Source: an uncultured Acidimicrobiaceae bacterium (GTDB lineage Bacteria > Actinomycetota > Acidimicrobiia > Acidimicrobiales > RAAP-2). Taken from it: a stretch of DNA of 64,000 nt. A model generated the notes under the pieces. It saw only the letters and a list, made by a program, of their open reading frames with translations. It did not search any database and had not been told where the DNA came from. Numbering within the stretch: position 1 is the stretch's first letter; every line of letters starts with the position of its first letter. The stretch lies in assembly GCA_963819695.1 (NCBI GenBank), contig CAWFXD010000002.1, positions 503,142 to 567,141 on the forward strand, given 5' to 3'. A program made the translations under genes and the position numbers. Positions 1 to 64,000 of the stretch are shown here, one piece after another.

Positions 1-875
<875 letters not shown>

Positions 876-878
876 TCC

Positions 879-1865
879 ATGGCCGGCGGTCAGGAGCGCA
901 TCCTTCGACGACGGATCCGGAGTATCCAGTCGACGAAGAAGATCACCAAGGCGATGGAGCTCATCGCCGCCTCCCAGATCGTCCGGGCCCAGGGCCGGAT
1001 CGCCGCCGCCCGCCCCTACGAGGCGGGGATGGCCCGCATCGTCCTCGAAGCCGCCGCCGGTGACCCGGTGGCCGCCGGCCACCTGCTCGGCACCCCGGAG
1101 ACCATCGAGAAGGTGGCCGTCCTGTCGATGGCTGCCGACCGCGGGTTGTGCGGCGGGTACAACACCTCGGTGTTCCGGGCCACCGATCGCCACCTGGTGG
1201 CGGGGGAAGCCGAAGGCATCGAGTACCGGTTGTTCACGGTGGGGAAGAAGGCCCAGCGCTTCTTCCGCTTCCGGGGACGCGAGGTCGAGCAATCGTTCAC
1301 CGGCTTCAGCGAGCGGCCCACCTTCGAAGACGCCCGGGTGGTTGCCGCCGCCGTCCTCACCCCGTTCGTCAACGGCGAGGTCGACCAGGTGATGATCGTC
1401 TCCACCCGTTACCACTCCGCCGGGACCCAGCGGGTCGAGGTCAGGCAGCTGTTGCCGTTGGTCGACCCCCGCCAGCTCCCGGTTGGCGATGACGATGGCG
1501 ACGGCAGTTCCGGCCCGGTGTCGTCCACCAGCGCCGGTGACGGCGACGAGGTGCGGGCCGGATACACCGAATTCGAGCCCGACGCCGCCGAGCTGCTCGA
1601 GACGCTGGTACCCCGGGCCGCCGAGACCGCCATCTTCGCCGCTCTGCTCGAGGACGCCGCCTCCGAGCTCACCGCCCGGCAGCGGGCGATGGCGGCCGCC
1701 ACCGACAATGCCGAGGAACTGGTCAAGAAGTACACGCGGATCATGAACCGGGCCCGGCAGGACACCATCACCACCGAGATCATGGAGATCGTCGGCGGCG
1801 CCGAAGCCCTGCGGGCCGGGGCCGACGAGGACGAGGGCGGACTGGTCATCGAGGCCAGGGTCTGA
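879..1865 (+). CDS. atpG: F0F1 ATP synthase subunit gamma
   Basis: ATG 879 lies 4 nt after the atpA stop. The N-terminus (RRRIRSIQSTKKITKAMELIAASQ) and C-terminus (ITTEIMEIVGGAEAL) are gamma hallmarks. It carries an acidic/Ser-rich insert (DDDGDGSSGPVSSTSAGDGDE). Confidence 0.93.
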   Translation: MAGGQERILRRRIRSIQSTKKITKAMELIAASQIVRAQGRIAAARPYEAGMARIVLEAAAGDPVAAGHLLGTPETIEKVAVLSMAADRGLCGGYNTSVFRATDRHLVAGEAEGIEYRLFTVGKKAQRFFRFRGREVEQSFTGFSERPTFEDARVVAAAVLTPFVNGEVDQVMIVSTRYHSAGTQRVEVRQLLPLVDPRQLPVGDDDGDGSSGPVSSTSAGDGDEVRAGYTEFEPDAAELLETLVPRAAETAIFAALLEDAASELTARQRAMAAATDNAEELVKKYTRIMNRARQDTITTEIMEIVGGAEALRAGADEDEGGLVIEARV

Positions 1866-1923
1866 ACATGAACCCGAACCTGTCCATGACCCTGCCCATG
1901 ACCGCCACCACCGCCACCACTGA

Positions 1924-3411
<1,488 letters not shown>

Positions 3412-3429
3412 GCGGACGGATCCTGATCG

Positions 3430-3984
3430 ATGCCTGACGACGCGGTCTACGCCGCCAAGGTGGTCACCCCCGAGCGGGTGCTGTTCAGTGGCCCTGCCAC
3501 CGAGGTCATCCTCCGGACGGCCGACGGCGACATCACCTTCCTGGCCGGCCACAGCCCGCTGGTGGGGACCGTCGAGCCCGGCCTGGTCCGGGTGGTGCGG
3601 GAAGAGGGCGAGGAGCAGCGGATCGCCGTCCACGGCGGCTTCGTCCAGGTCGAGCAGCATGTCGACGCCGATGTCGAGGGTGGGTCCTCGTCGTCTCCTT
3701 CCTCTCCTTCGTCCCCCTCCTCCCCGTCGTCGGGCACCGGCGGGACACTGGTCACCGTGCTGGCCGGCATCGCCGAGTTGGCCGAGGAGATCGACACCGA
3801 CCGGGCCCAGCTGGCCCACGATGCCGCCGAGGCCCGGGTGACCGAGTTGGCATCCGCCGGCCGGACCTCGGAGTCGGGGGCTGAAGATGAAGTCGATGCC
3901 GAGGTCATCGAAGCCGAGGCGGCGCTACGGCGTTCCGAGGTTCGCCTGGAAGCCGCCGGGGTGACCGCTGGGGCCGGTTCCTAG
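3430..3984 (+). CDS. atpC: F0F1 ATP synthase subunit epsilon, unusually long (184 aa) with a Ser/Pro insert
   Basis: Position directly after atpD. The N-terminal beta-sandwich sequence (VVTPERVLFSGPATEVILRTADGDITFLAGHSPLVGTVEPG...VHGGFVQV) and the helical tail (AEEIDTDRAQLAHDAAEARV) fit epsilon. An extra segment is described in the findings. Confidence 0.85.
   Translation: MPDDAVYAAKVVTPERVLFSGPATEVILRTADGDITFLAGHSPLVGTVEPGLVRVVREEGEEQRIAVHGGFVQVEQHVDADVEGGSSSSPSSPSSPSSPSSGTGGTLVTVLAGIAELAEEIDTDRAQLAHDAAEARVTELASAGRTSESGAEDEVDAEVIEAEAALRRSEVRLEAAGVTAGAGS
3685..3732 (+). repeat. In-frame Ser/Pro microsatellite-like coding repeat (SSSSPSSPSSPSSPSS) inside atpC
   Basis: tcc tcg tcg tct cct tcc tct cct tcg tcc ccc tcc tcc ccg tcg tcg, read directly in the atpC frame. 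Confidence 0.8.
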
Positions 3985-4011
3985 CGTCCGCGAAGGGGCC
4001 GGTGGCCGCCG

Positions 4012-5007
4012 TCAGTTGAATTCGATGGCGCTGTACTCGCTGAGTTTGTGCAGCGGGTGCCGGGCATCGATGAGGCGCACGGTGCCGGACTTGGACCGCA
4101 TCACCAGCGACTGGGTGCTGGCCCCGAAGTGGTCGTAGCGAACCCCGCTCAGCAGTTCACCGTCGGTGATGCCGGTGGCGGCGAAGAAGCAGTTGTCGCC
4201 TCGGACCAGATCATCGGTGGTGAGTACGGCGTTGAGGTCGTAGCCGGCCGCAATCGCCGCGTCCCGCTCGGTATCGTTGCGGGCCCACAGGCGCCCCTGG
4301 ATCTCGCCCCCCATCGACTTGAGCGCCGCCGCCGCGATCACGCCCTCGGGGGTGCCGCCGATCCCGAACAGGATGTCGACTCCGGTGTCGGGCCAGGCGG
4401 TGGCGATGGCACCCGCCACGTCCCCGTCGGTGATCAACCGGATCCGAGTGCCGGCTTCGCGCACCGAACGGATGAGATCGTCGTGGCGAGGGCGATCGAG
4501 GATCACCGCGGTCAGGTCCCTCACGGATGTCCCCTTGGCCTTGGCCACCGAGTGGAGGTTGTCCGCTACCGAGGCGGTCACGTCGATGGCGCCCTTCGCC
4601 CACGGGCCGACCGCCAACTTCTCCATGTACACGCAGGGCCCCGGGTCGAACATGGTTCCCCGCTCGGAGGCGGCGATCACCGCCAGCGCCCCTCCGCGCC
4701 CGAGGGCGGTGGGGGTGGTGCCGTCGATGGGGTCGACGGCGATGTCGGTTTCCGGCGGGGAGCCGTCACCGATCCGCTCGCCGTTGAACAGCATCGGGGC
4801 ATTGTCCTTCTCCCCTTCACCGATGATCACGATCCCGTCCATGGCGATGCTCGAGAGGACGATGCGCATGGCGTTGACCGCGGCCCCGTCCGCCCCCTCC
4901 TTGTCACCCCGTCCCATCCACCGGGAGGCGGCCATGGCCGCCGCCTCGGTGACACGGACGAGCTCCATGGCCAGGTTGCGGTCGGGGGCTTGCGATGAGG
5001 GTGTCAC
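4012..5007 (-). CDS. glpX: Class II fructose-1,6-bisphosphatase
   Basis: [38 protein letters not shown]...VDPIDGTT...[10 protein letters not shown]...GIGGTPEGV...[10 protein letters not shown] matches GlpX end to end. A GTG start at 5007 keeps the conserved APDRNLA segment; the ATG at 4968 is the alternative. The rest of the 781-aa ORF-track entry is antisense to murA. Confidence 0.9.
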
Positions 5008-5145
5008 GGGCCATGAGGCTACATCGGTCGGAGCCGGCGGCCGGAAGAACCCGTGATGAAGGAGAAACCGCGACGAAGGGTGAGGTGGGCGCCACGCTGG
5101 AGAGGAATCCTCGGGGTGGCCGCGCCCACGCGCCATACTGGCCGG

Positions 5146-6426
5146 GTGGATAGCTTCTCGGTCACCGCCAACGGGCAATTGTCGGGGACGGTGAGAGCCG
5201 GAGGGGCCAAGAATTCGGTCTTGAAGCTGATGGCCGCCTGCCTGTTGGCCGAGGGTCGCCACGTGCTCACCAATGTGCCCCGCATCTCCGACGTGGACAC
5301 CATGGGCGAAGTGCTCTCGGCCATGGGAGCCACCGTGGAGCGGGGGGAGGCCCCCGACGAACTGGTGGTGACCACCCCGGCCGAGTTGGCGCCCGAGGCC
5401 CCCTACCACCTGGTGGAGAAGATGCGGGCCTCGGTGGTGGTGCTCGGCCCGTTGCTGGCCCGGTGCGGCCGGGCCCGGGTGTCGATGCCCGGCGGGGACG
5501 ATTTCGGGCTCCGGCCCATCGACATGCACCTCCACGCGCTCGAGTCGCTGGGGGCGACCTTCCAGTCGGCGCACGGCTACATCGAGGGGACCGTCGAGTC
5601 CTCGGTGGCGGGGATGCCCCGGCTCGTGGGGAACAAGGTGGTGCTCGAGTACCCGAGCCACACCGGCACCGACAACGTGCTGATGGCGGCGGCGCTGGCC
5701 AAGGGGACCACCGTCATCGAGAACGCCGCCCGGGAGCCCGAGGTGCTCGATCTGGCCGAATTCCTCAACGCGATGGGCGCCAACATCACCGGGGCGGGAT
5801 CGTCCCGCATCGAGGTCGAGGGGGTCGAACGGCTGCATCCGGCGCAGCACGCGGTCATCCCCGACCGGTTGGTGGTGGCCACCTTCTTGGTGGCGGCCGG
5901 ACTGGCCGGAGGCGAGGTGGTGGTGGAGGACGGCCGGCCCGATCACATGGACATGCTGCTCCGGAAGCTGACGGCCACCGGCATCGAGATCACCCAGGAG
6001 CCCGAAGGGCTTCGGGCGGCCCGGGACTCGTCGACGCGGCTGCATTCGGTGGACGTGGCCACGCTGCCGTATCCCGGGGTGGCCACCGACTACAAGCCAC
6101 TGCTGGTGACCCTGCTGACGGTGGCGGAAGGGGTGGGCATCGTCACCGAGAACCTCTTCTTCGGGCGGTTCCGGTACGTCGACGAACTCAAGCGCATGGG
6201 GGCGGACATCCGGACCGAGGGGCATCATGCGGTGGTGCGGGGGGTGGATCACCTCTCCAGTGCCCAGGTTCGGGCCCTCGACGTCCGGGCCGGGGCCGCG
6301 TTGGTGCTGGCCGGCCTGGTGGCCGACGGGGAGACCACCATCCGGGACGCCCACCACGTCGACCGTGGCTACGAGGACCTGGCCGGGAAGCTGACCTCGC
6401 TCGGCGCCAAGGTATCCCGGGACTGA
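5146..6426 (+). CDS. murA: UDP-N-acetylglucosamine 1-carboxyvinyltransferase
   Basis: [47 protein letters not shown] and a two-domain repeat architecture. GTG 5146 gives the normal N-terminus; the ORF-track start at 5053 adds an Arg-rich non-homologous leader. Confidence 0.9.
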
Positions 6427-6459
6427 CCGCTATCCGTTCCGCTATACGCTCGGCACCTC

Positions 6460-7458
6460 ATGGCGTCCCCCTCCCAGCCGTCCTCCGACCGTAAGGACCC
6501 GGCCTCCCTGTTCCGAGCGGCCCAAGCCGGCGACCGGGTGGCCCTGGCCCGGTTGCTGTCCCTGATCGAACGTGGGGGACCGCCGTCGCGGGCGATCGCC
6601 GGTCTCGCCTACCAGACGAAATTGGCGAGCTACACGGTGGGCATCACCGGAGCCCCCGGGGCGGGGAAGTCCACCCTCACCGACCGGTTGATCGCCATTG
6701 CCCGAGTGGCCGGTCAGGTCGGGGTGCTGGCCATCGATCCGTCGTCGCCGTTCTCCGGCGGGGCCATTCTCGGCGACCGGGTCCGCATGCAGAACCACGC
6801 CCTCGACGATGCCGTGTTCATCCGGTCGATGGCCACCCGTGGCCACCTCGGTGGATTGGCGGTGGCGGTTCCCGATGCCGTGCGGGTGCTGTCGGCCACC
6901 GGGTTTCCGTTGGTGTTCATCGAGACGGTGGGGGTCGGCCAGCAGGAGGTCTCGGTAGCATCGGCTGCCGACACCACGGTGGTGGTGGTCAACCCGGGGT
7001 GGGGCGACGCCATCCAGGCCAACAAGGCCGGGCTCATGGAGATCGCCGACCTGTTCGTCATCAACAAGGCCGATCGTCCCGGCGCCCGGGAGACGCGGCG
7101 CGATCTCGACCAGATGCTCGATCTCGCCACCCCTGACACCCTTGATGACTGGCGGCCACGGATTGTGGAGACGGTGGCTTCCTCCGGCGAGGGCTGCCAA
7201 CCGTTGTGGGATGCCATCGGTGAGCACCGGGCCCATCTGGAGGCCCAGGGTCTGCTCGAGGAACGTCGGCGTCAGCGTCTCGAGCGCGAGTTCCGCCAGA
7301 TCGTCACCGGCCGGGTCGACCAGAGGATCCACAGCCCACGGTTCGCCAAGGTGCTGAGCGAGGTGACCGACGCGCTGGTCGACGGGGACATCGATCCCTA
7401 CGAAGCCGCCGACCGGATGCTGTCGGCCATCGCCGACGACGATACCGATAGCGTTTGA
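6460..7458 (+). CDS. meaB: Methylmalonyl-CoA mutase-associated G3E GTPase (MeaB/ArgK family)
   Basis: GITGAPGAGKSTL (P-loop), AIDPSSPFSGGAILGDRVRM, FIETVGVGQ and INKAD motifs. Confidence 0.85.
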   Translation: MASPSQPSSDRKDPASLFRAAQAGDRVALARLLSLIERGGPPSRAIAGLAYQTKLASYTVGITGAPGAGKSTLTDRLIAIARVAGQVGVLAIDPSSPFSGGAILGDRVRMQNHALDDAVFIRSMATRGHLGGLAVAVPDAVRVLSATGFPLVFIETVGVGQQEVSVASAADTTVVVVNPGWGDAIQANKAGLMEIADLFVINKADRPGARETRRDLDQMLDLATPDTLDDWRPRIVETVASSGEGCQPLWDAIGEHRAHLEAQGLLEERRRQRLEREFRQIVTGRVDQRIHSPRFAKVLSEVTDALVDGDIDPYEAADRMLSAIADDDTDSV

Positions 7459-9347
7459 GTGTGACCAGCAACCCGCAAGTGGAGATCGAGGCGCGGCGCC
7501 AACCGGTGTCGGTGCCCACCTCCATCGGCGGGCCACTGCTGCCTCCGGCCGAGGATCCCGGCTGGTTCCGGCGGGCGGTCTTCTACGAGGTGTACATCCG
7601 GGGATTCTTCGACGCCAACGACGACGGCACTGGCGACATCCCCGGACTGACCGCCAAACTCGACTATCTCCAGTGGCTCGGGGTCGACTGCCTGTGGCTG
7701 CTTCCCTTCTATGACTCGCCCCTCCGGGACGGCGGCTACGACATCAGCGACTACTACTCGGTCCACCCCGACTACGGCACCGTCGAGGATCTCCAGAAGC
7801 TGCTGAGCGAGGCCCACGCCCGGGGCATGCGGGTCATCGCCGACCTGGTGATCAACCACACCAGCGACCAGCACCCTTGGTTCCTCGAGTCCCGTCGGGA
7901 TCGCACCAATCCCCGGGCCGACTGGTATGTATGGAACGACGACGACCAGCGGTGGCCCGAGGCCCGGATCGTCTTCGTCGACGTCGAGCGTTCGAACTGG
8001 GCCTACGACCCGGTCCGGGATCAGTACTTCTGGCATCGCTTCTACGGCCACCAGCCCGATCTCAACTATGCCAACCCGGAAGTGGCCGAGGCCATGCTGG
8101 ACGTGGTCCGGTTCTGGCTCGACCTCGGGCTCGACGGGTTCCGTCTTGACGCGGTGCCCTTCCTGTTCCAGTCGGACGGGACGTCCGGGGAGAACCTTCC
8201 CGAGACCCACGCCTTCATCCGCCGGGTGCGGGCCGAGCTCGAAGCCGACTATCCGGGCCGGATCCTGCTGGCCGAAGCCAACGGCTGGCCGGCCGACGTC
8301 GCCGACTACTTCGGGGACGGCGACGAATGCCAGCTCTGCTTCCACTTTCCCCTGATGCCCCGCCTGTTCATGGCCGTACGGCGAGAGCAGCGCTATCCGA
8401 TCACCGAGATCCTGGCCCAGACCCCCGAAGCCCCGCCCGGTTGCCAGTGGGCGATCTTCCTGCGCAACCACGATGAGCTGACGCTGGAGATGGTGTCGGA
8501 TGAAGATCGCGACTACCTGTTCTCCGAGTACGCCAAGGACCCGAGGATGAAGCGGCACATGGGCATCGGGCGCCGGCTGGCCCCGCTGCTCGAGCGTGAC
8601 CGGCGGCTGACCGAGCTGCTGTACTCGTTGTTGTTGACCCTCCCGGGAAGTCCGGTCCTCTACTACGGGGACGAGCTGCAGATGGGGGACAACCTGTATC
8701 TGGGTGATCGTGACTCGGTTCGCACGCCGATGCAGTGGACCCCTGACCGCAACGGCGGCTTCAGCCGGGCCGACTTCGCCCAGCTCTACCTGCCTCCGTT
8801 GATGGACCCCGTCTACGGATTCGCGGCGGTGAATGTGGAGGCCCAGCAACGGAATTCGAGCTCGTTCCTCCATTGGCTCCGGCGGATGCTGGCGGTGCGC
8901 CGCCAGTTCTCCCTGTTCGGCACCGGATCGTTCGAAGCCCTCCCGTGCGCCAACCCGTCGGTGCTGGCCTTCGTGCGTTCGACGCCGCCGGGGGACGACG
9001 ACACCGAGCGGGGCTCGGGAGTCACCATGGAAGGCGCCTCCTCCGCCGAGGTCGGGGCGGACGGGTACCTGGCGCCGGGCGAGGATCCCGAAGAAATCAA
9101 CCCGCTTCTCTGCATTCACAACCTGAGCCGGTTCTCTCAACCGGCCGATCTGTATTTGGGCAGGTGGGCGGGTCGCCAGCCCGTGGAACTTCTGGGGCGG
9201 GTACCGTTTCCGATTGTGGGAACCGAACCGTATCCGGTCACCATGGCCCCCTACGGCTACCAATTGTTCGAACTGGTGGAACCGATCCAGACGCTGGCCG
9301 GAGAGCTCCTCCTGGCCGGGGAACTCCCCCGGGAGGGGTCGCTGTGA
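7455..9347 (+). CDS. treS: Trehalose synthase / maltose alpha-D-glucosyltransferase (GH13)
   Basis: WFRRAVFYEVYIRGFFDANDDGTGDIPGLTAKLDYLQWLGVDCLWLLPFYDSPLRDGGYDISDY, VINHTSDQHPWF, GFRLDAVPFL and FLRNHDELTLEM. The start overlaps the meaB stop. Confidence 0.9.
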   Translation: MSVTSNPQVEIEARRQPVSVPTSIGGPLLPPAEDPGWFRRAVFYEVYIRGFFDANDDGTGDIPGLTAKLDYLQWLGVDCLWLLPFYDSPLRDGGYDISDYYSVHPDYGTVEDLQKLLSEAHARGMRVIADLVINHTSDQHPWFLESRRDRTNPRADWYVWNDDDQRWPEARIVFVDVERSNWAYDPVRDQYFWHRFYGHQPDLNYANPEVAEAMLDVVRFWLDLGLDGFRLDAVPFLFQSDGTSGENLPETHAFIRRVRAELEADYPGRILLAEANGWPADVADYFGDGDECQLCFHFPLMPRLFMAVRREQRYPITEILAQTPEAPPGCQWAIFLRNHDELTLEMVSDEDRDYLFSEYAKDPRMKRHMGIGRRLAPLLERDRRLTELLYSLLLTLPGSPVLYYGDELQMGDNLYLGDRDSVRTPMQWTPDRNGGFSRADFAQLYLPPLMDPVYGFAAVNVEAQQRNSSSFLHWLRRMLAVRRQFSLFGTGSFEALPCANPSVLAFVRSTPPGDDDTERGSGVTMEGASSAEVGADGYLAPGEDPEEINPLLCIHNLSRFSQPADLYLGRWAGRQPVELLGRVPFPIVGTEPYPVTMAPYGYQLFELVEPIQTLAGELLLAGELPREGSL

Positions 9348-10735
9348 GTTGGTCGGAGACCGGTCTCGCCCTGGAGGAGGTCCCCGCCTCCGCCTATCCG
9401 GCCCTGCGTGAGCTGGTGGCGGCCTTCGCCAGTCACCGCCCCCGGTGGGGCGCCGATGGCGATGCCGTCGCCGTCGGCAGTGACGGCCTCGACGATGGCA
9501 GTGTGACCATCGGGGAAGACCTCGCCGATGTCGCCCCGGAGTCGGTCACCATCCGGAGCGCAGATGTGGTGCGCTCGGGTCGGCCCGGGCTCATCAGCGT
9601 GATCGCCGACGTCCCCGGCCGGTTGGTCCACGCGGTGCTCGGTCTCCGGGCCCCGGGGGACGAGGTGCAATTCCTGGTCGACGCCGACGACTCGCCGCTG
9701 GGGATCTTCGAGGACGGAGACGGTCTGGCCGTCGTCTTCGACGCCACCTCCGACGCCGAATTGATGCGATGCCTGCTCGAGGCGGTCGGCGGGGCGAGTG
9801 GGGGCGACTACGAACGGGTGCGCCGGATCGCCATCACCGACGACACCGTGTCGCTCACCTTCGACGACCGGGTGGCCTTCACCGTCTATCAGCAGCTGCC
9901 GCCCGACGGGGGCCCCCATCCCGGGCTCGAGCTCTTCCTCGGCCTTGACGCAGTCGGGTTCAACCATCTCCTCGCCCCCATCGCGGTGTGGCGCCGGGGT
10001 CGGACCGATCTCGGCGTGGTGCGGGAGTACCAGACCGGCAACACCGGGGGTTGGTCGTTGGCCCTCACCTCGTTGCGGGACCTCTACGCCGCCGGTGGCG
10101 AGCCCGAACGGGCGGGGGGCGACTTCGCCGCCGAGGCACGGCGTCTCGGCACCATGACGGCCAGGATGCACCTGGGACTCGACCAGGCGTTCGGTCGCCA
10201 GATGGGAGACATCGCCGCCTGGGTCGCCGAGGTCGAAGACGCGGTCCGGTTGGTCGACCCTGGCCTGCTGGCCACCGACACGGTGGCCAGCTTGCTGGAT
10301 GACCTTCGGACGTCGGACACCCGGTGTGCGGCCATCCGGACCCACGGCGATTTCCACCTCGGCCGGGTGTCCCGCAATGATCTCGGGTGGTACGTGCTCG
10401 ACTTCTCGCCCGGCGGGCGGTCGGCGCTCACCGCCGGGGTGATCACCGCCGACGGGACAGACTTCCGGTCGCCGCTGGCCGACGTGGCCGACATGTTGTG
10501 GTCGTTCCACCACGTGGCCGTGGTCGCGGCCACCGAGCGCGACCCCTATGGGCGCCTGGGACTGAGCGAGCTGGGTCATGCCTGGGAGGTCCGAAACCGG
10601 CGGGCATTCCTTTCCGAGTATCTGGTCACCCCGGGGATCGGCAGCCTGGTGCCCCCGACCCGGGACATGGTGCGGAACCTGGCCGCGGCGTTCGAGCTCG
10701 AGCGCTCGGCCTCGATGATGGCCCTGCGGGCCTGA
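9344..10735 (+). CDS. mak: Maltokinase (Pep2/Mak, aminoglycoside-phosphotransferase-like fold)
   Basis: GTG 9344 overlaps the treS TGA (GTGA). IRTHGDFHLGRVSRNDLGWYVLDFSPGG is the Mak catalytic-loop pattern, and treS-mak adjacency is typical. The ORF-track 5' extension to 8873 lies inside treS. Confidence 0.8.
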   Translation: MSWSETGLALEEVPASAYPALRELVAAFASHRPRWGADGDAVAVGSDGLDDGSVTIGEDLADVAPESVTIRSADVVRSGRPGLISVIADVPGRLVHAVLGLRAPGDEVQFLVDADDSPLGIFEDGDGLAVVFDATSDAELMRCLLEAVGGASGGDYERVRRIAITDDTVSLTFDDRVAFTVYQQLPPDGGPHPGLELFLGLDAVGFNHLLAPIAVWRRGRTDLGVVREYQTGNTGGWSLALTSLRDLYAAGGEPERAGGDFAAEARRLGTMTARMHLGLDQAFGRQMGDIAAWVAEVEDAVRLVDPGLLATDTVASLLDDLRTSDTRCAAIRTHGDFHLGRVSRNDLGWYVLDFSPGGRSALTAGVITADGTDFRSPLADVADMLWSFHHVAVVAATERDPYGRLGLSELGHAWEVRNRRAFLSEYLVTPGIGSLVPPTRDMVRNLAAAFELERSASMMALRA

Positions 10736-10750
10736 CGGTGAGGAACTGAG

Positions 10751-11803
10751 ATGCGGATAGGGATCCTCACCGGAGGGGGCGACTGTCCCGGCCTCAACGC
10801 GGTGATCCGCGCGGTGGTCGTCGGCGGCGCGGTTCGCTTCGAGGATGAGGCGGTCGGGTTCCTGGACGGGTGGCGGGGAGTCATCGAAGGCGCCACCATC
10901 CCGCTGCGGCCCGACGAGTGCCGGGGGATCCTGACCCGGGGGGGCACCATCCTCGGCTCGTCGCGCACCAACCCGTTCGCCACCGACGAAGGGCCGGATC
11001 GCGTCCTCTCCTCCATCAGGCGGTTGGGCATCGACGCGCTGGTGGCCATCGGGGGCGACGACACCCTGGGAGCCGCCGACCGGCTGGCCGGGATGGGTCT
11101 CCACGTGGTCGGCGTACCCAAGACCATCGACAACGACCTGTCGGGGACCGAGGTCACCTTCGGCTTCGATACCGCCGTCCAGGTTGCCACCGAGGCGATC
11201 GACCGGCTCCAGACGACCGCCGAGTCCCATCATCGGGTCATGGTGTGCGAGGTGATGGGGCGCAACGTCGGTCACATCGCCGTGCACGCCGGCATCGCCG
11301 GTGGCGCCGCCGAGATCCTGATCCCGGAAGAGCCGTTCTCCATCGATGCCGTCTGCCAACGTCTCCGGGATCGGCACTCCGGCGGCCGTTTCTTCTCGAC
11401 CCTGGTGGTGGCGGAAGGAGCCCTCCCCCGGGACGAGACGGCGGCGCTGGCGGCCAAAGGTGCCAGGGTCCCGTTCGGGGGCACCGACCAGTTCGGACAC
11501 GCCCGGCTCGGAGGCATCGGCGGGTGGCTGGCCCAGGAGATCGAGCGCCGGACCGGCTACGAGGCGCGGGCCACGGTGTTGGGCCATATTCAGCGAGGCG
11601 GGTCACCCACCGCCTTCGACCGGGTGCTGGCCACCCGGTTCGGTGCCGCCGCCCTGCAGGCGGTCCACGACGGGGACTTCGGGGCGATGGTGGCGCTCCA
11701 GGCCGGGAACATCGTGTGCATCCCGCTGTCGGAGGCCGCCGGCAAGCCGAGGACCGTCGATCCCCACCTCTACCACGAGGTGGCCGGGCTCTATCTCGGC
11801 TGA
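10751..11803 (+). CDS. pfk: 6-phosphofructokinase (family A; phosphoryl donor not decidable)
   Basis: MRIGILTGGGDCPGLNAVIRAVV, IGGDDTLG, PKTIDNDL, MGRNVGHIA and LGHIQRGG. Confidence 0.9.
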   Translation: MRIGILTGGGDCPGLNAVIRAVVVGGAVRFEDEAVGFLDGWRGVIEGATIPLRPDECRGILTRGGTILGSSRTNPFATDEGPDRVLSSIRRLGIDALVAIGGDDTLGAADRLAGMGLHVVGVPKTIDNDLSGTEVTFGFDTAVQVATEAIDRLQTTAESHHRVMVCEVMGRNVGHIAVHAGIAGGAAEILIPEEPFSIDAVCQRLRDRHSGGRFFSTLVVAEGALPRDETAALAAKGARVPFGGTDQFGHARLGGIGGWLAQEIERRTGYEARATVLGHIQRGGSPTAFDRVLATRFGAAALQAVHDGDFGAMVALQAGNIVCIPLSEAAGKPRTVDPHLYHEVAGLYLG

Positions 11804-11817
11804 CGCCGCCGGCCCGA

Positions 11818-11907
11818 CGGGGACGGTCGATCGGGGTCAGTCAGCGGGGTCAGAAGGCGGGTCAAGCAGGGTCGAGTCAGGCGGATCAACTCAGACGGTC
11901 AGTCAGT
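11818..11907. repeat. About seven degenerate direct repeats with a GGTCA(G/A) core, period 10-14 nt, filling the pfk/galT convergent spacer
   Basis: ggggacGGTCGatc ggGGTCAGtcagc ggGGTCAGaaggc gGGTCAAgcag GGTCGAgtcaggc GGATCAActcagac GGTCAGtcagt. GGTC cores start at 11825, 11835, 11848, 11860, 11870, 11883 (GGATC) and 11897. Confidence 0.5.
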
Positions 11908-12892
11908 GGCCGCTGGAGACCGGTACCCGGACCTTCAGCTCTTCGGCCGCCTGCTCCGGGTTCTTGATGTTGATCAGCACCCCGGTGCCGAGCTCGAATC
12001 CGGCCACCGTGGTCAGCTTGGGCACCACGTGGACATGCCAGTGGTACGGCTCGGGGGCGCGGTAGGGGGCGGAGTGGAAGACCAGGTTGTAGGCCACGTC
12101 GCCGACCACATCGCGGAGACTTCCGAGTGTCTCCTTCAGCGCCTTGCCCACCGCCTTGAGGTCGGCCGGGGGGCTGTGGTGGAGGTGCGGGCAGTGGGTG
12201 CGGGGGATGATCATCATCTCGTAGGGCGACCCGCTCCAGAACGGGCAGATGACCAGCACCCGCTCGTCGGCGTAGACGACCCGGTGGCCGACGTTTTCCT
12301 CGGCATCGAGGGCGGTACAGAGGAGGCAGCGTCCGGCGAACCGCGCGAAACCCGCCTGCTCCTCCACCAGTTCTCGGGGGACGAACGACATGCCCAACAA
12401 CTGACCGTGGGGATGGTCGACGGAGGCTCCCGCCTCGCGGCCCGAATTGACGATGGCCTGGCTGTAGCGGAGGCCCGGGATGGTCGAGTGCTCCTCGATC
12501 CGATCGCGGATGGCCGCCATGACCAGTCCGGTCTGGTCGTCACTCAGCATCGCCCAGGTCTTGTCGTGCTCGGCGGAGATGACCAGTACCTCGTGGATGC
12601 CGCCGGCGGTGGCCTGGGTGAAGACCGGACCGCGGTTGGTGACCACGAAGGGCTCGTCACCCTCGAAGGCCGGGTAGAGGTTCGGGACCACCCGCACCAG
12701 CCAACGACCTTCGGGGCCATAGGTCTCCAGCGCCGGGGGAGAGGTCTCCTCGTTGCCCGGGCAGAAGGGGCAGGGTCGGGAGGTGTCCGCCTGGGTCGTC
12801 GCCATCGGCGAGAAGGCCATGGGCCGGTTGGCACGATCAGTGCTGACGACCACCCATCGGCCGGTGAGAGGATCGAGGCGGAGCTGGTTCAT
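11903..12892 (-). CDS. galT: Galactose-1-phosphate uridylyltransferase (HIT superfamily)
   Basis: MNQLRLDPLTGRWVVVSTDRANRP, PCPFCPGNE (Zn site) and DHPHGQ (HxHxQ active site). ATG 12892 matches the usual N-terminus. The ORF-track GTG start at 12949 adds 19 aa. Confidence 0.85.
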   Translation of the reverse strand: MNQLRLDPLTGRWVVVSTDRANRPMAFSPMATTQADTSRPCPFCPGNEETSPPALETYGPEGRWLVRVVPNLYPAFEGDEPFVVTNRGPVFTQATAGGIHEVLVISAEHDKTWAMLSDDQTGLVMAAIRDRIEEHSTIPGLRYSQAIVNSGREAGASVDHPHGQLLGMSFVPRELVEEQAGFARFAGRCLLCTALDAEENVGHRVVYADERVLVICPFWSGSPYEMMIIPRTHCPHLHHSPPADLKAVGKALKETLGSLRDVVGDVAYNLVFHSAPYRAPEPYHWHVHVVPKLTTVAGFELGTGVLINIKNPEQAAEELKVRVPVSSGH

Positions 12893-13177
12893 CTGCGTGG
12901 TGTCTGTCCCATGAGGTTGGTATTCGGGATCGAAGCTAATCGTGTCCACCTAGGTGTTATCGGCAGGTTTCCGATGGTTCCTGAGCGGCTCGGGGCGCCG
13001 GTGTGCACCCCCAACGTAGCAATCCCCAAGGCTCAGGTGGCGTAGGGGGGTCCATAAGAAACGGTTCAGGACGGCGGTTCTTGCGCGTCGGGCGGCAATC
13101 CCGGCTTCGGCCTGGGGGCGTCGGGATGAAAGAATCGTCGCCGATGTCCACCCCCACACCGTCGGTCGCCGCGTCTG

Positions 13178-13579
13178 GTGGCTGTTTCCGTCAACCGGGG
13201 TGCCGGCTACGAGGTGGTGGTGCTGGCCCACGTCCTGGCCGCGGTGATCGGGTTCGGCGCGGTGGGCGTCGCCGGCGCCTACGCGGTGGTCCTCGGCCGC
13301 CGAGGCCCGACGACCGAGTCGGTGGTGAGGTACTACCGGCCCGGGGTGAACTGGGCCGGCCGGGTCCTGTTCGTGGTCCCGGTCCTCGGGTTGGTGCTCA
13401 TCGGGATGAGCCACAGCACCCGCGGCGGCTACGGGTTCTCGGACGCCTGGGTGATGGTGGGGCTCTTGCTCTGGGTGGTGGCGGCGCTGGCGGCGGAGAT
13501 GGTGCTGTGGCCCAGCGAGCGCGGACTTCAGCAGTTGGTGGCCGCGGGGAATGGGAGGATTCGGCCCATCGGTCGCTGA
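13178..13579 (+). CDS. Small polytopic membrane protein (function unknown), apparently truncated by a frameshift; last helix continues in another frame to 13659
   Basis: It has three hydrophobic helices (VVVLAHVLAAVIGFGAVGVAG, VLFVVPVLGLVLIG, VMVGLLLWVVAALAAEMVL). A fourth (TSAALLIIFVASMVVMVAKP*) is encoded just downstream in frame 1 and can be joined by adding one G to the G-run at 13546-13549. Confidence 0.5.
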   Translation: MAVSVNRGAGYEVVVLAHVLAAVIGFGAVGVAGAYAVVLGRRGPTTESVVRYYRPGVNWAGRVLFVVPVLGLVLIGMSHSTRGGYGFSDAWVMVGLLLWVVAALAAEMVLWPSERGLQQLVAAGNGRIRPIGR

Positions 13580-13668
13580 CCTGGCGGGTGGCCGGGACCT
13601 CCGCGGCGCTGCTGATCATCTTCGTGGCGTCGATGGTGGTGATGGTGGCCAAGCCCTGAGGCAGACGG

Positions 13669-14325
13669 TCAACCGACGACGAAGGTGCGCAGGACCACGC
13701 GGGCTTCGTCGATCCGACCCTGTCGGACCAGCGGAACCACCTGGCTCTCGAGGATCCGGTCCCAGTCGAGCGACTCGGTCGAGGTGCCGGTGTCCTTCAC
13801 CAACCATCGGGCTTCGTCGAGCAGCTCCGCCACCACGGCCACGTCGAAGTCGAGAGTTCCGGCGACCCGGGACCGGAGCCACCCGGCCAGAGCCGGACTG
13901 GCGCCCCCGGTGGCGACGGCCACCGTCACCGACCCTGCCCGGTGCACCGCCGGGAGCAGGAAGCTGCAGTTGTCGACGTCGTCGGCACTGTTCACCCACA
14001 CCCCGGCGGCGTCGGCATCGGCGAATACCGCATGGTCGACCTCCGGACGGCCGGTGGCGGTGACCACCAGCCGGTAGTCGGCGGCTTCCGGGCTCCGGTA
14101 GGGGCGGGTCTCGATGGTCAGCGACCCGGCCCTCCCCCCGGCCGGCGGATCTGTCCCCCAGGAGCGGATGTCGCCGATGACCTCAGGGGCCACCACGGTG
14201 ACCAGGGCACCGCAACCCAGGAGCCCTTCGACCTTGCGGGCGGCCACCCGCCCACCGCCCACCACCAGGCATCGCCGGCCGGAGACCACCAGCGAGACCG
14301 GGTACAGCACGGCAGTTGGGGCCAC
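13669..14325 (-). CDS. Siroheme synthase N-terminal-domain protein (precorrin-2 dehydrogenase / sirohydrochlorin ferrochelatase, CysG-N/SirC-like)
   Basis: Rossmann motif LVVGGGRVAARKVEGLLGCGALVTVVAPE. The size is 218 aa. It lies downstream of cysDN, beside a siroheme-dependent sulfite reductase. Confidence 0.8.
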   Translation of the reverse strand: MAPTAVLYPVSLVVSGRRCLVVGGGRVAARKVEGLLGCGALVTVVAPEVIGDIRSWGTDPPAGGRAGSLTIETRPYRSPEAADYRLVVTATGRPEVDHAVFADADAAGVWVNSADDVDNCSFLLPAVHRAGSVTVAVATGGASPALAGWLRSRVAGTLDFDVAVVAELLDEARWLVKDTGTSTESLDWDRILESQVVPLVRQGRIDEARVVLRTFVVG

Positions 14326-14335
14326 GTCTGCCCGA

Positions 14336-15745
14336 TCAGCCGTGCACGTCGAGGGGGGCGGGGTCCATCTCCAGAGGGGTCAGCGCCGGGGGGCCCACCA
14401 TCCCGGCCGCCACCGTGCCATTGGTGGTCGGGTCGATCACCACGAAACTCCCGGTGATCCGGTTGCGGCGGTAGAGATCGGCAGCCAGGGGAGTGGCCAC
14501 GGCAATGGTGGCCGTGCCGATGTCGTTTTCGGCCAGGGAGTCGGCCGGCAGCAGCTCCAGCCGGTTGACGTCCAACCGGCCGTCCACCGACACCACCCTG
14601 GCCGGGGTGACCCGGGTGGTGTGCTTGATCCGATACCGGGCACCCGCGGTCAGCGGGCGCGGGTCGAACCAGCAGATGGTGGCGACCAGCTGGGTCACCA
14701 CGTCGGGAGGGTCGTCGGCGGCGGCCAGCAGGTCACCCCGGCTGACGTCGACGTCGTCGGCCAGCTCCACCGACACCGACAGTCCCACCGCGGCCTCCTC
14801 GAGCGGCCCGTCGAGGGTCTCCACCGCGGTCACCGTCGAGCGCTGCCCACCGGGGAGCACGACCACCTCGTCGCCCTGCCGGAGAGGGCCTCCATTGACC
14901 ATGCCGGCGTAGGTCCGGCCGCCACCCGGTTGGCGGAGCACCCACTGGACCGGGAGCCGGGCGCCGGAGCCCTGGCGGTCCCCGTGGGCCCCGGCCCACT
15001 CACCGGCCGGCGCCTGCTCGAGGGATTCGAGGATGGTGGGACCCTCGTACCACGGGGCGGCGCCGGAGCGAACGGCCACGTTGTCGCCGTTGAGCGCGGA
15101 CACCGGGATCACGATGCACGACTCCACGCCCAACCGGTCGGCCAGGCGGGTCATCTCGGTGACCACCTGCTGGTAGGTGGACGGGTCCCAATCGGCCAGG
15201 TCCATCTTGTTGGCCGCCACGATCAGGTGGCGGACGCCCAGCAGCGCGGCGATGCAGACGTGGCGGCGGGTCTGCTCCCGCAGCCCCTTGGGGGCGTCCA
15301 CCACCACCAGGGCCAGGTCGGCCGTCGAAGCGCCGGTGGCCATGTTGCGGGTGTACTGCACATGGCCGGGACAGTCGGCGATGACGAACTTGCGGGTGGG
15401 GGTGGCGGCATAGCGATAGGCGACGTCGATGGTGATCCCCTGCTCCCGTTCGGCGCGGAGCCCATCGGTCACAAAGGAGAGGTCGATGCCGTCCACGCCC
15501 CGCCGGCGGGAGGCCGCCTCCACCGCTTCGATCTGATCGTCGAACAGCTGCTTGGTGTCGTGGAGCAGGCGGCCGATGAGGGTGGATTTGCCGTCGTCCA
15601 CCGATCCGATGGCGGCAAACCGCAATAGGTCCATCACCGGCTGGTCGGCTCCCTGGGAGCCATGACCGTGGGCAACCAACCTGTCGTCGTCCGGAACCCG
15701 GCCGGGGTCAACCGCGGTGCCGGTGCCGTCTGCAGTTGCCGCCAC
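14336..15745 (-). CDS. cysN: Sulfate adenylyltransferase subunit 1 (GTPase), without a fused APS-kinase domain
   Basis: GSVDDGKSTLIGRLL (G1), IADCPGH (G3), ANKMD (G4) and EF-Tu-like beta-barrel domains. The start lies 3 nt after the cysD stop. Confidence 0.9.
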   Translation of the reverse strand: MAATADGTGTAVDPGRVPDDDRLVAHGHGSQGADQPVMDLLRFAAIGSVDDGKSTLIGRLLHDTKQLFDDQIEAVEAASRRRGVDGIDLSFVTDGLRAEREQGITIDVAYRYAATPTRKFVIADCPGHVQYTRNMATGASTADLALVVVDAPKGLREQTRRHVCIAALLGVRHLIVAANKMDLADWDPSTYQQVVTEMTRLADRLGVESCIVIPVSALNGDNVAVRSGAAPWYEGPTILESLEQAPAGEWAGAHGDRQGSGARLPVQWVLRQPGGGRTYAGMVNGGPLRQGDEVVVLPGGQRSTVTAVETLDGPLEEAAVGLSVSVELADDVDVSRGDLLAAADDPPDVVTQLVATICWFDPRPLTAGARYRIKHTTRVTPARVVSVDGRLDVNRLELLPADSLAENDIGTATIAVATPLAADLYRRNRITGSFVVIDPTTNGTVAAGMVGPPALTPLEMDPAPLDVHG

Positions 15746-15748
15746 GGT

Positions 15749-16711
15749 TTAGAAGTAGCCCTCGCGCTTGCGGTCTTCCATCGAGGTTTCCGAGAACCGG
15801 TCGTCGGCCCGGGTTGCCCCCCGTTCCGAGACCCGCGACACCGCCACCTCCTGGATGATGCGGGCCAGGGTGGTCGCCTCCGAGCGCACCGCCCCGGTGC
15901 AGGTGGCGTCGCCCACCGTGCGGAACCGGACCGTCTCCTCGAAGGCGGTCTCGCCCGGGCCGGGCACCACCCAGGCGGACTCGGCCAACAGCATGCCGTC
16001 CCGCTCGATGACCGAGCGTCGGTGGGCGTAGTAGATGGACGGGAGTTCGATCGACTCGCGTTCGATGTACTGCCAGATGTCCAGCTCGGTCCAGTCCGAC
16101 AACGGGAAGGCCCTCAGGTGCTCGCCCGGCTGCACCTGGCCGGAGTAGAGCTGCCACAGCTCCGGCCGCTGGCGCTTGGGGTCCCACTGGCCGAAGGTGT
16201 CCCGGAAGGAGAGCACCCGCTCCTTGGCCCGGGCCTTGTCCTCGTCCCGCCGGGCGCCACCGATGCAGGCGTCGAATCCGTGGGCACCGATGGCGTCGAG
16301 CAGCGCGGTCGTCTGCAGGCGGTTCCGCATGCCTCCGTGACCGGGGTCCGCCACCCGGCCGGTGTCGATCGACTCCTGTACCGAGGCGACCAGCAGCCGC
16401 TCGCCCAGCTCCTCGATGCGCCGGTCCCGGAAGTCGATGACCTCGGGGAAGTTGTGGCCGGTGTCGACATGCATGACCGGGAACGGGAAGCGACCGGGAC
16501 GGAAGGCCTTCTCGGCCAGCCGGAGCAGCACCGCCGAGTCCTTGCCCCCGCTGAACAGGAGCACCGGGCGTTCACACTCGGCGGCCACCTCCCGCATGAT
16601 GAAGACGGCGTGGGCCTCCAACAGATCGAGGTGGTCGACGGTCGGCCGGAGGTTCCTCCCGGTGACAGCCTCCAGGGATCCGGAGGCGGGGGGATCGAGG
16701 GTGGTTGTCAT
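15749..16711 (-). CDS. cysD: Sulfate adenylyltransferase subunit 2
   Basis: LEAHAVFIMREVAAECERPVLLFSGGKDSAVLL (PP-loop), FPFPVMHVDTGHNFPE and the C-terminal SMEDRKREGYF. Confidence 0.93.
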   Translation of the reverse strand: MTTTLDPPASGSLEAVTGRNLRPTVDHLDLLEAHAVFIMREVAAECERPVLLFSGGKDSAVLLRLAEKAFRPGRFPFPVMHVDTGHNFPEVIDFRDRRIEELGERLLVASVQESIDTGRVADPGHGGMRNRLQTTALLDAIGAHGFDACIGGARRDEDKARAKERVLSFRDTFGQWDPKRQRPELWQLYSGQVQPGEHLRAFPLSDWTELDIWQYIERESIELPSIYYAHRRSVIERDGMLLAESAWVVPGPGETAFEETVRFRTVGDATCTGAVRSEATTLARIIQEVAVSRVSERGATRADDRFSETSMEDRKREGYF

Positions 16712-16916
16712 GGTGGGAATCGTTCCTGTCCCTGGTCAGTGGCGGCTTGAAGAAGAATGGAATAGGCCGATGGGCCGGCCCGGTTGTGTACAACATCGGG
16801 AAGCCCGAGGTGATTCCACCAAAAGATGATCCGATTAGTCATATATACTAGCGGGGCCGGATACCTGCAAGGTCCCGGGGCCCCCCGCACGAACCCCTCG
16901 ACGAGAGCGAGCCACC
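16712..16916. promoter_or_regulatory. Divergent cysDN / cysH-sir control region
   Basis: A 205-bp spacer between divergently transcribed sulfur-assimilation operons. It holds the most AT-rich stretch of the neighbourhood (16811-16855, ...ccaaaagatgatccgattagtcatatatactagc...) with a -10-like TATATACT at 16842-16849. No specific operator could be assigned. Confidence 0.35.
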
Positions 16917-17591
16917 TTGTCCAGCCAGCCCCAACTGACGACCCTCCATCACGAGCTGGCTGAGGTTTCGGCCGAGTTCGAGTCGGCCCCGGCCGGGAAG
17001 GTCATCACCTGGGCGCTGGAGCGGTTCGGGTCCAAGGTCTCGCTGGCCTGCTCCTTCCAGGATGCGGTCATCGTCGACCTGGCGGTGGCCGCCGATCCGG
17101 GGATCGAGGTCGTCTTCCTCGACACCGGGGCGCACTTTCCCGAGACCCTGGCCTACGTCGAGACCATCCGCCAGCGCTACAACCTCAACCTGACCACCAC
17201 CCACCCGGTGGAAGGGGCCGAGGACTGGCCGTGCGGGTCGGAAAGATGCTGCGAATTCCGCAAGGTCCTCCCCCTCAAGCAGGCACTCCAGGGCCAGGAG
17301 GCGTGGATGACCGGGGTCAAGCGGGTGGACGCCCCGACTCGGGCCGCCGCCCCCATCGTGTCCTTCGACGAGAACTGGGGGATGGTCAAGATCAATCCCC
17401 TGGCCACCTGGACCGACCAGGACATCGCCGGCTACGAGGCCGACCACGGCATCCCCCGCCACCCGTTGCTGTCGCAGGGCTACCTGTCCATCGGGTGTGC
17501 ACCGACCACCCGCCCGGTGGCCCCGGGCGAGGATCCGAGAGCCGGGCGTTGGTCCGACTCGGACAAGGTCGAGTGCGGGCTGCACCTCTGA
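16917..17591 (+). CDS. cysH: Adenylyl-sulfate (APS)/PAPS reductase, thioredoxin-dependent, Fe-S type
   Basis: ERCCEFRKVLPL (Cys-Cys pair), SIGCAPTT and the C-terminal ECGLH catalytic motif. TTG start. Confidence 0.9.
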   Translation: MSSQPQLTTLHHELAEVSAEFESAPAGKVITWALERFGSKVSLACSFQDAVIVDLAVAADPGIEVVFLDTGAHFPETLAYVETIRQRYNLNLTTTHPVEGAEDWPCGSERCCEFRKVLPLKQALQGQEAWMTGVKRVDAPTRAAAPIVSFDENWGMVKINPLATWTDQDIAGYEADHGIPRHPLLSQGYLSIGCAPTTRPVAPGEDPRAGRWSDSDKVECGLHL

Positions 17592-17592
17592 G

Positions 17593-19386
17593 ATGGCCAA
17601 GGACCAGGACGAGCTCTACGGTCTGACCATTCGGGGCACCGACCGGGTGATGCCCTTCATCAACCCCTACCGGACCCACGGCGAGCTCAACGACATCGAG
17701 AAGCAGAAGCTGGCCCGGGCGCCGTTGGACGTGGTCGACTCCATCATCAACGTCTACGCCAAGGAGGGACCCTCGGCGATCGCCAAGGTGCCCGGCGAGG
17801 TGGAACGCCTGAAGTGGGCCGGGATCTATCCGCAGAAGCAGGGCGGCGACGCCTTCATGATGCGGATCAAGGTTCCCGGCGGGCACCTGACCGCCGCCCA
17901 GTTCCGCGAGATCGGGGTGGTGGCCGACGCCTTCGGCGAGGGACCCGACGGCACCGAGAGCCGGGTGTTCGGCTCCAAGTACGCCGATCTCACCACCCGG
18001 CAGTCGGTGCAGATCCACTGGATCCGCATGGAGGACATCCCCCGCATCTGGCGGCGGTTCGCCTCGGTGGGTCTGACCACCATCCAGGGCTGCGGGGACG
18101 GCGCTCGCAACGTGCTCTGCTGCCCGGTGTCCGGCGTCGATGCCGACGAGGCGTTCGACGCCTACCCGGTGGTCAAGCAGGTCTCGGCCTTCTTCACCGG
18201 GAACCGCGAGTACGCCAACCTCCCCCGCAAGTTCAAGATCTCCATCACTGGTTGCTTGGAGGACTGTGCCCAGGCCGACATCAACGACATCGGGCTCTGG
18301 CCGGCCCGGGCCGACGACGGGACCCTGGGGTTCAACCTCTTGGCCGGCGGCGGCCTCTCCGACGGCGAGCGGATGGCCTCGGATCTCGACGTCTTCGTCC
18401 GCCAGGACCAGGCCCTGGAGGTCTGCCGGGCCATCGCCCAGACCTTCGGGGAGCTCGGCAACCGCGAGAACCGCGGCCTGGCCCGGATGCGGTACCTGGT
18501 CCAGGAGCTGGGCCCGGAGGGATTCCGGGCCGAGGTGGCGGCCCGGGCCGCCTTCGATCTGGTCCCGGCCGGGGAGTCGCTCACCCGCCGGTACCGCGGC
18601 GACCACATCGGGGTCCACCCGCAGAAGGAGGACGGGCTGTTCTACGTCGGGTGCTCGGTCCCGGTGGGGAGGATGAACGGCCCGGAGATGGTGGAGGTCG
18701 CCCGGCTGGCCGAGACCTACGGGGACGGCACCATCCGGATCGCCACCGACCAGAACTTCACCCTCACCGGTGTCCCCGGCGACAAAGTCGAGCAGCTGCT
18801 GGCCGAGGACATCCTGGCCAAGTACTCGCCGTATCCGGGCCCGTTCTCCCGGGGGGTGGTGGCCTGCACCGGCACCGAGTTCTGCCGCTACGCCATCGTC
18901 GAGACCAAGGAGCGGGCGGTGAAGTGGGCGCGCTTCCTGGATGCGGAGCTGGCCGGGGAACCGGTGGGTGCCGCCCCGACGCCCAACGGGTGGTCCGGCC
19001 CCCGGGAGGACGCCGGGGTCATCCGGATGCACTTCTCCGGGTGCTCGGCCAGTTGCGCCCAGCCCCAGATCGCCGACATCGGGTTCCGGGGGGCGGTGAC
19101 CCACGTGGGCACCCACCTGGCCGAAGCCGTCGACATCGGCCTCGGGGGATCGCTGGGGTCTGCCCCCGGGTTCATCGACTGGGTGGAGGGGTCCCGGCCG
19201 GTCAACGACGTCCCCGATGCCCTGCTCCGCATCGTCCGGCGCTACCAGTCCGAGCGTCGTCCCGACGAGCCGTTCTACAATTGGGCCCGGCGGGTCCCCA
19301 ACGACGACCTCCGGGTCACCCTGGGCGAAGCCGGGACGGGAACCCCCGTCATGTTGACGACCAAACCGGAAGCGCGGGTCAAGTGA
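17593..19386 (+). CDS. sir: Assimilatory siroheme-[4Fe-4S] sulfite reductase (ferredoxin-type NirA/SirA family)
   Basis: ATG 17593 lies 1 nt after the cysH stop. It has a duplicated NIR/SIR fold and the cluster/siroheme ligands C-x5-C (ACTGTEFC) and C-x3-C (GCSASC). The ORF-track 5' extension to 17497 lies inside cysH. Confidence 0.9.
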   Translation: MAKDQDELYGLTIRGTDRVMPFINPYRTHGELNDIEKQKLARAPLDVVDSIINVYAKEGPSAIAKVPGEVERLKWAGIYPQKQGGDAFMMRIKVPGGHLTAAQFREIGVVADAFGEGPDGTESRVFGSKYADLTTRQSVQIHWIRMEDIPRIWRRFASVGLTTIQGCGDGARNVLCCPVSGVDADEAFDAYPVVKQVSAFFTGNREYANLPRKFKISITGCLEDCAQADINDIGLWPARADDGTLGFNLLAGGGLSDGERMASDLDVFVRQDQALEVCRAIAQTFGELGNRENRGLARMRYLVQELGPEGFRAEVAARAAFDLVPAGESLTRRYRGDHIGVHPQKEDGLFYVGCSVPVGRMNGPEMVEVARLAETYGDGTIRIATDQNFTLTGVPGDKVEQLLAEDILAKYSPYPGPFSRGVVACTGTEFCRYAIVETKERAVKWARFLDAELAGEPVGAAPTPNGWSGPREDAGVIRMHFSGCSASCAQPQIADIGFRGAVTHVGTHLAEAVDIGLGGSLGSAPGFIDWVEGSRPVNDVPDALLRIVRRYQSERRPDEPFYNWARRVPNDDLRVTLGEAGTGTPVMLTTKPEARVK

Positions 19387-20648
19387 ACGGCTATCGAATC
19401 CGCGACGAGATCAACGGGATCGCCGAGCCGCCCGGGAAGACCTGGTTCTGGGAGCTCGAGGCCGGGGTCATCGAGGCTGACCGGTGCATCCAGTGCGGAA
19501 CGTGTGTGGCCGTCTGCCCGTCGAACTCCATCGGCATCGGGGAGGACACCTTCTTGCCCGAGCTGGTCAAGATGTGCACCGGCTGCTCGCTGTGCTGGGA
19601 CTTCTGTCCCCGGGGCGGGCTCCGCTACGAATCCGCCTGGCCGCCGTCGACCCCGATGGCCGACGAGTCCCCGGTCAACTTCGTGGAGCGGCCCGACCCC
19701 GCCGATCCCTACTGGAAGATCACCGGTGGGCCCCCGGGCGACGGCCTCGGCGCGGTGCTGGAGTCCTACGCCGCCCGGGCCGGCAGCCGCTCCGAGTTCG
19801 TCCAGGACGGCGGGGTGGTCTCGGCCCTGTTGCTGGGGGCGCTGGCCGGCGGGGAGATCGACGGCGCCCTGGTGACCAAGCCCAGCTCCGACCCCGACGA
19901 GCCGTGGAAGGGGGTGTCCCATCTGGCCACCACGGCCAAGGAGATCGTCGACGCCGCCGGCAGCTACTACAACCAGACCATGGCCCTGGCCGAGCTCGAC
20001 CTCTCCAGGTACGACCTGCCCCGCAATCCCCGGATCGCGGTGGTGGGGACCCCGTGTGAGATCCAGGGGATCCGGGCCATGCAGTCGCGCCGGTGGGAGT
20101 CGGGCGTGCACCGGGTCGACGCGGTGGTCCTGACCATCGCCCTGCTGTGCACCAAGAGCTTCGACTACCAGGGCCTGATGCTGCGGCTGCTCCGCGACGA
20201 CCGGGGCATCGACCTCGACCGGGTGAGCAAGGTCGACGTGATCCACGGCCGGATGATCGTCGAGTACCTCGATGGTGAAGTGGCGGTCGACGAGCCGGTG
20301 AAGAATTTCCACGGCGCCGCCCTCAAGGGCTGTGACGAATGCGCCGACTTCCTGGGCCGGGGTGCCGACCTGTCGGTGGGAAGCGTCGGGGCCATCGAGG
20401 GTTGGAGCAGCCTGCTGGTGCGGACCGAGCGGGGCCGGATGGCGGTGGACAACGCCCGGGGCCGTCTCGATCTGCGCGAGCTCGACAATCCCGACGCCCT
20501 GGTGAAGCTGGACGCCTTCGACAAGCGGATCGCCTTCAAGAGTCTGCAGCGGAAGTTCGATCCTGACGCCCCGTTGTTCATCGACTACGAGGAGCACCTC
20601 TCGAACTACCGCGGCACCGACCGCGCTCCGGCTGAAATCGACCGTTGA
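19383..20648 (+). CDS. FrhB/FdhB/FpoF-family (coenzyme F420 hydrogenase/dehydrogenase beta-like) flavoprotein with N-terminal 2x[4Fe-4S] ferredoxin domain
   Basis: GTG 19383 overlaps the sir TGA (GTGA). It carries two CxxCxxCxxxCP motifs (CIQCGTCVAVCP, CTGCSLCWDFCP), followed by QDGGVVSALL, VGTPCEIQGIRAM, LCTKSF, GCDECADF...DLSVGSVG and SLLVRTERG, which are typical of FrhB N- and C-domains. The long ORF-track entry 17814-20648 is coding only from 19383. Confidence 0.8.
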   Translation: MNGYRIRDEINGIAEPPGKTWFWELEAGVIEADRCIQCGTCVAVCPSNSIGIGEDTFLPELVKMCTGCSLCWDFCPRGGLRYESAWPPSTPMADESPVNFVERPDPADPYWKITGGPPGDGLGAVLESYAARAGSRSEFVQDGGVVSALLLGALAGGEIDGALVTKPSSDPDEPWKGVSHLATTAKEIVDAAGSYYNQTMALAELDLSRYDLPRNPRIAVVGTPCEIQGIRAMQSRRWESGVHRVDAVVLTIALLCTKSFDYQGLMLRLLRDDRGIDLDRVSKVDVIHGRMIVEYLDGEVAVDEPVKNFHGAALKGCDECADFLGRGADLSVGSVGAIEGWSSLLVRTERGRMAVDNARGRLDLRELDNPDALVKLDAFDKRIAFKSLQRKFDPDAPLFIDYEEHLSNYRGTDRAPAEIDR

Positions 20649-20709
20649 CCAGCCAACACAGAATTGTCATTCGTTCCGCCAGCAATCAGTCAGCAGGCCG
20701 GGGGACGTT

Positions 20710-21084
20710 GTGGATAGGGTGGTGCCGATGACGATCGTCGAGTTAGCGGGGGGTGCTCGATTGGCTCTCCCGGAAGAGCCCGTCGAATTGAAGGTCGGTC
20801 TGCGCGATGCGTTGCTCGCCGGCCAGGATTGGCGCGACGGCTTGAGCGACGACGTCTGCATCGGAGTGTGGCTGTGGGGCGAATGGCAGCCGACCCTGGA
20901 GCCGGCCGGGATCACCCGGGACCAGTTCGTGGAACTGGTGACCGCCTACCGTCGCGAGCTCTGGCTGTGGTTGGTCGGCGACCGGATCTGGGCCCAGTTC
21001 ATCTCCGGCCTGGCCGGACGGGTGGCCCGGCGGATACCCGCGCTGGGTCTCGATGAACCGGCGGCGTCTCCCACCCATCAGTAG
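20710..21084 (+). CDS. Hypothetical protein (no recognisable family)
   Basis: Only an ORF with protein-like composition, 60 nt downstream of the FrhB-like gene. The start is uncertain (ATG 20728 is also possible). Confidence 0.4.
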   Translation: MDRVVPMTIVELAGGARLALPEEPVELKVGLRDALLAGQDWRDGLSDDVCIGVWLWGEWQPTLEPAGITRDQFVELVTAYRRELWLWLVGDRIWAQFISGLAGRVARRIPALGLDEPAASPTHQ

Positions 21085-21116
21085 CGGCCCGACCGGCCGG
21101 CACCGGAGGAACTCGG

Positions 21117-21848
21117 ATGGAGAAGCTGATCTACCTGCTGTGGGCGGGCGTCGCCCCGGAGTCGGGAGACCGGTTGCGGTCCCGATTGCTCGGGGAGACC
21201 GCCGACCGCCTGGTGGACAGCGGTGTCCGGGGGTTGGGGATCAATGTGCACGACGGAGCGGCAGCCCTGGCGCCGTCTCCCGCCCCTCCGCCGGACGGGG
21301 AGGCGCCCCATGTGGCTGAGGTGTCGGTGTGGCTCGACTGCTACGAGCGGCGGGCCGGGGTGGACGCCGCCATCGCCGAGGTCGGGCTGCCGTGGGCCGG
21401 CTACCTGGTGGTCGAATCGATCTACGACGACTACGGCACCACCCCCCACGCCGGGCCGAGGGACTGGGAGGACGGGAAACGGTCGCCGGGGGTGTTGACG
21501 GTGGCGCTCATCCACCGCCCTGCCGGTCTCGCCTACCGCGAATGGATCCGGCGCTGGCACGGAACCCAGTCGCCGGTATCCGGCGAACTGCAGCCGCGTA
21601 CCCGCTACGTCCGCAACGAGGTGGTGCGGCCGTTGACCGTCGGTGCCCCTGCCATCGATGGCATCGTCGAGGAAGGTTGGCCGTCGGCCGCCCATGTCGC
21701 CGACCCGATGCTGTTCTTCAACGCCGGGTCGCAGGAAGAGATGAACGCCAACATCTCCCGGATGCTCGAGAGCGTGACCGCCTGTCTCGACCTCGATCGG
21801 CTCCGGAGTGCCACCATGAGCGAGTACCTGCTCAAGTCGCTGACCTGA
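21117..21848 (+). CDS. Hypothetical protein, possibly a tandem EthD-like / dimeric alpha-beta-barrel fold
   Basis: An ORF of 243 aa starting MEKLIYLLWAG..., with a second similar half (VLTVALIHRPAGLAYREWIRRWHG...). The family assignment is from memory only. Confidence 0.45.
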   Translation: MEKLIYLLWAGVAPESGDRLRSRLLGETADRLVDSGVRGLGINVHDGAAALAPSPAPPPDGEAPHVAEVSVWLDCYERRAGVDAAIAEVGLPWAGYLVVESIYDDYGTTPHAGPRDWEDGKRSPGVLTVALIHRPAGLAYREWIRRWHGTQSPVSGELQPRTRYVRNEVVRPLTVGAPAIDGIVEEGWPSAAHVADPMLFFNAGSQEEMNANISRMLESVTACLDLDRLRSATMSEYLLKSLT

Positions 21849-21908
21849 CCACCGGACCCGCCGGGTGGCCGGGGAGGAGGCCGAGAACCGACCGGGTAGG
21901 GTGCGCCA

Positions 21909-22994
21909 ATGGCACTCTCCATCGGCATCGTGGGCCTCCCCAACGTGGGGAAGTCCACGCTGTTCAACGCCCTGACCCGCAACGACGTGCTGGCGGCCAA
22001 CTACCCGTTCGCCACCATCGATCCCAACGTCGGGGTCGTGGCGGTGCCCGATCCCCGCCTCGATCGCCTGGCCGAGCTGTTCGAGAGCAAGGAAATCATC
22101 CCGGCCACCGTCACCTTCGTGGACATTGCCGGGATCGTCAAGGGGGCATCGGTTGGCGAGGGTCTCGGCAACAAGTTCTTGGCCGCCATCCGGGAGAGCG
22201 ACGCCATCTGCCAGGTGGTGCGGGTTTTCACTGATCCCGATGTCATCCACGTGGACGGTCGGATCGACCCGGCCGACGATATCGCCACCATCAACACCGA
22301 GCTGATGCTGGCCGATCTGCAGACGATCGACAGCCGGCTGGTCAAGCTGGCCAAGGAAGCCCGGAAACAGGCGGATCTGGTGCCGGCGGTGCGGGAGGCG
22401 GAGAAGGCCAGGGAGATACTCGACTCAGGCCGGACCATCGCCTCGGCAGTGTCGGCCGGGGAGGTCAAGGCCGAGCTCCTGGCCGATCTGCACCTGTTGA
22501 GCGCCAAGCCGTTCATCTATGTGTTCAACGTCGACGAGGACGCGTTGGACGATGAGGGGTTGCGAGCTGAGCTGGCGGCACTGGTGGCCCCGGCCGAATC
22601 GGTGATCCTCTGCGCCCAGATCGAGGCGGAGGTGGCCTCTCTCGACGCCGCCGACGCCGCCGAGTTGCTGGCCGGTTACGGCCAGAGCGAGTCGGGCCTG
22701 GTGCAGTTGGTCCATGTGGGGTTCTCCACCCTCGGCCTCCAGACGTTCCTGACCGCCGGCCCGAAGGAGTCGCGGGCCTGGACCATCCACGTCGGCGACA
22801 CCGCCCCCCAGGCCGCCGGGACCATCCATACGGATTTCGAGCGGGGGTTCATCAAGGCGGAGATCGTCGGGTACGACGACCTGGTCGAGGCCGGCTCTCT
22901 GGCCGCGGTGCGGGCGGCGGGCAAGGCCCGGGTGGAGGGCAAGGACTACGTGATGCGCGACGGCGACGTGGTCGAATTCCGCTTCAACGTCTAG
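21909..22994 (+). CDS. ychF: Ribosome-binding ATPase YchF
   Basis: [30 protein letters not shown] and the C-terminal TGS-like GFIKAEIV...[17 protein letters not shown]. Confidence 0.95.
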
Positions 22995-23307
22995 GGGAGT
23001 CCAATGGGCCAGGTGGGGGCCTTGGGCACCCCCTGCACCGACGTCCAAGACGCGTCGGGACTTTGGTCCCTAGCTGGCCGAATTGCTGGTCTGGCACACT
23101 GAGTCATACATCTTGCGCAGTCTGGAGGTGTGAAACGGGTAGGGGCCTGAGAGGTTCCACGGAATCACGTTGCCGGATCGTGGATCTTCCAGCCTGATTC
23201 GAGCTAACGAAGTCAGTCTCGTTGCAGGTTCACCGATCACGGTGATGTCAAAGAGTTGGATTCCAACCCGATGAACAGCGATCTGGCACAAACGGGGAAG
23301 CGATCTG

Positions 23308-24927
23308 GTGCTACCGGGAGGAACGAAGGCTAGCCAGAACAACGGGACGGCCGACCACCAGCGATCGGGTTCGGTAGTGACCGCGAGCCGCAGGCGACCC
23401 TCGGTCCTGACCTTGGCCGTTGTTGTTGTCTTGGCCGTCGTGTCGGTGGTCGGGTTTGTGTTCACCAAGCGCAACACCGATCAACAGGAACAGGCACTCC
23501 TCCAAAGCAATACCGGCCAAGCCGCCGCCTATGTATCGGAGATCTTCTCGGCTATTGCCGACGACCTCACCTCGGCGGCTGCCATCGTGACTTCGACCAA
23601 CGGATCCCCGACCGCTTTCGAAAAAGCCGAGCCGTCTACACCGCCTTTGGTTCTTCTCCTGGTCAAGAAGACCGGCGCCGACTATGTCGTGTCTGCGGGC
23701 TCGGGCTCCGGCTTCCAGCCCGGCCAGACCCTTCAGGGAGGCGCCCTGTCCACGGTGGCACAGGCCGGGTCCAAGTTCAACGCAGGTCCGGTCACCTACG
23801 ACGGCAAGCTGAGCACGGCACGATTTGCCATCGGGGGGACGGCGGTGCCCGCTGGCCTGGTCATCTACGAACAGTTCTCCCTCAACCCGTTCACCGCGAC
23901 TCCGGTGACGACCGGGAAGCCTTTTGCACAACTCAAGGTCGCGCTGTACGGCGCTGGACCGATTAGCATGCAACAACCTCCTGGTAAGTACCAGCAGTTC
24001 GCTGCCCCTCAGCGGTTCGGTGGCGCGCAGCATGCCTCCGTAGGGAGCTCGCAATGGACGCTCGTGGCGGTGGCCCGCAGCCCCTTCATCGGAGGGTTCG
24101 CCAGGTACTCTTCAATTATCGTTCTCGTCCTCGGTCTGGTGATGGCCCTTATCATCGGGATCGCCATCGAGATCCTCGTTCGACGACAGCGCTATGCCGA
24201 AGCACTGGTCGATGAGCGCACCCAGGAACTGACCAGATCCCAGGCCGCGTTGGTTCGCCGGGAGCGACTCTCTGCCGTTGGAGAGATGGCGACGGTGATC
24301 GGGCACGAATTGCGTAACCCGCTGGGAGCGGCCATCAACTTGCTCTACCTGGCCCGCAACCGGGTCGCCGACCGCGACGACCCCGAACTCAACGGCTACC
24401 TGGTTCGGGCGGAGCGGGAGACGAACCGAGCCGCCGCCTTGTGTGAAGATCTCACTTCCTACATGCGCGAACGCCAACCCGTCTTCGTGAACCTCAACCT
24501 TGGTACGGTGGTGGCTGAAGTCCTCGAATCGACCCCGCCACCAGCCGGGATCGACGTTTCGGTACAGGACAACGGTGTTGACGTACAGGCTGACAGCGCC
24601 CAGCTCGTACAGATGCTCACAAATGTCATCGACAATGCGTATCAGGCCATGCCCGATGGGGGTTCGCTGCGCATAGCTGGTTCCCGGAACAATGGCGTTG
24701 TCGAGATCACCATGGAGGACACCGGAGTTGGCATTGACCCCACGGTTGCTGATCGGCTTACCGAACCCTTCTTCACCACCAAGCCGGTCGGAACCGGCCT
24801 CGGATTGGCTATCGTCCAGCGCTTCGCCAATGGCCATGGCGGCACCGTCATGATCGAGAATGGCGTCGAAAGTGGGGCGCGTGTGACCATCCGACTACCA
24901 AACGCCACCACCGAGGTGACACGATGA
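23308..24927 (+). CDS. Sensor histidine kinase with ~250-aa extracytoplasmic domain
   Basis: A TM helix (LTLAVVVVLAVVSVVGFVF), a second TM (IIVLVLGLVMALIIGIAIEILV), HisKA (ERLSAVGEMATVIGHELRNPL) and HATPase N/G boxes (NVIDNAYQAM, DTGVGI, GTGLGLAIV). Confidence 0.85.
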   Translation: MLPGGTKASQNNGTADHQRSGSVVTASRRRPSVLTLAVVVVLAVVSVVGFVFTKRNTDQQEQALLQSNTGQAAAYVSEIFSAIADDLTSAAAIVTSTNGSPTAFEKAEPSTPPLVLLLVKKTGADYVVSAGSGSGFQPGQTLQGGALSTVAQAGSKFNAGPVTYDGKLSTARFAIGGTAVPAGLVIYEQFSLNPFTATPVTTGKPFAQLKVALYGAGPISMQQPPGKYQQFAAPQRFGGAQHASVGSSQWTLVAVARSPFIGGFARYSSIIVLVLGLVMALIIGIAIEILVRRQRYAEALVDERTQELTRSQAALVRRERLSAVGEMATVIGHELRNPLGAAINLLYLARNRVADRDDPELNGYLVRAERETNRAAALCEDLTSYMRERQPVFVNLNLGTVVAEVLESTPPPAGIDVSVQDNGVDVQADSAQLVQMLTNVIDNAYQAMPDGGSLRIAGSRNNGVVEITMEDTGVGIDPTVADRLTEPFFTTKPVGTGLGLAIVQRFANGHGGTVMIENGVESGARVTIRLPNATTEVTR

Positions 24928-25310
24928 TCGATGACGTCAAGGTCCTCGTACTGGTGGCCGATGACAACGATGGCATCCGGAACACCACGGCCGCGATCCT
25001 GCGGGACGTCGGGTACACGGTGACCGAGGCACCGGATGGGGAGGCGGCTCTGGAGGCACTCAGCCAGGAGGCGTTCGATGTTGCTCTGCTCGACGTACGG
25101 ATGCCCAAACTGGACGGCATTTCGGTGGTGACTGATTTGGATCCTGAACCTCCACCGCCGGTGATCGTGATGGTCTCGGCCTACGACTTTGGCGCCGACC
25201 TCCGACAGCATCTCGGTCGGCGAGTCTTCAAGTATCTGAAGAAACCGGTTCCGCCGAAAGAGCTGATCGATGTCGTGTTCTCCGCCTCTGAGGGGATAGT
25301 GAGATCCTGA
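24924..25310 (+). CDS. Single-domain response regulator (REC only)
   Basis: The ATG overlaps the kinase stop (ATGA). Motifs: VLVADDNDG, LLDVRMPKLDG, MVSA and YLKKP. Confidence 0.85.
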   Translation: MIDDVKVLVLVADDNDGIRNTTAAILRDVGYTVTEAPDGEAALEALSQEAFDVALLDVRMPKLDGISVVTDLDPEPPPPVIVMVSAYDFGADLRQHLGRRVFKYLKKPVPPKELIDVVFSASEGIVRS

Positions 25311-25375
25311 ACCCGGGTGATGGGTCGATGAGGCTTTCGCGTTGTCGAGCCGTCGAGGACGTTAGGTAATGTTTC

Positions 25376-28357
25376 GTGGAATCCGGAATTGATAGTGGCG
25401 GGATAGCGCCCGCGACCGCCTCACCCCTCGGTGACGTTTGGAACCAGCGCGAATCCGGCGAGCCAAGCCAACGCGGATCGAGTCGGGTGCGTGCTCCTCA
25501 ACCCCCCGGGGACGTAGTGCCTATGATTCGGGAGGTGCATCCCGAGGGGATTTCCGCGGACGGGCTCCAGCCGAAGGTCCTGTTGGTCGACGATGACGGC
25601 GAACCGCGGACCGCGATTCGGAGAGGGCTCGACGTCGCGGGGTGGACTGTTTCGGAAGCATCCACCGGGACGGAGGCCATCGCCATGGCCTCTGAAGGCC
25701 AACCGGATGTGATCGTCCTCGATCTCGGCCCGCCCGATTCCGACCGGCGTTGGGTGCTGGCGGAATTGAAATCATCGGTCGAAACGGAATGGATCCCGGT
25801 GGTGACGGTTTCGGACCGGGGGGAACGGTCGACGGTGAGCAACCTGTTGCGGGAGGGAGCCGAGGACTTCATTCAGAAACCCATTTCGCTGGACGAGCTG
25901 GAGGCCCGGCTCGTCGCCGCACGGCGAGTGACGATCGCGCACCGGAAGTCGCTGGTGAGCGAGAGCCGGTACCGACAGCTGGTCGACCTTGCCGCCGAAG
26001 CAATCTTTTCGATTGACACCGAGGGGACTGTGACGTTCGTCAACCGTGCCGCTGCCGACATGCTCGGGAGAGATCAGGGCGAAATCGTCGGGCGGCACGT
26101 CTTCGATTTCATGGACGAAGAAGCTCAGGCAGCTACGGAAGGGAACGACGAAGCGCGCCGGGCGGGCCAACTCGGTTCCTACGAAACCCGGTTGCTCGAT
26201 GCCGAGGGAGGAACGATCTGGGTCCAGGTGGAGGCTTCCCCGCTTTACGACCCGGCAGGCGGCTACACCGGAAGTGTCGTGATGGCCACGAATCTGACCT
26301 CCCGGCGCGCCGCCGAGCAGTCTCTCCGGGTGAGCGAAGCCAGATTCAGATCGACGTTCGAACGCGGGCCATCCGGGATCGCCGAGATCGCCGTCGACGG
26401 CCGCTTCGTGCACGTGAACCCGGCGCTGTGCGAGATCCTCGGCTATTCCGCTGAGCAACTCACGGCGATGACGCTTGCCGACGTCTGTCACCCGGACGAC
26501 GACGAGCTGCTTGTCCAGCCACCCGTCGATCAGACTCATCAAAGTGGTACCGAACCGCAGCTGGCGCCATCCGAGCAATTCCATGCCGAGCGACGTCTGG
26601 TACATGCGGAGGGGAAGCTCGTCTGGTGTGATGTCAGCGGGTCTGCGGTGTTCGAGTCTGATGGCACCTTCGCCTATTTCGTGGTGCACTTCGTCGACGT
26701 CACCGACCAGAAGGAATTCGAGCGCTCGCTGGTCAGGTCGGAGGAACGCTGGAGAATCGCTTTCGATCTTGCGCCGGTCGGCCTGGCGGAGCTGTCGCTG
26801 GACGGCCACTTCATCCAAGTCAACCCCGCGCTGTCGGAGATCCTCGGCTACACGGCCAGACAGCTCCGGGCCATGACCGCCGCCGAGGTCAGCCATCCCG
26901 ATGATGTAGACGTGATCCGTCAAATCATGGCCGAGTTACCCCGTCTCGATATCGAGGATTTCAACTTCACCAGGCGGTTCATCCATGCGCTCGGGAAGGT
27001 CGTCTGGTGCGTCGTCAGAGCGGCCCGGATCCACGGCACCGACGGGGCCGCCGATCACTATCTGGTCGGATATCTCGACATCACGGATCGAAAAGAATTC
27101 GAGAGCCAGTTGGAGGAGATGGCAGAACAGGCGAATGAGGCGTCTCAGCTCAAGTCGAATTTTCTGGCCAACATGAGCCACGAGATTCGCACGCCGATGA
27201 ACGGCGTCATCGGGATGTCCGAGCTTCTACTCGAGACCGACCTCGATTCCATTCAGCGTGACTATGCCGAGACCGTGCATAGCTCGGGTGAGGCACTGCT
27301 GACCGTCATCAACGACATCCTCGACTTCTCCAAGATCGAAGCCGGCAAGGTGGAGATCGAGGACGTCGAATTCAGCGTGACCACCATCGTCGAAAGTGTC
27401 GTGGACCTGCTGGCGCGAACTGCGGAGGCCAAGGGGCTGGAGTTGGTGGCGTCGGTCGATGGCTCGGTTCCGGCCACGGTCACCGGCGACCCGGCTCGGG
27501 TGCGCCAGGTCCTGATCAATCTTGTCGGCAATGCCATCAAATTCACCCAGGCCGGGCACATTGCCGTCCGGGCCACCAAGGGCGAGTCCGTGGGTGCTCA
27601 TTCCGTTCTCCGATTTGAGGTGTCCGACACGGGAGAAGGGATACCCGCCGAAAAGCTCGATCTGATTTTCCATCCTTTCGTTCAAGCGGACATGTCGACG
27701 TCCAGGAAGTTCGGGGGTACTGGCCTGGGGCTGTCGATCAGTGGCCAACTTATCGGGCTGATGGGAGGTGGCTGCGGCGTATCGAGCGAAGTTGGAGTCG
27801 GAAGCACATTCTGGTTCACGATAAAGGTCGGCACGGATGGCGTGGCGAAACGCGGGTTGATGTCAGCTGAGGCCACCCCGAAGCCGTCGGACCCGGTCCT
27901 CGATGCGGTATCGACCCCATCTCCTTCGAATGCGGATGATTCCGGGGAGGGCTGGCTGCTGCTGGCCGAAGACAATCTCATCAACCAAAAGGTTGCGGTC
28001 GGCATGCTCTCCAGCGCCGGGTATCGGGTCGATACCGTGCTCAACGGTGCCGAGGCGGTCAAGGCGGTGGCCGACGGGGCCTACGACGCGGTATTGATGG
28101 ACTGCCAGATGCCGGATCTGAACGGCTACGACGCGACGGCGGCCATCCGGGCGCTCAAGAGCCCCAGCCGGTTCATTCCAATCATCGGGGTCACCGCGGG
28201 TGCGCGGCAGGAGGACCGTCGGCGTTGCCTGGACGCGGGTATGGACGCCTATATTTCCAAGCCGGTGATCAAGGACGCCCTGGTGGCCTTGGTGGAAAGG
28301 ATCGTCAAGAGCCGACCAGTCATCGAGGATGCAACCGATGGCGGTGGCCTCGGCTAG
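25376..28357 (+). CDS. Hybrid sensor kinase: REC - 3x PAS - HisKA - HATPase - REC
   Basis: N-terminal REC ([10 protein letters not shown]...[10 protein letters not shown]...FIQKP). Three PAS-like repeats ([41 protein letters not shown]). [13 protein letters not shown], HATPase ([21 protein letters not shown]) and a C-terminal REC ([11 protein letters not shown]...[12 protein letters not shown]...YISKP). An alternative ATG start is at 25523. Confidence 0.85.
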
Positions 28358-28371
28358 ACCGGCCAGGCAGA

Positions 28372-29601
28372 ATGGAGCGTATGGACTTCGCGTTCTCGCC
28401 CAAGGTGGAAGAACTACGCCAGCGGTTGCTGGACTTCATGGACAACCGCGTCTATCCGGCGGAGCCGGTGTATGCCGGGCAGGTCGCGGAGTCCGGCAAA
28501 CCGTATTACCACGCACCCATCATCGAAGAGTTGAAAGCCGAGGCACGCAGCCAGGGGTTGTGGAACCTCTTCTTGCCTAACGGGGAATGGGGTGCCGGGC
28601 TGTCCAACCTCGAGTACGCGCCGCTGGCCGAGGTCACTGGTCATAGTCCGTCTCTCGCCCCGGAGGCGCTCAATTGCTCAGCGCCGGACACCGGCAACAT
28701 GGAGCTGCTGGCGGAATTCGGAACTCCGTTGCAGCGGGACCAGTGGCTGGTCCCGCTCCTGGCCGGAGAGATCCGATCCTGTTTTGGAATGACCGAGCCC
28801 GACGTGGCGAGCTCGGACGCCACCAATATTCGCACCCGCGTCGAGCGCGACGGCAGCGAGTACGTCATCAACGGCCGGAAGTGGTGGACCACCGGGGCAA
28901 TGAGCGATCGTTGCAAGCTGTGCATCGTCATGGGCGTCACCGACCCGAACGCCGACCCGTATCACCGCCAGAGCATGATCCTGGTTCCCCTCGACGCTCC
29001 CGGTGTCACGGTGGTCAGACCTCTGTCGGTGTTCGGCTACGAGGAGGGTGGGGGCGATGCCGAGGTCCTGTTCGAAAACGTGCGGGTCCCGGTCACCAGC
29101 CTGCTCGGCGAAGAGGGCAGCGGCTTCGCGCTGGCCCAGGCCCGACTCGGACCTGGCCGCATCCACCACTGCATGCGCGCCATCGGCATGGCCGAACGGG
29201 CGTTCGATCTCCTGTGCCGACGGGCCCAGACCCGGGAGGCGTTCGGCAAGCGCCTGGCCGAACAGGGAGTGGTCGGCGACATGATCGCCGAATCACGGAT
29301 CGAGATCGAGCAGGCCCGACTACTCGTGCTCAAGACCGCGTGGTTGATGGATACCGTGGGAAACAAGGGGGCACGTGTCGAGATCTCCGCCATCAAGGTC
29401 ATCGCCCCCCGGGTGGCGTGCCAGGTGATCGATCGGGCCATCCAGGTGCACGGTGGGGCCGGGGTTTCCCAGGACTTCCCCCTGGCCCGGATGTACTCGG
29501 CCGCCCGTACCCTTCGGATTGCCGACGGTCCCGACGAGGTGCACAAGATGACCATCGCTCGACGCGAGCTTCGACGATTCGAGGCCAGCCCGGCGGCCTG
29601 A
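28372..29601 (+). CDS. Acyl-CoA dehydrogenase
   Basis: [19 protein letters not shown]..., [24 protein letters not shown] and the C-terminal IADGPDEVH. The ORF-track 5' extension to 28225 overlaps the kinase gene. Confidence 0.9.
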
Positions 29602-29614
29602 GTCGCAGCTCAGG

Positions 29615-31189
29615 TCAGAGCAGCGACGGAATGATGGCCTCGATGACGCTGGGCCCGGGCGTGGCCAGGGCTTTGGCCAACTGGTCGCTGAATTCATCGG
29701 CGGTCTCGGCGCGGGCGGCGTAAAGGCCCATGCCGGTGGCCAGTTGGACGAAGTCGATGTCCGGTCGACCGAGGTCGAGCATGTCCCGTGCCCGGGGCCC
29801 GGGGGCTTCTGCCCCGACCCGGTCCAACTCCATGTTCAGGACCGCGTAGGAGTGGTTGTTGAGGAGCACGGTGGTTACGTCGAGGCTCTCACGGGCCATG
29901 GTCCACCACGCCTGCAGGGTGTACATGGCACTTCCGTCCGCCTCGAGGGCCACGACCCGCCTCCCCGGTGAGGCAACCGCGGCCCCGACCGCCACCGGGA
30001 GGCCCTGGCCGATGGCCCCACCCGTCAGGCAGAGCCAGTCATGCGGCGGAGCTCCGGCCGTGGAACCCGGGGCGAACAGGCCCGAGGTGTTCCCCTCGTC
30101 GGACACGATGGCCCCTTCGGGGAGGAGGGCCCCGAGGGCATCGCACACACTGGTGGCGGTGAGCGGACCGGTGGGGAGAGCCGGCGTCCGAGACTCCTGG
30201 CGGGGGGCATTCCCGCCGGAAACGTCGAGCAGAGCGCCGAGTGCCTCTACCGCAACATCGACATCGTCGGCCGGCCCGGCGGCAAGGTGAACCGTGCAGC
30301 CTTCGGGGACCAGGTCACTGGCCTTGCCGGGGTAGGCAAAGAAGGAGACGGGCGGCTTGGCATCCACCAGTACCAGGTGCCGGATACCGTCGAGTTGCAT
30401 GGCGGTGAACTCGGCGAGGTAGGCCAATCGCTCCACCGGTGGGCGTCCGGCGCCCCGTTCGAGTCGGGCCGGGAACGTCTCGGCCAGCAGTTTGGCCCCG
30501 GTGGCGGCGGAGATGTCCGCCACGGTGTCCAACGCGTTCCCCGAGCAGGCCCGTCCGCCGATCAGGATGGCCGACGGCTCTCCCGACCGCAACGCGTTGG
30601 CCGCGGCCTTCAGGTCGTCCTCGACCGGCGCGGCGCCATGGGCACCGACCGGTTGACCCGTCGCCGCGCGCCGGCCGGCCACTTGGCCGCCCTCCGACCA
30701 CGAAACATCGGCCGGCAGGATGAGGGTGGCCACGGAACCGGGGGGCCCCACCGCCGCGGTCAGGGCGTCGAGGGCATCGTCGCTCAGCCGGGCCGTGGAC
30801 TCCGACGTGCGCACGAACGACGACACGTTCCGGGCCACCGTCTCGATGTCCGATTGGAGCTGGGCGTCATACTTCCGGTGGTAGGTGGCATGGTCGCCCA
30901 CGATGTTCATCACCGGGCTGTTGGCCCGACGAGCGTTGTGCAGGTTGGCCAAACCGTTGCCGAGCCCCGGACCGAGGTGGAGAAGGGTGGCGGCGGGTCG
31001 TCCGGCCATCCGTGCATAGCCGTCGGCGGCACCGGTGGCCACCCCTTCGAACAGGGCCAGCACGCTGCGCATGCCGGGGACGTCGTCGAGGGCGGCGACG
31101 AAGTGCATCTCCGAGGTGCCGGGGTTCATGAAGCAGGTATCGACACCCTGCTCGACGAGGGTGCGGATCAGCGCCTGGGCTCCGTTCAT
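29615..31189 (-). CDS. Thiamine-diphosphate-dependent enzyme, acetolactate-synthase-large-subunit-like
   Basis: MNGAQALIRTLVEQGVDTCFMNPGTSEMHF..., GVATGAADGYAR and the TPP motif GGAIGQGLP...EADGSAMY...LLNN. Confidence 0.85.
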   Translation of the reverse strand: MNGAQALIRTLVEQGVDTCFMNPGTSEMHFVAALDDVPGMRSVLALFEGVATGAADGYARMAGRPAATLLHLGPGLGNGLANLHNARRANSPVMNIVGDHATYHRKYDAQLQSDIETVARNVSSFVRTSESTARLSDDALDALTAAVGPPGSVATLILPADVSWSEGGQVAGRRAATGQPVGAHGAAPVEDDLKAAANALRSGEPSAILIGGRACSGNALDTVADISAATGAKLLAETFPARLERGAGRPPVERLAYLAEFTAMQLDGIRHLVLVDAKPPVSFFAYPGKASDLVPEGCTVHLAAGPADDVDVAVEALGALLDVSGGNAPRQESRTPALPTGPLTATSVCDALGALLPEGAIVSDEGNTSGLFAPGSTAGAPPHDWLCLTGGAIGQGLPVAVGAAVASPGRRVVALEADGSAMYTLQAWWTMARESLDVTTVLLNNHSYAVLNMELDRVGAEAPGPRARDMLDLGRPDIDFVQLATGMGLYAARAETADEFSDQLAKALATPGPSVIEAIIPSLL

Positions 31190-32643
31190 CGGGGGTCTCC
31201 CGCCGCCGGTACCGGGTCGAAGATGGTGCCCGGATTGAGAATGCCGTCGGGGTCGAATGCCGCCTTGATCCGGCGCATGAGAGCGAGTTTGCCCGGGTCC
31301 TCGAGCTCGGCCAGGTAGGCCCGTTTCTCGGTGCCGATCCCGTGCTCGCCGGACACCGCACCGCCCAACGACACGCCGGCGGCGACGATGGCGTGCACGA
31401 GCTCACGACGGACTTCCGGGTCGGACTGCCACACGGAAAGGTGGACGTTGCCGTCCCCGGCATGGCCGCACCCCACCACCAGAGACGATGTCCGCGTCGA
31501 CAGGTCGTTCACGGTGTCCAGGTAGCCGGGGATCGAGGCGCGCGGCACGACCACGTCGACGATATCGTCGGCGCCCGCGGCCTTGGCGGCCCAGAAGGCC
31601 CGTTCACGTGCCTCCACCAGCTGGGTGCCGGCACTGGGCGGGAGCACGTAGACATCGAGCGCCCCAAGCCCGGCGAGCTGCTCGGCCAGTGTCTGGGTGT
31701 CCTCGTCGAGCCGGTCGGCACGATGGTTTTCGAGGACGATGACCAGGTAGGCCAGCGCCTGGTTCCGGATATCGTCGGGGATCCCCAGGTCGATGCCGGC
31801 ATTGGCGGTGATCCCGGCCATCGACACCAGGTCGATGTACTCCACCATCAGCGGCGCCACCCCGCTGGCCACCACGGGCGGCACCGAGGCGGCGATCCCG
31901 TAGAGAGTGGCGAAGGGAGCCAGCAGCGTGGCCTGGTGCTCGGGTCGGGGGTGCAGCCTGAGGGTCGCCCGGGTCACCAAGGCCAAGGTGCCCTCCGATC
32001 CGATGATCAATTGGGTGAGGTCGTAGCCGCTGGTCGACTTCACGAACTTGCCGCCGGCGTTGATGACCTCACCGGTGCCGAGCACGGCCTCGATGCCCAG
32101 GACGTGGTGGCGGGTCACCCCGTACTTGACCGCCCGCATCCCTCCGGCGTTGGTGGCGATGTTGCCGCCCAGACTGGCCGACTGCTCACCGGGGAACACC
32201 GGGTACAGCAGGGCGTAAGGGAGAAGGGCGGCGTCGAGGTCGGCCAGCGTCACCCCCGGCTCGACCACGGCCACGTGGTTGTCGGTGTCGATCTCGAGGA
32301 TGCGGTTCATCCGCTCGAACGACACCACCAGCCCGCCCTCCACCGGGGTGGACCCCCCGGACAGCCCTGTCCCTGAACCCCTGGGGGTGAGCGGTACCCC
32401 CTCGGACCTGGCCAGCGCCACGACGGCAGCCACTTCGGCGGTGGACGCGGGGCGCACCACCGCCAGCGGCCGGACCGGCGCGGCGGTGAGCGCCTCGTCG
32501 TGGGTGTCGTCCTCGTTCACGCCGACCCCGGTATCGACGTTGGCGACACCGACGATCTCGACCAACCGATCCTCCACGGTTGGCTCGGATATCCCCCCAG
32601 GGGTGGTGGCGACGACCGCCCGTGCCGATGACGATCGCGGCAT
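31186..32643 (-). CDS. FAD-linked oxidase (GlcD / D-lactate dehydrogenase-like)
   Basis: FAD_binding_4-type PRGSGTGLSGGS and the C-terminal GEHGIGTEKRAYL...KAAFDPDGILNPG. The stop overlaps the start of the TPP enzyme gene. Confidence 0.85.
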   Translation of the reverse strand: MPRSSSARAVVATTPGGISEPTVEDRLVEIVGVANVDTGVGVNEDDTHDEALTAAPVRPLAVVRPASTAEVAAVVALARSEGVPLTPRGSGTGLSGGSTPVEGGLVVSFERMNRILEIDTDNHVAVVEPGVTLADLDAALLPYALLYPVFPGEQSASLGGNIATNAGGMRAVKYGVTRHHVLGIEAVLGTGEVINAGGKFVKSTSGYDLTQLIIGSEGTLALVTRATLRLHPRPEHQATLLAPFATLYGIAASVPPVVASGVAPLMVEYIDLVSMAGITANAGIDLGIPDDIRNQALAYLVIVLENHRADRLDEDTQTLAEQLAGLGALDVYVLPPSAGTQLVEARERAFWAAKAAGADDIVDVVVPRASIPGYLDTVNDLSTRTSSLVVGCGHAGDGNVHLSVWQSDPEVRRELVHAIVAAGVSLGGAVSGEHGIGTEKRAYLAELEDPGKLALMRRIKAAFDPDGILNPGTIFDPVPAAGDPR

Positions 32644-33062
32644 TCACACCCTCCCTTTCGACCTAACGACGACAGATTAACGCTTGTTTCAAGGCAGCTC
32701 ACCAGGCTTGACGGCAGGCTGGGTTACGACATAAGGGTCAGACCCGTCATCGTGCTCAAGTCCGGCTGGAAATCCCCGACCAGACGACGGACCGGCGCCG
32801 CCCCCACCCTCGCCGCGTACGGGGGCCCGGTACCCGGCTGTCAATGGCGGCAAGTCACCCTCGGTTGCCACGGTCCCTCTCCGGACGTCGAGGTCAAAGG
32901 AGCAGGCCCGATACCACGCACAGCGTTATTTCGTGCAAAAAAGCCCACGAAAAAGGGACTATTGTCACAAATTTTCGGCAATTCTCTCATGGTCACTTCC
33001 CGGGGCGACGAAGGCAATGGAGCAGAGAACGCTCGATGGCTCGTTTACGAAAGGGAATTGCC

Positions 33063-33773
33063 ATGAAGATCGTCGGTCATATCAGGAGCAACAAGCGGGG
33101 ATTGCTTGTGTCCGTCGCCGCGGTGGTTGCCCTGGCGACGACCGCGGCGTTCACACTCGGCGCCTTCAGCGCCACCATCGTCAACAGTACCAGCAACTTC
33201 TCGTCGGCCACCATCCAGCTTCAGGAGGGTAACGGCGTGACCACCTGCTATTCGACAGGCACTGGTACCGGCGGCTCAGTCACCGCCGCCAACTCGAATG
33301 CGGGCTGCGGCATCAACGTGCTGACCGGCACCCTCGGGCAGGTCCCGGGGGGCACCGCACTCACCAGCACGATCACCCTGACCAATGTCGGGAACCATGC
33401 CGCTGCGGCGGCGACTCTGGCGGTGGGCGCCTGCACGGCGGCCGCCGCCTCTGACTCGAACCTCTATGTCGGCGCCGACCTGGCCGGCAATGCCTTCTGC
33501 GGCAAGGTTGACGTCACCATCGCCAACACCACGACCGGTGCCACAGACAAGTGCGTCTACCCGACCCAGGCCGCCGTCTGCCCCGGGCTATCGAATACCT
33601 ACAATCTGACCACGCTGGCGACGGCGGCGACGTTCAATACCACGCCGATGTCAGCCCTGGCCCCGGCCGGGACGGCCACCTATGTGGTGACGGTCCAGCT
33701 CGATGCCGCGGCCACCAACGCCGACCAGGGCCTGACCGCGACGGTGCCCTTCACGTGGAGCATCAGCCAGTAA
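33063..33773 (+). CDS. Secreted TasA/camelysin-like protein with SipW-cognate-type signal peptide (P1, candidate major fibre subunit)
   Basis: AAGGGA RBS 7 nt before ATG 33063. MKIVGHIRSNKRG + helix LLVSVAAVVALATTAAFTLG + AFSATIVNSTSNFSSATIQL. The body is Thr/Ala/Gly/Asn-rich with 6 Cys. It lies two genes upstream of a SipW-type peptidase. An alternative ATG is at 33036. Confidence 0.7.
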   Translation: MKIVGHIRSNKRGLLVSVAAVVALATTAAFTLGAFSATIVNSTSNFSSATIQLQEGNGVTTCYSTGTGTGGSVTAANSNAGCGINVLTGTLGQVPGGTALTSTITLTNVGNHAAAAATLAVGACTAAAASDSNLYVGADLAGNAFCGKVDVTIANTTTGATDKCVYPTQAAVCPGLSNTYNLTTLATAATFNTTPMSALAPAGTATYVVTVQLDAAATNADQGLTATVPFTWSISQ

Positions 33774-33799
33774 TCCTGGAGCATCCGCCAGTAACCCAC

Positions 33800-33823
33800 G
33801 AGGCCAGCTGTGCCCGTGGCCTC
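33800..33823 (+). terminator. Hairpin between P1 and P2 (possible attenuating terminator)
   Basis: GAGGCCA-gctgtgcccg-TGGCCTC: a 7-bp perfect stem and 10-nt loop, 27 nt after the P1 stop, with no U-tract. Confidence 0.3.
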
Positions 33824-33873
33824 TCCGGGCCCGGGCGCAGCCGACCTCGGCGAGCTTCGAGAGGACGAGGACC

Positions 33874-36018
33874 ATGCGCGTAGTCCCGTTTGTTTCTCGA
33901 CATGGCGCGCACAAGGCCCTCGGGATCGTGGCGACGGTCGGAGTTTTGCTCCTCGTCCTGGGCACCGCGGCGGTGGCGGCGGGATTCGGCGCACACCTGG
34001 TCGGCAACACCACCAAATTCTCCTCGGCGACCATGCAATTAGAGGGGACGACGGCCGCCGTCAACTGCTACTCGACGGGGACCGGCTCAGGCGGCTCGGT
34101 GAACTCCAATTCGACCAACTGCGCGGCCGGATCCCCGCTTCCATCAGGGTCGCTTTCCAGTTCCGCGTCGTCGAACGCCACGACCACCTTGACGTCTGTA
34201 GGAAACGCGAACGCCTCGGCGGCGACGGTGAGCTCGCCGACCTGCGGGGTGGCCCAGCTCGCCGATGCCGGCACCAATGTCCAGTGGAGCGGCTCGGGAT
34301 CCAACACCGCGCTGGTCTTCAACGGCATCACCTACCAGGCGACGGGGCCGATGACCGGTGGCCAGGCAATCACCACCGACGGATCGACGGGATGGGCGGA
34401 GACGACCGCCTCCTACGTCAATCCGGAGACCTTCACCGTGCTCGTGTGGTTCAAGACGTCGTCTCCGTCCGGGGCCCTCATCGGGTTCGGGAGCCAGACG
34501 AACCCGGTCACCTCGACGCCGGCAACTCACGACCGCCAGCTCTGGGTGGACTCGAGCGGGAAGCTGGTCTGGGGTCTTTATAACGGCGGGCTCGACCAGG
34601 TCACCAGCTCCTCGACCGTGGACGGCGGATCGTGGGAGTTCGCCGCCGCGACGGTCGGGAGCGCCGGGCAACTGCTCTACGTGAACGGCGCATCAGTCGG
34701 CACCGGCACCACCACCAACACAGCCGCCCAGAGTTTCACCGGATGGTGGAGCTTGGGTTACGCCTCGCTGGCCGGCTGGAACGATATCCCCACCAACTAC
34801 TACTTCAACGGCTCGATGGCTCAAGTGGCGGTGATCCCTTCGCAACTGACCGGGTCACAGATCTCCACCCTCTACGCCGATCGCAGCTCACTGAGTACCT
34901 ATACGTCTGCCGTCAACGCCTTCAACCCCGTCGACAGCTGGGGGCTCAGCGACTCGGGCACGGTCCCTTACCTTGGCTCGGTCCCTGGAGCGACGGCGTC
35001 GACGACGCTCGCCGATGCCTCCGGCAACGGCAACACTGGCAGCGCACAAGGCGGGGTCACCCTGCAGTCAGCCGGTCCTACCACGCTCGGCGGCAACGCC
35101 GTCTTCCTCGACGGCTCTTCGGGCTACGTGGAGACCGCCAATTCCTACTCGAACCCCGAGGGGTTCTCCGCCGTCGCCTGGTTCAAAGCATCGGGTACCT
35201 CGGGCGGCACCGTCCTTGGTTTCACTACGTCGCAGACGAACGCAGCCCCCAGCAGCTGGGATCGTACCCTCTGGCTCGACAACTCCGGCAAGCTGGTGTG
35301 GGGGGTTTATCCGGGGTCGACGAGCGAGGTTACCTCGCCCCTGGCCTACAACGATGGAAACTGGCACATGGCGGTGGTCGAGATCGGCTCGTCGGGACAG
35401 CAACTGTGGGTGGACGGCACCCGGGTCGCATTCAACGCCTCGGTGACCACCGCGCAGAACTATACGGGTTACTGGCACCTCGGCTGGGGTTACGAAAGCT
35501 CCTGGCCTGACGCCCCGACCAGCGGCTACCTGTCCGGATCGTTGGCCCAGGTGGCGATCGTCCCTACCCAGCTCTCGGCATCGAGCATCTCCAACCTGTA
35601 CACGGACACTTCCGTGGGCGACTTGACCGTGGACATGGGCGCGCTCTCGCCCATCTCCTACTGGCCGCTCGGTGATTCGTCGTCGAATGTCTGCGGCACC
35701 ACTGAGCTCACGGTGCAGCAGACGGTGGGGTCCACCAACACCTGCATCTTCCCGGCCGCCACGGGCACCTGCGCCGCCCCGAGCTCGGCCAACCTGATCA
35801 CCGGAGTCGGCGCCCGCACGATCACCGTGCCCGATTTCGGGGACGACCGTGGCGATCAAGATCACCCTCGAGTTGAGCTCGGCTTCAGGTACCGCGGTCA
35901 AGGGCCTTCACCTCCTCCCGGACGTGTCCTTCACCACGACCAAGGGTTCGACGCTTTGGTCCGCCGAGATCGCCTACGCCAGCGCGTCGGCATGGCTATG
36001 ACCCGGGGAAGGCCATGA
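33874..36018 (+). CDS. Large secreted P1 paralogue carrying two LamG/concanavalin-A-like lectin domains (P2); 3' end frameshifted, true stop probably TGA 35999-36001
   Basis: Leader HKALGIVATVGVLLLVLGTAAVAAGFGAHLVGNTTKFSSATMQL resembles that of P1. It has two duplicated modules (..TFTVLVWFKTSS..DRQLWVDSSGKLVWGLY.. and ..FSAVAWFKASG..DRTLWLDNSGKLVWGVY..). After 35842 the protein-like sequence continues in frame 2 (TTVAIKITLELSSASGTAVKGLHLLPDVSFTTTKGSTLWSAEIAY). Confidence 0.75.
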   Translation: MRVVPFVSRHGAHKALGIVATVGVLLLVLGTAAVAAGFGAHLVGNTTKFSSATMQLEGTTAAVNCYSTGTGSGGSVNSNSTNCAAGSPLPSGSLSSSASSNATTTLTSVGNANASAATVSSPTCGVAQLADAGTNVQWSGSGSNTALVFNGITYQATGPMTGGQAITTDGSTGWAETTASYVNPETFTVLVWFKTSSPSGALIGFGSQTNPVTSTPATHDRQLWVDSSGKLVWGLYNGGLDQVTSSSTVDGGSWEFAAATVGSAGQLLYVNGASVGTGTTTNTAAQSFTGWWSLGYASLAGWNDIPTNYYFNGSMAQVAVIPSQLTGSQISTLYADRSSLSTYTSAVNAFNPVDSWGLSDSGTVPYLGSVPGATASTTLADASGNGNTGSAQGGVTLQSAGPTTLGGNAVFLDGSSGYVETANSYSNPEGFSAVAWFKASGTSGGTVLGFTTSQTNAAPSSWDRTLWLDNSGKLVWGVYPGSTSEVTSPLAYNDGNWHMAVVEIGSSGQQLWVDGTRVAFNASVTTAQNYTGYWHLGWGYESSWPDAPTSGYLSGSLAQVAIVPTQLSASSISNLYTDTSVGDLTVDMGALSPISYWPLGDSSSNVCGTTELTVQQTVGSTNTCIFPAATGTCAAPSSANLITGVGARTITVPDFGDDRGDQDHPRVELGFRYRGQGPSPPPGRVLHHDQGFDALVRRDRLRQRVGMAMTRGRP

Positions 36019-37268
36019 CCGCCATCGTGGTGCCGCCGGCACGGTACTCCGTGACGGAGGGTAGTGAGTCCAGGCGTCGGCTGACCCATCGGGATAGAAA
36101 TGCACCGGAGGCGACCAAGGGCCAGCGCCGGCCCACCGGTGGAGGCGTCCTCTCGCTGCTGGCCATTGCTGCCGTGGTTCTCTCGGTGGCGGGGGTGCTG
36201 GGGTGGCAACTCACCGGCGGAAAGCTCGTGGTGATGGAGACCCCTTCCATGTGCCCGACGGTGTGCGTCGGGTCGCTGGTGGCCGACCGGCCGCTGGTGG
36301 GTCCGGTCCACGTCGGAGAGCTCATCACCTTCTACCCTCCGAACACCCGGGCCGAGACCTACACCCACGAGATCTCCCACATCTTCCCCAATGGGATGAT
36401 CCAGACCCGAGGGGTGGGAAATCCACAGCACGATCCCTGGCTCATCACCCGCTCGGACATCGTGGGCCGTACTGCCTTCAGCATTTGGGGGCTCGGGTGG
36501 GTGTACAAGGCGCTCCCCCTGCTGGCCGTCGGCGTGATGGCCTGGGTACTGGCGCGCCCCAGCGTCGCGAGGCGGTCACGGAGGGCTTGGGACCTGGGCT
36601 GGGCAACGATCCTGGTGATCCTCCCGATCTGGATGCTCCGTCCGCTGGTACGAGCAACGGTCATCACCTCGACTGTTGACAAGGCCCACCCGCACTGGGC
36701 AAGTGTCAGCGTGGTCAACACGGGCATCCTTCCCGTCTCCTTTCACATTCCCGGCGGGACCACCGCTGCGCCTATCGCGTCGACCGGCCGGGCCGTGCTC
36801 TCCGGCCCGGCGTCCGCCAACCGGCCCCTGGTGGTGCACCAGACGGCGTTTCTCCCGTGGTGGGGCTGGGCCATCGCCGCCCTGTTGGTGCTCTCGCCGC
36901 TCATCGGCTATCTCTGGCATGCCTGGCGGGACAGCGGACCGGTGCCGGAGCTGGCCACCGACCCGGACGACTCGATCGCCTTGGACCCGCCCTTGGCGGG
37001 TTTGGTGGTCTCGGGGTCGGGGACTCCGGACCGGCCATCGGATCTGATCTCGCACTGCTGCGTCGTTGGCGCCCCGGCACGAACCCCCGTTAGCGTTGGG
37101 GCGCGGCCGGGTGTCTACCCCGGCCGCCGAGGCGATCGCACAACCGTCCCCGTACCCGTCCCCGTCTGCAACGAGTTCGCGAATTTGAAGGCAAGAGACC
37201 AGTTGAGAGAGCGCACGAGCGGGTCGCGGTCGGGGTCGGATTGTCCCGCATCAACCCGTGGCCGCTGA
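36015..37268 (+). CDS. SipW-type (ER/archaeal, S26B-like) signal peptidase I, atypically long with extra TM/beta-rich C-terminal region
   Basis: N-terminal TM (VLSLLAIAAVVLSVAGVLGW), Ser box METPSMCPTV, GELITFYPP, His box YTHEISHI and a degenerate GDNN box (RGVGNPQHDPW). More TM helices follow. The 3' end is doubtful (see hairpin 37103-37127). Confidence 0.65.
   Translation: MTAIVVPPARYSVTEGSESRRRLTHRDRNAPEATKGQRRPTGGGVLSLLAIAAVVLSVAGVLGWQLTGGKLVVMETPSMCPTVCVGSLVADRPLVGPVHVGELITFYPPNTRAETYTHEISHIFPNGMIQTRGVGNPQHDPWLITRSDIVGRTAFSIWGLGWVYKALPLLAVGVMAWVLARPSVARRSRRAWDLGWATILVILPIWMLRPLVRATVITSTVDKAHPHWASVSVVNTGILPVSFHIPGGTTAAPIASTGRAVLSGPASANRPLVVHQTAFLPWWGWAIAALLVLSPLIGYLWHAWRDSGPVPELATDPDDSIALDPPLAGLVVSGSGTPDRPSDLISHCCVVGAPARTPVSVGARPGVYPGRRGDRTTVPVPVPVCNEFANLKARDQLRERTSGSRSGSDCPASTRGR
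37103..37127 (+). terminator. Strong GC hairpin (terminator-like) inside the nominal 3' tail of the peptidase ORF
   Basis: GCGGCCGGG-tgtctac-CCCGGCCGC: a 9-bp perfect stem and 7-nt loop. It is followed by about 130 nt of lower-GC sequence before the ABC gene start. Confidence 0.4.
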
Positions 37269-38058
37269 CCCCGTCATCCGGGTGACCGGGCTCAGCGTGG
37301 TTCGGGACGGGACCGCGTTGATCGAGGACATCAACTGGGTCGTGAATGCCGGCGAACGGTGGGCGTTGCTCGGCCCCAATGGCTCGGGGAAGACCACGTT
37401 GCTACGGGTGGTGGGCTCGGCCCTCTGGCCCACCCGAGGCGTGGTGGAGATCTTGGGTGAACGCCTGGGTCACGTCGACATGCGCATCCTGAGGCAACGG
37501 ATCGCGACGGTCAGCGCGTCGATCAGTAGATCGCTCCGACCTCAGTTGTCCGCCCTCGAGGTGGTGCTGACCGGCCGCTATGCCGTGCTGGAGACGTGGT
37601 GGCACGACTTCACGGCTGGCGATCGAGCCGAGGCCGATCGGCTGTTGCGGTTGGCGGGATTTGGGGGTGACTCGTTCGACGACCGGTCATTCGGGTTGTT
37701 GTCCGAAGGAGAGCGCCAACAGGTGCTGCTGGCGAGGGCGTTGATGGGCCAACCCGAACTCCTGTTGATGGACGAGCCGGCGGCAGGGCTCGACCTCGGG
37801 GCACGAGAGCGCTTGGTCCGGCGCCTGTCGGTGCTGGCCGATGACCCGTCGGTCCCGGCGTTGGTGCTGGTGACCCACCATGTGGAGGAGATCCCGCCGG
37901 GGATGACCCATGCCGCGCTCCTCCGCGAGGGCCGGATGGTGGCGGCCGGACCGGTGAACCAGGTCCTCACCGATCGGGCCGTGTCCGATGCCTTCGGCGT
38001 CGAGGTGGTCGTATCGCAGTCTGAGGGCCGCTGGTCGGCTCGGGCGATGCCCCGGTAA
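37258..38058 (+). CDS. ABC transporter ATP-binding protein (stand-alone ATPase, no permease adjacent)
   Basis: Walker A GPNGSGKTTLL, Q-loop, signature LSEGERQQV and Walker B LLLMDEPAAGLD. Confidence 0.85.
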   Translation: MAADPVIRVTGLSVVRDGTALIEDINWVVNAGERWALLGPNGSGKTTLLRVVGSALWPTRGVVEILGERLGHVDMRILRQRIATVSASISRSLRPQLSALEVVLTGRYAVLETWWHDFTAGDRAEADRLLRLAGFGGDSFDDRSFGLLSEGERQQVLLARALMGQPELLLMDEPAAGLDLGARERLVRRLSVLADDPSVPALVLVTHHVEEIPPGMTHAALLREGRMVAAGPVNQVLTDRAVSDAFGVEVVVSQSEGRWSARAMPR

Positions 38059-38169
38059 GCAGACACTCGAGGAGCTGGGGATCCCAGTCCTTAGCGGGGC
38101 GAGCGTGGCGTTCTTCGGCCCGGGAATGACTCCGGCGCCGGAGGGTCAAGCAGCCGAGGTGCTCTGAGA

Positions 38170-38625
38170 CTAAGAAGCTTTGGCTCCCACGTCGTCAGAT
38201 GCCGCGAGGGCAGCAAGAAGTTCGGCATCGCGTTCGTAACTGAGCAGGGCCAAGGCATCGGCGACATCGAGCCACCGCAACTCGTCCACCTCATCGTTGA
38301 GCGTGAATCCCTCATCCTTCTCGACGGTCATCTTCCAGTAGGCGACCACCTTCTGGCGGTCCTTGCGGTCGCGGTACTCCGTGTGGCCGAGGAACCGGCC
38401 CAATCGACAGATGAGCCCGGTCTCCTCGTGGACCTCGCGCAAGGCGCATTGCTCCAACGTCTCACCGTCTTCGAGTTTGCCCTTCGGAAAGGTCCAGTCC
38501 GCTCGCGCCGGGCGGTGGACGATTACCACTTCCAATCGGCCGCGAATCCTCCGCACCACCAACCCGCCGCCCGCCCTGACGATCTCGCTCTGACTCGAGC
38601 GAGTTGCTGCGGCTATTTCCCACAT
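38170..38625 (-). CDS. NUDIX hydrolase
   Basis: Nudix box GKLEDGETLEQCALREVHEETGL. Confidence 0.85.
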   Translation of the reverse strand: MWEIAAATRSSQSEIVRAGGGLVVRRIRGRLEVVIVHRPARADWTFPKGKLEDGETLEQCALREVHEETGLICRLGRFLGHTEYRDRKDRQKVVAYWKMTVEKDEGFTLNDEVDELRWLDVADALALLSYERDAELLAALAASDDVGAKAS

Positions 38626-38728
38626 TTGCGAGACTACCGCCGTGGACCGTCAATTTGGGGCATTTGTCGAACGATGACTGGAAGACCCTCAGAACGCGTC
38701 CCGGTATGGGCGCTGTAGCCTTTGGGCC

Positions 38729-40735
38729 ATGGCGGACCGAGCGCTCGAAGAGGCCGCGGCGGCCGGCGACGACGTCGAGGTGGAGTGGCAGTTCGACGCG
38801 CTCGATCTGCGGCCGGTCGAGCGGTGGATGGCCGCACTTCCCGGAACCCGGTTGGGGGGGGACCCGGGGACCCTTTCCCTCACCGCTCTGGCCAAGCCGG
38901 CCGTCCGCCAGGTCGACCGCTACCTCGATACCGAGGATTGGCGGATCGGGCGGGCCGGGCTCGTCCTCCGCACCCGTCGGAAGGGCCGACGTGACGAGGG
39001 CACCCTGAAGGACTCGCGCCCAGCCGACGCCGGGGGCCTTCGCCGCCGGCTCGAGGTGACCGAGTCCCTGCCGCCGGAAGGAATCGGCGCCCTCGGACCC
39101 GGCGGCCCGGTAGGTCGTCGCCTGCACGCCGTCGTCGGTAATCGTCCTCTCCACCAGGTACTCGAGATCCGCACCCGCCGCCGGGCATTCTCGCTGCGGG
39201 TAGACGGCGAAGATGTGGCCGAGGTCGCGCTGGACGAGACCACCATCGTCGGCGATTCGGGAGCCAGGCCGGCCCACCTCCGGCGGGTCGAAGTCGAGGT
39301 CGTCCACCGTTGGGTAGCCGCCCTCGAGCCGGTGGTACGCGACCTTCGCGATGCCTGTGGGCTGCGCCCGGCCACTCTCTCGAAATTCGAGGCGGGGCTC
39401 CTGGCCCTGGGCATCACCATTCCTGGACTGCCCGATCTTGGGCCGCAAGCGGTCTCTCCCGAGTCTTCGATGGGAGAACTCGCCTACGCGGTGCTGCGGC
39501 GCCATCTCGGGGTGCTCCTCGCCCGGGAGTCCGGAACCCGGCTCGGTGAGGACATCGAGGAACTCCACGACATGCGGGTGGCTACCCGGCGTCTCCGCGC
39601 CGCCATCGACGTGTTCGTCGCCGTCCTGCCGGTTCGGATCCAGGGTCTCCGCAAAGAGCTCGGCTGGTTGGCCGCGGCGTTGGGCGAGGTGCGTGACCTC
39701 GACGTCCAACTCGAGCACATGGACAACATGGGCGAGTGGAGTATCGCCTGGGCAACCTCGGAGGCGGCCGAGGATCCCCTCGTCCATCTGCGTCAACTGC
39801 TCGTCGATCAGCGAGTCGCGGCTCGCCGGCGTCTCCTGGAAGCGCTCGACTCCGCCCGCTACCAGCGACTGCTGAAGGGGTTCATTTCGCTTGTGGTCCA
39901 GGGGCCCTCGCGGCGATTCGCCGCCGCCGGGGTGCCGGCGGTGATCGCGATGCCCGATCTGGTGGCACAGCGGCACGGCAGCGTGCTGAAGGGAGCGAAG
40001 CGAGCCCGGAGGAGCGGGGTCGCGACCGACTTTCACCGGCTGCGCATCCGGTGCAAGCGGCTCCGTTACTCCCTCGAGTTCAGCGCCGGGCTCTACGGGG
40101 GTGGCACCGACCGTTTTGTTCGTCGGATGGCCCGCCTGCAAGATGCCCTGGGCCTGATGCAGGATGCCGAGGTGGCTACCGAGCAATTGTTGGCCATCAC
40201 GGCCGAACACGGATCGGACCTGCCCCCGTTGACGATTTTTGCCATGGGAAGCGTGGCCGAGCGCTACCGGGACGAGGCCGCCGACCTGCTGGCCTCGATG
40301 TCCCGGCGTTTGAAAGTGCTCGACGGTAGCGAGTGGGCCGCGCTGGAAGAGCTCATGGCTGCCTGTCACGAAGACGCCCTGGCCGCGGCTCCGGCCCCCC
40401 GCCCGAGAACCCGGCCGATCCCGTCGGTCCCGGCCGCCGGAGCCGGACCGGCGAGTGCGCCAACCCCGGTGGTGGCCTCGACGGGGACGGAGGAAGGGGA
40501 TGACCCGCCGGGGACTCCGGACCGGGTTGCCGCCGTCGCCCTGGCGGTGGTTGCCGGCGATCCGGAGACGGCGCCGACGGATGAGCCAGCCGAATCGCCG
40601 GGCCGGGATGAACAACCCCACGACCGTTCCCCGGCGAACGCCGGACTGGTCGCCTATCAGGAGCCACCGCCGGCGCCTCCCCACGTCGACCCCGAGGGAA
40701 CCCTCGACCCGATGGGCAGCGTCGGCGAGGTCTGA
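38729..40735 (+). CDS. CYTH + CHAD domain protein with ~150-aa Pro/Ala-rich C-terminal tail
   Basis: N-terminal EVEWQF (the ExExK-like start of the CYTH triphosphate tunnel). The CHAD helices carry repeated H/R motifs (IEELHDMRVATRRLRAAIDVF, FHRLRIRCKRLRYSLEF). Confidence 0.85.
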   Translation: MADRALEEAAAAGDDVEVEWQFDALDLRPVERWMAALPGTRLGGDPGTLSLTALAKPAVRQVDRYLDTEDWRIGRAGLVLRTRRKGRRDEGTLKDSRPADAGGLRRRLEVTESLPPEGIGALGPGGPVGRRLHAVVGNRPLHQVLEIRTRRRAFSLRVDGEDVAEVALDETTIVGDSGARPAHLRRVEVEVVHRWVAALEPVVRDLRDACGLRPATLSKFEAGLLALGITIPGLPDLGPQAVSPESSMGELAYAVLRRHLGVLLARESGTRLGEDIEELHDMRVATRRLRAAIDVFVAVLPVRIQGLRKELGWLAAALGEVRDLDVQLEHMDNMGEWSIAWATSEAAEDPLVHLRQLLVDQRVAARRRLLEALDSARYQRLLKGFISLVVQGPSRRFAAAGVPAVIAMPDLVAQRHGSVLKGAKRARRSGVATDFHRLRIRCKRLRYSLEFSAGLYGGGTDRFVRRMARLQDALGLMQDAEVATEQLLAITAEHGSDLPPLTIFAMGSVAERYRDEAADLLASMSRRLKVLDGSEWAALEELMAACHEDALAAAPAPRPRTRPIPSVPAAGAGPASAPTPVVASTGTEEGDDPPGTPDRVAAVALAVVAGDPETAPTDEPAESPGRDEQPHDRSPANAGLVAYQEPPPAPPHVDPEGTLDPMGSVGEV

Positions 40736-40787
40736 CCCGAACGCGGCACTTGATCGACTGGAGGATCGAGGCACGCGCGACCGCGAG

Positions 40788-41459
40788 CTAGCGGACCAGT
40801 GAGACCACCAGCAGCACTTGGGCGACGTGATAGGTGATGTGGACCAACAATGTGCCCTGACGGATCGGGCGGACGAACCGATCGGTGGCCAGCAGGGTAT
40901 CGGACGCCAGAAAACAGACGGCACCGATTGCGGCCGAGGTTCGGCCGACATTGGTGGCCAACACCACCATGGTCAGGATGGCCACCATGTACAGGCAGAC
41001 CGGGCCGACCAGGGCACCCTGTCCGTGCCGGAGGATCGATCGGAGGATGATGGTGGCGGGCAAAGCTTCGACCAGCAAGACGAGCCCGGATGCCAGCGCC
41101 AGCCCCGGCGATGAGAACGCGAATGGCCGGATGGAGGAGGAGGGACCGGGCTGAAGCAGCCCCACGATGAAGAAGGCGTGGCCAGCCAGGAACGCCGCCA
41201 GCCCGGGGATGAACAGATTTCGGGGGACCATCAACAAGACGTCCCCGACCAGGCAGAACGCCAGGGCGACCACGAACCAGCCTCTTCGGCCAACCGAGAC
41301 GGAATAAGCCGTGGGAATGAGGGCGGCGGCCGCCACCAGCAGAGCCAGGACCGCCGGCTTGGCGGCATACTGAAGCCGGTCATTGGCGGTCCCCACGGCC
41401 AGCCAATCGGCCAGGGCGGCCACCCCGGCCACGGCAATGAGGCTCCAGACCGTGGTCAT
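40788..41459 (-). CDS. YhhN/lysoplasmalogenase-family membrane protein
   Basis: Polytopic membrane protein starting MTTVWSLIAVAGVAALADWLAV, with AKPAVLALL, CLVGDVLLM and FLASDTLLA motifs. The ORF-track start at 41624 adds 55 non-membrane residues. Confidence 0.65.
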   Translation of the reverse strand: MTTVWSLIAVAGVAALADWLAVGTANDRLQYAAKPAVLALLVAAAALIPTAYSVSVGRRGWFVVALAFCLVGDVLLMVPRNLFIPGLAAFLAGHAFFIVGLLQPGPSSSIRPFAFSSPGLALASGLVLLVEALPATIILRSILRHGQGALVGPVCLYMVAILTMVVLATNVGRTSAAIGAVCFLASDTLLATDRFVRPIRQGTLLVHITYHVAQVLLVVSLVR

Positions 41460-41675
41460 CCGCAGGACGATACCGGGTGACCACCCGCCTCGACCTGGAC
41501 TAATCAGAAACCGTTTGAGCGCGGGGGGCGGACGGTGTACAACAGTCCCAACACAAACGGAGGAGGCCGTGGCGGACACCCAGGTGTTCCATGTCGGCAT
41601 CGTCATTCTCTGACCATCCACCACTGCGGAAAAGCCTGTCGTTAGGGTTTTTCAGGAAGAAGGTAGGTCGAGGAG

Positions 41676-42386
41676 TTGACGCTCATGATCGTTGTGGTGA
41701 TCCTCGTAGTGGCATGGCTGGTGATTCTTGGTCCCTCGATGTTCCGGCGACGCTCCGAACACGGGGGTGGAGTCAACTCCATCTCACACTTTCACCATCA
41801 GCTTCGGGTGCTGGAACAGTCCAGGGGGGAGCCGATCGTCTTCCCGGCGTTCCGCCTCCAGTCGGTTCCCGGCCACGGCACCCCGGCCCAGTCGAATTCC
41901 CCTGACAGCTCGGTGAGGCCGGTGCTTACCGTGGTGGGCGCCAAGGAACTGCCACGGCCGGCGCTGGCCTTCTTGGGCGAAGCGGCCACTCCGCGGGAGC
42001 CGGAACCCACCTACCGGCAGGCGTACCCCGAACGCATCACCACGCCTCGGTTGGCCAACCCCGAAGCCCGCGTCCTGGCCCGGCGCCGGAGACGTGACAC
42101 GTTGACGGTGCTGGCGCTGGTGTTCACCCTCACCTTGGTGATCGGCAGTATCCCGGGAGCACGGCCCGCCTGGGTGGTCACCGCCATCGCCGGCGTAGCC
42201 CTCGGCGCTTACGTGGCGATGCTGGTCCACATGCAGACAGTCATGGCGGAAGGCGAACGCAAGCTTCACTACCTTCGTCCCACCGTGGGGCAGGGCGGTA
42301 CTCGAGACGAGTATCTGGCGATGGCGGGAATGCAGGATCAGGACGGCCGGTACGGACACCCGGCTGGCCGCGCCGCTTCCCGTTGA
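41676..42386 (+). CDS. Membrane protein, possibly divisome SepX/GlpR-like
   Basis: N-terminal TM (MIVVVILVVAWLVILGPSMF) + RRRSE, then a later RRRRRD followed by two TM helices (TLTVLALVFTLTLVIG, WVVTAIAGVALGAYVAMLV). The family call is from remembered architecture only. An alternative ATG is at 41685. Confidence 0.4.
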   Translation: MTLMIVVVILVVAWLVILGPSMFRRRSEHGGGVNSISHFHHQLRVLEQSRGEPIVFPAFRLQSVPGHGTPAQSNSPDSSVRPVLTVVGAKELPRPALAFLGEAATPREPEPTYRQAYPERITTPRLANPEARVLARRRRRDTLTVLALVFTLTLVIGSIPGARPAWVVTAIAGVALGAYVAMLVHMQTVMAEGERKLHYLRPTVGQGGTRDEYLAMAGMQDQDGRYGHPAGRAASR

Positions 42387-44089
42387 CCGAATCGCTTCCT
42401 TCGGCATTCGATCCCACTTCATCCAGTCTGGCCCCAGCATCCGACACCCGCCTGGCTGACCAGCTGGCGATGGTCGGTCCGTCATTACGGGAAGAGCTGG
42501 CCGGCGCCCACCAGGCCCGGGAGGTCTCGTTGCGGGCCTGCCGGGACACCATCCGGCAGTGCAGCTTGGCCATTCGGGCGGTTCACCGGCTCTTGCCGGA
42601 CCAGTTCCGGGAACACGCCGCGGCCGCCGAAGCCTCGCTTCGAATCGCCCAGCAGGCCTTGGAGCCGTTCCCGAGGCTGGCGGCCGCCGGCTTTCTGCAC
42701 GATGCCGAAAAGGAGTATGCCGAGGCGCGGTTGACGGCCGCACTGGTGGCCGGGTCCCCGCTTCCGGACCACCGCGCCCTGGGTGTCGCCATCCCCGCCT
42801 GGCTCAACGGGCTGGCGGAAGCGGCTTCCGAGCTCCGCCGGCATCTTCTCGACCGCATCCGCGACGGCGACCTGGCCCGGGGGTCGGCGCTCCTGGACGC
42901 CATGGGCGACTGCTACGACGTCCTGGTGACGGTCGACTTTCCCGACGCCATCACCGGGGGGCTCCGCCGAGCCACTGATGCCCTCCGGGCGGTTCTCGAG
43001 CGCAGCCGGTCGGACGTGACCACCACCACCCTGCAGGTGCAGTTGCAGCGGGCCATCGAGGGAATGTCGAAGGTGCCGCTGGATCAAGCCTCCGCCACCG
43101 TGAAGCCCGGCTGGATGGATGTAGCCGCGGCCGCGGCGACAGCCGCCGCCGCCGGACTGGGCTCCTTGCCTGGTGGCGACCAATCCGGTGGAGATGGCGA
43201 AGGGGCAATTCTGTGGGAGATCCAGACGGTGGTCGCCTCGAAGGTGACCATTCGCCGGGGATCGGTGGCCTCGGGTGTTGACGATTCCTCGGCCCCCGAA
43301 GAAGTCGGTGACGGGGACCTCGAGGCACCGGCGGTCGCACTCCCAGTGGCCCAACCCCTTCCGGACATACCGGCGTCGTCGGTCGTACCGGCGGCGCCGG
43401 TCGTGCCGACTGCGGACGCGGCACGAGTTGGCGAGGTGGCACCGGAATCGAGCGAGGCGAGGGAGGCGGCACCGGTGCCACCTCAGGAGGTGCCCCACCT
43501 GCTGGATCGACCGAACGATAGCCCGCCCGCCCGCCATCGACCGTTCGGCAACCTTTGGCGGGCGCTGGGCTTTGTCATCTTTGCCATCGTCGGAACCGCC
43601 ATGGTGGCGGTGGCCGTGGCCACCCTGGCGCTCCATCTCTCCATCCGGCCGGTTCTGTCACCGAGCATGGAACCGACCTACGGGCCGGGCTGGGCCATCA
43701 TCACTCGGCCGGTGTCCACCTCGACGTTGAAGGTCGGCGACATCATCGTCTTCACCCCACCTGGCCAATCCGTTCAATATGCCCACCGAATTATTTCGCT
43801 CACCGGACCAGCAGACCATCCGGTCGTGATGACCAAGGGCGACAACAATCCCACCCCGGACGCTTGGCACGCCCGCCTGGCTTCAGACACCACACCCGAG
43901 GTAATAGCCGAAGTCCCCTTGGTTGGCAGTGTCCTCAACGGCCTGGGAAGTGGCGTCACCCGGGCGGCGGTGATCGCGTTCGCGGGCATCATCGTCTGCG
44001 GGGTCGGGATGATCTGGATAATCCGATCAGGTCGTCCACCGAGACGGCCAGACCCGGCGTCGATCCCCGGAGACCGGTCGGCGCAGTAG
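42383..44089 (+). CDS. Continuous ORF: translin-family-like N-terminal domain + low-complexity linker + TM + SipW-type signal peptidase I
   Basis: N-terminal helical region (...AIRAVHRLLPDQ...FLHDAEKEYAEARL...WLNGLAEAASELRRHLLDRIRDGDLARG...DCYDVLVTVDFPDAITGGLRRATDALRAVLERSRSD). The C-terminus has LSPSMEPTY (Ser box), VGDIIVFTPP, YAHRII (His box) and MTKGDNNPTPD (GDNN box), flanked by TM helices. An internal SD (GAGGGAGG) + GTG at 43475 could express the peptidase alone. Confidence 0.65.
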   Translation: MTESLPSAFDPTSSSLAPASDTRLADQLAMVGPSLREELAGAHQAREVSLRACRDTIRQCSLAIRAVHRLLPDQFREHAAAAEASLRIAQQALEPFPRLAAAGFLHDAEKEYAEARLTAALVAGSPLPDHRALGVAIPAWLNGLAEAASELRRHLLDRIRDGDLARGSALLDAMGDCYDVLVTVDFPDAITGGLRRATDALRAVLERSRSDVTTTTLQVQLQRAIEGMSKVPLDQASATVKPGWMDVAAAAATAAAAGLGSLPGGDQSGGDGEGAILWEIQTVVASKVTIRRGSVASGVDDSSAPEEVGDGDLEAPAVALPVAQPLPDIPASSVVPAAPVVPTADAARVGEVAPESSEAREAAPVPPQEVPHLLDRPNDSPPARHRPFGNLWRALGFVIFAIVGTAMVAVAVATLALHLSIRPVLSPSMEPTYGPGWAIITRPVSTSTLKVGDIIVFTPPGQSVQYAHRIISLTGPADHPVVMTKGDNNPTPDAWHARLASDTTPEVIAEVPLVGSVLNGLGSGVTRAAVIAFAGIIVCGVGMIWIIRSGRPPRRPDPASIPGDRSAQ

Positions 44090-44226
44090 GAATCGGCCTC
44101 GGGACGATGGATTCCACGCCTGGGGAGCCAAAAAAATAGAACTGGTTCTCGCGTTGGCTCATGTACTCCTCCGAACTTGCCGATGGTAGGGCACAAAGTC
44201 ACATCATCGGGGAACGGGAGACGTTT

Positions 44227-44913
44227 ATGAGACGCGCCAACCGCGAAAACAACCTGGACAACGAAGAAGGCGGATCGCACCGTCGACGTTGGACCTACCT
44301 GATTGCCGGAGTCTTCGGAATCGGGGTGTTGTCCCTGACCGGCGCGGGGGTCTATGCCGGCCTGACGGCAACCGCCACCGGGACCCAGACGGTTACCTCG
44401 GGTACCCTCAGCCTGACCCTTTCGGCCACCGCTCCGAGCGGCGGCTTCGGCCAGACCGTGTCAGATATGGCGCCCGGTGACCAGGACAACGTGTATGTCA
44501 AACTGACTAACGGCGGCACCTTGTCCGCCACGGGCGTGACCCTCGGAGTCACAGGAACCGGCGGGACCCTTCTGACGACCGACGCGGTCAAGGGTCTGGC
44601 GGTCGCCATCAATGGTTGTTCGGTCGCCTGGACGGTCACCTTGGGTACTCCGGGTTCGGCAACCTGCGGGGGAACCACGACCCCCCTGCTGGCGTCGACC
44701 CCGGTGGCCACCCTTTCGACCACTCCCGGAACCGTCGCGGCGAGTATCGGGGTCAATGCATCACTGTTCCTCCAGGTGAACCTCACCCTTCCGAACCAAA
44801 GTGAGAACACCCTGAACGGAACGCCACCCAGCCCGACCATCCAAGGACTGTCGACCGTCCTCACCTACAGCTTCAACGAGGCGCAGCGGGCAGCACAGAT
44901 AACCACCTCATAA
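44227..44913 (+). CDS. Secreted TasA/camelysin-like protein with SipW-cognate-type leader (locus 2)
   Basis: GGGAG RBS before ATG 44227. HRRRW + helix TYLIAGVFGIGVLSLTGAGVYAG + LTATATGTQTVTSGTLSLTL, then MAPGDQDNVYVKLTNGGTL, as in TasA-family proteins (SGTL-x-L ... PGD ... N-x-G-[ST]-L). Confidence 0.7.
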   Translation: MRRANRENNLDNEEGGSHRRRWTYLIAGVFGIGVLSLTGAGVYAGLTATATGTQTVTSGTLSLTLSATAPSGGFGQTVSDMAPGDQDNVYVKLTNGGTLSATGVTLGVTGTGGTLLTTDAVKGLAVAINGCSVAWTVTLGTPGSATCGGTTTPLLASTPVATLSTTPGTVAASIGVNASLFLQVNLTLPNQSENTLNGTPPSPTIQGLSTVLTYSFNEAQRAAQITTS

Positions 44914-44923
44914 ATACGCCTCG

Positions 44924-45550
44924 ATGCCCCGAGTGCCAGCGAGTGCCTACGCGTTCTGCGGATGCCTTCTGGTGCTCGGGGCATTGGCATTCCCGGTCTT
45001 CGGTGGGAGCGGCTCCGGAGCGGCCGGTGCGGCCTCGATCACCGCGACAGCCGGGGCAACACTTGGAAAAACCACCTTCAGCGCCGGAGCCAACTGGGGG
45101 TCCATCCCGACCACCACCTCCTCGGGTACGCCGTCGGCCGGCGCACTTGTCCAGACCTTTACGACCTCGCTGATCGGTAGCCCAGGGCCGCAGAACTTCT
45201 TCAGCTACAACTCGGGAACGGTGAATCTGGTGGCGACCACCTACACGGTCACCCTTTCCCAGTCGGGGGTCATCGTGGGCACGCCGTCGGCCACCCTGAA
45301 GACGTGCACGGTGACATGGACAACCACCTGCGGCGGAACCAGCACAACCATCAACACCTGGACCGGCGGGGCAGGGTCTCCGACAGCCACCACCGTGGTA
45401 CCGGTTGCCCCCGGGGCCCGTCTCTCCATCCAGACGAGCATCAGCGGGGTGGGTCTTTCGCTGGGCGGGACCATCACCGTCACGATCAACACCGGGGTCA
45501 ATTCCATGGCGCCCCGACAGATCCGTGCCGCGACCTTCACCACCGCTTAG
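44924..45550 (+). CDS. Secreted Thr/Gly/Ser-rich beta-type protein (possible accessory/minor subunit)
   Basis: Signal-peptide-like N-terminus (AFCGCLLVLGALAFPVFGGSG) and beta-rich composition. It starts 10 nt after the TasA-like gene. Confidence 0.55.
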   Translation: MPRVPASAYAFCGCLLVLGALAFPVFGGSGSGAAGAASITATAGATLGKTTFSAGANWGSIPTTTSSGTPSAGALVQTFTTSLIGSPGPQNFFSYNSGTVNLVATTYTVTLSQSGVIVGTPSATLKTCTVTWTTTCGGTSTTINTWTGGAGSPTATTVVPVAPGARLSIQTSISGVGLSLGGTITVTINTGVNSMAPRQIRAATFTTA

Positions 45551-45622
45551 GCCGGGAGCCGGCCGGGAGTCCTCCCGGGACCGGGTCGCGGCATCCGCCC
45601 GCACGACTGGGTACTATGCGGC

Positions 45623-46345
45623 ATGGCCAACACCCCTGACACCACCGCCGGATCGACAGGCACGGCGATCGCCGAGGCGATCGAAGGAGCCCTCGCCGGC
45701 CGGATCCTCCTTACCCACCCCTTCTACCTGCGGTGGGAGGCGGGCGACCTGCTTGCCGGTGAGCTCGACAGCTATGCCCGCCAGTACCGGTCTTTCGAGG
45801 CCGCGCTTCCTGAGATCCTGTCCGGGGTCACCCGGCGTCTGGTGGCCGACGGCTCAACTGACGTGGCCGATCTGGTGCGGCGCAACCTGGACGATGAGCT
45901 CGCCCACCCCGAGCCCCACCTGGTCCTGTTCGACCGCTTCGCCACCGCGGTCTCGGCCCAGGACCCATCGAGCGATACCGGAACCGAGGCAGGTCCGGCG
46001 GCCGATGCCTTGGTGGCCACCTACACCGACCTGGTTCAAGCCGGACCGGTAGCTGCCCTTTCGGCGCTGGCCGCCTATGAGACCCAGGCATCGGCGATCG
46101 CCAGATCGAAGGCGGAAGGTCTGCGCCGCTGGTACGGGATGGACGATGCGGGCGTGGCTTTCTGGGACGTGCACGCGGCGATGGATGCCGACCACGGCGA
46201 CTGGGCGATCGAGGCTCTGACCCAGCTCGATGCCGACCCAGATGTGGTCGCCGACGCGGCCAGGCTGGCCGCCGACGCCTGGTGGGCGTTCCTCGACGAA
46301 CGGGAAGCCGATGCCCCGGTCGGCGCCGGCTCCCGCGCCGTCTGA
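45623..46345 (+). CDS. Haem-oxygenase-like di-iron fold protein (TenA/PqqC/CADD family)
   Basis: HPFYLRWEAGDLLAGELDSYARQYRSFEAALPEIL and DELAHPEPHLVLFDRF resemble the PqqC/CADD-like family. The assignment is by memory of the motif pattern. Confidence 0.6.
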   Translation: MANTPDTTAGSTGTAIAEAIEGALAGRILLTHPFYLRWEAGDLLAGELDSYARQYRSFEAALPEILSGVTRRLVADGSTDVADLVRRNLDDELAHPEPHLVLFDRFATAVSAQDPSSDTGTEAGPAADALVATYTDLVQAGPVAALSALAAYETQASAIARSKAEGLRRWYGMDDAGVAFWDVHAAMDADHGDWAIEALTQLDADPDVVADAARLAADAWWAFLDEREADAPVGAGSRAV

Positions 46346-46380
46346 GCAACCGGTCCAGCTAGAGGAGGCGAAACCGCCCG

Positions 46381-46797
46381 TTAGCGGCGGGCGACGCCTA
46401 TCGCGGTCATCACCATCGGCACCTGCATCGGGAGCCGCAGCCAAGGCACCCACGACTTGAGGGAACGAGGTCGGCCGGCATCCACCGCCATCTGGATATT
46501 GGCGGGATAGACACCGACCAGGGTGGCGGCGGCCAGCACTCCGCCCCGGCGGCGGGTGTTCAGGTCGGAGGACAGCATCAAGGCCCCGGCGGTGGCTTCG
46601 ACGAGGCCGGAGGCGTAGACCCAGAAACGGGGATGTCCCAAAAAGCGGGGCACGATCTTCATGAACGGCTTCGGGATGAGGAAGTGGCCGACGCTCGACA
46701 CCAACAGCATCCCGGCCAATCGCAGCCGCGATCGCCGTTGCCCGGCGCTCTCCTCGGGAGCGAGGACGACATTGAGGCCTACCGGGGTATCGGACAT
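46381..46797 (-). CDS. DoxX-like small membrane protein
   Basis: 138 aa with hydrophobic helices (LAGMLLVSSVGHFLIP, WVYASGLVEATAGALML, AATLVGVYPANIQM). Confidence 0.5.
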   Translation of the reverse strand: MSDTPVGLNVVLAPEESAGQRRSRLRLAGMLLVSSVGHFLIPKPFMKIVPRFLGHPRFWVYASGLVEATAGALMLSSDLNTRRRGGVLAAATLVGVYPANIQMAVDAGRPRSLKSWVPWLRLPMQVPMVMTAIGVARR

Positions 46798-46876
46798 CGG
46801 CTCATCTTAGGGATGGTCGCGACGTGCCGCGGTCCGGCCGACCCCCAGCCCAACCCCGATAGCCCCTCGTTCACAC

Positions 46877-48067
46877 TCACCCGAGTTCGGTCCCCACCAC
46901 CGACACGAACGACACCATTTCTCCGGGGTACCCGCCGAGATTGTGGATGAGGGCCAGCTTGCGATCCGTCTCGATCTGCCGTTCGGGGGTGGCTTCGCCC
47001 CGGAGCTGCAGCCAGGCTTCGAAGTGCATGCGGAGACCCGAGGCCCCGACCGGGTGACCGAAGCTCTTGAGGCCGCCGTCGGGATTGACCGGGAGCTCAC
47101 CGGTCCGGTCGAACGTGCCGGCCAGGATCTCCTTCCAGGCGGTGCCCCGCTCGCAGAAGCCGAGGTCCTCCATCAGCACCAGTTCGGTGGGGGTGAAGCA
47201 GTCGTGGACCTCGGCCATGGCCAGCTGCCGCCTCGGGTCGGTGATCCCGGCCTGCCGGTAGGCGTCCTCGGCGGCCAGCGTGCACTCCGGGAACCAGGTG
47301 TAGTCGTAGTCGGGATCGATCAGCCCCGAGCCGCTTCCGGCCGCGAACGACAGGGCCTTGATGAAGACCGGCGTGTCGGTGTAGCGATGGGCGTCCTCGG
47401 CCCGGACGACGATGGCCGCCGCCGCCCCGTCGGCCACCCCGGCGCAGTCGAAGACCCCCAACCGGCCGGCGACTCTCGGCGAGGCGCAGATGGTCTCGGT
47501 GGAGACCTCCTTGCGGAACTGGGCCCGCGGGTTGCGGGCCCCGTTCTGGTGGTTCTTCCACGAGATCCGGGCCAGCACCTCGCCGAGCTCGTCCTCGCCG
47601 ACGCCGTACTTCTTGGCGTAGGCCGGGGCCACCATGGAGAACATCGCCGCGGCGGTCAGCGTGCGGGTGGTCCCGTCGTTGGGGATCGGGAAGGAATTCA
47701 GCCCCTGGTACCCCGAGTCCTTCACCTTCTCGGCCCCGACGGCCATGGCCACGTCGTAGGCGCCGGAAGCCACCGCGTAGGCGGCCGCCCGCAGGGCTTC
47801 GGATCCGGTGGCACAGTAATTCTCCACCCGGGTGACCGGCTTGCCCTCCAGCTGCAGGGGCCGGGCCAGGGTGATCCCGCTCATGCCCGACTGGGCCGTG
47901 CCGAACCAGTAGGCATCGACATCGTCCTTGCCGATCCCCGCGGAGGTGAAGGTGTCTCCCGCCGCCTCGACGATCAGGTCATCGAGGCTCTTGTCCCAGT
48001 GCTCGGCGAACCGGGTGCAGCCCATGCCCACGATTGCCACCTGGTCCTTGATCCCATGCGATCCCAT
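46877..48067 (-). CDS. SCP-x/Ltp-type thiolase-fold protein
   Basis: VAIVGMGCTRFAEH, ENYCATGSEAL (nucleophile Cys), EVHDCFT and FGHPVGASG. Confidence 0.9.
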   Translation of the reverse strand: MGSHGIKDQVAIVGMGCTRFAEHWDKSLDDLIVEAAGDTFTSAGIGKDDVDAYWFGTAQSGMSGITLARPLQLEGKPVTRVENYCATGSEALRAAAYAVASGAYDVAMAVGAEKVKDSGYQGLNSFPIPNDGTTRTLTAAAMFSMVAPAYAKKYGVGEDELGEVLARISWKNHQNGARNPRAQFRKEVSTETICASPRVAGRLGVFDCAGVADGAAAAIVVRAEDAHRYTDTPVFIKALSFAAGSGSGLIDPDYDYTWFPECTLAAEDAYRQAGITDPRRQLAMAEVHDCFTPTELVLMEDLGFCERGTAWKEILAGTFDRTGELPVNPDGGLKSFGHPVGASGLRMHFEAWLQLRGEATPERQIETDRKLALIHNLGGYPGEMVSFVSVVGTELG

Positions 48068-48153
48068 CGCTCGTCTCCTCTGATTCTCGTCGTCGTGGTC
48101 GTGGTTGCAGATCGGGTGGCCGACTTGGCGGACGGCCGACCACCGCGGTCGGT

Positions 48154-48594
48154 CTACCCGGCGTTGCCGCTCCGCAGCGGCTTGGCCTTCCAGAAATAGT
48201 CATGGATCCCGTCGGCGGTGAACAGTTTCCGGAAGGTCATCGTCACCCGGTCGCCGATCTCCACCCGGTCAGGATCGACATCGGTCAACTCGACGGGGAA
48301 GCGGCCGCCGCCGTCGAAATCGAGCACCGCGAACACGGTCGGAGGGCTGGGGGAGTAGGCCATCCGGTCCACCGTGTAGGTGGCGATGGTGGCGATGGCG
48401 TCGGCCCGGCCGATCGGCTCCATGTCGTCGACCGCCCCGCCCTTCATGGAGATCCGTGACGGCGGCAGGTGCACCGACTCCGAGGATCGGTCCTTGGAGC
48501 CCACGAACCCGAACTTCCAGTCCTCATTGCGCCAGGCGGCGGAGGACGAGACCCGCTGGGGCTCCGGCCGTCGGGGCGGCTCGGGGGTCACCAT
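48154..48594 (-). CDS. DUF35 OB-fold (acyl-CoA-associated) domain; probably the C-terminal part of the upstream HMGS-like protein
   Basis: IATYTVDRMAYSPSPPTVFAVLDFDGGGRFPVELTD...IGDRVTMTFRKL is the DUF35 OB-fold. Its frame stays open upstream to 48675 and there encodes LPYGKFLTWRG, which continues the HMGS-like sequence. Confidence 0.8.
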   Translation of the reverse strand: MVTPEPPRRPEPQRVSSSAAWRNEDWKFGFVGSKDRSSESVHLPPSRISMKGGAVDDMEPIGRADAIATIATYTVDRMAYSPSPPTVFAVLDFDGGGRFPVELTDVDPDRVEIGDRVTMTFRKLFTADGIHDYFWKAKPLRSGNAG

Positions 48595-49625
48595 GCCCCG
48601 CCAGGTGAGGAACTTCCCGTAGGGCAGATCAGCCCCGCGGCGATCTGGTCGGCAATCGGCCCGGCGGACGACCACTGGGCCAGCGCCGGCGTGGTGCGGA
48701 ACACCAGCACGTCGGCTCCGTCGGCCAGCGCCACCAACGCCACCAACTGGCCCGGTTCGGACTGCTCGAGGATGGAGGCCAGCAGGAGACCGGCATGGGC
48801 CGAACCGGCTTGCCCCACCGTGGTCGACAGGTCGTCGACCAGGCGGTCGGCATCGACGTTCAGGTTCCGGGCCAGGGCCTTGGTGGCCCGGCCGTGCATG
48901 CCGGTCACCAGCACCTTGTCGATCTCCTCAGCCGTCACCCCCGAGGCCTTGAGGGCGGCCGCCCACGCCTGCTCGCCCAGCGGCACGTAGCGGGTCTCCC
49001 CGAACCGCTCCTCCCAGGTCTTCGACCGCCGGTCGCCGACGGTGCGCCACCGGTCGAGGAACTCGTCGGTGACCGACGCCCCGCCCAGGTACTCGGCGAT
49101 CACCGGATGCCCGGGCCCGTCATCACCGACGACCAGCGCGGCACCGCCGTCGCCCCCCGCCGACTCGTCGGCCGAGGTGGGCAGGCCGTCACGGATATCG
49201 GCCAGGACCACCAGGGTGGTGCCGGACCCGTCGGCCTTCAGCGCGCTGACCAGGGCGCCGACCCCGGAACGGAGGGCCCCGCCGAAGTCGAAGGCCGGGA
49301 CCTCGGGCGGGAGTCGAAGGGCGGCGTGGATGGCGGTGGCATTGGTCTTGTCGAGGTAGGCCGGGGTGGCGGTGGCGAACCACAGCCCGTCGGGGGCGAC
49401 CGTGGGGGCCGACCGGAGGGCGAGGCGGGACGCCTCCACCCCCATGGTGGTGGTGTCCTCGTCGTGGGAGGCGACCGCCCGGCTGCCCCTCCCGCCCCCG
49501 CTTCCGAAGACCTGGGTGACGGCCGACCGCTGGAGGCGGCGGTAGGGGACGTACCCGGCGGCGCTGACGATGCCTCTCATTCCTCTGACGATCCCTTCGT
49601 TTTTGGCGGTGTCCGGGTGGGTCAT
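48588..49625 (-). CDS. HMG-CoA-synthase/FabH-fold protein lacking the nucleophile Cys
   Basis: IVSAAGYVPYRRL...SHDEDTTTMGVEA...FDFGGALRSGVGAL...GDGGAALVVG. The start is uncertain (ATG 49625 or 49580; ORF track 49721). The 3' end is created by a frameshift at the C-run 48633-48636. Confidence 0.7.
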   Translation of the reverse strand: MTHPDTAKNEGIVRGMRGIVSAAGYVPYRRLQRSAVTQVFGSGGGRGSRAVASHDEDTTTMGVEASRLALRSAPTVAPDGLWFATATPAYLDKTNATAIHAALRLPPEVPAFDFGGALRSGVGALVSALKADGSGTTLVVLADIRDGLPTSADESAGGDGGAALVVGDDGPGHPVIAEYLGGASVTDEFLDRWRTVGDRRSKTWEERFGETRYVPLGEQAWAAALKASGVTAEEIDKVLVTGMHGRATKALARNLNVDADRLVDDLSTTVGQAGSAHAGLLLASILEQSEPGQLVALVALADGADVLVFRTTPALAQWSSAGPIADQIAAGLICPTGSSSPGGAW

Positions 49626-49737
49626 CTGGTGGCTCCGATTCGACCGCCAGCCGGTGACAACGGTGCTGGGCTGGGACAATCGAATCGATACCGACAGTGT
49701 TGGCTTGGGCTCGACCCTCATCCTATGATGCCCACAG

Positions 49738-49758
49738 TATCTGACGGTCAGTCAGATA
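49738..49758. promoter_or_regulatory. Perfect inverted repeat TATCTGAC-N5-GTCAGATA in a divergent promoter region (operator candidate)
   Basis: Read directly from the sequence. It has 8-nt perfect arms and lies between the HMGS-like operon (-) and the ACAD operon (+), 44 nt upstream of ATG 49802. Confidence 0.45.
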
Positions 49759-49801
49759 ACCACCGGTGGCGCAGCCGCGCCGCCGACCGAGGAGGGATCC
49801 C

Positions 49802-50983
49802 ATGGACTTCGAGTTCACCCCCGAGCAGAACCAGTTCGTCGCCGATGTGGAGGCGTTCCTCGACGCCAACGACGATCCCGAAGTCTTCGATGTCACCCGC
49901 GAGAACATGGCCCAGATCGTGGACACCCCCCGGCGCCGGAAGTTCATGGCCAAGCTCGGGGAGCAGGGCTGGCTGGGGATCACCTGGCCGAAGGAGGTGG
50001 GCGGCTCCGAGGGAGAGGGCGTCTACGAGTACCTGTTGAACGAGGCGCTGGCCGCCCGGGGCGGCCCGCAGATCGGCAAAGGCGTGGGCATCATCGGCAA
50101 GACGATCATCAGCCACGGCAGTGAGCGGATGAAGCAGGAGTTCCTGCCCAAGATCCTCTGCAACGAGGTCGAGTTCGCGGTCGGCTACTCCGAGCCGAAT
50201 GCCGGGTCGGATGCCGCCTCCATGCAGCTGAAGGCCACCCGGGACGGGGACGGTTGGCGGCTGAACGGCCAGAAGACGTGGACCACCTCGGCCCACTTCG
50301 CCGACTGGTACTGGGTGGGTGCCCGCACCGACCCCGATGCCCCCAAGCACCATGGCATCACCCTCTTCCTGGTGCCGATGGACCATCCCAACATCACCGT
50401 GAAAGAGATCTGGACGATGGGCGACGAACGGACCAACGAGGTCTATCTCGACGACGTGTTCGTCCATGACGACTACGTGGTCGGCGAACTGAACCATGGA
50501 TTCCAGTACATCTCCGAAGCGCTCGACCTCGAGCGGTTCACCCTCTTCACCTACTCACCGATCGCCCAACGGCTCGATCTCCTCACCGAGTACGTGGCCA
50601 CCGCCACCCGGGACGGCGAACCGCTGAAGGACGACGCGGTGGTGCGCGAGAAGATCGCCCAGCTCCACACCGAGGCGGAAGTCGCCCGGGTGCTCGGGCT
50701 CAAATTCGTGTTCAAGGCGGGAGAAGGTGGGGCGCCGCCGACCTCGGAAGCCTCGGAGTACAAGCTGTTCGCCACCGAGTACTCCCGGAGGTTGGCGGAC
50801 GCCTCGATGGACCTCGCCGGCCCGGGTGGGCAGCTCCGGGTCCGGTCCGAGGATGCTCCGATGAAGGGCCGGCCCGAGTCGACCTACCGCTACACGGTGA
50901 TCGACACCATCGGCGGCGGCGCTTCGGAGATCCAGAAGAACATCATTGCCCGGCGCAAACTCGGCCTGCCGAAGAACTTCTGA
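49802..50983 (+). CDS. Acyl-CoA dehydrogenase
   Basis: MDFEFTPEQNQFVADVEAFL, AVGYSEPNAGSDAAS, GQKTWTTSA and the C-terminal GGGASEIQKNIIA. Confidence 0.9.
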   Translation: MDFEFTPEQNQFVADVEAFLDANDDPEVFDVTRENMAQIVDTPRRRKFMAKLGEQGWLGITWPKEVGGSEGEGVYEYLLNEALAARGGPQIGKGVGIIGKTIISHGSERMKQEFLPKILCNEVEFAVGYSEPNAGSDAASMQLKATRDGDGWRLNGQKTWTTSAHFADWYWVGARTDPDAPKHHGITLFLVPMDHPNITVKEIWTMGDERTNEVYLDDVFVHDDYVVGELNHGFQYISEALDLERFTLFTYSPIAQRLDLLTEYVATATRDGEPLKDDAVVREKIAQLHTEAEVARVLGLKFVFKAGEGGAPPTSEASEYKLFATEYSRRLADASMDLAGPGGQLRVRSEDAPMKGRPESTYRYTVIDTIGGGASEIQKNIIARRKLGLPKNF

Positions 50984-50999
50984 TCGGCGCCCGGTTCCC

Positions 51000-52238
51000 G
51001 TGACCCAGCCAGCTTCACCGAGCGCGCCGTCATCGGCCCTGTCCGCCGGTTCCCAGCCGGGGCTGTTGGCGGGGGTGGTGGTGCTCGACCTGTCGACGGT
51101 GGGTCCCGCGTCCCGCTGCACCCGACTGTTGGCCGACTACGGCGCCACCGTGGTGAAGGTGGGGGCGGTACCCGGCCGGGGGCCCCAGCCGATCACCCCG
51201 CCGTTCTTCGCCTACAGCGCCTCGAGATGGCTGCAACGGATCGCCATCGACCTGAAGGATCCTGACGGCCGCGACGCCTTCCTGAGCCTGGTCGAGAAGG
51301 CGGATGTGGTGGTGGAGAGCTTCCGGCCCGGGGTCATCGATCGGCTGGGCCTCGGCTATGCCGCCCTGACCGCCGTCAACCCCGGGATCGTCCTGTGCTC
51401 GACGACCGGCTTCGGGCAGTCGGGGCCGAGGGCGGAGTGGGCCGGGCACGACATCAACTACCTGGCGGTCGGTGGCTTTCTGGCATCGTCCGAGCCCCGG
51501 GCCGACGGTGGACCCGGGATCGCCGGAGCCACCCTGGCCGATGCCGCCGGCGGCGGCATGCAGGCGGCCATGTCGATCATGGCCGCGCTCATCGGCCGGG
51601 ACCGGACCGGGGTCGGGGCCCACCTGGATGTCTCCATCGCCGAGGGCGTGCTGTGGCTCACCTCGCTGGCGGTGGACGAGTACCTGGCCACCGGGGCCGA
51701 GGTGGGCTTCGGTCACGACATCATCAGCGGGCGCTACGCCTGCTACGACTCGTACCGGGCGGCCGACGGGAAATGGCTGGCGGTCGGGGCCATCGAACCG
51801 AAGTTCTACGCCAATCTCTGCCGGCACCTCGGCTGTGAGCAGTGGGTCGGCCACCAACTCGACGACGGCGTCCAGGAGAAGATCCGGGCCGACTTCCGGA
51901 CGGCGTTCGCCTCCCGGAACCGGGCCGAGTGGGTGGAGGAGTTGGCCGGGTCCGACACCTGTGTCTCGCCGGTGCAGACCGTGGCCGAGCTGGTGGGCGA
52001 CGATCAGTTCCTCGCCCGCCGCGCCCTGGTCGACGTGGTCACCGACGGCGCTGACGCCGCTACCCGGGGGCCGGCGGGGTTCCGCCAGGTGGGTCCGGTC
52101 CTGGCCGGGATGGTCCGCCCGGAGGGCGCGGTGGAGGTCCGCTCACCGGCGGTGTCCGACGCCGACCGCCTGTTGGAGGCGGCCGGTATCCCGCCCGGGC
52201 GGGTGGCGGAATTGAAAGAAAGGGGAGTGCTGGCATGA
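51000..52238 (+). CDS. Family III CoA-transferase (CaiB/BaiF; alpha-methylacyl-CoA-racemase-like)
   Basis: VVVLDLSTVGPASRCTRLLADYGATVVKV, ESFRPGVIDRLGLGY and GHDINYLA. A GTG start at 51000 avoids overlap with the preceding ACAD. Confidence 0.88.
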   Translation: MTQPASPSAPSSALSAGSQPGLLAGVVVLDLSTVGPASRCTRLLADYGATVVKVGAVPGRGPQPITPPFFAYSASRWLQRIAIDLKDPDGRDAFLSLVEKADVVVESFRPGVIDRLGLGYAALTAVNPGIVLCSTTGFGQSGPRAEWAGHDINYLAVGGFLASSEPRADGGPGIAGATLADAAGGGMQAAMSIMAALIGRDRTGVGAHLDVSIAEGVLWLTSLAVDEYLATGAEVGFGHDIISGRYACYDSYRAADGKWLAVGAIEPKFYANLCRHLGCEQWVGHQLDDGVQEKIRADFRTAFASRNRAEWVEELAGSDTCVSPVQTVAELVGDDQFLARRALVDVVTDGADAATRGPAGFRQVGPVLAGMVRPEGAVEVRSPAVSDADRLLEAAGIPPGRVAELKERGVLA

Positions 52239-53285
52239 GCGGTATCGGCGAAGCGGACATCGACGAGCTGATCGGGGTCGAGCAGTACATCGAGGTGGGG
52301 GAGTTCCCGGTGGAACGCGGCTACATCTGGACGACCTGCTCGTCGGTGGAGAACGGCAACCCGCTGTTCTGGGACGACGCGGTGGCCGAACAGGTGACCG
52401 GCGGCCCCATCGCCCCACCCTCGATGGCGTCGGTCTGGTTCCGGCCCCATCACTGGGCGCCGGGCCGCAGCCAGGTGGCTCTGCCGCTTCAGGTCCATTT
52501 CGACCTCAAGGAAGGGCTGGGCCTGCCCGAAGCGGTGATGAGCGACAACACCATGGTCTTCCACGAGCCGGTGCGGCCGGGGGACATCCTCCGGACCAGC
52601 CAGATCCTCCGCTCGGTGAGCGAGGAGAAGACCACCCGGCTCGGGACCGGGCGCTTCTGGGTGATCGACGTCGAGTACCAGAACCAGCGCGGCGAGCTGG
52701 TGGCGGTGGAGAGCTACACCGGCTTCGGCTACCGCCGGTCGGATGCGGCCCCCCGCCGGCGACCGGGTGGCGGCCGAGCCGTCGGGAGCCGGTCAGTGAG
52801 CCCCACCATCACGCCGTCACGCTTGCACGCCGACGTCCACCCCGGCGACCAACTTCCCGAGCTCGCCTATCCGGTCACCGCCACCACCGTGGTGCTCGGG
52901 TGCCCTGGCCTCCCGGGACTGGCGGCCGATGCACCACGACAAGGATTTCGCCGTCAACCGGAACGGCACCCAGGACATCTTCCTCAACACCCCCAACCAG
53001 GCGGCCTGGTTCGAGCGCTTCGTCACCGACTGGACCGGCCCCTACGGCCGCTTGCAGCGGATGACCTTCCGGATGCTCGGCTCGGTGTTCCCGGGCGACA
53101 CCATGGTCTTCCGGGGTGAAGTGACCGGTACCGGGGTCGACGAGGTGGGGTGCGGCTGGGTGGCCATCGACATCTCGCTGACCGTCGGCGGGGACGCCAA
53201 GACCACCTGCCAGGCCCGGGTCGCCGTCCCGCTCTCCCCCGAGGACAACCCGTGGACCCGCCAGGGGGACCAGTGGAAACCATGA
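52235..53285 (+). CDS. MaoC-like double hot-dog (R)-hydratase (either two subunits or a fusion), interrupted by a +1 frameshift at ~52898-52901
   Basis: First hot-dog in frame 2 (GNPLFWDD...RPGDILRTSQILRSV...RFWVIDVEYQNQRGELVA). Second hot-dog: frame 2 gives VHPGDQLPELAYPVTATTVVLG, then frame 0 gives ALASRDWRPMHHDKDFAV...FPGDTMVFRGEVTG. Removing one G from GGG 52898-52900 joins them. Confidence 0.75.
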
Positions 53286-53316
53286 GCCTCATCCCAACAG
53301 CAGAGGAGTACTGACC

Positions 53317-54447
53317 ATGTTGGACCTCAAGTTCAGCGCCGAGCAGGAGATGCTGCGCCAGACGGTGCGAGGGGTGTGCGCCACCACCAGCCCGCTGAGC
53401 GTCGTCCGCCAGCTCCAGGACGACCCGATCGGGTACTCGGCCGATCTCTGGAAGCAGCTGGCCCACCTCGATCTGATCGGGCTGCAGCTCCCCGAGGAGT
53501 ATGGCGGTTCGGGCATGACCGCCCTCGAGGGCGTGGTCGTCTACGAGGAGTTCGGCCGGTCGCTGGCCCCCTCGCCCCATTTCGTGAGCTCCGCGCTCAG
53601 CGGTGGCGCCCTCGCCCGTTCCGGGAGCCAGGCGATGAAGTCCGAGTGGCTTCCGCGGATGGTGAGCGGCGAGGCCATCCTGACCCCGGCCTGGCTGGAG
53701 CCGGAGAACGGGTTCGGGCCGAAGGGGGTCCAGCTCCGGGCCGAGCCCGACGGTGACGGGTTCCTGCTCTCCGGGGTGAAACGTCACGTCGGCTTCGCCC
53801 GGGCGGCGACCCGTCTGGTGGTGCTGGCCCGCACCGGCGACGGTCGGGAGGACATCGACCTGTTCCTGGTCGATCCCAACACCGACGGGGTCACCCTCAC
53901 CCAGCATCTGACCATCGCCTCCGACGCCCAGTACCGGGTCGATCTCGACCGGGTCCGGGTGACCGCCGACGATCGCATCGGCCCGGCGGGCTCGGGCTGG
54001 TCGACCTGGAACGCGGTCATGCACGAGGGGATCATCCTGGCCGCCGCCCAGGCGGTGGGCGGGGCCCAGTACGCGTTGGAGATCACCGTGCAGTACGCCA
54101 AGGACCGCCACCAGTTCGACAAGCCGCTCGGCGCCTTCCAGGCTCTGGCCCACTACCTGGCCGACAGCGTGACGGCCGTCGACGGCGCCGAAGTGCTGGT
54201 GCACGAGGCGGCCTGGGCCAGTGCCACCCGCGGGGACATCTCCAAGCTGGCCCCGATGGCCAAGCTCTTCGCCGGCAACACCTACCGCCAGGTGACCGCC
54301 ACCGCCCAGCAGATCTTCGGGGGGATCGGGTTCACCCTCGAGTTCGACATCCAGCTCTACTTCCGGCGGGCCAAGCAGCTCCAGATCTCGTGGTGGGACA
54401 CCCGCTACCTCGAGGACCTGGTGGCCGCGGCGGTGCTCGACGCCTGA
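53317..54447 (+). CDS. Acyl-CoA dehydrogenase
   Basis: MLDLKFSAEQEMLRQTV, AQYALEITVQYAKDRHQFDKPLGAFQA and QIFGGIGFTLEFD. Confidence 0.9.
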   Translation: MLDLKFSAEQEMLRQTVRGVCATTSPLSVVRQLQDDPIGYSADLWKQLAHLDLIGLQLPEEYGGSGMTALEGVVVYEEFGRSLAPSPHFVSSALSGGALARSGSQAMKSEWLPRMVSGEAILTPAWLEPENGFGPKGVQLRAEPDGDGFLLSGVKRHVGFARAATRLVVLARTGDGREDIDLFLVDPNTDGVTLTQHLTIASDAQYRVDLDRVRVTADDRIGPAGSGWSTWNAVMHEGIILAAAQAVGGAQYALEITVQYAKDRHQFDKPLGAFQALAHYLADSVTAVDGAEVLVHEAAWASATRGDISKLAPMAKLFAGNTYRQVTATAQQIFGGIGFTLEFDIQLYFRRAKQLQISWWDTRYLEDLVAAAVLDA

Positions 54448-54539
54448 GCGCCAATCCCGTACCTCCTCGGTAACCGGCGTGTGATCACGTGCCGTCGGCG
54501 CTACGGTGAATTGTGAGATAGCGGCGGCGAGACGAGCCG

Positions 54540-56389
54540 GTGAGGGAAGGCAGGGGGATGACAACCGAACAGGGTCCAGCCAAGGTCAGCCAGGAACTTC
54601 CCGGGTCCTCCGAGCACAGCGCCCTGTTCCGCTTTCTGTTCGTCCACGAAGTCGACCAGTATCCGAGGCCGGGAAGACGGACCGGCTACCTGGCCCTGGC
54701 TGTGCTGGCCACCATCGTCCTCTACTACACCTATTACACCCAGACCGGGGTGACCCCGAACATCCTCCGCTACTTCCACATGTCCTTCAGTTTCTATGTG
54801 GGCATCGTGATCGTGTCGAACCTCATCGGGGCGTTCGCCTCGCTCCCGGCCAGTCAGACCGATCGGCTGGGTCGGACCAACGTCGTCATCTACGGACTGC
54901 TGATCGTCGGGCTCCTGGTGGCGGTCGGGGTGCCGAATGTGAGGACCGAGTGGGGGTTCGCCATCGTCATCTCGGCCATCGGCCTGGTGGAGGGGGCGAT
55001 TCTGGTGGCCACCCCCGCGCTGGTGCGCGACTTCAGCCCCCAGTTGGGGCGGGCGTCGGCCATGGGATTCTGGACGGTCGGACCGGTGGCCGGGAGCCTG
55101 CTCACCAGCATCGTCGCCACCAACACCCTCACCCATTTCGGCGACTGGCAGAGCCAGTTCATCATCTCCGGGATCAGTTCCCTGGGCGTGTTCGTCGTCT
55201 GCCTCTTGTTGATGAAGGATCTGTCGCCCCGGTTGCGGGATCAACTGATGGTCTCCACACGCGACCAGTTGCTGGTCGAGGCCAAGACCCAGGGCGTGTC
55301 CGAAACGGAATTGTTGGCGGCGACCAAGCGACCGTGGTCGCAGATCTTGCGGTGGGACCTGGTCGGGTCGGCCGCCGGGATCTCGGTGTTCCTGCTGGTC
55401 TACTTCGCGGCGGCCGGGTTCTTCACCATCTACTACTCCACCACCTTCAAGAACCCCGACGGCTCCAACTTCTCGGTCACCCAGGCCAACCATCTCAATG
55501 AGTGGTTCTGGGCGGCGGACGCCGTCGCCCTCATCGTCTTCGGCCTCCTCTCCGACCGGCTGCGGGTGCGGAAACCCTTCATGCTGATCGGCGCGCTCGG
55601 GTCCATCGCCCTGCTCATCGTCTTCCTGCATGCAGGCCAACAACGCCAACACCGGCTTCTACACCCTGGTCCGTCATCGAGGTGTTCCTGGCCATGTTCC
55701 TGTCCATCACCTACGCCCCGTGGATGGCCGCCTACACCGAGACGGTGGAGGCCAAGAACCCGGCCCTGGTGGGCACCGGACTCGCCCTCTGGGGATGGAT
55801 CATCCGCCTGGTGGTGGGCATCTCCTTCATCTTCCTCCCCGTGGTGATCAACAGCGTCAACCCGGTGGTCGACAACCAGCCCCTCGCCATCACCACCATC
55901 CCCGGGACCAACACCAACGTCCAGCTCTTCCTCGTCCAGCACCCGAAGTCGGTGGCGTTCGCCCAGGCCCACGCCACCCTGCTGGGGATCCTCAACGAAC
56001 CCCAGAATGCGCCCATTGTCGCCGCCCTGGGTGCCAGCCCGACCGCCGCCAACATCACCCGGGCCGAGAATGCGCTCGGATCCAAGGTCTTCGGGCAACT
56101 GGTCCTCTACCAGACCCAGTTGAAGACGCTGGTGCTCCCGTACGCCACCGAGCTGAACTACCTGGCCGCCCACCAGGCCCAGCTCACCGCGCTGCAGAAT
56201 GGGGTGAACGCATCCCCCAAGCAGTGGCAGCACTGGTTCTGGGTATCGATCGGCGGCATGGTCCTCTTCATCCCGAGCATCTTCCTGATCAAGGGACGCT
56301 GGAGCCCGGGCCGGGCCAAGCGCGACAAGATCGAGCATGACCAGCGGGTGGCGGCCGAGCTGAAGCAGCTGGTCGGATCGGACGCCTGA
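54540..56389 (+). CDS. MFS transporter with C-terminal extension, interrupted by two closely spaced +1 frameshifts (~55629 and ~55672)
   Basis: About 10 TM helices in frame 0 up to ...GALGSIALLIVFL. Frame 1 then reads QANNANTGFYTLV. Frame 2 reads VIEVFLAMFLSITYAPWMAAYTE...LALWGWIIRLVVGISFIFLPVVI... through to the stop at 56389. Confidence 0.7.
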
Positions 56390-56451
56390 GCCGCGACTGC
56401 TTCCCGGCTCCGCCTCGGCCCGGCGGAGTTTCCCGTCATATGCCCAGCTAG

Positions 56452-57207
56452 GTGCCATCCCCGGGTTTGTCACACCCCCCATTTACCCTGGTAGTTGTGA
56501 ATAACACCAGTGTGATTCGTCCGGGGTTCGCGGTGATCGATGTGGAGACCACCGGGTTCTCGGCCACCAACGACCGGATCGTGGAGTTGGCGGTGGTGGT
56601 CATCGATCCGGCCGGGGTGGAGGTGGACGCCTTCTGCACCGTGCTGGATCCGGGATGCGATCCGGGCCCAACCCACGTCCACGGGATCACCGCCGCCATG
56701 GTCAAGGGAGCACCGACCTTCGGACACGTCCACCCGTTCGTGGCGGAGCTGCTCTCGGGCCGGGTCATCGTCGGACACAACGTGGGCGGGTTCGATCTGG
56801 GGTTCCTCCGGGCCGAGTGCCATCGGTACGGAGGAGACCGCCTGATGGTCGGGGAGGTGCCGATCCTCGACACCCTGACGGTGGCCCGCACCCGGATGGG
56901 TCTGTGCGGCAAGGCCAAGTTGGTGGACTGCTGCGACTATTTCGGGCTCACCTGGGACGACCACCACAGCGCCTTGGGAGACGCCCGGGTCACCGCCGCG
57001 CTGTTCACGGCCATGGCCGACAAGCTCGGGCGCGACGCGCTGGAGATCTCGGAATTGCTGGCCCGGGCCAGTGGGGTGGGGTGGCCGGGGGCGACGTCCG
57101 CCCGCCCTTCCGTCCGAGATCGTCGGTGCTCAGAGTTCTGGGGCGATGTCGGCTTCGGGGACGATGACCGCCGGTTGCGACCCGCGCTGACGGGCTGTCG
57201 CCAATAG
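56452..57207 (+). CDS. DEDDh 3'-5' exonuclease (DnaQ/epsilon-like)
   Basis: Exo I FAVIDVETTG, Exo II VGHNVGGFDLGFL and Exo III HSALGDARVTAALF. The start is uncertain (GTG 56452 or 56497). The 3' end overlaps the convergent DMT gene by 78 nt. Confidence 0.8.
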   Translation: MPSPGLSHPPFTLVVVNNTSVIRPGFAVIDVETTGFSATNDRIVELAVVVIDPAGVEVDAFCTVLDPGCDPGPTHVHGITAAMVKGAPTFGHVHPFVAELLSGRVIVGHNVGGFDLGFLRAECHRYGGDRLMVGEVPILDTLTVARTRMGLCGKAKLVDCCDYFGLTWDDHHSALGDARVTAALFTAMADKLGRDALEISELLARASGVGWPGATSARPSVRDRRCSEFWGDVGFGDDDRRLRPALTGCRQ

Positions 57208-58167
57208 CTCCGCGGCACCATCGGCGCCGATCTCGCCCACCACCAGTTTGGTCTGGGACAGCACCACCACCCCGGTGATCAGCACGGCCAAGGCGATGCA
57301 CTCCGCCACCGTCCGGAGCTGACCACCACGGAGCCGATCACCGAACAGGTTGACCCCGATGAGGATGCTGACCAGCGGGTTCACCGTGACCATCGTCGTC
57401 CGTGACGCGGTGATCGGCCCGGCGTGCAGCGCGTTCTGGATGAGAAAGACGGTTCCGAGCCCGGTCACCGCCAGCAGGTAGGGCTGGGCATGGGTGAAGA
57501 CGTGCCCCCACCCTCGGGACACGAAGATGGTGGTCGACTTGGTCAGGGCGGCACTGAACGCCGCGGTGATGGCGGTGGCGGTGCCGAAGGAGGCGGCCCG
57601 CCACCATCGGGGGCCTCGCAGGCCGCCCAGGATGAACCCGGTGATGGCCACGATCAGCAGCGCCGAAGCCACGAACCACTGTCGGTTGTCAGGGTTGAGG
57701 TTGCCCCCGCTGGGGTGTGCGGCCAAAAAGAATCCACCGAGTCCGGCCACGATGGCCACCGAGCCGGCCCACTCCCGCCAACCCAGGTGATAGTGGAACC
57801 AGACGGCGAGGATGAGCAACAGGAACAACAGCTCGGTGGTGAGCACCGGCTGGACCACGCTCAGCTGGCCGAGGCGCAGGGCGGTGGCCTGGAGGGCGAA
57901 CACCACCAGCATCAGGGCGAACCCGACCAGCCAGATCTTGCGGCGCACCGCGTGGGCCATCAGGCTCAGCCGCATGGCGGCGGACGACGGCGCCGACTCC
58001 ACCCCGAGCCGCTGCAACACCGAGGTCAGGGCATTGACGAAGGCAGAGGTGACCGCCAGGACGTAGGACACCCGACAGTTGTAGCGCGTCGGCGACCGGG
58101 TTGCCCGCCGCCGGTCCGGGACCGGCATCGAGCCACCCACCCAGTCGGGCCCTTCCAACCGGTCCAC
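57130..58167 (-). CDS. DMT-superfamily (EamA/NIPA-like) membrane transporter
   Basis: About 9-10 TM helices, with SYVLAVTSAFVNALTSVLQR...LSVVQPVLTTELLFLL. The start is uncertain. Confidence 0.6.
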   Translation of the reverse strand: MDRLEGPDWVGGSMPVPDRRRATRSPTRYNCRVSYVLAVTSAFVNALTSVLQRLGVESAPSSAAMRLSLMAHAVRRKIWLVGFALMLVVFALQATALRLGQLSVVQPVLTTELLFLLLILAVWFHYHLGWREWAGSVAIVAGLGGFFLAAHPSGGNLNPDNRQWFVASALLIVAITGFILGGLRGPRWWRAASFGTATAITAAFSAALTKSTTIFVSRGWGHVFTHAQPYLLAVTGLGTVFLIQNALHAGPITASRTTMVTVNPLVSILIGVNLFGDRLRGGQLRTVAECIALAVLITGVVVLSQTKLVVGEIGADGAAELLATARQRGSQPAVIVPEADIAPEL

Positions 58168-58186
58168 GGCTCGCTAGCCTTTTGCC

Positions 58187-59410
58187 ATGGCCGACATCGC
58201 CGCCACCGGTATCCCGTCCGCCCTGCCGCCGTCGGCCATGCCCGATCTGTTGGACCCGGCGTTCTACGTCGACATCGAGGCCATGCACGAGACGCTCCGA
58301 CAATTGCGGCATCGGCGCCCGCTGGCCCGAGACGAGAAGAACGACCTGTGGGCGGCCACCCGCCATGCCGACGTGGTCGAGATCGAGCGGCGCGACGACG
58401 TCTTCCTCAGCGGTCAGGGGTACCGGTCGTTCTTCGCCCCCGGCGAGGACAACATGATCTCCCTCGACGATCCCCGTCACAGCCAGCAGCGGAAGCTCAT
58501 CTCCCGCCGGTTCACCCCCAAGGCGGTGCGCCGCCTCGAGCCGGCGCTGGCCGGCATCATGGACGAGCTCATCGATGCCTGGATCGATCGCCGCGAGGTG
58601 GAGATCGTCTCCGAGCTGGCCGCCCCGTTGCCGGCTCGGCTCACCGCCCGGCTCCTGGGATTCTCCGAAGACCGTTGGACGGACATCAAGTCGTGGTCGG
58701 AAAGGTTGATGCGCTACGACAAGGCGGCCAACGACCCGGAGGCGGGGCAGGGGTTCTTCGAGGCGATCATCGAATTCGCCGGAGTCCTGGACGAGGTGGC
58801 GGCGGCCCGGAGGGTGCAACCGGCCGACGATCTGATCTCGGTGTGGACCCAGGCGGAGATCGACGGATGCCCGCTGTCGGGTGACACCATCATGAACGAG
58901 ACCGGGCTGATGATCTCCGGCGGCGCCGAAACCACCCGCACCGTCATCACCCGGTCGTTGGCGGAATTCTGCCGGCACCCCGACCAGTGGGAGGCCATGG
59001 CCGCCGACCCGGCGCTGATTCCCGGCGCGGTGGAGGAGATGGTCCGGTGGGTGACCCCCTTGAACAACTTCTTCCGGACCGTGGCCCAGCCGGTGACCGT
59101 CGGTGGAGTGCGGATGGCAGCGGGGGACCGGGTGATCCTCCTGTACCCGTCGGCCAACCGGGACGAGGAGGTATTCGACGACCCCTACCGCTTCGACATC
59201 CGACGGGAGCACAACCCGCATGTGTCGTTCGGGTTCGGTACCCATTTCTGCCTCGGCGCCCCGCTGGCCCGGTTCGAACTGCGGATGCTGATGGAGCGCC
59301 TGACCCAGCGGATCACCAACCTCTCGGTGATCGAGCCGCCGGAGATCGAGGCGAACATCTTCGTGGGCGCCGCCCGTTCATTCCGGTTGGGGTTCGACCG
59401 CCGGGGATGA
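58187..59410 (+). CDS. Cytochrome P450
   Basis: I-helix GGAETT, EEMVRW (ExxR) and the haem loop FGFGTHFCLGAPLA. Confidence 0.92.
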   Translation: MADIAATGIPSALPPSAMPDLLDPAFYVDIEAMHETLRQLRHRRPLARDEKNDLWAATRHADVVEIERRDDVFLSGQGYRSFFAPGEDNMISLDDPRHSQQRKLISRRFTPKAVRRLEPALAGIMDELIDAWIDRREVEIVSELAAPLPARLTARLLGFSEDRWTDIKSWSERLMRYDKAANDPEAGQGFFEAIIEFAGVLDEVAAARRVQPADDLISVWTQAEIDGCPLSGDTIMNETGLMISGGAETTRTVITRSLAEFCRHPDQWEAMAADPALIPGAVEEMVRWVTPLNNFFRTVAQPVTVGGVRMAAGDRVILLYPSANRDEEVFDDPYRFDIRREHNPHVSFGFGTHFCLGAPLARFELRMLMERLTQRITNLSVIEPPEIEANIFVGAARSFRLGFDRRG

Positions 59411-59417
59411 GGGTGGG

Positions 59418-60002
59418 TTAGGCGACCACGTCGCTCTCGTCGTCGCACTCGCCGGGTGCGGACGTCTCGCCGTCCTCGGGCATGTACAGACCCAGCGAGT
59501 ATCCGTCCAGGAAGGCGTCGGCCTCCCGTCGGCGCGGATAGCGGTTCTCCAGCGCCTTGAAACGGTGGTTGTGGTTGGGCTCGATGAGGTGGGCCAACTC
59601 GTGGACGATGACCGCGTCGAGCACCCAACCGGGAGCCAGCCGGAGCCGCTCGGAGATCCGGATCTCCCGGGACAGCAGCGTGCACGATCCCCAGCGTTTG
59701 GTCTGGGCGGTGGACCACCGGATCGAAGCCGCCCGGATGCCGCCGAGGTAGGTGTCGCCCAGCACCGCCGCCCGTTCCTCGAGATAGGCATCGGAGGCGT
59801 GGAGGTGGGGGCGGTGACGTTGCAGCCGGCGGGCCAGGTGGTCCACCATCTCGTCCCGGTCGGCGCCCCGCAGATGGGAGGGGACGACCACGATGATCCG
59901 GTCGCCTTCCCAATGGGCCCCGGCTGTCTTCTTCCTTCGGGTGCTGACCCGAATTTCGACATCCGGTCGGAACAGGTCAGGGGGTTCTGTGGTGTATGTC
60001 AT
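59418..60002 (-). CDS. YgjP/DUF45 (M48-like) zinc metallohydrolase
   Basis: WGSCT...I.ISERL and VIVHELAHLIEPNHNHRF (HExxH). ATG 60002 is preferred over the ORF-track start at 60047. Confidence 0.8.
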   Translation of the reverse strand: MTYTTEPPDLFRPDVEIRVSTRRKKTAGAHWEGDRIIVVVPSHLRGADRDEMVDHLARRLQRHRPHLHASDAYLEERAAVLGDTYLGGIRAASIRWSTAQTKRWGSCTLLSREIRISERLRLAPGWVLDAVIVHELAHLIEPNHNHRFKALENRYPRRREADAFLDGYSLGLYMPEDGETSAPGECDDESDVVA

Positions 60003-60143
60003 GGGAGGGGAAGGTACGGCGGGGGTGTGACAACCCCGGTATGCCACGAGATCTTAAGAAACCGCGGGCCCAACCTGGTGGATCTCCGTCTCCGGGGCCG
60101 GCGGCGAATGGGACCCGCCGGGGGCGGGCGATACGCTGGGTGG

Positions 60144-60674
60144 GTGCAGCGATTCTTCACTCCCCGCCGCATCGGGATGCACATCACCCTGCTGGTCGTG
60201 CTGCCGACGTTCGTGTTGCTGACCAAGTGGCAGTTCCAGCGGGCGTACGACGGGAACACCCTGAGCTGGGCCTATACCTTCGAGTGGCCACTGTTTGCCG
60301 GGTACGCCATCTACGTGTGGTGGCAGCTGATCCACGACGACCCGGTTCCCTTCACCCGCCGCCCGGGGGCGAGGCGCGGGCCGGACGGTGAGCCGTTGGG
60401 TCCCGAGGAGGAACCGGGCTGGGCGCTCAGCGGGGGCCGGCGATCGAAGCACCAGGTCGCCGCGGTCGCCACCGCCACTGCCGACGCCATCACCGGTGGC
60501 GCCACCTTGGTCGGCTCGACGGCCGACCGGGCACCGTCGGGGTCGGGAGCCGGGCACCAGCCCAACGACGTCGAAGGCGAGGGCGACCCCGCGGAGGCTG
60601 AAGACCCGGAGTTGGCCGAGTACAACCGGTATCTGGCCGAGCTCAACGCCGGCCCGGACAGGAAGCGATGGTAG
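60144..60674 (+). CDS. Membrane protein, function unknown, with disordered C-terminal half
   Basis: Two TM helices (MHITLLVVLPTFVLL, WPLFAGYAIYVWWQLI). The long ORF-track entry 59565-60674 is antisense to the DUF45 gene upstream of about 60100. The start is GTG 60144 or ATG 60177. Confidence 0.45.
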   Translation: MQRFFTPRRIGMHITLLVVLPTFVLLTKWQFQRAYDGNTLSWAYTFEWPLFAGYAIYVWWQLIHDDPVPFTRRPGARRGPDGEPLGPEEEPGWALSGGRRSKHQVAAVATATADAITGGATLVGSTADRAPSGSGAGHQPNDVEGEGDPAEAEDPELAEYNRYLAELNAGPDRKRW

Positions 60675-61087
60675 ACGTGCCCGAATCCGGGTCGAAAGCG
60701 AAAGCACCCAGGACCCGGAGCGCCGACCCGATCGGCGGAGCTATGCTCCGTTACCGGGTCATGGCCTACATCGTGGGGACCGCCCTGGTGATTCTGGTGT
60801 TCGTGGCCATCCCGCTCCAGTACTGGGGGCATCACAAGATCGTCGCCGAGATCGTCGCCCCCATCCACGGCTACCTCTACATCGTCTATCTGGTCGCCGG
60901 GGCCGATCTGGCCCGCCGGGCCCACTGGCACCTGGGCAGGATCCTGTTGGTGGTCTGCGGAGGATTCGTGCCCTTCCTCGCCTTCTTCGTGGAGCGCTGG
61001 GTCACCCGGCGGATGAACGCCGAGCGGGCCGCCGCGGCCGCCGGGGCGTCCTTGCCGCCGCCCAGTCTCGACACGGCCGACCGGTAG
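60668..61087 (+). CDS. DUF3817-type membrane protein
   Basis: LRYRVMAYIVGTALVILVFVAIPLQYW...HGYLYIVYLVAGADLA...CGGFVPFLAFFVERW. The ATG overlaps the upstream stop. Confidence 0.7.
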   Translation: MVDVPESGSKAKAPRTRSADPIGGAMLRYRVMAYIVGTALVILVFVAIPLQYWGHHKIVAEIVAPIHGYLYIVYLVAGADLARRAHWHLGRILLVVCGGFVPFLAFFVERWVTRRMNAERAAAAAGASLPPPSLDTADR

Positions 61088-61171
61088 GGCCGCGGCTCCG
61101 TCGAGACCGGCGGAACCTGAAGAGTGGATCGGGCGCCATCCGGGCGATCGGGGACGGCGCGACCGGGAACG

Positions 61172-62899
61172 TCAGCGGGCGCCGCGTACCAGCGCGCCGG
61201 GTCGGGCCCCGGTGTCCTTTCCCTCCGAGAAGGTGGTGACTCCGGACTTGATGGTCTCGACGTAGCCGGTGGCATCCTGGACCAGTCGCATCCCCCCGGC
61301 CGGGAGGTCGGCGACCACCGTCGGATTTCCCAGCTGCAGACCGTCGTAGTCGATGAGGTTGAGGTCGGCGATGGCCCCGGCCTCGAGGGTGCCCCGGTCG
61401 GTGAGCCCGTAGAGCCGGGCGGTGTCGTGGGTCTGCTTCTTCACCATCCACTCGAGCGGCAGCCGCTCGCCGCGTACCCGGTCGCGGGTCCAGTGGGTGA
61501 GCATGAAGGTGGGCTGGGAGGCGTCGCAGATGACCCCGCAGTGGGCCCCCCCGTCGGCCAGACCGGCCACCGAACGAGGGTGGAGGAGCATGTCCCGGGC
61601 CGGCTCGAGGTCACCGTTGGCGTAGTTCAGGATCGGCACGTAGAGCAGCCCGCGCCCGTCGTCGTCGAGCATCGCCTCGTAGGCGACCTCGAGTGGTGTC
61701 CGTCCGGAGGCGGCGGCCATACCGGCCAGCGACCGTTCGGGCCCGGGTTCGTACTCCGGAGGGCTCCCCAGGGCATAGGTGGAGCGGTAGGCCTGCTCCA
61801 TCCGGGCCCGGGAAGCGGGGCTTTCCGGGATCCACGACTCGATGGACAGCCGGACGTCCCGGCGGCGGAGGCCGTTGATGAGCTCGGCAGGCGCCAGTCC
61901 CTTGGCTTTGAGGTCCTGGTAGGCGGGAATCTGGTCGAACAGGCTGAACGAGGTGAAGTGCCCGGACAGCAGCCCGGTGGCCCGGCCGCCGACCTGGGGC
62001 CAGATGTCGGCCCCTTCCGAGGTCGCCCGCAACGACTCGGCCATCAGCTCCCGCCAGAGGTCGGGGGCGGAGTCGACCTGGACCAGGGCGAAGGTGACCG
62101 GTCGCTGGATGGCGATCGACAGCCGCCGCATCCAGTCGACTTCCTTGGCCGGCCCGATGAGGTCCTCTCCGGCCACCCCGGCGGGCGCCAGCTCGAAGAC
62201 CCCGGTACCCAGTTCCCCGAGGGCACTCCCGATACCGAACAGCTCGTCCTCGGCGGCGTAGGTCCCGGGCACCGGTTCCCCGTCGATGGCGGTGTGGGCG
62301 ATGGTCCGCGAGGTGGAGAATCCCAGGGCTCCGGCGGCGATGGCCTCTTTGACCAGATGCTTCATGGCCGCGATGTCCCCGGGGGTCGCCGGCTCGTTGC
62401 GGGCCCCGCGCTCGCCCATCACGTAGGAGCGGACCGCGCCGTGGGCGATCTGGGTGCCGACGTCCAAGGTCCAGCGCCGCCGATCGAGGGTATCGAGGTA
62501 CTCGGGGAACGACTCCCACTCCCAGGCGATGCCTTCGGCCAGCGCCGAGCCCGGGATGTCCTCGACCCCTTCCATCAGGCCGATCAGCCACTGGTGCTGA
62601 TCGGGCCGGGCGGGGGCGAAACCGACGCCGCAATTGCCCATGACGATGGTGGTCACCCCGTGCCAGCTACTGGGGGCCAGCACCTCGTCCCAGGTCGCCT
62701 GGCCGTCGTAGTGGGTGTGGATGTCGACCCACCCCGGCGTGACCAGCAGCCCGTCGGCGTCCACCGTCCGGGCCGCGCTCACCCCGGGAAAGGCTCCGAC
62801 TCCGGTGATCCGGCCGTCGTCCACCGTGATGTCCGCGGTCCGGGCCGCCGCCCCGGTGCCGTCGACGACGGTCCCCCCTCGGATGACAAGGTCGTGCAT
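61172..62899 (-). CDS. N-acyl-D-amino-acid deacylase-family amidohydrolase
   Basis: MHDLVIRGGTVVDGTG...ITVDDGRI...LLVTPGWVDIHTHYDGQ. Confidence 0.88.
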   Translation of the reverse strand: MHDLVIRGGTVVDGTGAAARTADITVDDGRITGVGAFPGVSAARTVDADGLLVTPGWVDIHTHYDGQATWDEVLAPSSWHGVTTIVMGNCGVGFAPARPDQHQWLIGLMEGVEDIPGSALAEGIAWEWESFPEYLDTLDRRRWTLDVGTQIAHGAVRSYVMGERGARNEPATPGDIAAMKHLVKEAIAAGALGFSTSRTIAHTAIDGEPVPGTYAAEDELFGIGSALGELGTGVFELAPAGVAGEDLIGPAKEVDWMRRLSIAIQRPVTFALVQVDSAPDLWRELMAESLRATSEGADIWPQVGGRATGLLSGHFTSFSLFDQIPAYQDLKAKGLAPAELINGLRRRDVRLSIESWIPESPASRARMEQAYRSTYALGSPPEYEPGPERSLAGMAAASGRTPLEVAYEAMLDDDGRGLLYVPILNYANGDLEPARDMLLHPRSVAGLADGGAHCGVICDASQPTFMLTHWTRDRVRGERLPLEWMVKKQTHDTARLYGLTDRGTLEAGAIADLNLIDYDGLQLGNPTVVADLPAGGMRLVQDATGYVETIKSGVTTFSEGKDTGARPGALVRGAR

Positions 62900-62946
62900 G
62901 ACGAGATCCCCTCCTGATGTCGAGCCCCTTCGATGCCCACCCCACC

Positions 62947-63384
62947 TTACCGGCGTTCCTCCGGCTGGTTAGGAGGGATCGAGTAGGTGACCTGGGCCTT
63001 GGCGATGACGGCTTCGTTGTCCTCGGAGGCCATGGCCACCTCCACCACGGCCAGCCGTTGTCCCAGCTTCAGCACGGTCCCGGTGGCCACCACGTCGATC
63101 AGCGCGGGTTTGCGCAAGAAGTCGATGTGGAGGCTGGTGGTCACCGCCAACGGCACCGGTCCGATGTGACCGACGATGGCCAACCAGGCCGTGCAGTCGG
63201 CCAGGGACATCAACGCCGGACCCGAGACGGTGCCACCCGGCCGACCATGGGACGGAAGGATCGGCAGTCGGACTCGGATGGTGTGATCGCCCATGTCCTC
63301 GACCACAAAGGCAGGCGGGTCGAGCGGGAACCCGTCCAGGAGGAATTGCTGGAGCTCGGCGACCGTCATCTTTGGCATGTCCAA
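62947..63384 (-). CDS. PaaI-type hot-dog thioesterase
   Basis: 145 aa, with GGTVSGPALMSLADCTAW and a C-terminal strand pattern typical of PaaI/YigI-like proteins. Confidence 0.7.
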   Translation of the reverse strand: MDMPKMTVAELQQFLLDGFPLDPPAFVVEDMGDHTIRVRLPILPSHGRPGGTVSGPALMSLADCTAWLAIVGHIGPVPLAVTTSLHIDFLRKPALIDVVATGTVLKLGQRLAVVEVAMASEDNEAVIAKAQVTYSIPPNQPEERR

Positions 63385-63408
63385 CCGTATCGGTCGACGG
63401 GTTTGGCG

Positions 63409-64000
63409 CTACCCGGCGGCGAAGTCGCCGTGGCGACCGGTACCGGCGTTGAAGCGGGCCGCGCCTTCGAGCGTCTCGCCGCTGGCGATGGTGACCAGAC
63501 CATGGCGAACCTCGTTGATCACCGCCTGGGGCTCCCCGAGGTCCCACTGCTCGATGGCCGAGAGTCGGTCGTGCCGCATACAGCTCTGGGGAAAGCCCGC
63601 CAGTTGATGCGCGAGTTGCAGTGCCTGTTCCAACGCCGCCCCCGGCTCGGTGACCCGGTTGACCAGACCCATGGTCAACGCCTCTTCGCCGCCCACCCCC
63701 CGTCCGGTCAGGATGAGGTCCATGGCCCGGCTGTGACCGATCAGGCGGGGGAGTCGGATGGTCCCGAGGTCGACCAGCGGGACTCCGAACCGCCGGCAGT
63801 AGACGCCGAGGATGGCGTCGCGGGCGGCCACCCGCAGGTCGCACCACAGGGCCAGCTCCAGGCCTCCGGCCACCGCGAATCCCTCGATGGCGGCGATGAC
63901 CGGCTTGGACAGTCGGAGGCGGGACACACCCATCGGGGCGTCACCGACCTCGGTGACCTGGTTGCCGCGGCCCTCGGTCAGGCCCTTCAAGTCGGCGCCG
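63409..64000 (-). CDS. Enoyl-CoA hydratase/isomerase (crotonase), N-terminus outside window
   Basis: KPVIAAIEGFAVAGGLELALWCDLRVA (oxyanion-hole segment). The frame is open to the window edge. Confidence 0.88.
   Translation of the reverse strand, partial: GADLKGLTEGRGNQVTEVGDAPMGVSRLRLSKPVIAAIEGFAVAGGLELALWCDLRVAARDAILGVYCRRFGVPLVDLGTIRLPRLIGHSRAMDLILTGRGVGGEEALTMGLVNRVTEPGAALEQALQLAHQLAGFPQSCMRHDRLSAIEQWDLGEPQAVINEVRHGLVTIASGETLEGAARFNAGTGRHGDFAAG

Follow-up and report, generated by a model that had tools for sequence, protein, structure and literature searches.

How does a sulfite reductase receive its electrons when the gene overlapping its own encodes an FrhB-like protein? A 64-kb stretch of DNA (here called the window) from a soil actinobacterium of the order Acidimicrobiales raises this question, because its cysH and sir genes are followed directly by such a gene (Table 1). 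A sequence-only reading of the window had suggested that the FrhB-like protein is the separately encoded electron-input module of a two-component analogue of the methanogen sulfite reductase Fsr, driven by F420H2 or another flavin or deazaflavin donor. On balance, we favor an operon for an assimilatory sulfite reductase with two subunits, of the type named aFsr, with Sir as alpha, the FrhB-like protein as beta, and F420H2 as its most probable donor.

Table 1. Genes, protein domains, and the intergenic element of the locus (positions within the window)
Feature	Position	Strand	Evidence or remark
sirC/cysG-N-like gene, precorrin-2 dehydrogenase (siroheme synthesis)	13669..14325	-	NAD_binding_7, Sirohm_synth_M
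cysN, sulfate adenylyltransferase large subunit	14336..15745	-	TIGR02034, 511 bits
cysD, sulfate adenylyltransferase small subunit	15749..16711	-	NF003587, 446 bits; divergent from cysH
AT-rich conserved element TGATCCGATTAGTCATATATACTAG	16827..16851	+	cysD/cysH divergent intergenic region
cysH, (P)APS reductase, 224 aa	16917..17591	+	TTG start, TGA stop; Pfam PAPS_reduct 1.8e-42
sir, putative siroheme-[4Fe-4S] sulfite reductase of aSir/NirA type (aFsr-alpha), 597 aa	17593..19386	+	NIR_SIR, NIR_SIR_ferr
frhB-like gene, proposed electron-input subunit (aFsr-beta), 421 aa	19383..20648	+	Fer4 + FrhB_FdhB_N + FrhB_FdhB_C
N-terminal ferredoxin domain of beta, residues 29-78	19467..19616	+	Fer4_21, Fer4_9, Fer4
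FrhB core of beta, residues 129-368	19767..20486	+	FrhB_FdhB_N, FrhB_FdhB_C
Family-specific C-terminal helical extension of beta, residues 369-421	20487..20645	+	
Conserved small ORF of 118 aa, immediately 3' of the beta gene	20728..21084	+	

The tight coupling described in the earlier reading is evident at both junctions. One base (G) separates the cysH TGA, which ends at 17591, from the sir ATG at 17593, and in the following GTGA junction the frhB-like GTG at 19383 overlaps the sir stop codon (TGA, 19384-19386). The frhB-like gene is thus separately encoded, with support for its translational coupling to sir. Pfam and NCBIfam profiles found no other redox partner (ferredoxin, Fpr, or CysJ) encoded in the cluster.

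The surrounding genes place the pair in sulfate assimilation. Pfam and NCBIfam bear out the earlier assignment of the minus-strand genes as cysD, a cysN without a CysC domain, and a CysG-N/SirC-like gene. Of the 632 positions of the bifunctional CysN/CysC model, the cysN product covers just 17-431 and therefore has no APS-kinase domain; the sirC/cysG-N-like gene scores 111.5 bits on TIGR01470 (cut-off, 62.3). This last gene is present in 69 of 80 Acidimicrobiales loci, and cysD occupies the place it has here in 37 of the 80. CysH scores 243 bits on NF002537 (cut-off, 154) and has a CC pair and the ECGLH catalytic motif, with GCAPTT at the expected CxxC position. The fourth Fe-S cysteine is therefore lacking, being replaced by Thr (CC...GCAPTT) in 69 of the 77 loci in a motif survey, and the score on the APS_reductase model TIGR02055 is below threshold (191 versus 235). 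The APS route proposed in the sequence-only reading is for this reason unproven.

Two further elements flank the operon genes. The TGATCCGATTAGTCATATATACTAG element, which overlaps a -10-like TATACT, may serve as an operator; the pattern TGAYC-N4-6-TDGTCAY precedes cysH in 55 of 74 loci and occurs 77 times in 2.49 Mb overall and once in the window. On the other side, the small ORF (124 aa if it begins at GTG 20710) has tblastn matches in all 80 Acidimicrobiales loci, and its homologues with a named taxon belong to this order. C44 and six Trp are invariant, and the model is helical (pLDDT 81), with no match to the protein in Pfam or NCBIfam and none to the fold in the PDB. Whether this ORF is part of the sulfite reductase system is uncertain.

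What kind of protein is beta? All of the motifs listed in the earlier reading are present, and its domain assignment agrees with the Pfam matches: a Fer4 dicluster at residues 29-78, FrhB_FdhB_N at 129-203 (4.7e-17), and FrhB_FdhB_C at 217-368 (7.3e-34). The ferredoxin domain aligns to the N-terminal ferredoxin domain of Fsr, and its two motifs, C35xxC38xxC41xxxC45P and C65xxC68xxC71xxxC75P, indicate two [4Fe-4S] clusters. The rest of the protein contains QDGGVVSALL, GTPCEIQG, GCDECADF...DLSVGSVG, and SLLVRTERG. In an alignment of 35 sequences, all eight ferredoxin-domain cysteines are invariant, as are Q141-D-G-G144, G222-T-P-C225, C256, C317, and C320 of the FrhB core, so that all 12 cluster cysteines are conserved. 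Presumably the core binds FAD and, through C225, C256, C317, and C320, one [4Fe-4S] cluster. The AlphaFold2 model of beta has a pLDDT of 78.7 and a pTM of 0.82, with the core mostly at 75-95. The best-matched stretches of FrhB chains stop at beta residue 353-356; beyond them, the C-terminal extension has conserved R390, H405, Y409, and R414 and two helices (370-387 and 402-409; pLDDT 82-89), and it is possibly a docking element.

The pairing of sir and frhB-like, for which the sequence-only reading had suggested a survey, is conserved far above chance. The sir gene lies immediately 5' of the frhB-like gene in 80/80 species-level Acidimicrobiales genomes, the stop and start codons overlapping as RTGA in 76 of these genomes and as TGATG in two, and cysH precedes sir in all 74 loci whose contig extends far enough to be counted. 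The pair is also kept in all distant relatives examined, from other Actinomycetota, Chloroflexota, and haloarchaea, where it often adjoins cysH or siroheme genes. Cultured Halogeometricum borinquense and Haloferax mediterranei have it as well; in H. borinquense DSM 11551, the frhB-like copy is 50% identical to beta over 96% of its length and overlaps a Sir-like gene. We infer a physical alpha-beta complex and an electron path through it. Could the synteny instead be simply inherited, with Sir drawing on free ferredoxin and the FrhB-like protein serving another redox reaction? The complex is itself a deduction, and galT, ychF, and the small ORF, which flank the pair, are likewise syntenic within Acidimicrobiales. 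Unlike these three, however, the pair persists across phyla and across the boundary between bacteria and archaea while all of its surroundings change. The conserved coding overlap and the single clade formed by the sir-linked proteins also argue against a mere neighbor, which we consider very improbable. The FrhB-like protein is very likely the dedicated electron-input partner of Sir.

The sir product has strong Pfam matches (NIR_SIR, 6.9e-52; NIR_SIR_ferr, 4.2e-39) and carries CTGTEFC...GCSASC motifs. Among solved chains, it is closest to tobacco nitrite reductase (3b0l, 5e-91) and Mycobacterium tuberculosis NirA (1zj8, 7e-69), with E. coli CysI a distant match, and it scores under every NCBIfam equivalog cut-off. 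Judged by sequence, the reductase half is an aSir/NirA-type two-repeat enzyme and not Fsr-like, which would make the system a parallel assembly rather than a split Fsr. Of the proposed Fsr analogy, the separate, coupled input subunit and its Fsr-N domain order hold, while the likeness does not extend to the reductase half. These matches also raise the question of substrate: alpha could be a nitrite reductase, and the pair an F420-type assimilatory nitrite reductase comparable to Fsr group II of ANME archaea, which is a nitrite reductase (PMC9295563). Ferredoxin-nitrite reductases supply both its nearest solved relatives and its best NCBIfam model, and the haloarchaeal partners are annotated as 'ferredoxin--nitrite reductase' in RefSeq. 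However, 'NirA' of M. tuberculosis is a sulfite reductase according to the title of Schnell et al. 2005 (reference 94 of PMC11237513), and the translationally coupled cysH in 74/74 loci, with cysDN and sirC alongside, points to sulfur. So does a rhodanese domain fused to one haloarchaeal partner; profile searches of the window found no nitrate or nitrite assimilation genes nearby. We therefore doubt strongly that nitrite is the substrate and retain sulfite.

The identity of the hydride donor depends on the relatives of beta. As to the phylogenetic placement that the earlier reading had left to be made, the sir-linked FrhB-like proteins group into a single clade (NJ bootstrap 100/100) whose closest solved relatives are Fsr-N, F420-reducing CODH/Fwd subunits, and FrhB. 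In sequence searches, the best solved matches are Fsr (9tn7, 1e-38; 7np8; 7npa) and 8riu_B (7e-35), followed by the FrhB chains 3zfs_C, 9r51_B, and 6qgr_B, all of them F420-dependent; HCAR gave no match to beta at E <= 0.01. Foldseek puts two F420-reducing subunits at the top, that of CODH (8riu_B, TMt 0.81) and next that of Fwd (8rja_E), followed by Fsr and FrhB, the core matching 8riu_B, 8rja_E, 7npa, 7np8, 6qgr_B, and 4ci0_C; HCAR comes further down, at 17-18% identity.

It is tempting to conclude that beta uses F420H2. On curated models, however, it scores only 142.6 (FrhB; cut-off, 331.5) and 121.6 (FpoF; cut-off, 475), and archaeal free-standing Fd-FrhB modules reach 197-311 bits on the FrhB model. 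Beta is thus the more divergent, and an altered substrate pocket is possible. The same complex and electron path might be fed by NAD(P)H, by FO (the precursor of F420), or by some other carrier of low potential, or the FAD site might be vestigial and beta only a dedicated polyferredoxin relay from another reductase. The divergence of the clade from all curated F420 equivalogs fits such a donor, as does the FrhB fold of HCAR, which performs non-F420 chemistry; within the 64-kb window, no F420 biosynthesis genes or F420-dependent enzyme families were found. Crystals of Fsr contained no bound F420, and the group II enzyme functions with a deviant putative F420 site, so residue tests cannot settle specificity. 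Against these points, every characterized relative nearer than HCAR uses F420, and the invariance of QDGG and GTPC across the clade disfavors a vestigial flavin site. To our knowledge, the fold shown by structures of FrhB and Fsr lacks a dinucleotide-binding domain that would accommodate NAD(P)H, which counts against that donor. In addition, all taxa carrying the pair fall in lineages for which F420 production or F420 biosynthesis genes are documented: the haloarchaea (PMC8305020, PMC8498797), the Actinobacteria and Chloroflexi (PMC8498797), and lineages of Acidimicrobiia (PMC7771536, PMC10205998). Homology and taxonomic distribution together make F420H2 the probable hydride donor, and a different source of electrons rather unlikely.

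With F420H2 as the most probable two-electron donor, the FAD in the FrhB core would accept a hydride, and single electrons would pass from the [4Fe-4S] cluster of the core to the two clusters of the ferredoxin domain and on to the siroheme-[4Fe-4S] center of Sir. This order resembles that of the Fsr module, in which FAD, cluster 1, and clusters 2-3 hand electrons on in turn to the siroheme (PMC10229431). Sir would use six electrons to reduce sulfite, supplied by CysDN and CysH, to sulfide. Beta would thus replace the free ferredoxin or CysJ-type flavoprotein of other assimilatory sulfite reductases.

How does this arrangement compare with known systems? Alpha belongs to the structural class of M. 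tuberculosis SirA/NirA (1ZJ8) and the plant nitrite and sulfite reductases. These enzymes take electrons from free ferredoxin, and we know of no FrhB-like gene coupled to the mycobacterial enzyme (sirA-cysH-che1 cluster) or to those of plants. E. coli CysJI and the fpr2-cysIXHDNYZ genes of Corynebacterium glutamicum do encode a dedicated flavoprotein or ferredoxin input with the hemoprotein in a cys operon. The analogy is functional only, as CysJ and Fpr2/CysX use NADPH and have folds unrelated to beta.

The best structural matches, the FrhB-like subunits of the Candidatus Ethanoperedens CODH (8RIU_B) and formylmethanofuran dehydrogenase (8RJA_E; TMt 0.78), have the same Fd + FrhB architecture and, like beta, are separate subunits, there adding an F420 site to an otherwise ferredoxin-type enzyme. 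They differ in their catalytic partners and archaeal host, are 26-28% identical to beta, and lack its C-terminal extension of about 50 residues. The N-terminal half of group I Fsr (Methanococcales; MJ0870; 7NP8, 7NPA), among the best matches in both sequence and structure, has a ferredoxin domain followed by an FrhB-type F420H2 oxidase that carries FAD and a single [4Fe-4S] cluster, the order seen in beta, and both cores have four conserved cluster cysteines. The proposed enzyme would share its logic of hydride donor, FAD, cluster chain, and siroheme. However, Fsr carries both halves on a single chain, the input module being N-terminal, whereas the window has two genes, of which the reductase gene comes first. 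The reductase half of Fsr consists of one Dsr-like repeat into which a ferredoxin domain is inserted; Sir has two repeats and lacks this insert. Fsr serves mainly in sulfite detoxification in methanogens, in contrast to the assimilatory context here.

The two-subunit idea itself is not new. Susanti and Mukhopadhyay (2012) predicted aFsr for halobacteria, with aSir as alpha and an Fsr-N homologue as beta (PMC3448663); it was called 'putative' then and again in 2022, and PMC8305020 considers it 'too distant to assume isofunctionality'. The window pair has the same two genes in the same order, with the same domain content and in the same clade (NJ 100/100), and H. borinquense is among the species in the legend of the 2012 tree. 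It differs in lying within a cysH-sir-frhB operon opposite cysDN-sirC, and in its clade beta lacks the terminal '...Y...C' tail of the haloarchaeal and other bacterial copies. The 2012 study called aFsr 'likely an archaeal invention' and included two bacterial sequences, in a figure legend only (PMC3448663). The host here is a bacterium, and the aFsr-type pair is very common in bacteria; this abundance is the new part.

The operon in the window is a bacterial, and evidently very widespread, case of aFsr, the putative two-subunit sulfite reductase predicted in 2012 for halobacteria. ORF reading and Pfam searches bore out the gene order, the couplings and the minus-strand genes described in the sequence-only reading, which had proposed a split sulfite reductase driven by F420H2 or a flavin. 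The sir product (alpha, 597 aa) and the FrhB-like protein (beta, 421 aa) are encoded by two ORFs in different frames, joined by the GTGA overlap. The DNA is chromosomal, with a G+C content of about 68%, and the remainder of the window carries ordinary chromosomal genes (atpAGDC, murA, meaB, treS, pfk, galT, ychF, acyl-CoA metabolism and two-component sensors). An Rfam scan of the window detected no RNA family, and a promoter and terminator consensus scan gave nothing above chance level. Between about 22000 and 30000, G+C is 0.61-0.66 versus about 0.68-0.70; this part encodes a histidine kinase, a response regulator and a 993-aa PAS/HisKA/receiver hybrid kinase, and it may have been horizontally acquired.

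Features of the sulfite reductase operon in the window; residue numbers are those of the protein named
Feature	Position	Strand	Remarks
cysD, cysN without kinase domain, cysG-N/sirC-like gene		minus	Pfam/NCBIfam
cysD/cysH divergent intergenic region	16712-16916		
AT-rich element	16827-16851		TGATCCGATTAGTCATATATACTAG
cysH	TTG 16917 to TGA 17591	plus	Pfam PAPS_reduct
SIGCAPTTRP of CysH	17485-17514 (residues 191-200)	plus	
sir (alpha)	ATG 17593 to TGA 19386	plus	one base after cysH stop; Pfam NIR_SIR and NIR_SIR_ferr
frhB-like gene (beta)	GTG 19383 to 20648	plus	start within GTGA; Pfam 4Fe-4S dicluster, FrhB_FdhB_N and FrhB_FdhB_C
4Fe-4S dicluster domain of beta	residues 29-78		Pfam
Linker of beta	19644-19739 (residues 88-119)	plus	between ferredoxin domain and FrhB core
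FrhB_FdhB_N of beta	residues 129-203		Pfam
FrhB_FdhB_C of beta	residues 217-368		Pfam
C-terminal extension of beta	residues 369-421		clade-specific
Orphan ORF, 118 aa	20728-21084; alternative start GTG 20710	plus	directly downstream of frhB-like gene

The two genes are found together in every locus examined that extends far enough upstream. A scan with one genome per species gave at least 587 stretches encoding relatives of beta; close homologs are numerous and belong to Acidimicrobiales wherever the source gives a taxon. The best 80 of these were taken for a survey of loci (73-95% identity, all but two records labeled Acidimicrobiales or Acidimicrobiaceae). Among these 80, sir lies directly upstream of the frhB-like gene without exception, cysH lies 5' of sir in all 74 loci with enough upstream sequence, and sirC and cysDN occur in 69 and 37, respectively. 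The overlap of sir stop and beta start reads RTGA in 76 loci and TGATG in two; the two others look like assembly frameshifts. Most relatives have ATG at the position of the GTG start of beta, which supports that start in the window. Apparent natural Sir-FrhB fusions (P0066, P0155, P0145, P0126 and others) were set aside: each occurs on one contig with partial Sir or FrhB domains, and they look like frameshift artifacts at the 4-nt overlap.

The survey of sir-frhB synteny that the sequence-only reading had called for came out in its favor, also among distant members. An exhaustive profile-free search recovered homologs with 37-48% identity to beta, and the pairing is kept in all of their loci that have upstream sequence. 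Its surroundings differ from lineage to lineage: one Actinomycetota contig has cobalamin/siroheme genes upstream, an "Actinobacteria" contig has the order cysH-sir-frhB-sirC-methyltransferase, a Chloroflexota contig carries the pair, and so do contigs with haloarchaeal-type neighbor genes. In a simple neighbor-joining (NJ) distance tree, the sir-linked beta proteins form one clade (100/100 bootstraps), apart from archaeal free-standing Fd-FrhB modules. Because the pair persists amid changing neighbors and its beta proteins form a single clade, these comparisons are strong evidence of a functional, and probably physical, partnership.

Haloarchaea carry the pair on megaplasmids. A tblastn search against plasmids found aFsr-beta in 10 cultured species, including Halogeometricum borinquense DSM 11551, with 44-52% identity over at least 95% coverage. 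In both loci inspected, H. borinquense pHBOR03 (L091) and Haloferax mediterranei pHM500 (L092), the beta gene, annotated [quoted passage not shown] overlaps an upstream partner annotated "ferredoxin--nitrite reductase," which is probably a misannotation. On one of the contigs with haloarchaeal-type neighbors (L086, 5617-7998), the Sir partner is a 793-aa protein with an N-terminal rhodanese domain. This fusion links the pair to sulfur chemistry, and it hints at the handling of another sulfur substrate or product in some haloarchaea.

Judged from its translation, alpha is a two-repeat enzyme of the aSir/NirA type and not Fsr-like, Fsr being the single-polypeptide F420-dependent sulfite reductase of methanogens. 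It has two NIR_SIR and three NIR_SIR_ferr stretches in Pfam and a CTGxxxC...CxxxC motif, and there is no Pfam match to Fer4. Its closest solved relatives are the tobacco and spinach ferredoxin-nitrite reductases and Mycobacterium tuberculosis NirA, and it scores below all NCBIfam equivalog cut-offs. Sulfite is assigned as its substrate from context, namely the coupling to cysH, cysDN, sirC and the haloarchaeal rhodanese fusion. The earlier description of a "two-component analogue of Fsr" stands as far as a separate beta is coupled to sir, but it does not extend to the reductase. Since the reductase is not of the Fsr type, we regard the system as a parallel assembly rather than a split Fsr.

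The relationship to Fsr lies in beta. All motifs listed in the sequence-only reading were located in the translation, and Pfam confirmed both FrhB_FdhB domains. Throughout the clade, the eight cysteines of the ferredoxin motifs never vary, and neither do C225, C256, C317, C320, QDGG and GTPC of the FrhB core. An AlphaFold2 model without cofactors (pLDDT 78.7, pTM 0.82) is ordered apart from residues 1-17 and the variable linker, a Pro/Asp-rich segment of varying length with pLDDT 30-39. The C-terminal extension, conserved and confidently modeled, may be a docking element. Copies from haloarchaea, Chloroflexota and other Actinomycetota (P0130, P0134, P0136, P0137 and P0158; loci L081-L090) share a conserved tail that reads "..P.R...Y...C" and whose Cys is the last residue of the protein; the Acidimicrobiales clade of the window lacks this tail and ends about 10 residues sooner (window 20600-20648).

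By sequence, the closest solved structures to beta are those of Fsr (9tn7, 7np8 and 7npa, N-terminal half only), followed by 8riu_B and FrhB of three methanogens, with FdhB weaker. In Foldseek, the model is best matched by the FrhB-like subunits of the F420-reducing CO dehydrogenase (TMt 0.81) and formylmethanofuran dehydrogenase (0.78) of Ca. Ethanoperedens, and then by Fsr and FrhB. We also considered whether beta is close kin of HCAR and BciB, FrhB-fold reductases that do not use F420, and neither ranking shows this. HCAR has no chain at E <= 0.01 in the sequence comparison with solved structures, and in Foldseek (TM about 0.55, 17-18% identity) it falls below every F420 module except FdhB (7bkb_E, 8rvu_E) and the 3zfs_C FrhB model.

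We consider it very probable that beta is the dedicated electron-input partner of Sir. In the proposed path, a hydride donor would reduce the FAD of beta. Three [4Fe-4S] clusters would then relay single electrons to alpha, whose siroheme-[4Fe-4S] centre would turn sulfite into sulfide. It is tempting to name F420H2 as the donor, and we lean toward this, with less confidence than in the partnership itself. F420H2 is favored because all characterized relatives of beta nearer than HCAR use F420, because the flavin-site motifs are invariant, and because the pair, among the matches listed, is confined to F420-associated lineages. Acidimicrobiia lineages are reported to encode the F420 pathway (PMC7771536, PMC10205998), F420 has been detected in haloarchaea, where its role is termed "enigmatic" (PMC8305020, PMC8498797), and the other F420-associated lineages carrying the pair are Actinobacteria and Chloroflexi.

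However, two observations weigh against F420H2. The 64-kb window has no F420 genes among essentially all of its sizeable ORFs, which were scanned with Pfam or NCBIfam and gave only housekeeping, acyl-CoA metabolism and two-component genes. An ABC ATPase matching the "F420-0 ABC" model (143 against a cut-off of 372) was dismissed as generic. In addition, the aFsr-beta clade fits the curated FrhB model less well (159 bits) than the archaeal free-standing modules do (197-311 bits), and beta itself scores 142.6 against the FrhB equivalog TIGR03289 (cut-off 331.5) and 121.6 against the FpoF equivalog NF040616 (cut-off 475). Crystal structures of Fsr are without bound F420, and group II Fsr works with F420H2 although its F420 site is deviant.

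The route by which sulfate reaches this reductase is less clear than the sequence-only reading implied when it placed the operon in an APS pathway. CysH keeps the CC pair and ECGLH, but GCAPTT replaces the CxxC of APS reductases, so that the fourth Cys of the CC...CxxC [4Fe-4S] set is Thr (in 69 of 77 loci), and the score against the APS reductase model TIGR02055 is 191, under the cut-off of 235.3. The APS route is thus not established. The Fe-S cluster of CysH has either a different ligation or been lost; two distant Actinomycetota CysH have the canonical CxxC. A cysC gene could lie elsewhere in the genome.

Two further features accompany the operon. The AT-rich element in the cysD/cysH intergenic region, set within 68% G+C DNA, overlaps a -10 box and is a candidate operator for a regulator of sulfur assimilation. 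Of 74 related loci, 55 have TGAYC-N4-6-TDGTCAY and, after it, TATAsT upstream of cysH. On both strands of the 2.49 Mb that the loci cover, TGAYC-N4-6-TDGTCAY has 77 occurrences; the window has one, and some relatives have the element as a perfect palindrome (ATGACCATTTTGGTCAT). The orphan ORF is kept in all 80 Acidimicrobiales loci, and its homologs are from Acidimicrobiales wherever the source names a taxon. Its product, with Cys44 and six Trp invariant, matches no Pfam or NCBIfam family, and its helical AlphaFold2 model (pLDDT 81) has no fold match in the PDB. The ORF may encode an accessory factor of the reductase, or its position may simply reflect synteny.

On a bolder reading, a large branch of the FrhB-type "F420-dependent redox-coupling" family is bacterial, and F420H2 is the physiological reductant with which Acidimicrobiales, other Actinomycetota, Chloroflexota and haloarchaea reduce sulfite for assimilation; we put the chances of this about even. 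If true, F420 would gain a core biosynthetic role in bacteria and its first defined job in haloarchaea, and sulfate assimilation in very common soil and peat actinobacteria would be powered by F420H2 rather than ferredoxin or NADPH. It would also give the first bacterial FrhB-type F420 enzyme and the first F420 link to primary sulfur metabolism outside methanogens, partly explaining why non-methanogenic F420 producers retain the cofactor. Acidimicrobiales are abundant in soil and peat. The presence of the pair on megaplasmids of cultured, genetically tractable haloarchaea, e.g., Haloferax mediterranei ATCC 33500, makes the system directly testable.

The concept dates from 2012, when Susanti and Mukhopadhyay recognized a putative halobacterial "aFsr" from exactly this gene context, with aSir as aFsr-alpha and a free-standing homolog of Fsr-N, the F420H2-oxidase half of Fsr, as aFsr-beta (PMC3448663). 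They termed it "likely an archaeal invention"; bacteria enter the paper only through two sequences named in a figure legend, Rxyl_0964 of Rubrobacter and an ORF of Thermobaculum (PMC3448663). A 2021 paper called the Natronomonas homolog "too distant to assume isofunctionality" (PMC8305020), and aFsr was still "putative" in 2022 (PMC9295563). A 2021 review of F420 places the FrhB-type family only in methanogens, ANME and Archaeoglobales, and Fsr only in Methanobacteriales and Methanococcales (PMC8498797). Full-text searches on F420, sulfite reductase, FrhB or aFsr in Actinobacteria or Acidimicrobiia yielded no paper on a bacterial aFsr or its biochemistry. Relative to the literature searched, what is new is the much wider distribution and the scale in Acidimicrobiales; a possible F420 drive of a core assimilatory pathway in bacteria is likewise absent from it.

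At the level of sequence, the operon has every feature by which aFsr is defined. As in aFsr, alpha is a predicted siroheme sulfite reductase of the aSir type, beta is a free-standing Fsr-N homolog with an FrhB core and two N-terminal ferredoxin-type [4Fe-4S] motifs, and the genes are adjacent, the context that defines the aFsr clade. Beta is orthologous to haloarchaeal aFsr-beta, including the H. borinquense copy, within one clade (NJ 100/100). In contrast, the operon is not an Fsr proper, in which the reductase half is Dsr-like and part of a fusion. Group I Fsr (MJ0870 type) is one polypeptide in which Fsr-N is fused to the reductase, whereas the window has two ORFs, and the group I reductase half consists of one Dsr-like repeat into which a 2x[4Fe-4S] ferredoxin domain is inserted, whereas alpha is a two-repeat aSir.

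Follow-up and report, generated by a model that had tools for sequence, protein, structure and literature searches.

Three co-directional genes, here called P1, P2, and P3, follow a divergent intergenic region within the window, by which we mean the whole 64,000-nucleotide stretch of DNA that was analyzed (Table 1). A minus-strand FAD-oxidase gene (31186-32643) lies on the other side of this region. The original prediction had described an intergenic region of lower GC content, with A-tracts, leading into three genes, and this layout is what we find: the GC content is 0.61, versus 0.65-0.71 in the flanks, and the A-tracts are located at ~32936-32960, upstream of P1. A ribosome-binding site, AAAGGGAA, stands 7 nt ahead of the P1 ATG, and in a 90 % relative (L001), a stop codon shuts the upstream in-frame ATG of P1; based on these two observations, we take 33063 as the start of the gene. 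A search of the 420-bp upstream region against Rfam matched no riboswitch or other known RNA, and neither a sigma-70-type promoter consensus nor a meaningful terminator was found there. The region aligns with L001 only, which is too close a relative to be informative. The host is an uncultured soil or peat actinobacterium.

Table 1. Positions in the window of the three genes, their parts, and the upstream region.
Feature	Position	Strand	Basis or remark
Divergent intergenic region	32644..33062	.	Presumed P1 promoter and 5' leader
P1, predicted major subunit, 236 aa	33063..33773	+	Divergent Cys-rich TasA/camelysin superfamily member
P1 signal peptide, residues 1-33	33063..33161	+	Hydrophobic segment, family conservation, TasA alignment
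Predicted N-terminal donor strand, mature P1 residues 34-56, AFSATIVNSTSNFSSATIQLQEG	33162..33230	+	Function inferred
P2, P1 paralogue with two LamG domains, predicted minor subunit	33874..36001	+	Frame interrupted at 35834
P2 LamG domain 1 (Laminin_G_3)	34309..34893	+	Approximate limits; best stretch residues 169-331
P2 LamG domain 2 (Laminin_G_3 / Laminin_G_2)	34996..35613	+	Approximate limits; Laminin_G_2 residues 481-561
Extra A causing the P2 frameshift	35834..35834	+	blastn vs L054
P3, 417-aa membrane protein, archaeal/ER-type (S26B) signal peptidase I	36015..37268	+	TIGR02228, SEC11A profile match
P3 catalytic domain, residues 65-158	36207..36488	+	Ser78 (PSMCPT), His118 (YTHEIS), Asp140 (HDPW)
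P3 extension, absent from SipW	36489..37265	+	Hydropathy scan, family alignment

P1 has a basic N terminus, a single hydrophobic segment (residues 14-32 in a hydropathy scan), the motif GAFSATIVNSTSNFSSATIQL close to its leader, and six cysteines (at 62, 82, 124, 146, 164, and 173), all as originally described. The six cysteines are invariant and probably form three disulfides that would stabilize the subunit outside the cell. By alignment to TasA, whose mature form begins at residue 28 (PMC9674648), we place the predicted cleavage of P1 at T-L-G/A-F-S-A, analogous to T-W-A/A-F-N-D in TasA. T31, L32, G33, and F35 are invariant in the close-family alignment of P1 (A1), and, by eye, the signal motif aligns with that of TasA as T-x-[AG]/[AG]-F ... 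F-x-S-[AG]-T-[IL]-x-L. The model of SipW-dependent-type signal peptides, TIGR04088, is matched by 13 of 79 P1 relatives at E<0.01 (best, 3.7e-5); searched directly, P1 and P2 give no match to it at E<=0.1. P1 does not belong to the actinobacterial family TIGR04089 (exp_by_SipW_III), to which the original prediction had alluded: P1, P2, and the proteins of a second locus in the window (described below) are all without a match, and only 2 of the 79 P1 relatives match weakly (E 0.005). The stretch that follows the predicted cleavage site, residues 34-56, ranks with the best-conserved parts of the family, with F35, F46, S48, Q52, and L53 invariant; in a PDB profile search, it aligns with IKSKDATFASGTLDLSAK of TasA, and its F...I...F spacing resembles that of the TasA donor-strand residues F29, I32, and F39 (PMC9674648). 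No LPXTG, SLH, or C-terminal helix anchor is evident in P1 or P2.

Is P1, then, a member of the TasA superfamily? Pfam and NCBIfam scans of P1 itself matched no model, the curated TasA, camelysin, and SipW-signal models included, and PF12389 (Peptidase_M73) and NF046066 (the TasA model) returned nothing even at E<=0.1. Thus, the family assignment expected of P1 is not recovered by direct Pfam or NCBIfam matches, but it does emerge from profile homology to a PF12389-positive protein: the P1 family profile (A3, 79 members) aligns by hhalign (94.5 %, E 8e-8, 175 columns) with the window protein at 44161-44913, which scores 23.7 bits against PF12389 (gathering score, 22.5). Divergent P1 relatives themselves match PF12389 (16/79; best E, 1.4e-7) and NF046066 (9/79 at E<0.01). 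In the PDB profile search with the P1 family, four of the top five matches, all weak, are AbpX or TasA entries, and the alignment covers the N-terminal GTLxL, the PG...N.G, and the C-terminal N..QG motifs. The final P1 profile and the AlphaFold2 model were built from a deeper alignment of 50 %-cluster representatives; the shallow close-family profile A1 found no match among PDB sequences at E<=10, and a first AlphaFold2 run on the shallow alignment was poor (pLDDT 61.5), with a marginal TasA match.

The final AlphaFold2 model (pLDDT 87.4, pTM 0.77) has the TasA fiber, 8aur_A, as its best Foldseek match and the sole one with E<=0.001 (E 2.1e-6, probability 1.00), with a TM score that is moderate (0.50/0.50), an rmsd of 5.8 over 245 columns, and an identity of ~14 %. 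The next matches are the Pyrobaculum bundling pilus 7ueg (probability 0.90), the Sulfolobus thread 7pnb, and chaperone-usher pilins, such that both of the structures against which a comparison had been proposed, TasA and the Pyrobaculum pilus, are among the best. These neighbors beyond TasA are donor-strand filaments. The family hhalign result, the matches of relatives to PF12389 and TIGR04088, and the predicted structure agree with each other, and together they support the view that P1 belongs to the TasA superfamily, though no curated model catches P1 itself.

P2 carries the motif GFGAHLVGNTTKFSSATMQL, and because it shares 36 % identity with P1 over its first 130 residues (BLASTP E 2e-12), the leader-proximal motif predicted to be common to the two proteins reflects homology and not chance. 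With the insert removed, P2 aligns end to end with P1 (83/236 identical); five of the cysteines fall at matching positions, with the sixth shifted by two residues. The LamG insertion occupies one loop, between the third and fourth conserved cysteines, and the decoration is confirmed by Pfam PF13385 (103.1 bits versus a gathering score of 27.6, E 2e-29, in two stretches). Of the solved structures, the S-layer domain-containing protein 4qvs_A comes closest in sequence to the first LamG domain (E 1.6e-6). LamG-positive ORFs in the P2 cluster have one (9 ORFs), two (26), or three (3) such domains, some of the single-domain ORFs being fragments. No TapA-type match for P2 was found in Pfam or NCBIfam, P2 being a paralogue of P1 instead; we therefore regard any likeness to TapA as a functional analogy only, via the common donor-like N terminus.

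Judged by its sequence, P3 is a divergent archaeal/ER-type (S26B) signal peptidase. It has the predicted Ser and His boxes (PSMCPT and YTHEISH), and the Lys box is absent. Its match to TIGR02228 (39.7 bits, E 4e-10) falls under the cutoff of 51.85, its match to the SipW model NF046067 amounts to 14.1 bits versus a cutoff of 190, and Pfam Peptidase_S26 does not match. As a single sequence, P3 gave only chance matches in the PDB, and the family profile was needed to reach human SEC11A (7p2p_A, E 1.4e-8); in the family alignment (33 members), TIGR02228 is matched by all 33 at E<0.01 and the SipW model by 18. S78, M79, H118, and D140 are invariant in this alignment (A2, 33 sequences), and S78, H118, and D140 align with the SM, the HR, and the last D of GDNNAVDD (the GDNNxxxD motif) of SEC11A, which bears out the expectation of an alignable Ser/His dyad and adds the Asp. 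Of the proposal that P3 is an ER/archaeal, SipW-like enzyme, the class and the catalytic triad stand, but the score stays below the TIGR02228 cutoff and the protein is not SipW-sized. Prokaryotic type I signal peptidases typically have two helices (bioRxiv 10.64898/2026.01.04.697558), whereas P3 has 417 aa, four hydrophobic segments (44-62, 162-184, 194-217, and 279-297), and an extra conserved domain. The last three of these segments flank a beta-rich segment of ~65 residues in the extension; P3 is conserved in the family to about residue 305, and the poorly conserved tail (residues ~304-417) is probably cytoplasmic. The extension matched nothing in Pfam at E<=10. DUF5305, the signal peptidase-accessory module of AbpX/Tafi loci, was considered as its identity and rejected, with no match even at that threshold.

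The original prediction held that the three genes would be co-conserved among relatives, and indeed, of 49 genome loci, at least 37 have P1, P2, and P3 together, permuted gene orders included. The linkage holds down to 33-45 % P1 identity and extends over several orders, the carriers being Acidimicrobiales, Solirubrobacterales, Frankiaceae, and Dormibacteria MAGs. P3 homologues thus share the SipW-like trait of being encoded beside their predicted TasA-like substrates. When all three proteins are compared with one set of relatives, identities are 66-74 % for P1, 53-65 % for P2, and 54-67 % for P3, and the strongest conservation of P1 fits a subunit constrained by polymer interfaces. No fourth conserved gene was found in the 49 loci; the only recurrent genes belong to generic families of paralogues (SDR, LuxR-type regulator, MFS), each in at most 10 loci. 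The ABC ATPase gene that overlaps the P3 stop was rejected as a module member, being syntenic in the closest relatives only. Solo P1 paralogue loci in these relatives are without P3, but a full triad stands elsewhere in the genome (L007 and L008 derive from one MAG). The P1 clade occurs widely among uncultured Acidimicrobiia and Thermoleophilia of bogs, fens, and soils; the homologues found are all annotated “hypothetical protein”, and the carriers are all uncultured MAGs.

The window also holds a second locus (42383-45550), where a signal peptidase of archaeal type, which scores 72.7 bits against TIGR02228 and so passes the cutoff, adjoins a PF12389-positive, TasA-like secreted protein homologous to the P1 family. 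This locus differs in gene order and has no LamG paralogue, and its peptidase ORF has a large N-terminal PRK14562-like domain. BLASTP between P1 and the TasA-like subunit of the second locus detected no similarity. A 208-aa protein of the second locus was considered as a relative of the P1 family, and no relation was seen.

Based on the evidence described above, we judge with moderate confidence that the three genes form a module for a secreted protein fiber of the TasA type, matured by P3 and with P2 as its minor subunit. The earlier reading of a fiber/adhesin locus is largely sustained, the attempts made to refute it having come out in its favor. Weighing against it are the absence of curated-model matches for P1, the low identity and moderate TM score of P1 relative to TasA, the below-cutoff score and atypical four-helix architecture of P3, the frameshift in P2, and the lack of an evident anchor in P1 or P2. 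In the mechanism that we propose, P1 and P2 would be exported by what their sequences suggest are Sec-type signal peptides of the TasA/SipW class, and membrane-bound P3 would cut these at approximately G33/A34 of P1 and A33/G34 of P2. The enzyme class of P3 and its intact catalytic residues are established by the alignments; its pairing with P1 and P2 as substrates is suggested by the conserved gene linkage. Mature P1 jelly-rolls would then join head to tail, with residues ~34-56 of one subunit entering the beta-sandwich of the one that follows, as they do in the TasA fibers of B. subtilis, an exchange to which the fold and the motif conservation point. We posit that P2, with the same donor-strand motif, the same six-Cys jelly-roll, and a different C terminus, would be the minor subunit and, by analogy to TapA, would give the first donor strand and thus sit at one end of the fiber. 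Its LamG domains (one to three in homologues), displayed in a surface loop, would bind glycan, which may be a polymer of the cell's own wall (an anchor) or part of an external surface (an adhesin). We speculate more tentatively still, as a possibility that we would not bet on, that the fibers are disulfide stapled as well as donor-strand exchanged, that a pilin-paralogue end subunit displays the lectin domains, and that the accessory module of the signal peptidase is a platform for assembly or anchoring. If this is true, the module would be a self-contained, three-gene fiber and adhesin machine, unlike TapA/SipW/TasA and unlike sortase pili.

Could P1 and P2 instead have the TasA fold and not polymerize? 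They would then be monomeric matrix, coat, or glycan-binding proteins, still matured by P3. P2 in that case would act independently, as a carbohydrate-binding protein of the LamG type. A stable, self-complemented monomer is known for TasA as well (PMC9674648), the AlphaFold2 monomer model of P1 is confident without a partner, the LamG domains of P2 resemble those of an S-layer domain-containing protein, and polymerization of P1 is itself inferred. We nonetheless consider this reading unlikely, since the segment directly after the signal peptide is highly conserved and common to P1 and P2, the structural neighbors beyond TasA are nearly all subunits of donor-strand filaments, and P1 is more strongly conserved than either P2 or P3.

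It is improbable that P3 has a general or housekeeping role as a type I signal peptidase and stands beside P1 and P2 by chance. Although the substrate pairing is based on gene linkage only, and the size and topology of P3 are unlike those of SipW, its homologues accompany P1 and P2 across several orders even when the genes are permuted; the second archaeal-type peptidase in the window adjoins the second TasA-like gene, as dedicated enzymes would; and where a solo P1 paralogue locus is without P3, the genome has the full triad elsewhere.

As first read, the P2 ORF (33874-36018) has an out-of-frame tail; its predicted start and motif are sound, but its annotated 3' end is wrong owing to a 1-nt insertion, which appears in a blastn comparison of the window with a 96 % identical relative (L054) as CCCGATTTCG versus CCCG-TTTCG. 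GC3 switches frame near 35800, the +1 frame beyond the shift encodes a C terminus homologous to that of intact P2 relatives, and L054, without the extra A, has an intact P2 gene of 709 aa (P2 is intact in most other relatives, too); we therefore place the real end of P2 at 36001, which gives a corrected protein of 708 aa with its stop codon at 35999-36001, 13 nt ahead of the P3 start. Is the module perhaps decaying in this genome? Were the frameshift real, the minor subunit would be without its native C terminus and its function lost, and this insertion, along with several frame breaks in P2 of L001, is what speaks for decay. We think decay quite unlikely: in L054, P2 is whole but P1 is split, 10 gap openings separate it from the window over 4.8 kb of DNA that is mostly coding and otherwise 96 % identical, and L001, like several other relatives, comes from an “MFD” MAG assembly, probably long-read, whose contigs measure 0.5-2 Mb, a pattern that points to assembly indel errors. 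GC3, moreover, remains high in the shifted frame as far as the homologous stop. That P1 is a camelysin-like secreted metalloprotease, as its remote homology to PF12389, a family named after camelysin (Peptidase_M73), would have it, is highly improbable, as mature P1 has one His (H112), which the family does not conserve, and lacks a motif of the HExxH type, and its structural match is the fiber form of TasA.

Fibers of the TasA type provide a major scaffold for Bacillus biofilms and for a number of surface structures in archaea. The P1 clade extends the TasA superfamily to proteins missed by current Pfam and NCBIfam models, and the locus offers a compact, three-gene target for understanding how uncultured, abundant actinobacteria attach to surfaces or build matrix. 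Two features invite structural study: a pilin with loop-inserted lectin domains and a signal peptidase to which an extra module is fused. The module reveals no new principle. Earlier work has already described TasA homologues from Actinobacteriota, as well as loci of the TasA superfamily that combine a dedicated signal peptidase I with minor or tip subunits (PMC9245690; bioRxiv 10.64898/2026.01.04.697558), and the novelty is therefore smaller than the original prediction implied; a characterized actinobacterial example was not found in the open-access literature.

How does the locus compare with known systems? Among archaeal and bacterial filaments of the TasA superfamily, AbpA bundling pili (7UEG), AbpX (9SJ2), Sulfolobus 0406 threads (7PNB), and Tafi pili are donor-strand complemented and built of TasA-like jelly-rolls. 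Their loci often encode a signal peptidase I (TIGR02228), minor subunits resembling pilins, and tip proteins of variable structure; the signal peptidase in some cases carries a fused accessory module, and AbpX has a predicted disulfide (PMC9245690; bioRxiv 10.64898/2026.01.04.697558). AbpA, AbpX, and the 0406 thread are among the structural or profile matches of P1, weaker than TasA, and a LamG insertion within the pilin fold, as seen in P2, is unmentioned in these two reports. The B. subtilis tapA-sipW-tasA operon (8AUR; PMC9674648) likewise consists of three genes, for a major jelly-roll protein, a minor protein, and a dedicated peptidase. The TasA donor strand and the donor-like N terminus of TapA have been described (PMC9674648); as P2 has the N-terminal motif of P1, so the minor protein there has that of the major subunit, and the peptidase is, like P3, a Ser/His enzyme of archaeal/ER type. 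TasA and P1 have in common the signal c-region T-x-[AG]/[AG]-F, a GTLxL-type strand, PG...N.G, and the C-terminal N..QG. Unlike TasA, however, P1 is missed by PF12389 and the TasA model and has six invariant cysteines; unlike TapA, P2 is paralogous to the major subunit over its full length and has LamG domains inserted in a loop; unlike SipW, P3 is predicted to have four helices, along with an additional beta-rich domain and a long tail; and the hosts are uncultured Acidimicrobiia and Thermoleophilia rather than Bacillota. The locus probably represents an uncharacterized branch of a known type of extracellular fiber system.

Taken together, our results show that a TasA-fold secreted protein (P1), a paralogue of it bearing LamG domains (P2), and a signal peptidase of archaeal type whose catalytic residues are intact (P3) are inherited together. 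The window is GC rich (about 0.65 to 0.72), its nearest relatives being MAGs labeled uncultured Acidimicrobiaceae or Acidimicrobiales, and the arrangement originally described, a low-GC intergenic region with A-tracts followed by three co-directional genes, was confirmed. Scanning one genome per species yielded 49 loci, most of them from bogs, fens, and soils, in Acidimicrobiaceae and Acidimicrobiales MAGs and in more distant Solirubrobacterales, Frankiaceae, Jatrophihabitans, and Dormibacteria MAGs. All three genes were found together in 37 of these (tblastn, conservative thresholds), as expected of a co-conserved neighborhood; the other loci were mostly cut by contig ends or held sub-threshold P2 matches. 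The commonest order is P1-P2-P3, with P3-P1-P2, P1-P3-P1'-P2, and P2-P1-P3 also seen; P1 is the best conserved of the three, and no further gene was consistently linked to the module among the 49 loci. Five of the loci represent solo or tandem additional P1 copies, which recall the multiple major-subunit genes of pilus systems; a full triad (L007) and a solo P1 (L008) occur in one and the same MAG. Additional P1 copies, either apart from any P2 or P3 or in tandem, occur in L008, L022, L027, L030, and L033, with tandem copies in L018 and L030.

Features of the two TasA-type loci and their surroundings (L054, closest relative; L001, 90 % relative)
Feature	Coordinates	Strand	Length	Remarks
FAD-linked oxidase gene	31186-32643	minus
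Divergent intergenic region	between FAD-linked oxidase gene and P1		419 bp	GC 0.61 (lower); A-tracts
P1	33063-33773		236 aa	co-directional with P2, P3
P2	start 33874			co-directional with P1, P3
P3	36015-37268		417 aa	co-directional with P1, P2
ABC-transporter ATPase gene	37258-38058			start 11 nt ahead of P3 stop codon
NUDIX gene	38170-38625	minus		between the loci; syntenic with L001, L054
CYTH/CHAD gene	38729-40735			between the loci; syntenic with L001, L054
YhhN-family gene	40788-41624	minus		between the loci; syntenic with L001, L054
SepX/GlpR-like gene	41676-42386			second locus
ORF	42383-44089		568 aa	second locus
Protein	44161-44913		250 aa	second locus; PF12389-positive
Protein	44924-45550		208 aa	second locus; secreted-looking, without family assignment

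The ABC-transporter ATPase gene probably has no connection with the fibre genes, because its synteny is confined to the closest relatives (L001 and L054) and it is absent from the module in the more distant L002. The CHAD gene casts an antisense shadow, typical of high-GC DNA, in the form of an 829-aa minus-strand ORF (38462-40951).

P1 has all the features first read from it, namely, a basic N terminus, a single hydrophobic segment (residues 14 to 32), the stretch GAFSATIVNSTSNFSSATIQL, and six cysteines. The claim that it belongs to the TasA/camelysin family is borne out through divergent relatives and the family profile, but P1 alone matched no Pfam or NCBIfam model, and all 258 of its close homologues are unannotated. 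A profile search of the whole library with the P1 family retrieved only 312 cluster representatives (E<=0.001). Among 79 full-length divergent representatives (25 to 51 % identity to P1), Pfam Peptidase_M73 was matched by 16, the SipW-dependent-type signal peptide TIGR04088 by 13, and the TasA model by 9. TIGR04089, the actinobacterial SipW-cognate signal-peptide family alluded to originally, was matched by just 2 of the 79 and not by P1, which is not a member of it. The 79-sequence profile also matched the Peptidase_M73-positive protein of the second locus (probability 94.5 %, E 8e-8), and AbpX or TasA entries were four of its top five matches among PDB sequences, all weak. Both the TasA and AbpX alignments brought the N-terminal GTLxL strand and the PG...N.G motif into line, and the TasA alignment did so for the C-terminal N..QG...F.[FW]...Q motif as well. 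The six cysteines never vary in the close family; over the full set of 79 sequences, this holds for three of them.

Structure prediction points the same way. A shallow alignment gave a poor AlphaFold2 model of P1 (pLDDT 61.5), and the 79-sequence alignment gave a better one (pLDDT 87.4, pTM 0.77), for which the cryo-EM TasA fibre 8aur_A was the sole Foldseek match at E<=0.001 (E 2.1e-6, probability 1.00, TM 0.50). Next in rank, in keeping with the comparison originally suggested, came the Pyrobaculum bundling pilus, the Sulfolobus 0406 thread, and chaperone-usher pilins, which are all donor-strand filaments, along with some GH123 beta-sandwich domains. P1 is thus very probably a divergent member of the TasA superfamily. 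Mature P1 (33162-33770) contains only two lysines (K148 and K163) and no arginine and would therefore be largely missed by standard tryptic proteomics, which may partly explain why the family has escaped notice in metaproteomes.

P2 begins like P1 (36 % identity over the first 130 residues, E 2e-12), as its shared leader-proximal motif had indicated, and the expected LamG decoration consists of two Laminin_G_3 domains (Pfam, E 2e-29). With residues ~141 to 598 removed, P2 aligns with P1 end to end (83/236 identities), five cysteines falling at the same positions and the sixth two residues off; the LamG insert separates the third cysteine from the fourth. The C-terminal strand region is unlike that of P1 and lacks the NADQG...FTWSISQ motif. 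P2 is a P1 paralogue with inserted LamG domains, a region nearest by sequence to 4qvs, an S-layer domain-containing protein. Across the related loci, LamG matches in the P2 cluster came as one domain in 9 ORFs (some of them fragments), two domains in 26 ORFs, and three domains in 3 ORFs.

The final ~60 codons of the P2 ORF as read (to 36018) appear non-coding. At about 35800, GC3 switches to another frame, which reads ...SGTTVAIKITLELSSASGTAVKGLHLLPDVSFTTTKGSTLWSAEIAYASASAWL up to a stop codon at 35999-36001 and is homologous to the C terminus of intact relatives. L054, 96.2 % identical in nucleotide sequence over 4.8 kb, has one A fewer at window position 35834 and an intact P2 of 709 aa ending 14 nt ahead of its P3. 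An assembly indel is considered a more likely cause of the break than is a pseudogene. The same 4.8 kb of mostly coding DNA holds 10 gap openings; P1 is split in L054 (L054 3048-3757), and P2 is broken several times in L001 (L001 10800-12900). Such single-base indels suggest residual errors in these large-contig MAG assemblies, and gene calls in the window therefore need caution for frameshifts.

P3 carries PSMCPT and YTHEISH and, as predicted for an S26B/SipW-like enzyme, has Ser and His boxes and no Lys-box equivalent. The archaeal-type signal peptidase model TIGR02228 is matched at E<0.01 by 33 of 33 aligned family members, and the SipW model by 18; P3 itself scores 39.7 bits on TIGR02228, below the cut-off of 51.85, and has no Pfam match. 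Ser78, Met79, His118, and Asp140 are invariant in the family, whose profile aligned with human SEC11A (7p2p_A, E 1.4e-8) so that these residues fell on its SM, HR, and GDNNxxxD motifs, which hold the Ser56/His96/Asp122 triad. P3 differs from SipW in having four hydrophobic segments, a conserved segment of ~65 residues between the third and fourth, and a tail of about 110 residues that is poorly conserved. No similarity was detectable in this extension to DUF5305, an SPase accessory module that has been described from other loci of the TasA superfamily (bioRxiv 10.64898/2026.01.04.697558). P3 is, on sequence grounds, an S26B-type signal peptidase with an extension, and it is likely a dedicated maturase. 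In one P3 homologue (P0171, 431 aa), the peptidase part runs into mid-P1-like sequence (…LDQVPGGIALTTTLTFTNVG…GSDEHGLSGKIDVSVGNSTAGATDRYVFP…); this is either a downstream P1-like gene joined by a frame error or a genuine fusion.

The 568-aa ORF of the second locus matches PRK14562 "HAD superfamily" models at residues 30 to 229 (235 bits) and TIGR02228 at residues 398 to 538 (72.7 bits). Since long peptidase ORFs are also called in L054 (545 aa) and L001 (434 aa), this peptidase may really be fused to a cytoplasmic domain.

We propose a model in which P3 removes the signal peptides of P1 and P2. Cleavage of P1 would fall at G33/A34, because T31-L32-G33/A34-F35 mirrors the T-W-A/A-F of TasA, whose mature form starts at residue 28 (PMC9674648). 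Mature P1 would then polymerize as its N-terminal strand enters the next subunit: the TasA donor strand spans residues 28 to 38, with key contacts at F29, I32, and F39 (PMC9674648), and P1 has F35, I39/V40, and F46 in similar register. The donor-strand sequence is also present in P2, as it is in Bacillus TapA, which is thought to give the first strand (PMC9674648); P2 would thus be a natural nucleator or terminal subunit, its LamG domains serving either to anchor the fibre at the cell wall or to bind foreign surfaces. On balance, we favor this model as a whole.

In line with the original statement, no characterized actinobacterial example was found in text searches of open-access papers. The kind of system is nonetheless already known, since PF12389 homologues are on record for Actinobacteriota (PMC9245690) and other work has described loci of the TasA superfamily that combine a TIGR02228 peptidase with pilin-like minor subunits, variable tip proteins, and accessory modules fused to the SPase (bioRxiv 10.64898/2026.01.04.697558). 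What is new is a P1 subfamily unseen by current curated models, with its six-cysteine signature; a minor subunit built by LamG insertion inside a pilin fold; a predicted four-helix peptidase with an extra domain of no assigned family; and the occurrence of the system in uncultured Acidimicrobiia and Thermoleophilia.

Follow-up and report, generated by a model that had tools for sequence, protein, structure and literature searches.

In the tapA-sipW-tasA locus of Bacillus subtilis and the sipW-tasA-calY locus of B. cereus, a dedicated signal peptidase of the ER/archaeal type is found beside its TasA-family (PF12389) substrates, and two secreted beta-sandwich proteins are encoded per locus. TasA fibres are assembled through donor-strand exchange (PMC9674648; PMC10151520), and homologues of PF12389 have been described from Actinobacteriota before (PMC9245690). 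We analysed a window of 64,000 nucleotides from an uncultured Acidimicrobiaceae bacterium, in which the segment between 43.56 and 45.55 kb has both of these properties of the Bacillus loci. This segment is likely to represent a three-gene TasA-type fibre cassette, in which the peptidase gene is accompanied by those for a TasA-family major subunit and for a secreted, TasA-like but divergent protein of about 200 aa; the peptidase is fused to a translin domain. It differs from the Bacillus loci in its host, a member of Acidimicrobiales (Actinomycetota), in the gene order (peptidase, TasA, paralogue), in having no TapA, found in the B. subtilis locus, and in a cytoplasmic N-terminal extension of 393 aa (translin domain and linker) carried by the peptidase. 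To our knowledge, an extension of this kind is present on no described SipW. All features considered here lie on the forward strand.

An earlier note on this DNA, made from the sequence alone, read the region as a fibre and secretion module. The open reading frames, motifs, spacer, repeat and hairpin which it listed were all recovered in place, and its central proposal of a real module, in which a SipW-type peptidase goes together with a TasA-family protein and another secreted, beta-rich protein, is supported by family, fold and synteny. These gene-level observations, i.e. the family matches and the synteny in four contigs, are far beyond chance.

The peptidase, a signal peptidase I of the archaeal/ER (SipW) type, occupies aa 394-568 (43562-44089) of an open reading frame of 568 aa. 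It matches TIGR02228 with 72.7-76.2 bits (cut-off 51.85) and Pfam Peptidase_S26 with E of 1e-7, and the motifs SPSMEPTY, YAHRII and TKGDNNPTPD are present in this C-terminal part. The transmembrane scan indicated a first helix at aa 394-412, an extracytoplasmic catalytic domain, a second helix at aa 529-547 and a basic tail; Ser428, His468 and Asp487 are conserved in the alignment of fused and free-standing peptidases. Since the equivalog model of Bacillus SipW scored only 47 bits, far below its cut-off of 190, the enzyme should be regarded as SipW-type and not as a SipW orthologue. The region had also been described as paralogous to another locus of the window (locus 1). This holds only distantly for the peptidases (32% identity over 71 residues), and not for the secreted protein of locus 1, which has no detectable similarity to the TasA-like protein discussed below.

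The following gene (44227-44913), whose ATG is preceded by a GGGAG ribosome-binding site, encodes a TasA-family protein of 228 aa, which we predict to be the major subunit of the fibre. A signal peptide (h-region at aa 24-42) is followed by GLTATATGTQTVTSGTLSL and a beta-sandwich. The protein contains the motifs SGTLSLTL, MAPGD and KLTNGGTL, and has SGTL-x-L, PGD and the C-terminal QG..L.F.F in common with TasA. The earlier note had made its reading depend on a TasA-like fold of this product, and such a fold is borne out by the match to PF12389 (23.7 bits, gathering cut-off 22.5) and by the AF2 model (pLDDT 81, pTM 0.70), for which the TasA fibre 8AUR (8aur_A) was the top Foldseek match (E 3.4e-7) and the only one at E <= 1e-3, with a TM-score of only 0.55 and 16% sequence identity. 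Many of its 727 homologues are named 'TasA family protein', and a profile search against PDB found B. subtilis TasA (structures 5OF1 and 8AUR) at E of 4e-4.

The third gene (44924-45550) encodes a secreted Thr/Gly-rich beta protein of 208 aa, with an N-terminal hydrophobic segment in the transmembrane scan, the N-terminus AGA|ASITATAG and two invariant Cys residues. A set of 1.84 billion proteins contained just 69 representatives of its family. When aligned to the TasA family by hhalign, it gave a probability of 70% and E of 4e-5, and an (L/I)TATA-G N-terminus and a C..W..C.GT motif are common to both. The AF2 model of this protein was poor (pLDDT 48), and the fold search from it uninformative. 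On the strength of the one hhalign result, we consider the third protein a probable remote paralogue of TasA.

Synteny elsewhere, expected by the earlier note, was found in two forms. The fused version of the cassette is syntenic in four related contigs (L082-L085), while free-standing cassettes, made of SipW, TasA and third genes homologous to those of the window and arranged in the same order, occur in unrelated genomic contexts in other Acidimicrobiales (L086, L087 and L088; 'TasA family protein' in the NCBI annotation). Compared with the window, the free-standing cassettes have peptidases of 43-48% identity and TasA proteins of 55-62%, and their third genes reach 37-40% (by tblastn; 36-40% by alignment of the proteins). 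In contrast to the fused peptidase of the window, those of the free-standing cassettes are separate proteins of 169-205 aa, and the gap between peptidase and TasA genes is 17-26 nt there, as compared to 137 nt in the window.

The N-terminal part of the 568-aa reading frame (aa 1-229; 42383-43069) is a translin/TRAX-like (C3PO-like) cytoplasmic domain, recognized by similarity to AfTraX (PDB 3zc1; E 1.8e-13 over about 180 residues) and by an NCBIfam model of the PRK14562 type (E 5e-70); the Pfam scan of the whole reading frame at E <= 0.1 found Peptidase_S26 and no other family. A translin-like domain had been seen in the earlier note, where its in-frame fusion to the peptidase was not weighed. 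The catalytic tetrad of NeC3PO was described in PMC5100593. As in the archaeal single-subunit C3PO proteins (AfTrax, PDB 3ZC0/3ZC1; NeTrax, PDB 5JR9), the tetrad positions are acidic in the window protein, namely E111, E114, E146 and E150, which fall in invariant or near-invariant columns; E111/E114 form an ExxE and E146/E150 an ExxxE, the latter being DxxxE in archaea. Unlike the archaeal proteins, the one described here is bacterial and covalently joined to a membrane peptidase. Among bacteria, the 2016 paper on C3PO reports Chloroflexi only (PMC5100593). Another difference is the gene upstream of translin in Acidimicrobiales. This gene (41676-42386) encodes a membrane protein of 236 aa, which was classified as SepX/GlpR-like from NCBIfam matches, the transmembrane scan and synteny. 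All four NCBIfam SepX_GlpR models match it weakly, with E from 1e-12 to 1e-6 and scores that fall far short of the curated cut-offs (48.6 bits, cut-off 150), and its homologues have weak or faint precomputed Pfam GlpR matches. Three predicted helices (aa 1-19, 143-161 and 166-184) and two cytoplasmic regions, a long one between the first two helices and a tail, are shared with SepX of Streptomyces and GLPR of Corynebacteriales. In contrast to these, the neighbour of the window gene is translin-like and not glp (a MoeA paralogue), and a scan of ten other open reading frames of the window detected nothing MoeA-like.

The membrane protein and the translin domain had been counted as members of the fibre module, which was not upheld by the comparison of genomes. 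In 70 of the 77 testable loci, the translin gene is immediately preceded by the GlpR-like one, the two forming a tight pair with overlapping stop and start; in the window, the TGA stop (42384-42386) overlaps the TTG start of the next reading frame at 42383 (TTGA). SipW, TasA and the third gene were found in none of the 81 genome loci. Because of this difference in distribution, the two upstream genes are regarded as of separate origin; they form a lineage-wide gene pair outside the fibre module. In the cassette-less L003, the CADD gene comes directly after translin, and the linker was not found in 78 more distant translin genes, which stop 0-37 aa past the domain. Judged from pairwise identities of the flanking CYTH-CHAD marker rather than from a tree, cassette-bearing loci span the deepest divergence of their clade, and the marker is only about 78% identical across the loci bearing the fusion. 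Such identities suggest a probable single origin of the fusion, in the common ancestor of a shallow clade; the cassette was probably later lost (L003) or replaced (L001 and L002), and the linker would have remained as a tail of the translin gene.

The smaller DNA features fared less well than the genes. The 137-nt spacer that separates the TasA gene from that of the peptidase (44090-44226) does contain the A7 tract (44130-44136) and the inverted repeat AGAACTGGTTCT (44138-44149) to which the earlier note had drawn attention, but L082, L084 and L085 have neither of them in the corresponding spacer; only T-GCTCA-G, TGCCGA and the ribosome-binding site are conserved across related loci. Similarly, the hairpin CCGGGA-GTCC-TCCCGG (45563-45578) is present, but its region folds no better than shuffled sequences (z = -1.27; 22 of 200 shuffles were as good), and the promoter and terminator scans gave nothing above expectation. 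The hairpin belongs to the right edge of the variable region (45551-45604), in which nucleotide homology to the cassette-less L003 resumes at 45589. The block GACTGGGTACTATGCGGCATG (45605-45625) sits directly where the next gene begins, and is conserved in L082, L084, L085 and L003 as well as in the window. It resembles the -10 element of a leaderless transcript, and the unit ends with it; the gene downstream (45623-46345) is CADD/haem-oxygenase-like according to Pfam and NCBIfam matches.

Comparative sequence evidence indicates that, in a narrow clade, translin gene and peptidase share one continuous reading frame. Between the two domains lies a fast-evolving, low-complexity, disordered linker (aa 230-393, about 165 aa; 43070-43561), the end of which is a basic pre-transmembrane segment belonging to the peptidase. 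One might suppose that the 568-aa reading frame is spurious, as open frames tend to be long in a genome of 68% G+C, and that translin and peptidase are made separately, the latter from an internal GTG, e.g. that of Val in 'EVPHLL' at aa 370, with the frame ahead of it open merely by chance. This would agree with the existence of translin-only proteins of 350-380 aa in close relatives and of the free-standing peptidases, and with the AGGAG that adjoins the GTG of Val370 in the window, while the gene callers behind database entries simply take long frames. Leaderless initiation and initiation without a Shine-Dalgarno sequence are common in the phylum, which leaves some room for a separate peptidase initiated internally. 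Nevertheless, we find separate synthesis improbable. In four diverged homologues, the coding frame of the linker contains no stop codon, while each of the other forward frames has 2-8, and it stays open over 166-182 variable codons despite indels which change its length. The excess of substitutions at third codon positions and one conserved motif of 25 aa, GEGAILWEIQTVVASKVTIRRGSVA (43196-43270), are likewise coding-like. Translin and S26 domains occur together in eight database clusters, none of which has a translin stop codon upstream of the peptidase. Moreover, the conserved Val before the peptidase is encoded by GTG in two loci and by GTA, not a start codon, in two others (L082 and L084), and no other start before its transmembrane helix is positionally conserved in the compared loci.

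By analogy with the Bacillus fibre loci, both downstream proteins of the cassette would be exported by Sec, and the peptidase domain would cut their atypical signal peptides, approximately at VYA|GLTATATG (TasA-like protein) and AGA|ASITATAG (third protein). Once released, the N-terminal strand of each TasA-like subunit would enter the beta-sandwich of its neighbour by donor-strand exchange, giving rise to extracellular matrix fibres, in which the third protein may serve as a minor subunit or initiator. The low similarity to 8AUR, the absence of a TapA homologue, the use of PF12389 also as the 'camelysin' family and the generic beta-sandwich proteins in the Foldseek list could speak for other products, i.e. 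camelysin-like proteins, adhesins or an S-layer-like coat, sharing with TasA merely the beta-sandwich and the dedicated peptidase. Such non-fibre surface or wall proteins seem highly unlikely to us, as the TasA fibre was the only significant structural match, with other donor-strand filaments, the archaeal bundling pilin 7UEG, CanA and chaperone-usher pilins, further down the list. Furthermore, the monomer model of the TasA-like protein leaves about 20 N-terminal residues past the predicted cleavage site without structure, as expected for a donor strand, and two paralogues beside sipW match the B. cereus fibre locus (PMC4292775).

A separate problem is what the fusion does. Its predicted topology, with translin and linker in the cytoplasm, a transmembrane helix, the Ser428/His468/Asp487 domain outside and a second helix, would be compatible with functional coupling, in which a C3PO-like oligomer sitting on the SepX/GlpR-like divisome protein clusters the peptidase at the septum or poles, or gates it by a cytoplasmic nucleic-acid or cell-cycle signal. 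Translin-family proteins assemble as octamers (PMC5100593), GLPR (PMC9915583) and SepX (PMC8748795) are divisome proteins in other Actinobacteria, the translin gene is tightly paired with the GlpR-like one, and the diverged fusion-bearing loci have all retained the fusion, with purifying selection acting on both of its domains. Even so, coupling appears unlikely: other Acidimicrobiales cassettes have no translin domain at all, close relatives kept the translin gene after the cassette was lost or replaced, the linker evolves fast, the link of translin with secretion is a predicted one, and the GlpR-like assignment is itself below curated cut-offs. Most likely, the translin domain, in which the acidic tetrad of C3PO nucleases is preserved, would keep its own cytoplasmic role beside its SepX/GlpR-like partner, and the fusion would merely tether it to the membrane near the peptidase. 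In sequence searches, as distinct from domain-architecture databases, no earlier description of this architecture was found. The fusion is the unusual feature of this fibre cassette, a system of a familiar kind that here takes a new, fused form; if the two domains were functionally coupled after all, fibre secretion in these bacteria would be under spatial or temporal control.

Locus 2 lies in a window of 68% G+C, and almost all of its relatives come from metagenome-assembled genomes of Acidimicrobiales. A GlpR-like membrane protein gene (236 aa, 41676-42386) ends in a TGA stop which overlaps the TTG start of a 568-aa ORF (42383-44089) bearing the C-terminal motifs SPSMEPTY, YAHRII and TKGDNNPTPD. 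A spacer of 137 nt with an A7 tract and AGAACTGGTTCT separates this ORF from a gene encoding a TasA-like protein of 228 aa (ATG at 44227, with a GGGAG ribosome-binding site upstream), and a third cassette gene (208 aa, 44924-45550) and a 6-bp hairpin (45563-45578) follow. All four reading frames are backed by G+C content per codon position, and every feature named in the earlier note, from the ORFs and their overlap to the motifs, spacer, palindrome and hairpin, is present in the window. We dropped a regulatory reading of the spacer and hairpin, because the A7 tract and the palindrome are missing from the homologous spacers of relatives, which have in common the ribosome-binding site and, apart from it, just two short blocks, the hairpin is not more stable than shuffled sequence (z = -1.27), and promoter and terminator scans revealed nothing beyond expectation. 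Further downstream, at 45605-45625, a block GACTGGGTACTATGCGGCATG ends in the ATG of a CADD/haem-oxygenase-like gene (45623-46345); it is kept in relatives with and without the cassette, and looks like the TACTAT -10 box of a leaderless mRNA. In another part of the window, at 22000-28400, G+C drops to 0.61-0.64, compared with about 0.68 elsewhere; this segment may be of horizontal origin, and in it lie genes for a histidine kinase (23308-24927) and a 993-aa hybrid PAS sensor kinase (25376-28357), along with a small response-regulator-like ORF (24924-25310).

A TasA-like fold had been proposed for the product of 44227-44913 on the understanding that the proposal would lapse without family or structural support, and it can be retained since PF12389, Foldseek and profile searches all provided such support. 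The protein matches PF12389 (Peptidase_M73, TasA/camelysin) at 23.7 bits, above the gathering threshold of 22.5 (E 4.8e-5), as do many of its 727 homologues, several of which are named 'TasA family protein [Acidimicrobiales]' by NCBI. When its AlphaFold2 model (pLDDT 81.4, pTM 0.70) was compared with the PDB by Foldseek, the top match was the TasA fibre 8aur_A (E 3.4e-7, probability 1.00, TM 0.55); 8AUR was the only match at E <= 1e-3, and the archaeal bundling pilin 7UEG, CanA and monomeric TasA 5OF2 ranked lower. The family profile found B. subtilis TasA (5of1, 8aur) at E 4e-4, in a match running through the SGTL-x-L, PGD and C-terminal QG..L.F.F motifs, so that model, Foldseek and profile agree on the jelly-roll (beta-sandwich) fold of TasA. 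A signal peptide is recognizable as a hydrophobic segment (aa 24-42) behind a basic n-region, and the gene of a dedicated SipW-type peptidase is found 137 nt ahead of the TasA-like gene. In the model of the monomer, residues 44-60 lack structure, which would fit a role as donor strand in filament assembly.

The peptidase makes up the last 175 aa of the 568-aa protein and belongs to the archaeal/ER-type signal peptidase I family, scoring 72.7 bits (whole protein) or 76.2 bits (domain alone) against TIGR02228, whose cut-off is 51.85, and matching Pfam S26 at E 1e-7; its earlier description as SipW-type is thus confirmed. Transmembrane (TM) helices at aa 394-412 and 529-547 flank the catalytic domain. 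In place of the bacterial Ser-Lys dyad, Ser428 (SMEPT), His468 (AHRI) and Asp487 (GDNN) are kept in four fused and two free-standing homologues, and are assigned as the catalytic residues by reference to SipW mutagenesis. The Bacillus SipW equivalog NF046067 was matched at 43-47 bits, far under its cut-off of 190, and therefore we call the enzyme SipW-type and not a SipW orthologue.

The third protein matched no family in Pfam or NCBIfam, and its own family is small, with 1.84 billion proteins yielding 69 representatives. When its profile was compared with that of the TasA family by hhalign, the probability was 70% and E 4e-5; both families carry an N-terminal (L/I)TATA-G segment just past the point of predicted cleavage, as well as a C..W..C.GT disulphide motif. 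The AlphaFold2 model was poor (pLDDT 48, from a 12-sequence alignment); Foldseek found for it no match at E <= 1e-3 and only generic jelly-rolls, and a profile search against PDB sequences found none. As these three approaches gave no support, it is hhalign that suggests a paralogue of TasA.

The earlier view of the peptidase, the TasA-like protein and the third secreted protein as a module is borne out by their recurrence. In three other members of Acidimicrobiales (L086, L087 and L088) the three genes stand in the same order in unrelated contexts, with a stand-alone peptidase of 169-205 aa; their peptidases are 43-48% identical to that of the window, the TasA proteins 55-62% and the third-gene products 37-40% (tblastn; 36-40% by alignment for the last). 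Four related contigs (L082-L085) are syntenic: the fused gene, the TasA gene and the third gene come in this order, always between the GlpR-like gene and the CADD/haem-oxygenase-like gene. The suggested paralogy with locus 1 (32844-37268) is weak. The products of that locus are two secreted proteins with similar N-termini (FSATIVNSTSNFSSATIQL and GAHLVGNTTKFSSATMQL), of which one has a pair of LamG domains, and a peptidase of 417 aa (36015-37268) that is S26-like in its N-terminal part (TPSMCPT / YTHEI), continues in a multi-TM C-terminal extension and scores 39.7 bits against TIGR02228, under the cut-off. The two peptidases are 32% identical over 71 aa, indicating a distant relationship, but the 309-aa secreted protein of locus 1 has no similarity to the TasA-like protein of locus 2. 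The loci are best described as analogous, their peptidases being distant relatives, and not as recent paralogues. Another candidate for the locus-1 peptidase, L1_266 (37258-38058), was rejected as it is an ABC ATPase, and the tail of a 714-aa ORF in that locus (about 35900-36018) appears out of frame. Dedicated SipW-type peptidases accompanying TasA-family homologues have been reported from Actinomycetota before (PMC9245690), and homologues of the TasA-like protein of the window are already annotated as TasA family; the fibre cassette on its own therefore adds little.

What is new here is the translin-peptidase architecture and the pairing of the GlpR-like and translin genes, neither of which we found described in the literature that we searched. 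Residues 1-229 of the 568-aa protein form a translin/TRAX-family domain, matching AfTraX (3zc1_A) at E 1.8e-13 over aa 36-215 and NCBIfam models of the PRK14562 type, misleadingly named 'HAD superfamily', at up to E 5e-70, under their cut-offs; Pfam reported only Peptidase_S26 and no other family at E <= 0.1 for the whole protein. Among 18 homologues E111 and E114 are nearly invariant and E146 and E150 invariant, and these four acidic residues align with the QELVEA and FADAVGE segments of AfTrax. They occupy the positions of the ExxE...DxxxE tetrad, the metal-binding catalytic residues of C3PO (PMC5100593), with Glu in place of Asp at the start of the second pair. Bacterial C3PO was reported only from Chloroflexi in that 2016 paper (PMC5100593). 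The 236-aa protein has TM helices at aa 1-19, 143-161 and 166-184 and two cytoplasmic regions, and thus has in common with GLPR three TM helices and two cytoplasmic disordered regions (PMC9915583). All four SepX/GlpR models of NCBIfam matched weakly, the best at 48.6 bits (E 1e-12) against a cut-off of 150. The operon partner of the GLPR gene is glp, a MoeA paralogue, whereas the downstream neighbour here is the translin-like gene; no MoeA-like gene was found among ten other ORFs of the window, and glp did not adjoin the pair.

A translin profile yielded 81 genome loci, 77 of them with enough upstream sequence, and by iterative search a GlpR-like ORF was seen in 70 of these 77 to end at or just before the translin start, its stop often overlapping that start. 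The pair (41676-43069 in the window; L001-L061, L064-L069, L072, L075, L077, L078, L080 and L081) occurs in Acidimicrobiales and other Actinomycetota, and the seven exceptions lacking an upstream GlpR-like gene are loci of Chloroflexota and Armatimonadota. In none of the 81 loci was a peptidase, TasA-like or third gene present near translin. Because of this adjacency and the absence of cassette genes, the membrane protein and the translin domain, which the earlier note had included in the fibre module, have to be taken out of it as a separate conserved pair. We also considered that a nuclease and a membrane protein might constitute a defence system; this was rejected, as PADLOC matched none. 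Our literature search returned nothing relevant on translin with SepX or on translin in Actinobacteria. In two database gene calls (P0017 and P0018) a single ORF comprises a SepX/GlpR-like N-terminal part, including TM helices, and a translin domain; these calls represent either rare fusions of GlpR with translin in other lineages or frameshift artefacts, and no such fusion was found among the 81 genome loci.

Translin and S26 were found combined in eight database clusters only, at 72-100% identity. Close relatives possess translin-only proteins of 350-380 aa, and in 78 more distant loci the translin stop lies 0-37 codons past the domain; an extension of 127-182 aa occurs only in the fused genes and in L001-L003, where translin stands alone. 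Both of these groups keep a 25-aa motif, GEGAILWEIQTVVASKVTIRRGSVA (43196-43270), within an otherwise fast-evolving linker. A separate peptidase may also be made, but no positionally conserved internal start codon precedes the TM helix, the conserved Val there being encoded by GTG in two loci and by GTA in two others. The basic segment ahead of the helix aligns with the N-terminus of the free-standing L087 peptidase. In four diverged fused genes the linker has accumulated many indels and 0 in-frame stops, compared with 2-8 in each other forward frame, and its third-position changes are about twice as numerous as first- or second-position ones. Because the variable linker stays open, third-position changes are in excess, no start is conserved and the L087 peptidase aligns as described, we regard the translin-peptidase fusion as very probably real at the gene level. 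In L085 (7170-9305), a long-read assembly, only 156 aa were called for the GlpR-like gene and 434 aa for the fused one, with a 360-nt gap between the two; these short calls are probably due to assembly frameshift errors and not real truncations.

In the cassette-less L003 translin has a linker tail ending in RKHRWWGRNR, the CADD gene is directly next, and from window position 45589, shortly ahead of GACTGGGTACTATGCGGCATG, the two nucleotide sequences are homologous again. In the close relatives L001 (9427-13422) and L002 (7500-8840) the slot behind translin is filled by different secreted proteins with AYF(T/R)STGSGTG N-termini; L001 has in addition an 880-aa Gly-rich protein, and lacks an adjacent peptidase. 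The slot behaves as a hot spot for surface-protein cassettes. Identity to the window in the flanking CYTH-CHAD protein is 86.5% for L002 and 83.0% for L003, both without the cassette, and 79.2% for L082 and 78.4% for L084, which bear it. The simplest reading, based on pairwise identities and not on a tree, would be that insertion and fusion happened once, in an ancestor, and that the cassette was later lost or replaced while the linker stayed behind.

TasA fibres are described as assembling by donor-strand exchange (PMC9674648), a process initiated by TapA through donor-strand complementation (PMC10151520), and both proteins are processed by SipW (PMC9245690). If the Bacillus loci are a guide, the two downstream proteins would be cleaved by the peptidase domain after export, the TasA-like subunits would polymerise via their N-terminal strand, and the third protein would either initiate the fibre or be a minor subunit of it. 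The translin domain probably retains a cytoplasmic role with the GlpR-like protein. Active coupling of the translin and peptidase domains is possible but unsupported. It seems to us rather improbable that the fusion is a truly bifunctional membrane protein, with maturation of TasA-type fibres tied to cell division or to a cytoplasmic RNA signal via translin and its SepX/GlpR-like partner and, more broadly, with a membrane-associated C3PO-like nuclease of Acidimicrobiales partnering a SepX/GlpR-type divisome protein where Corynebacteriales have the gephyrin-like GLP. The joining of a cytoplasmic translin/TRAX-like domain to an extracytoplasmic signal peptidase is a new architecture, kept in at least eight sequence clusters. 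Either topologically compatible genes were fused at a hot spot for insertions and the result was tolerated, or the architecture hints that a cytoplasmic module is coupled to the secretion of fibres. The GlpR-like/translin pair offers a testable lead on the role of prokaryotic translin, for example as a membrane- or divisome-associated nuclease.
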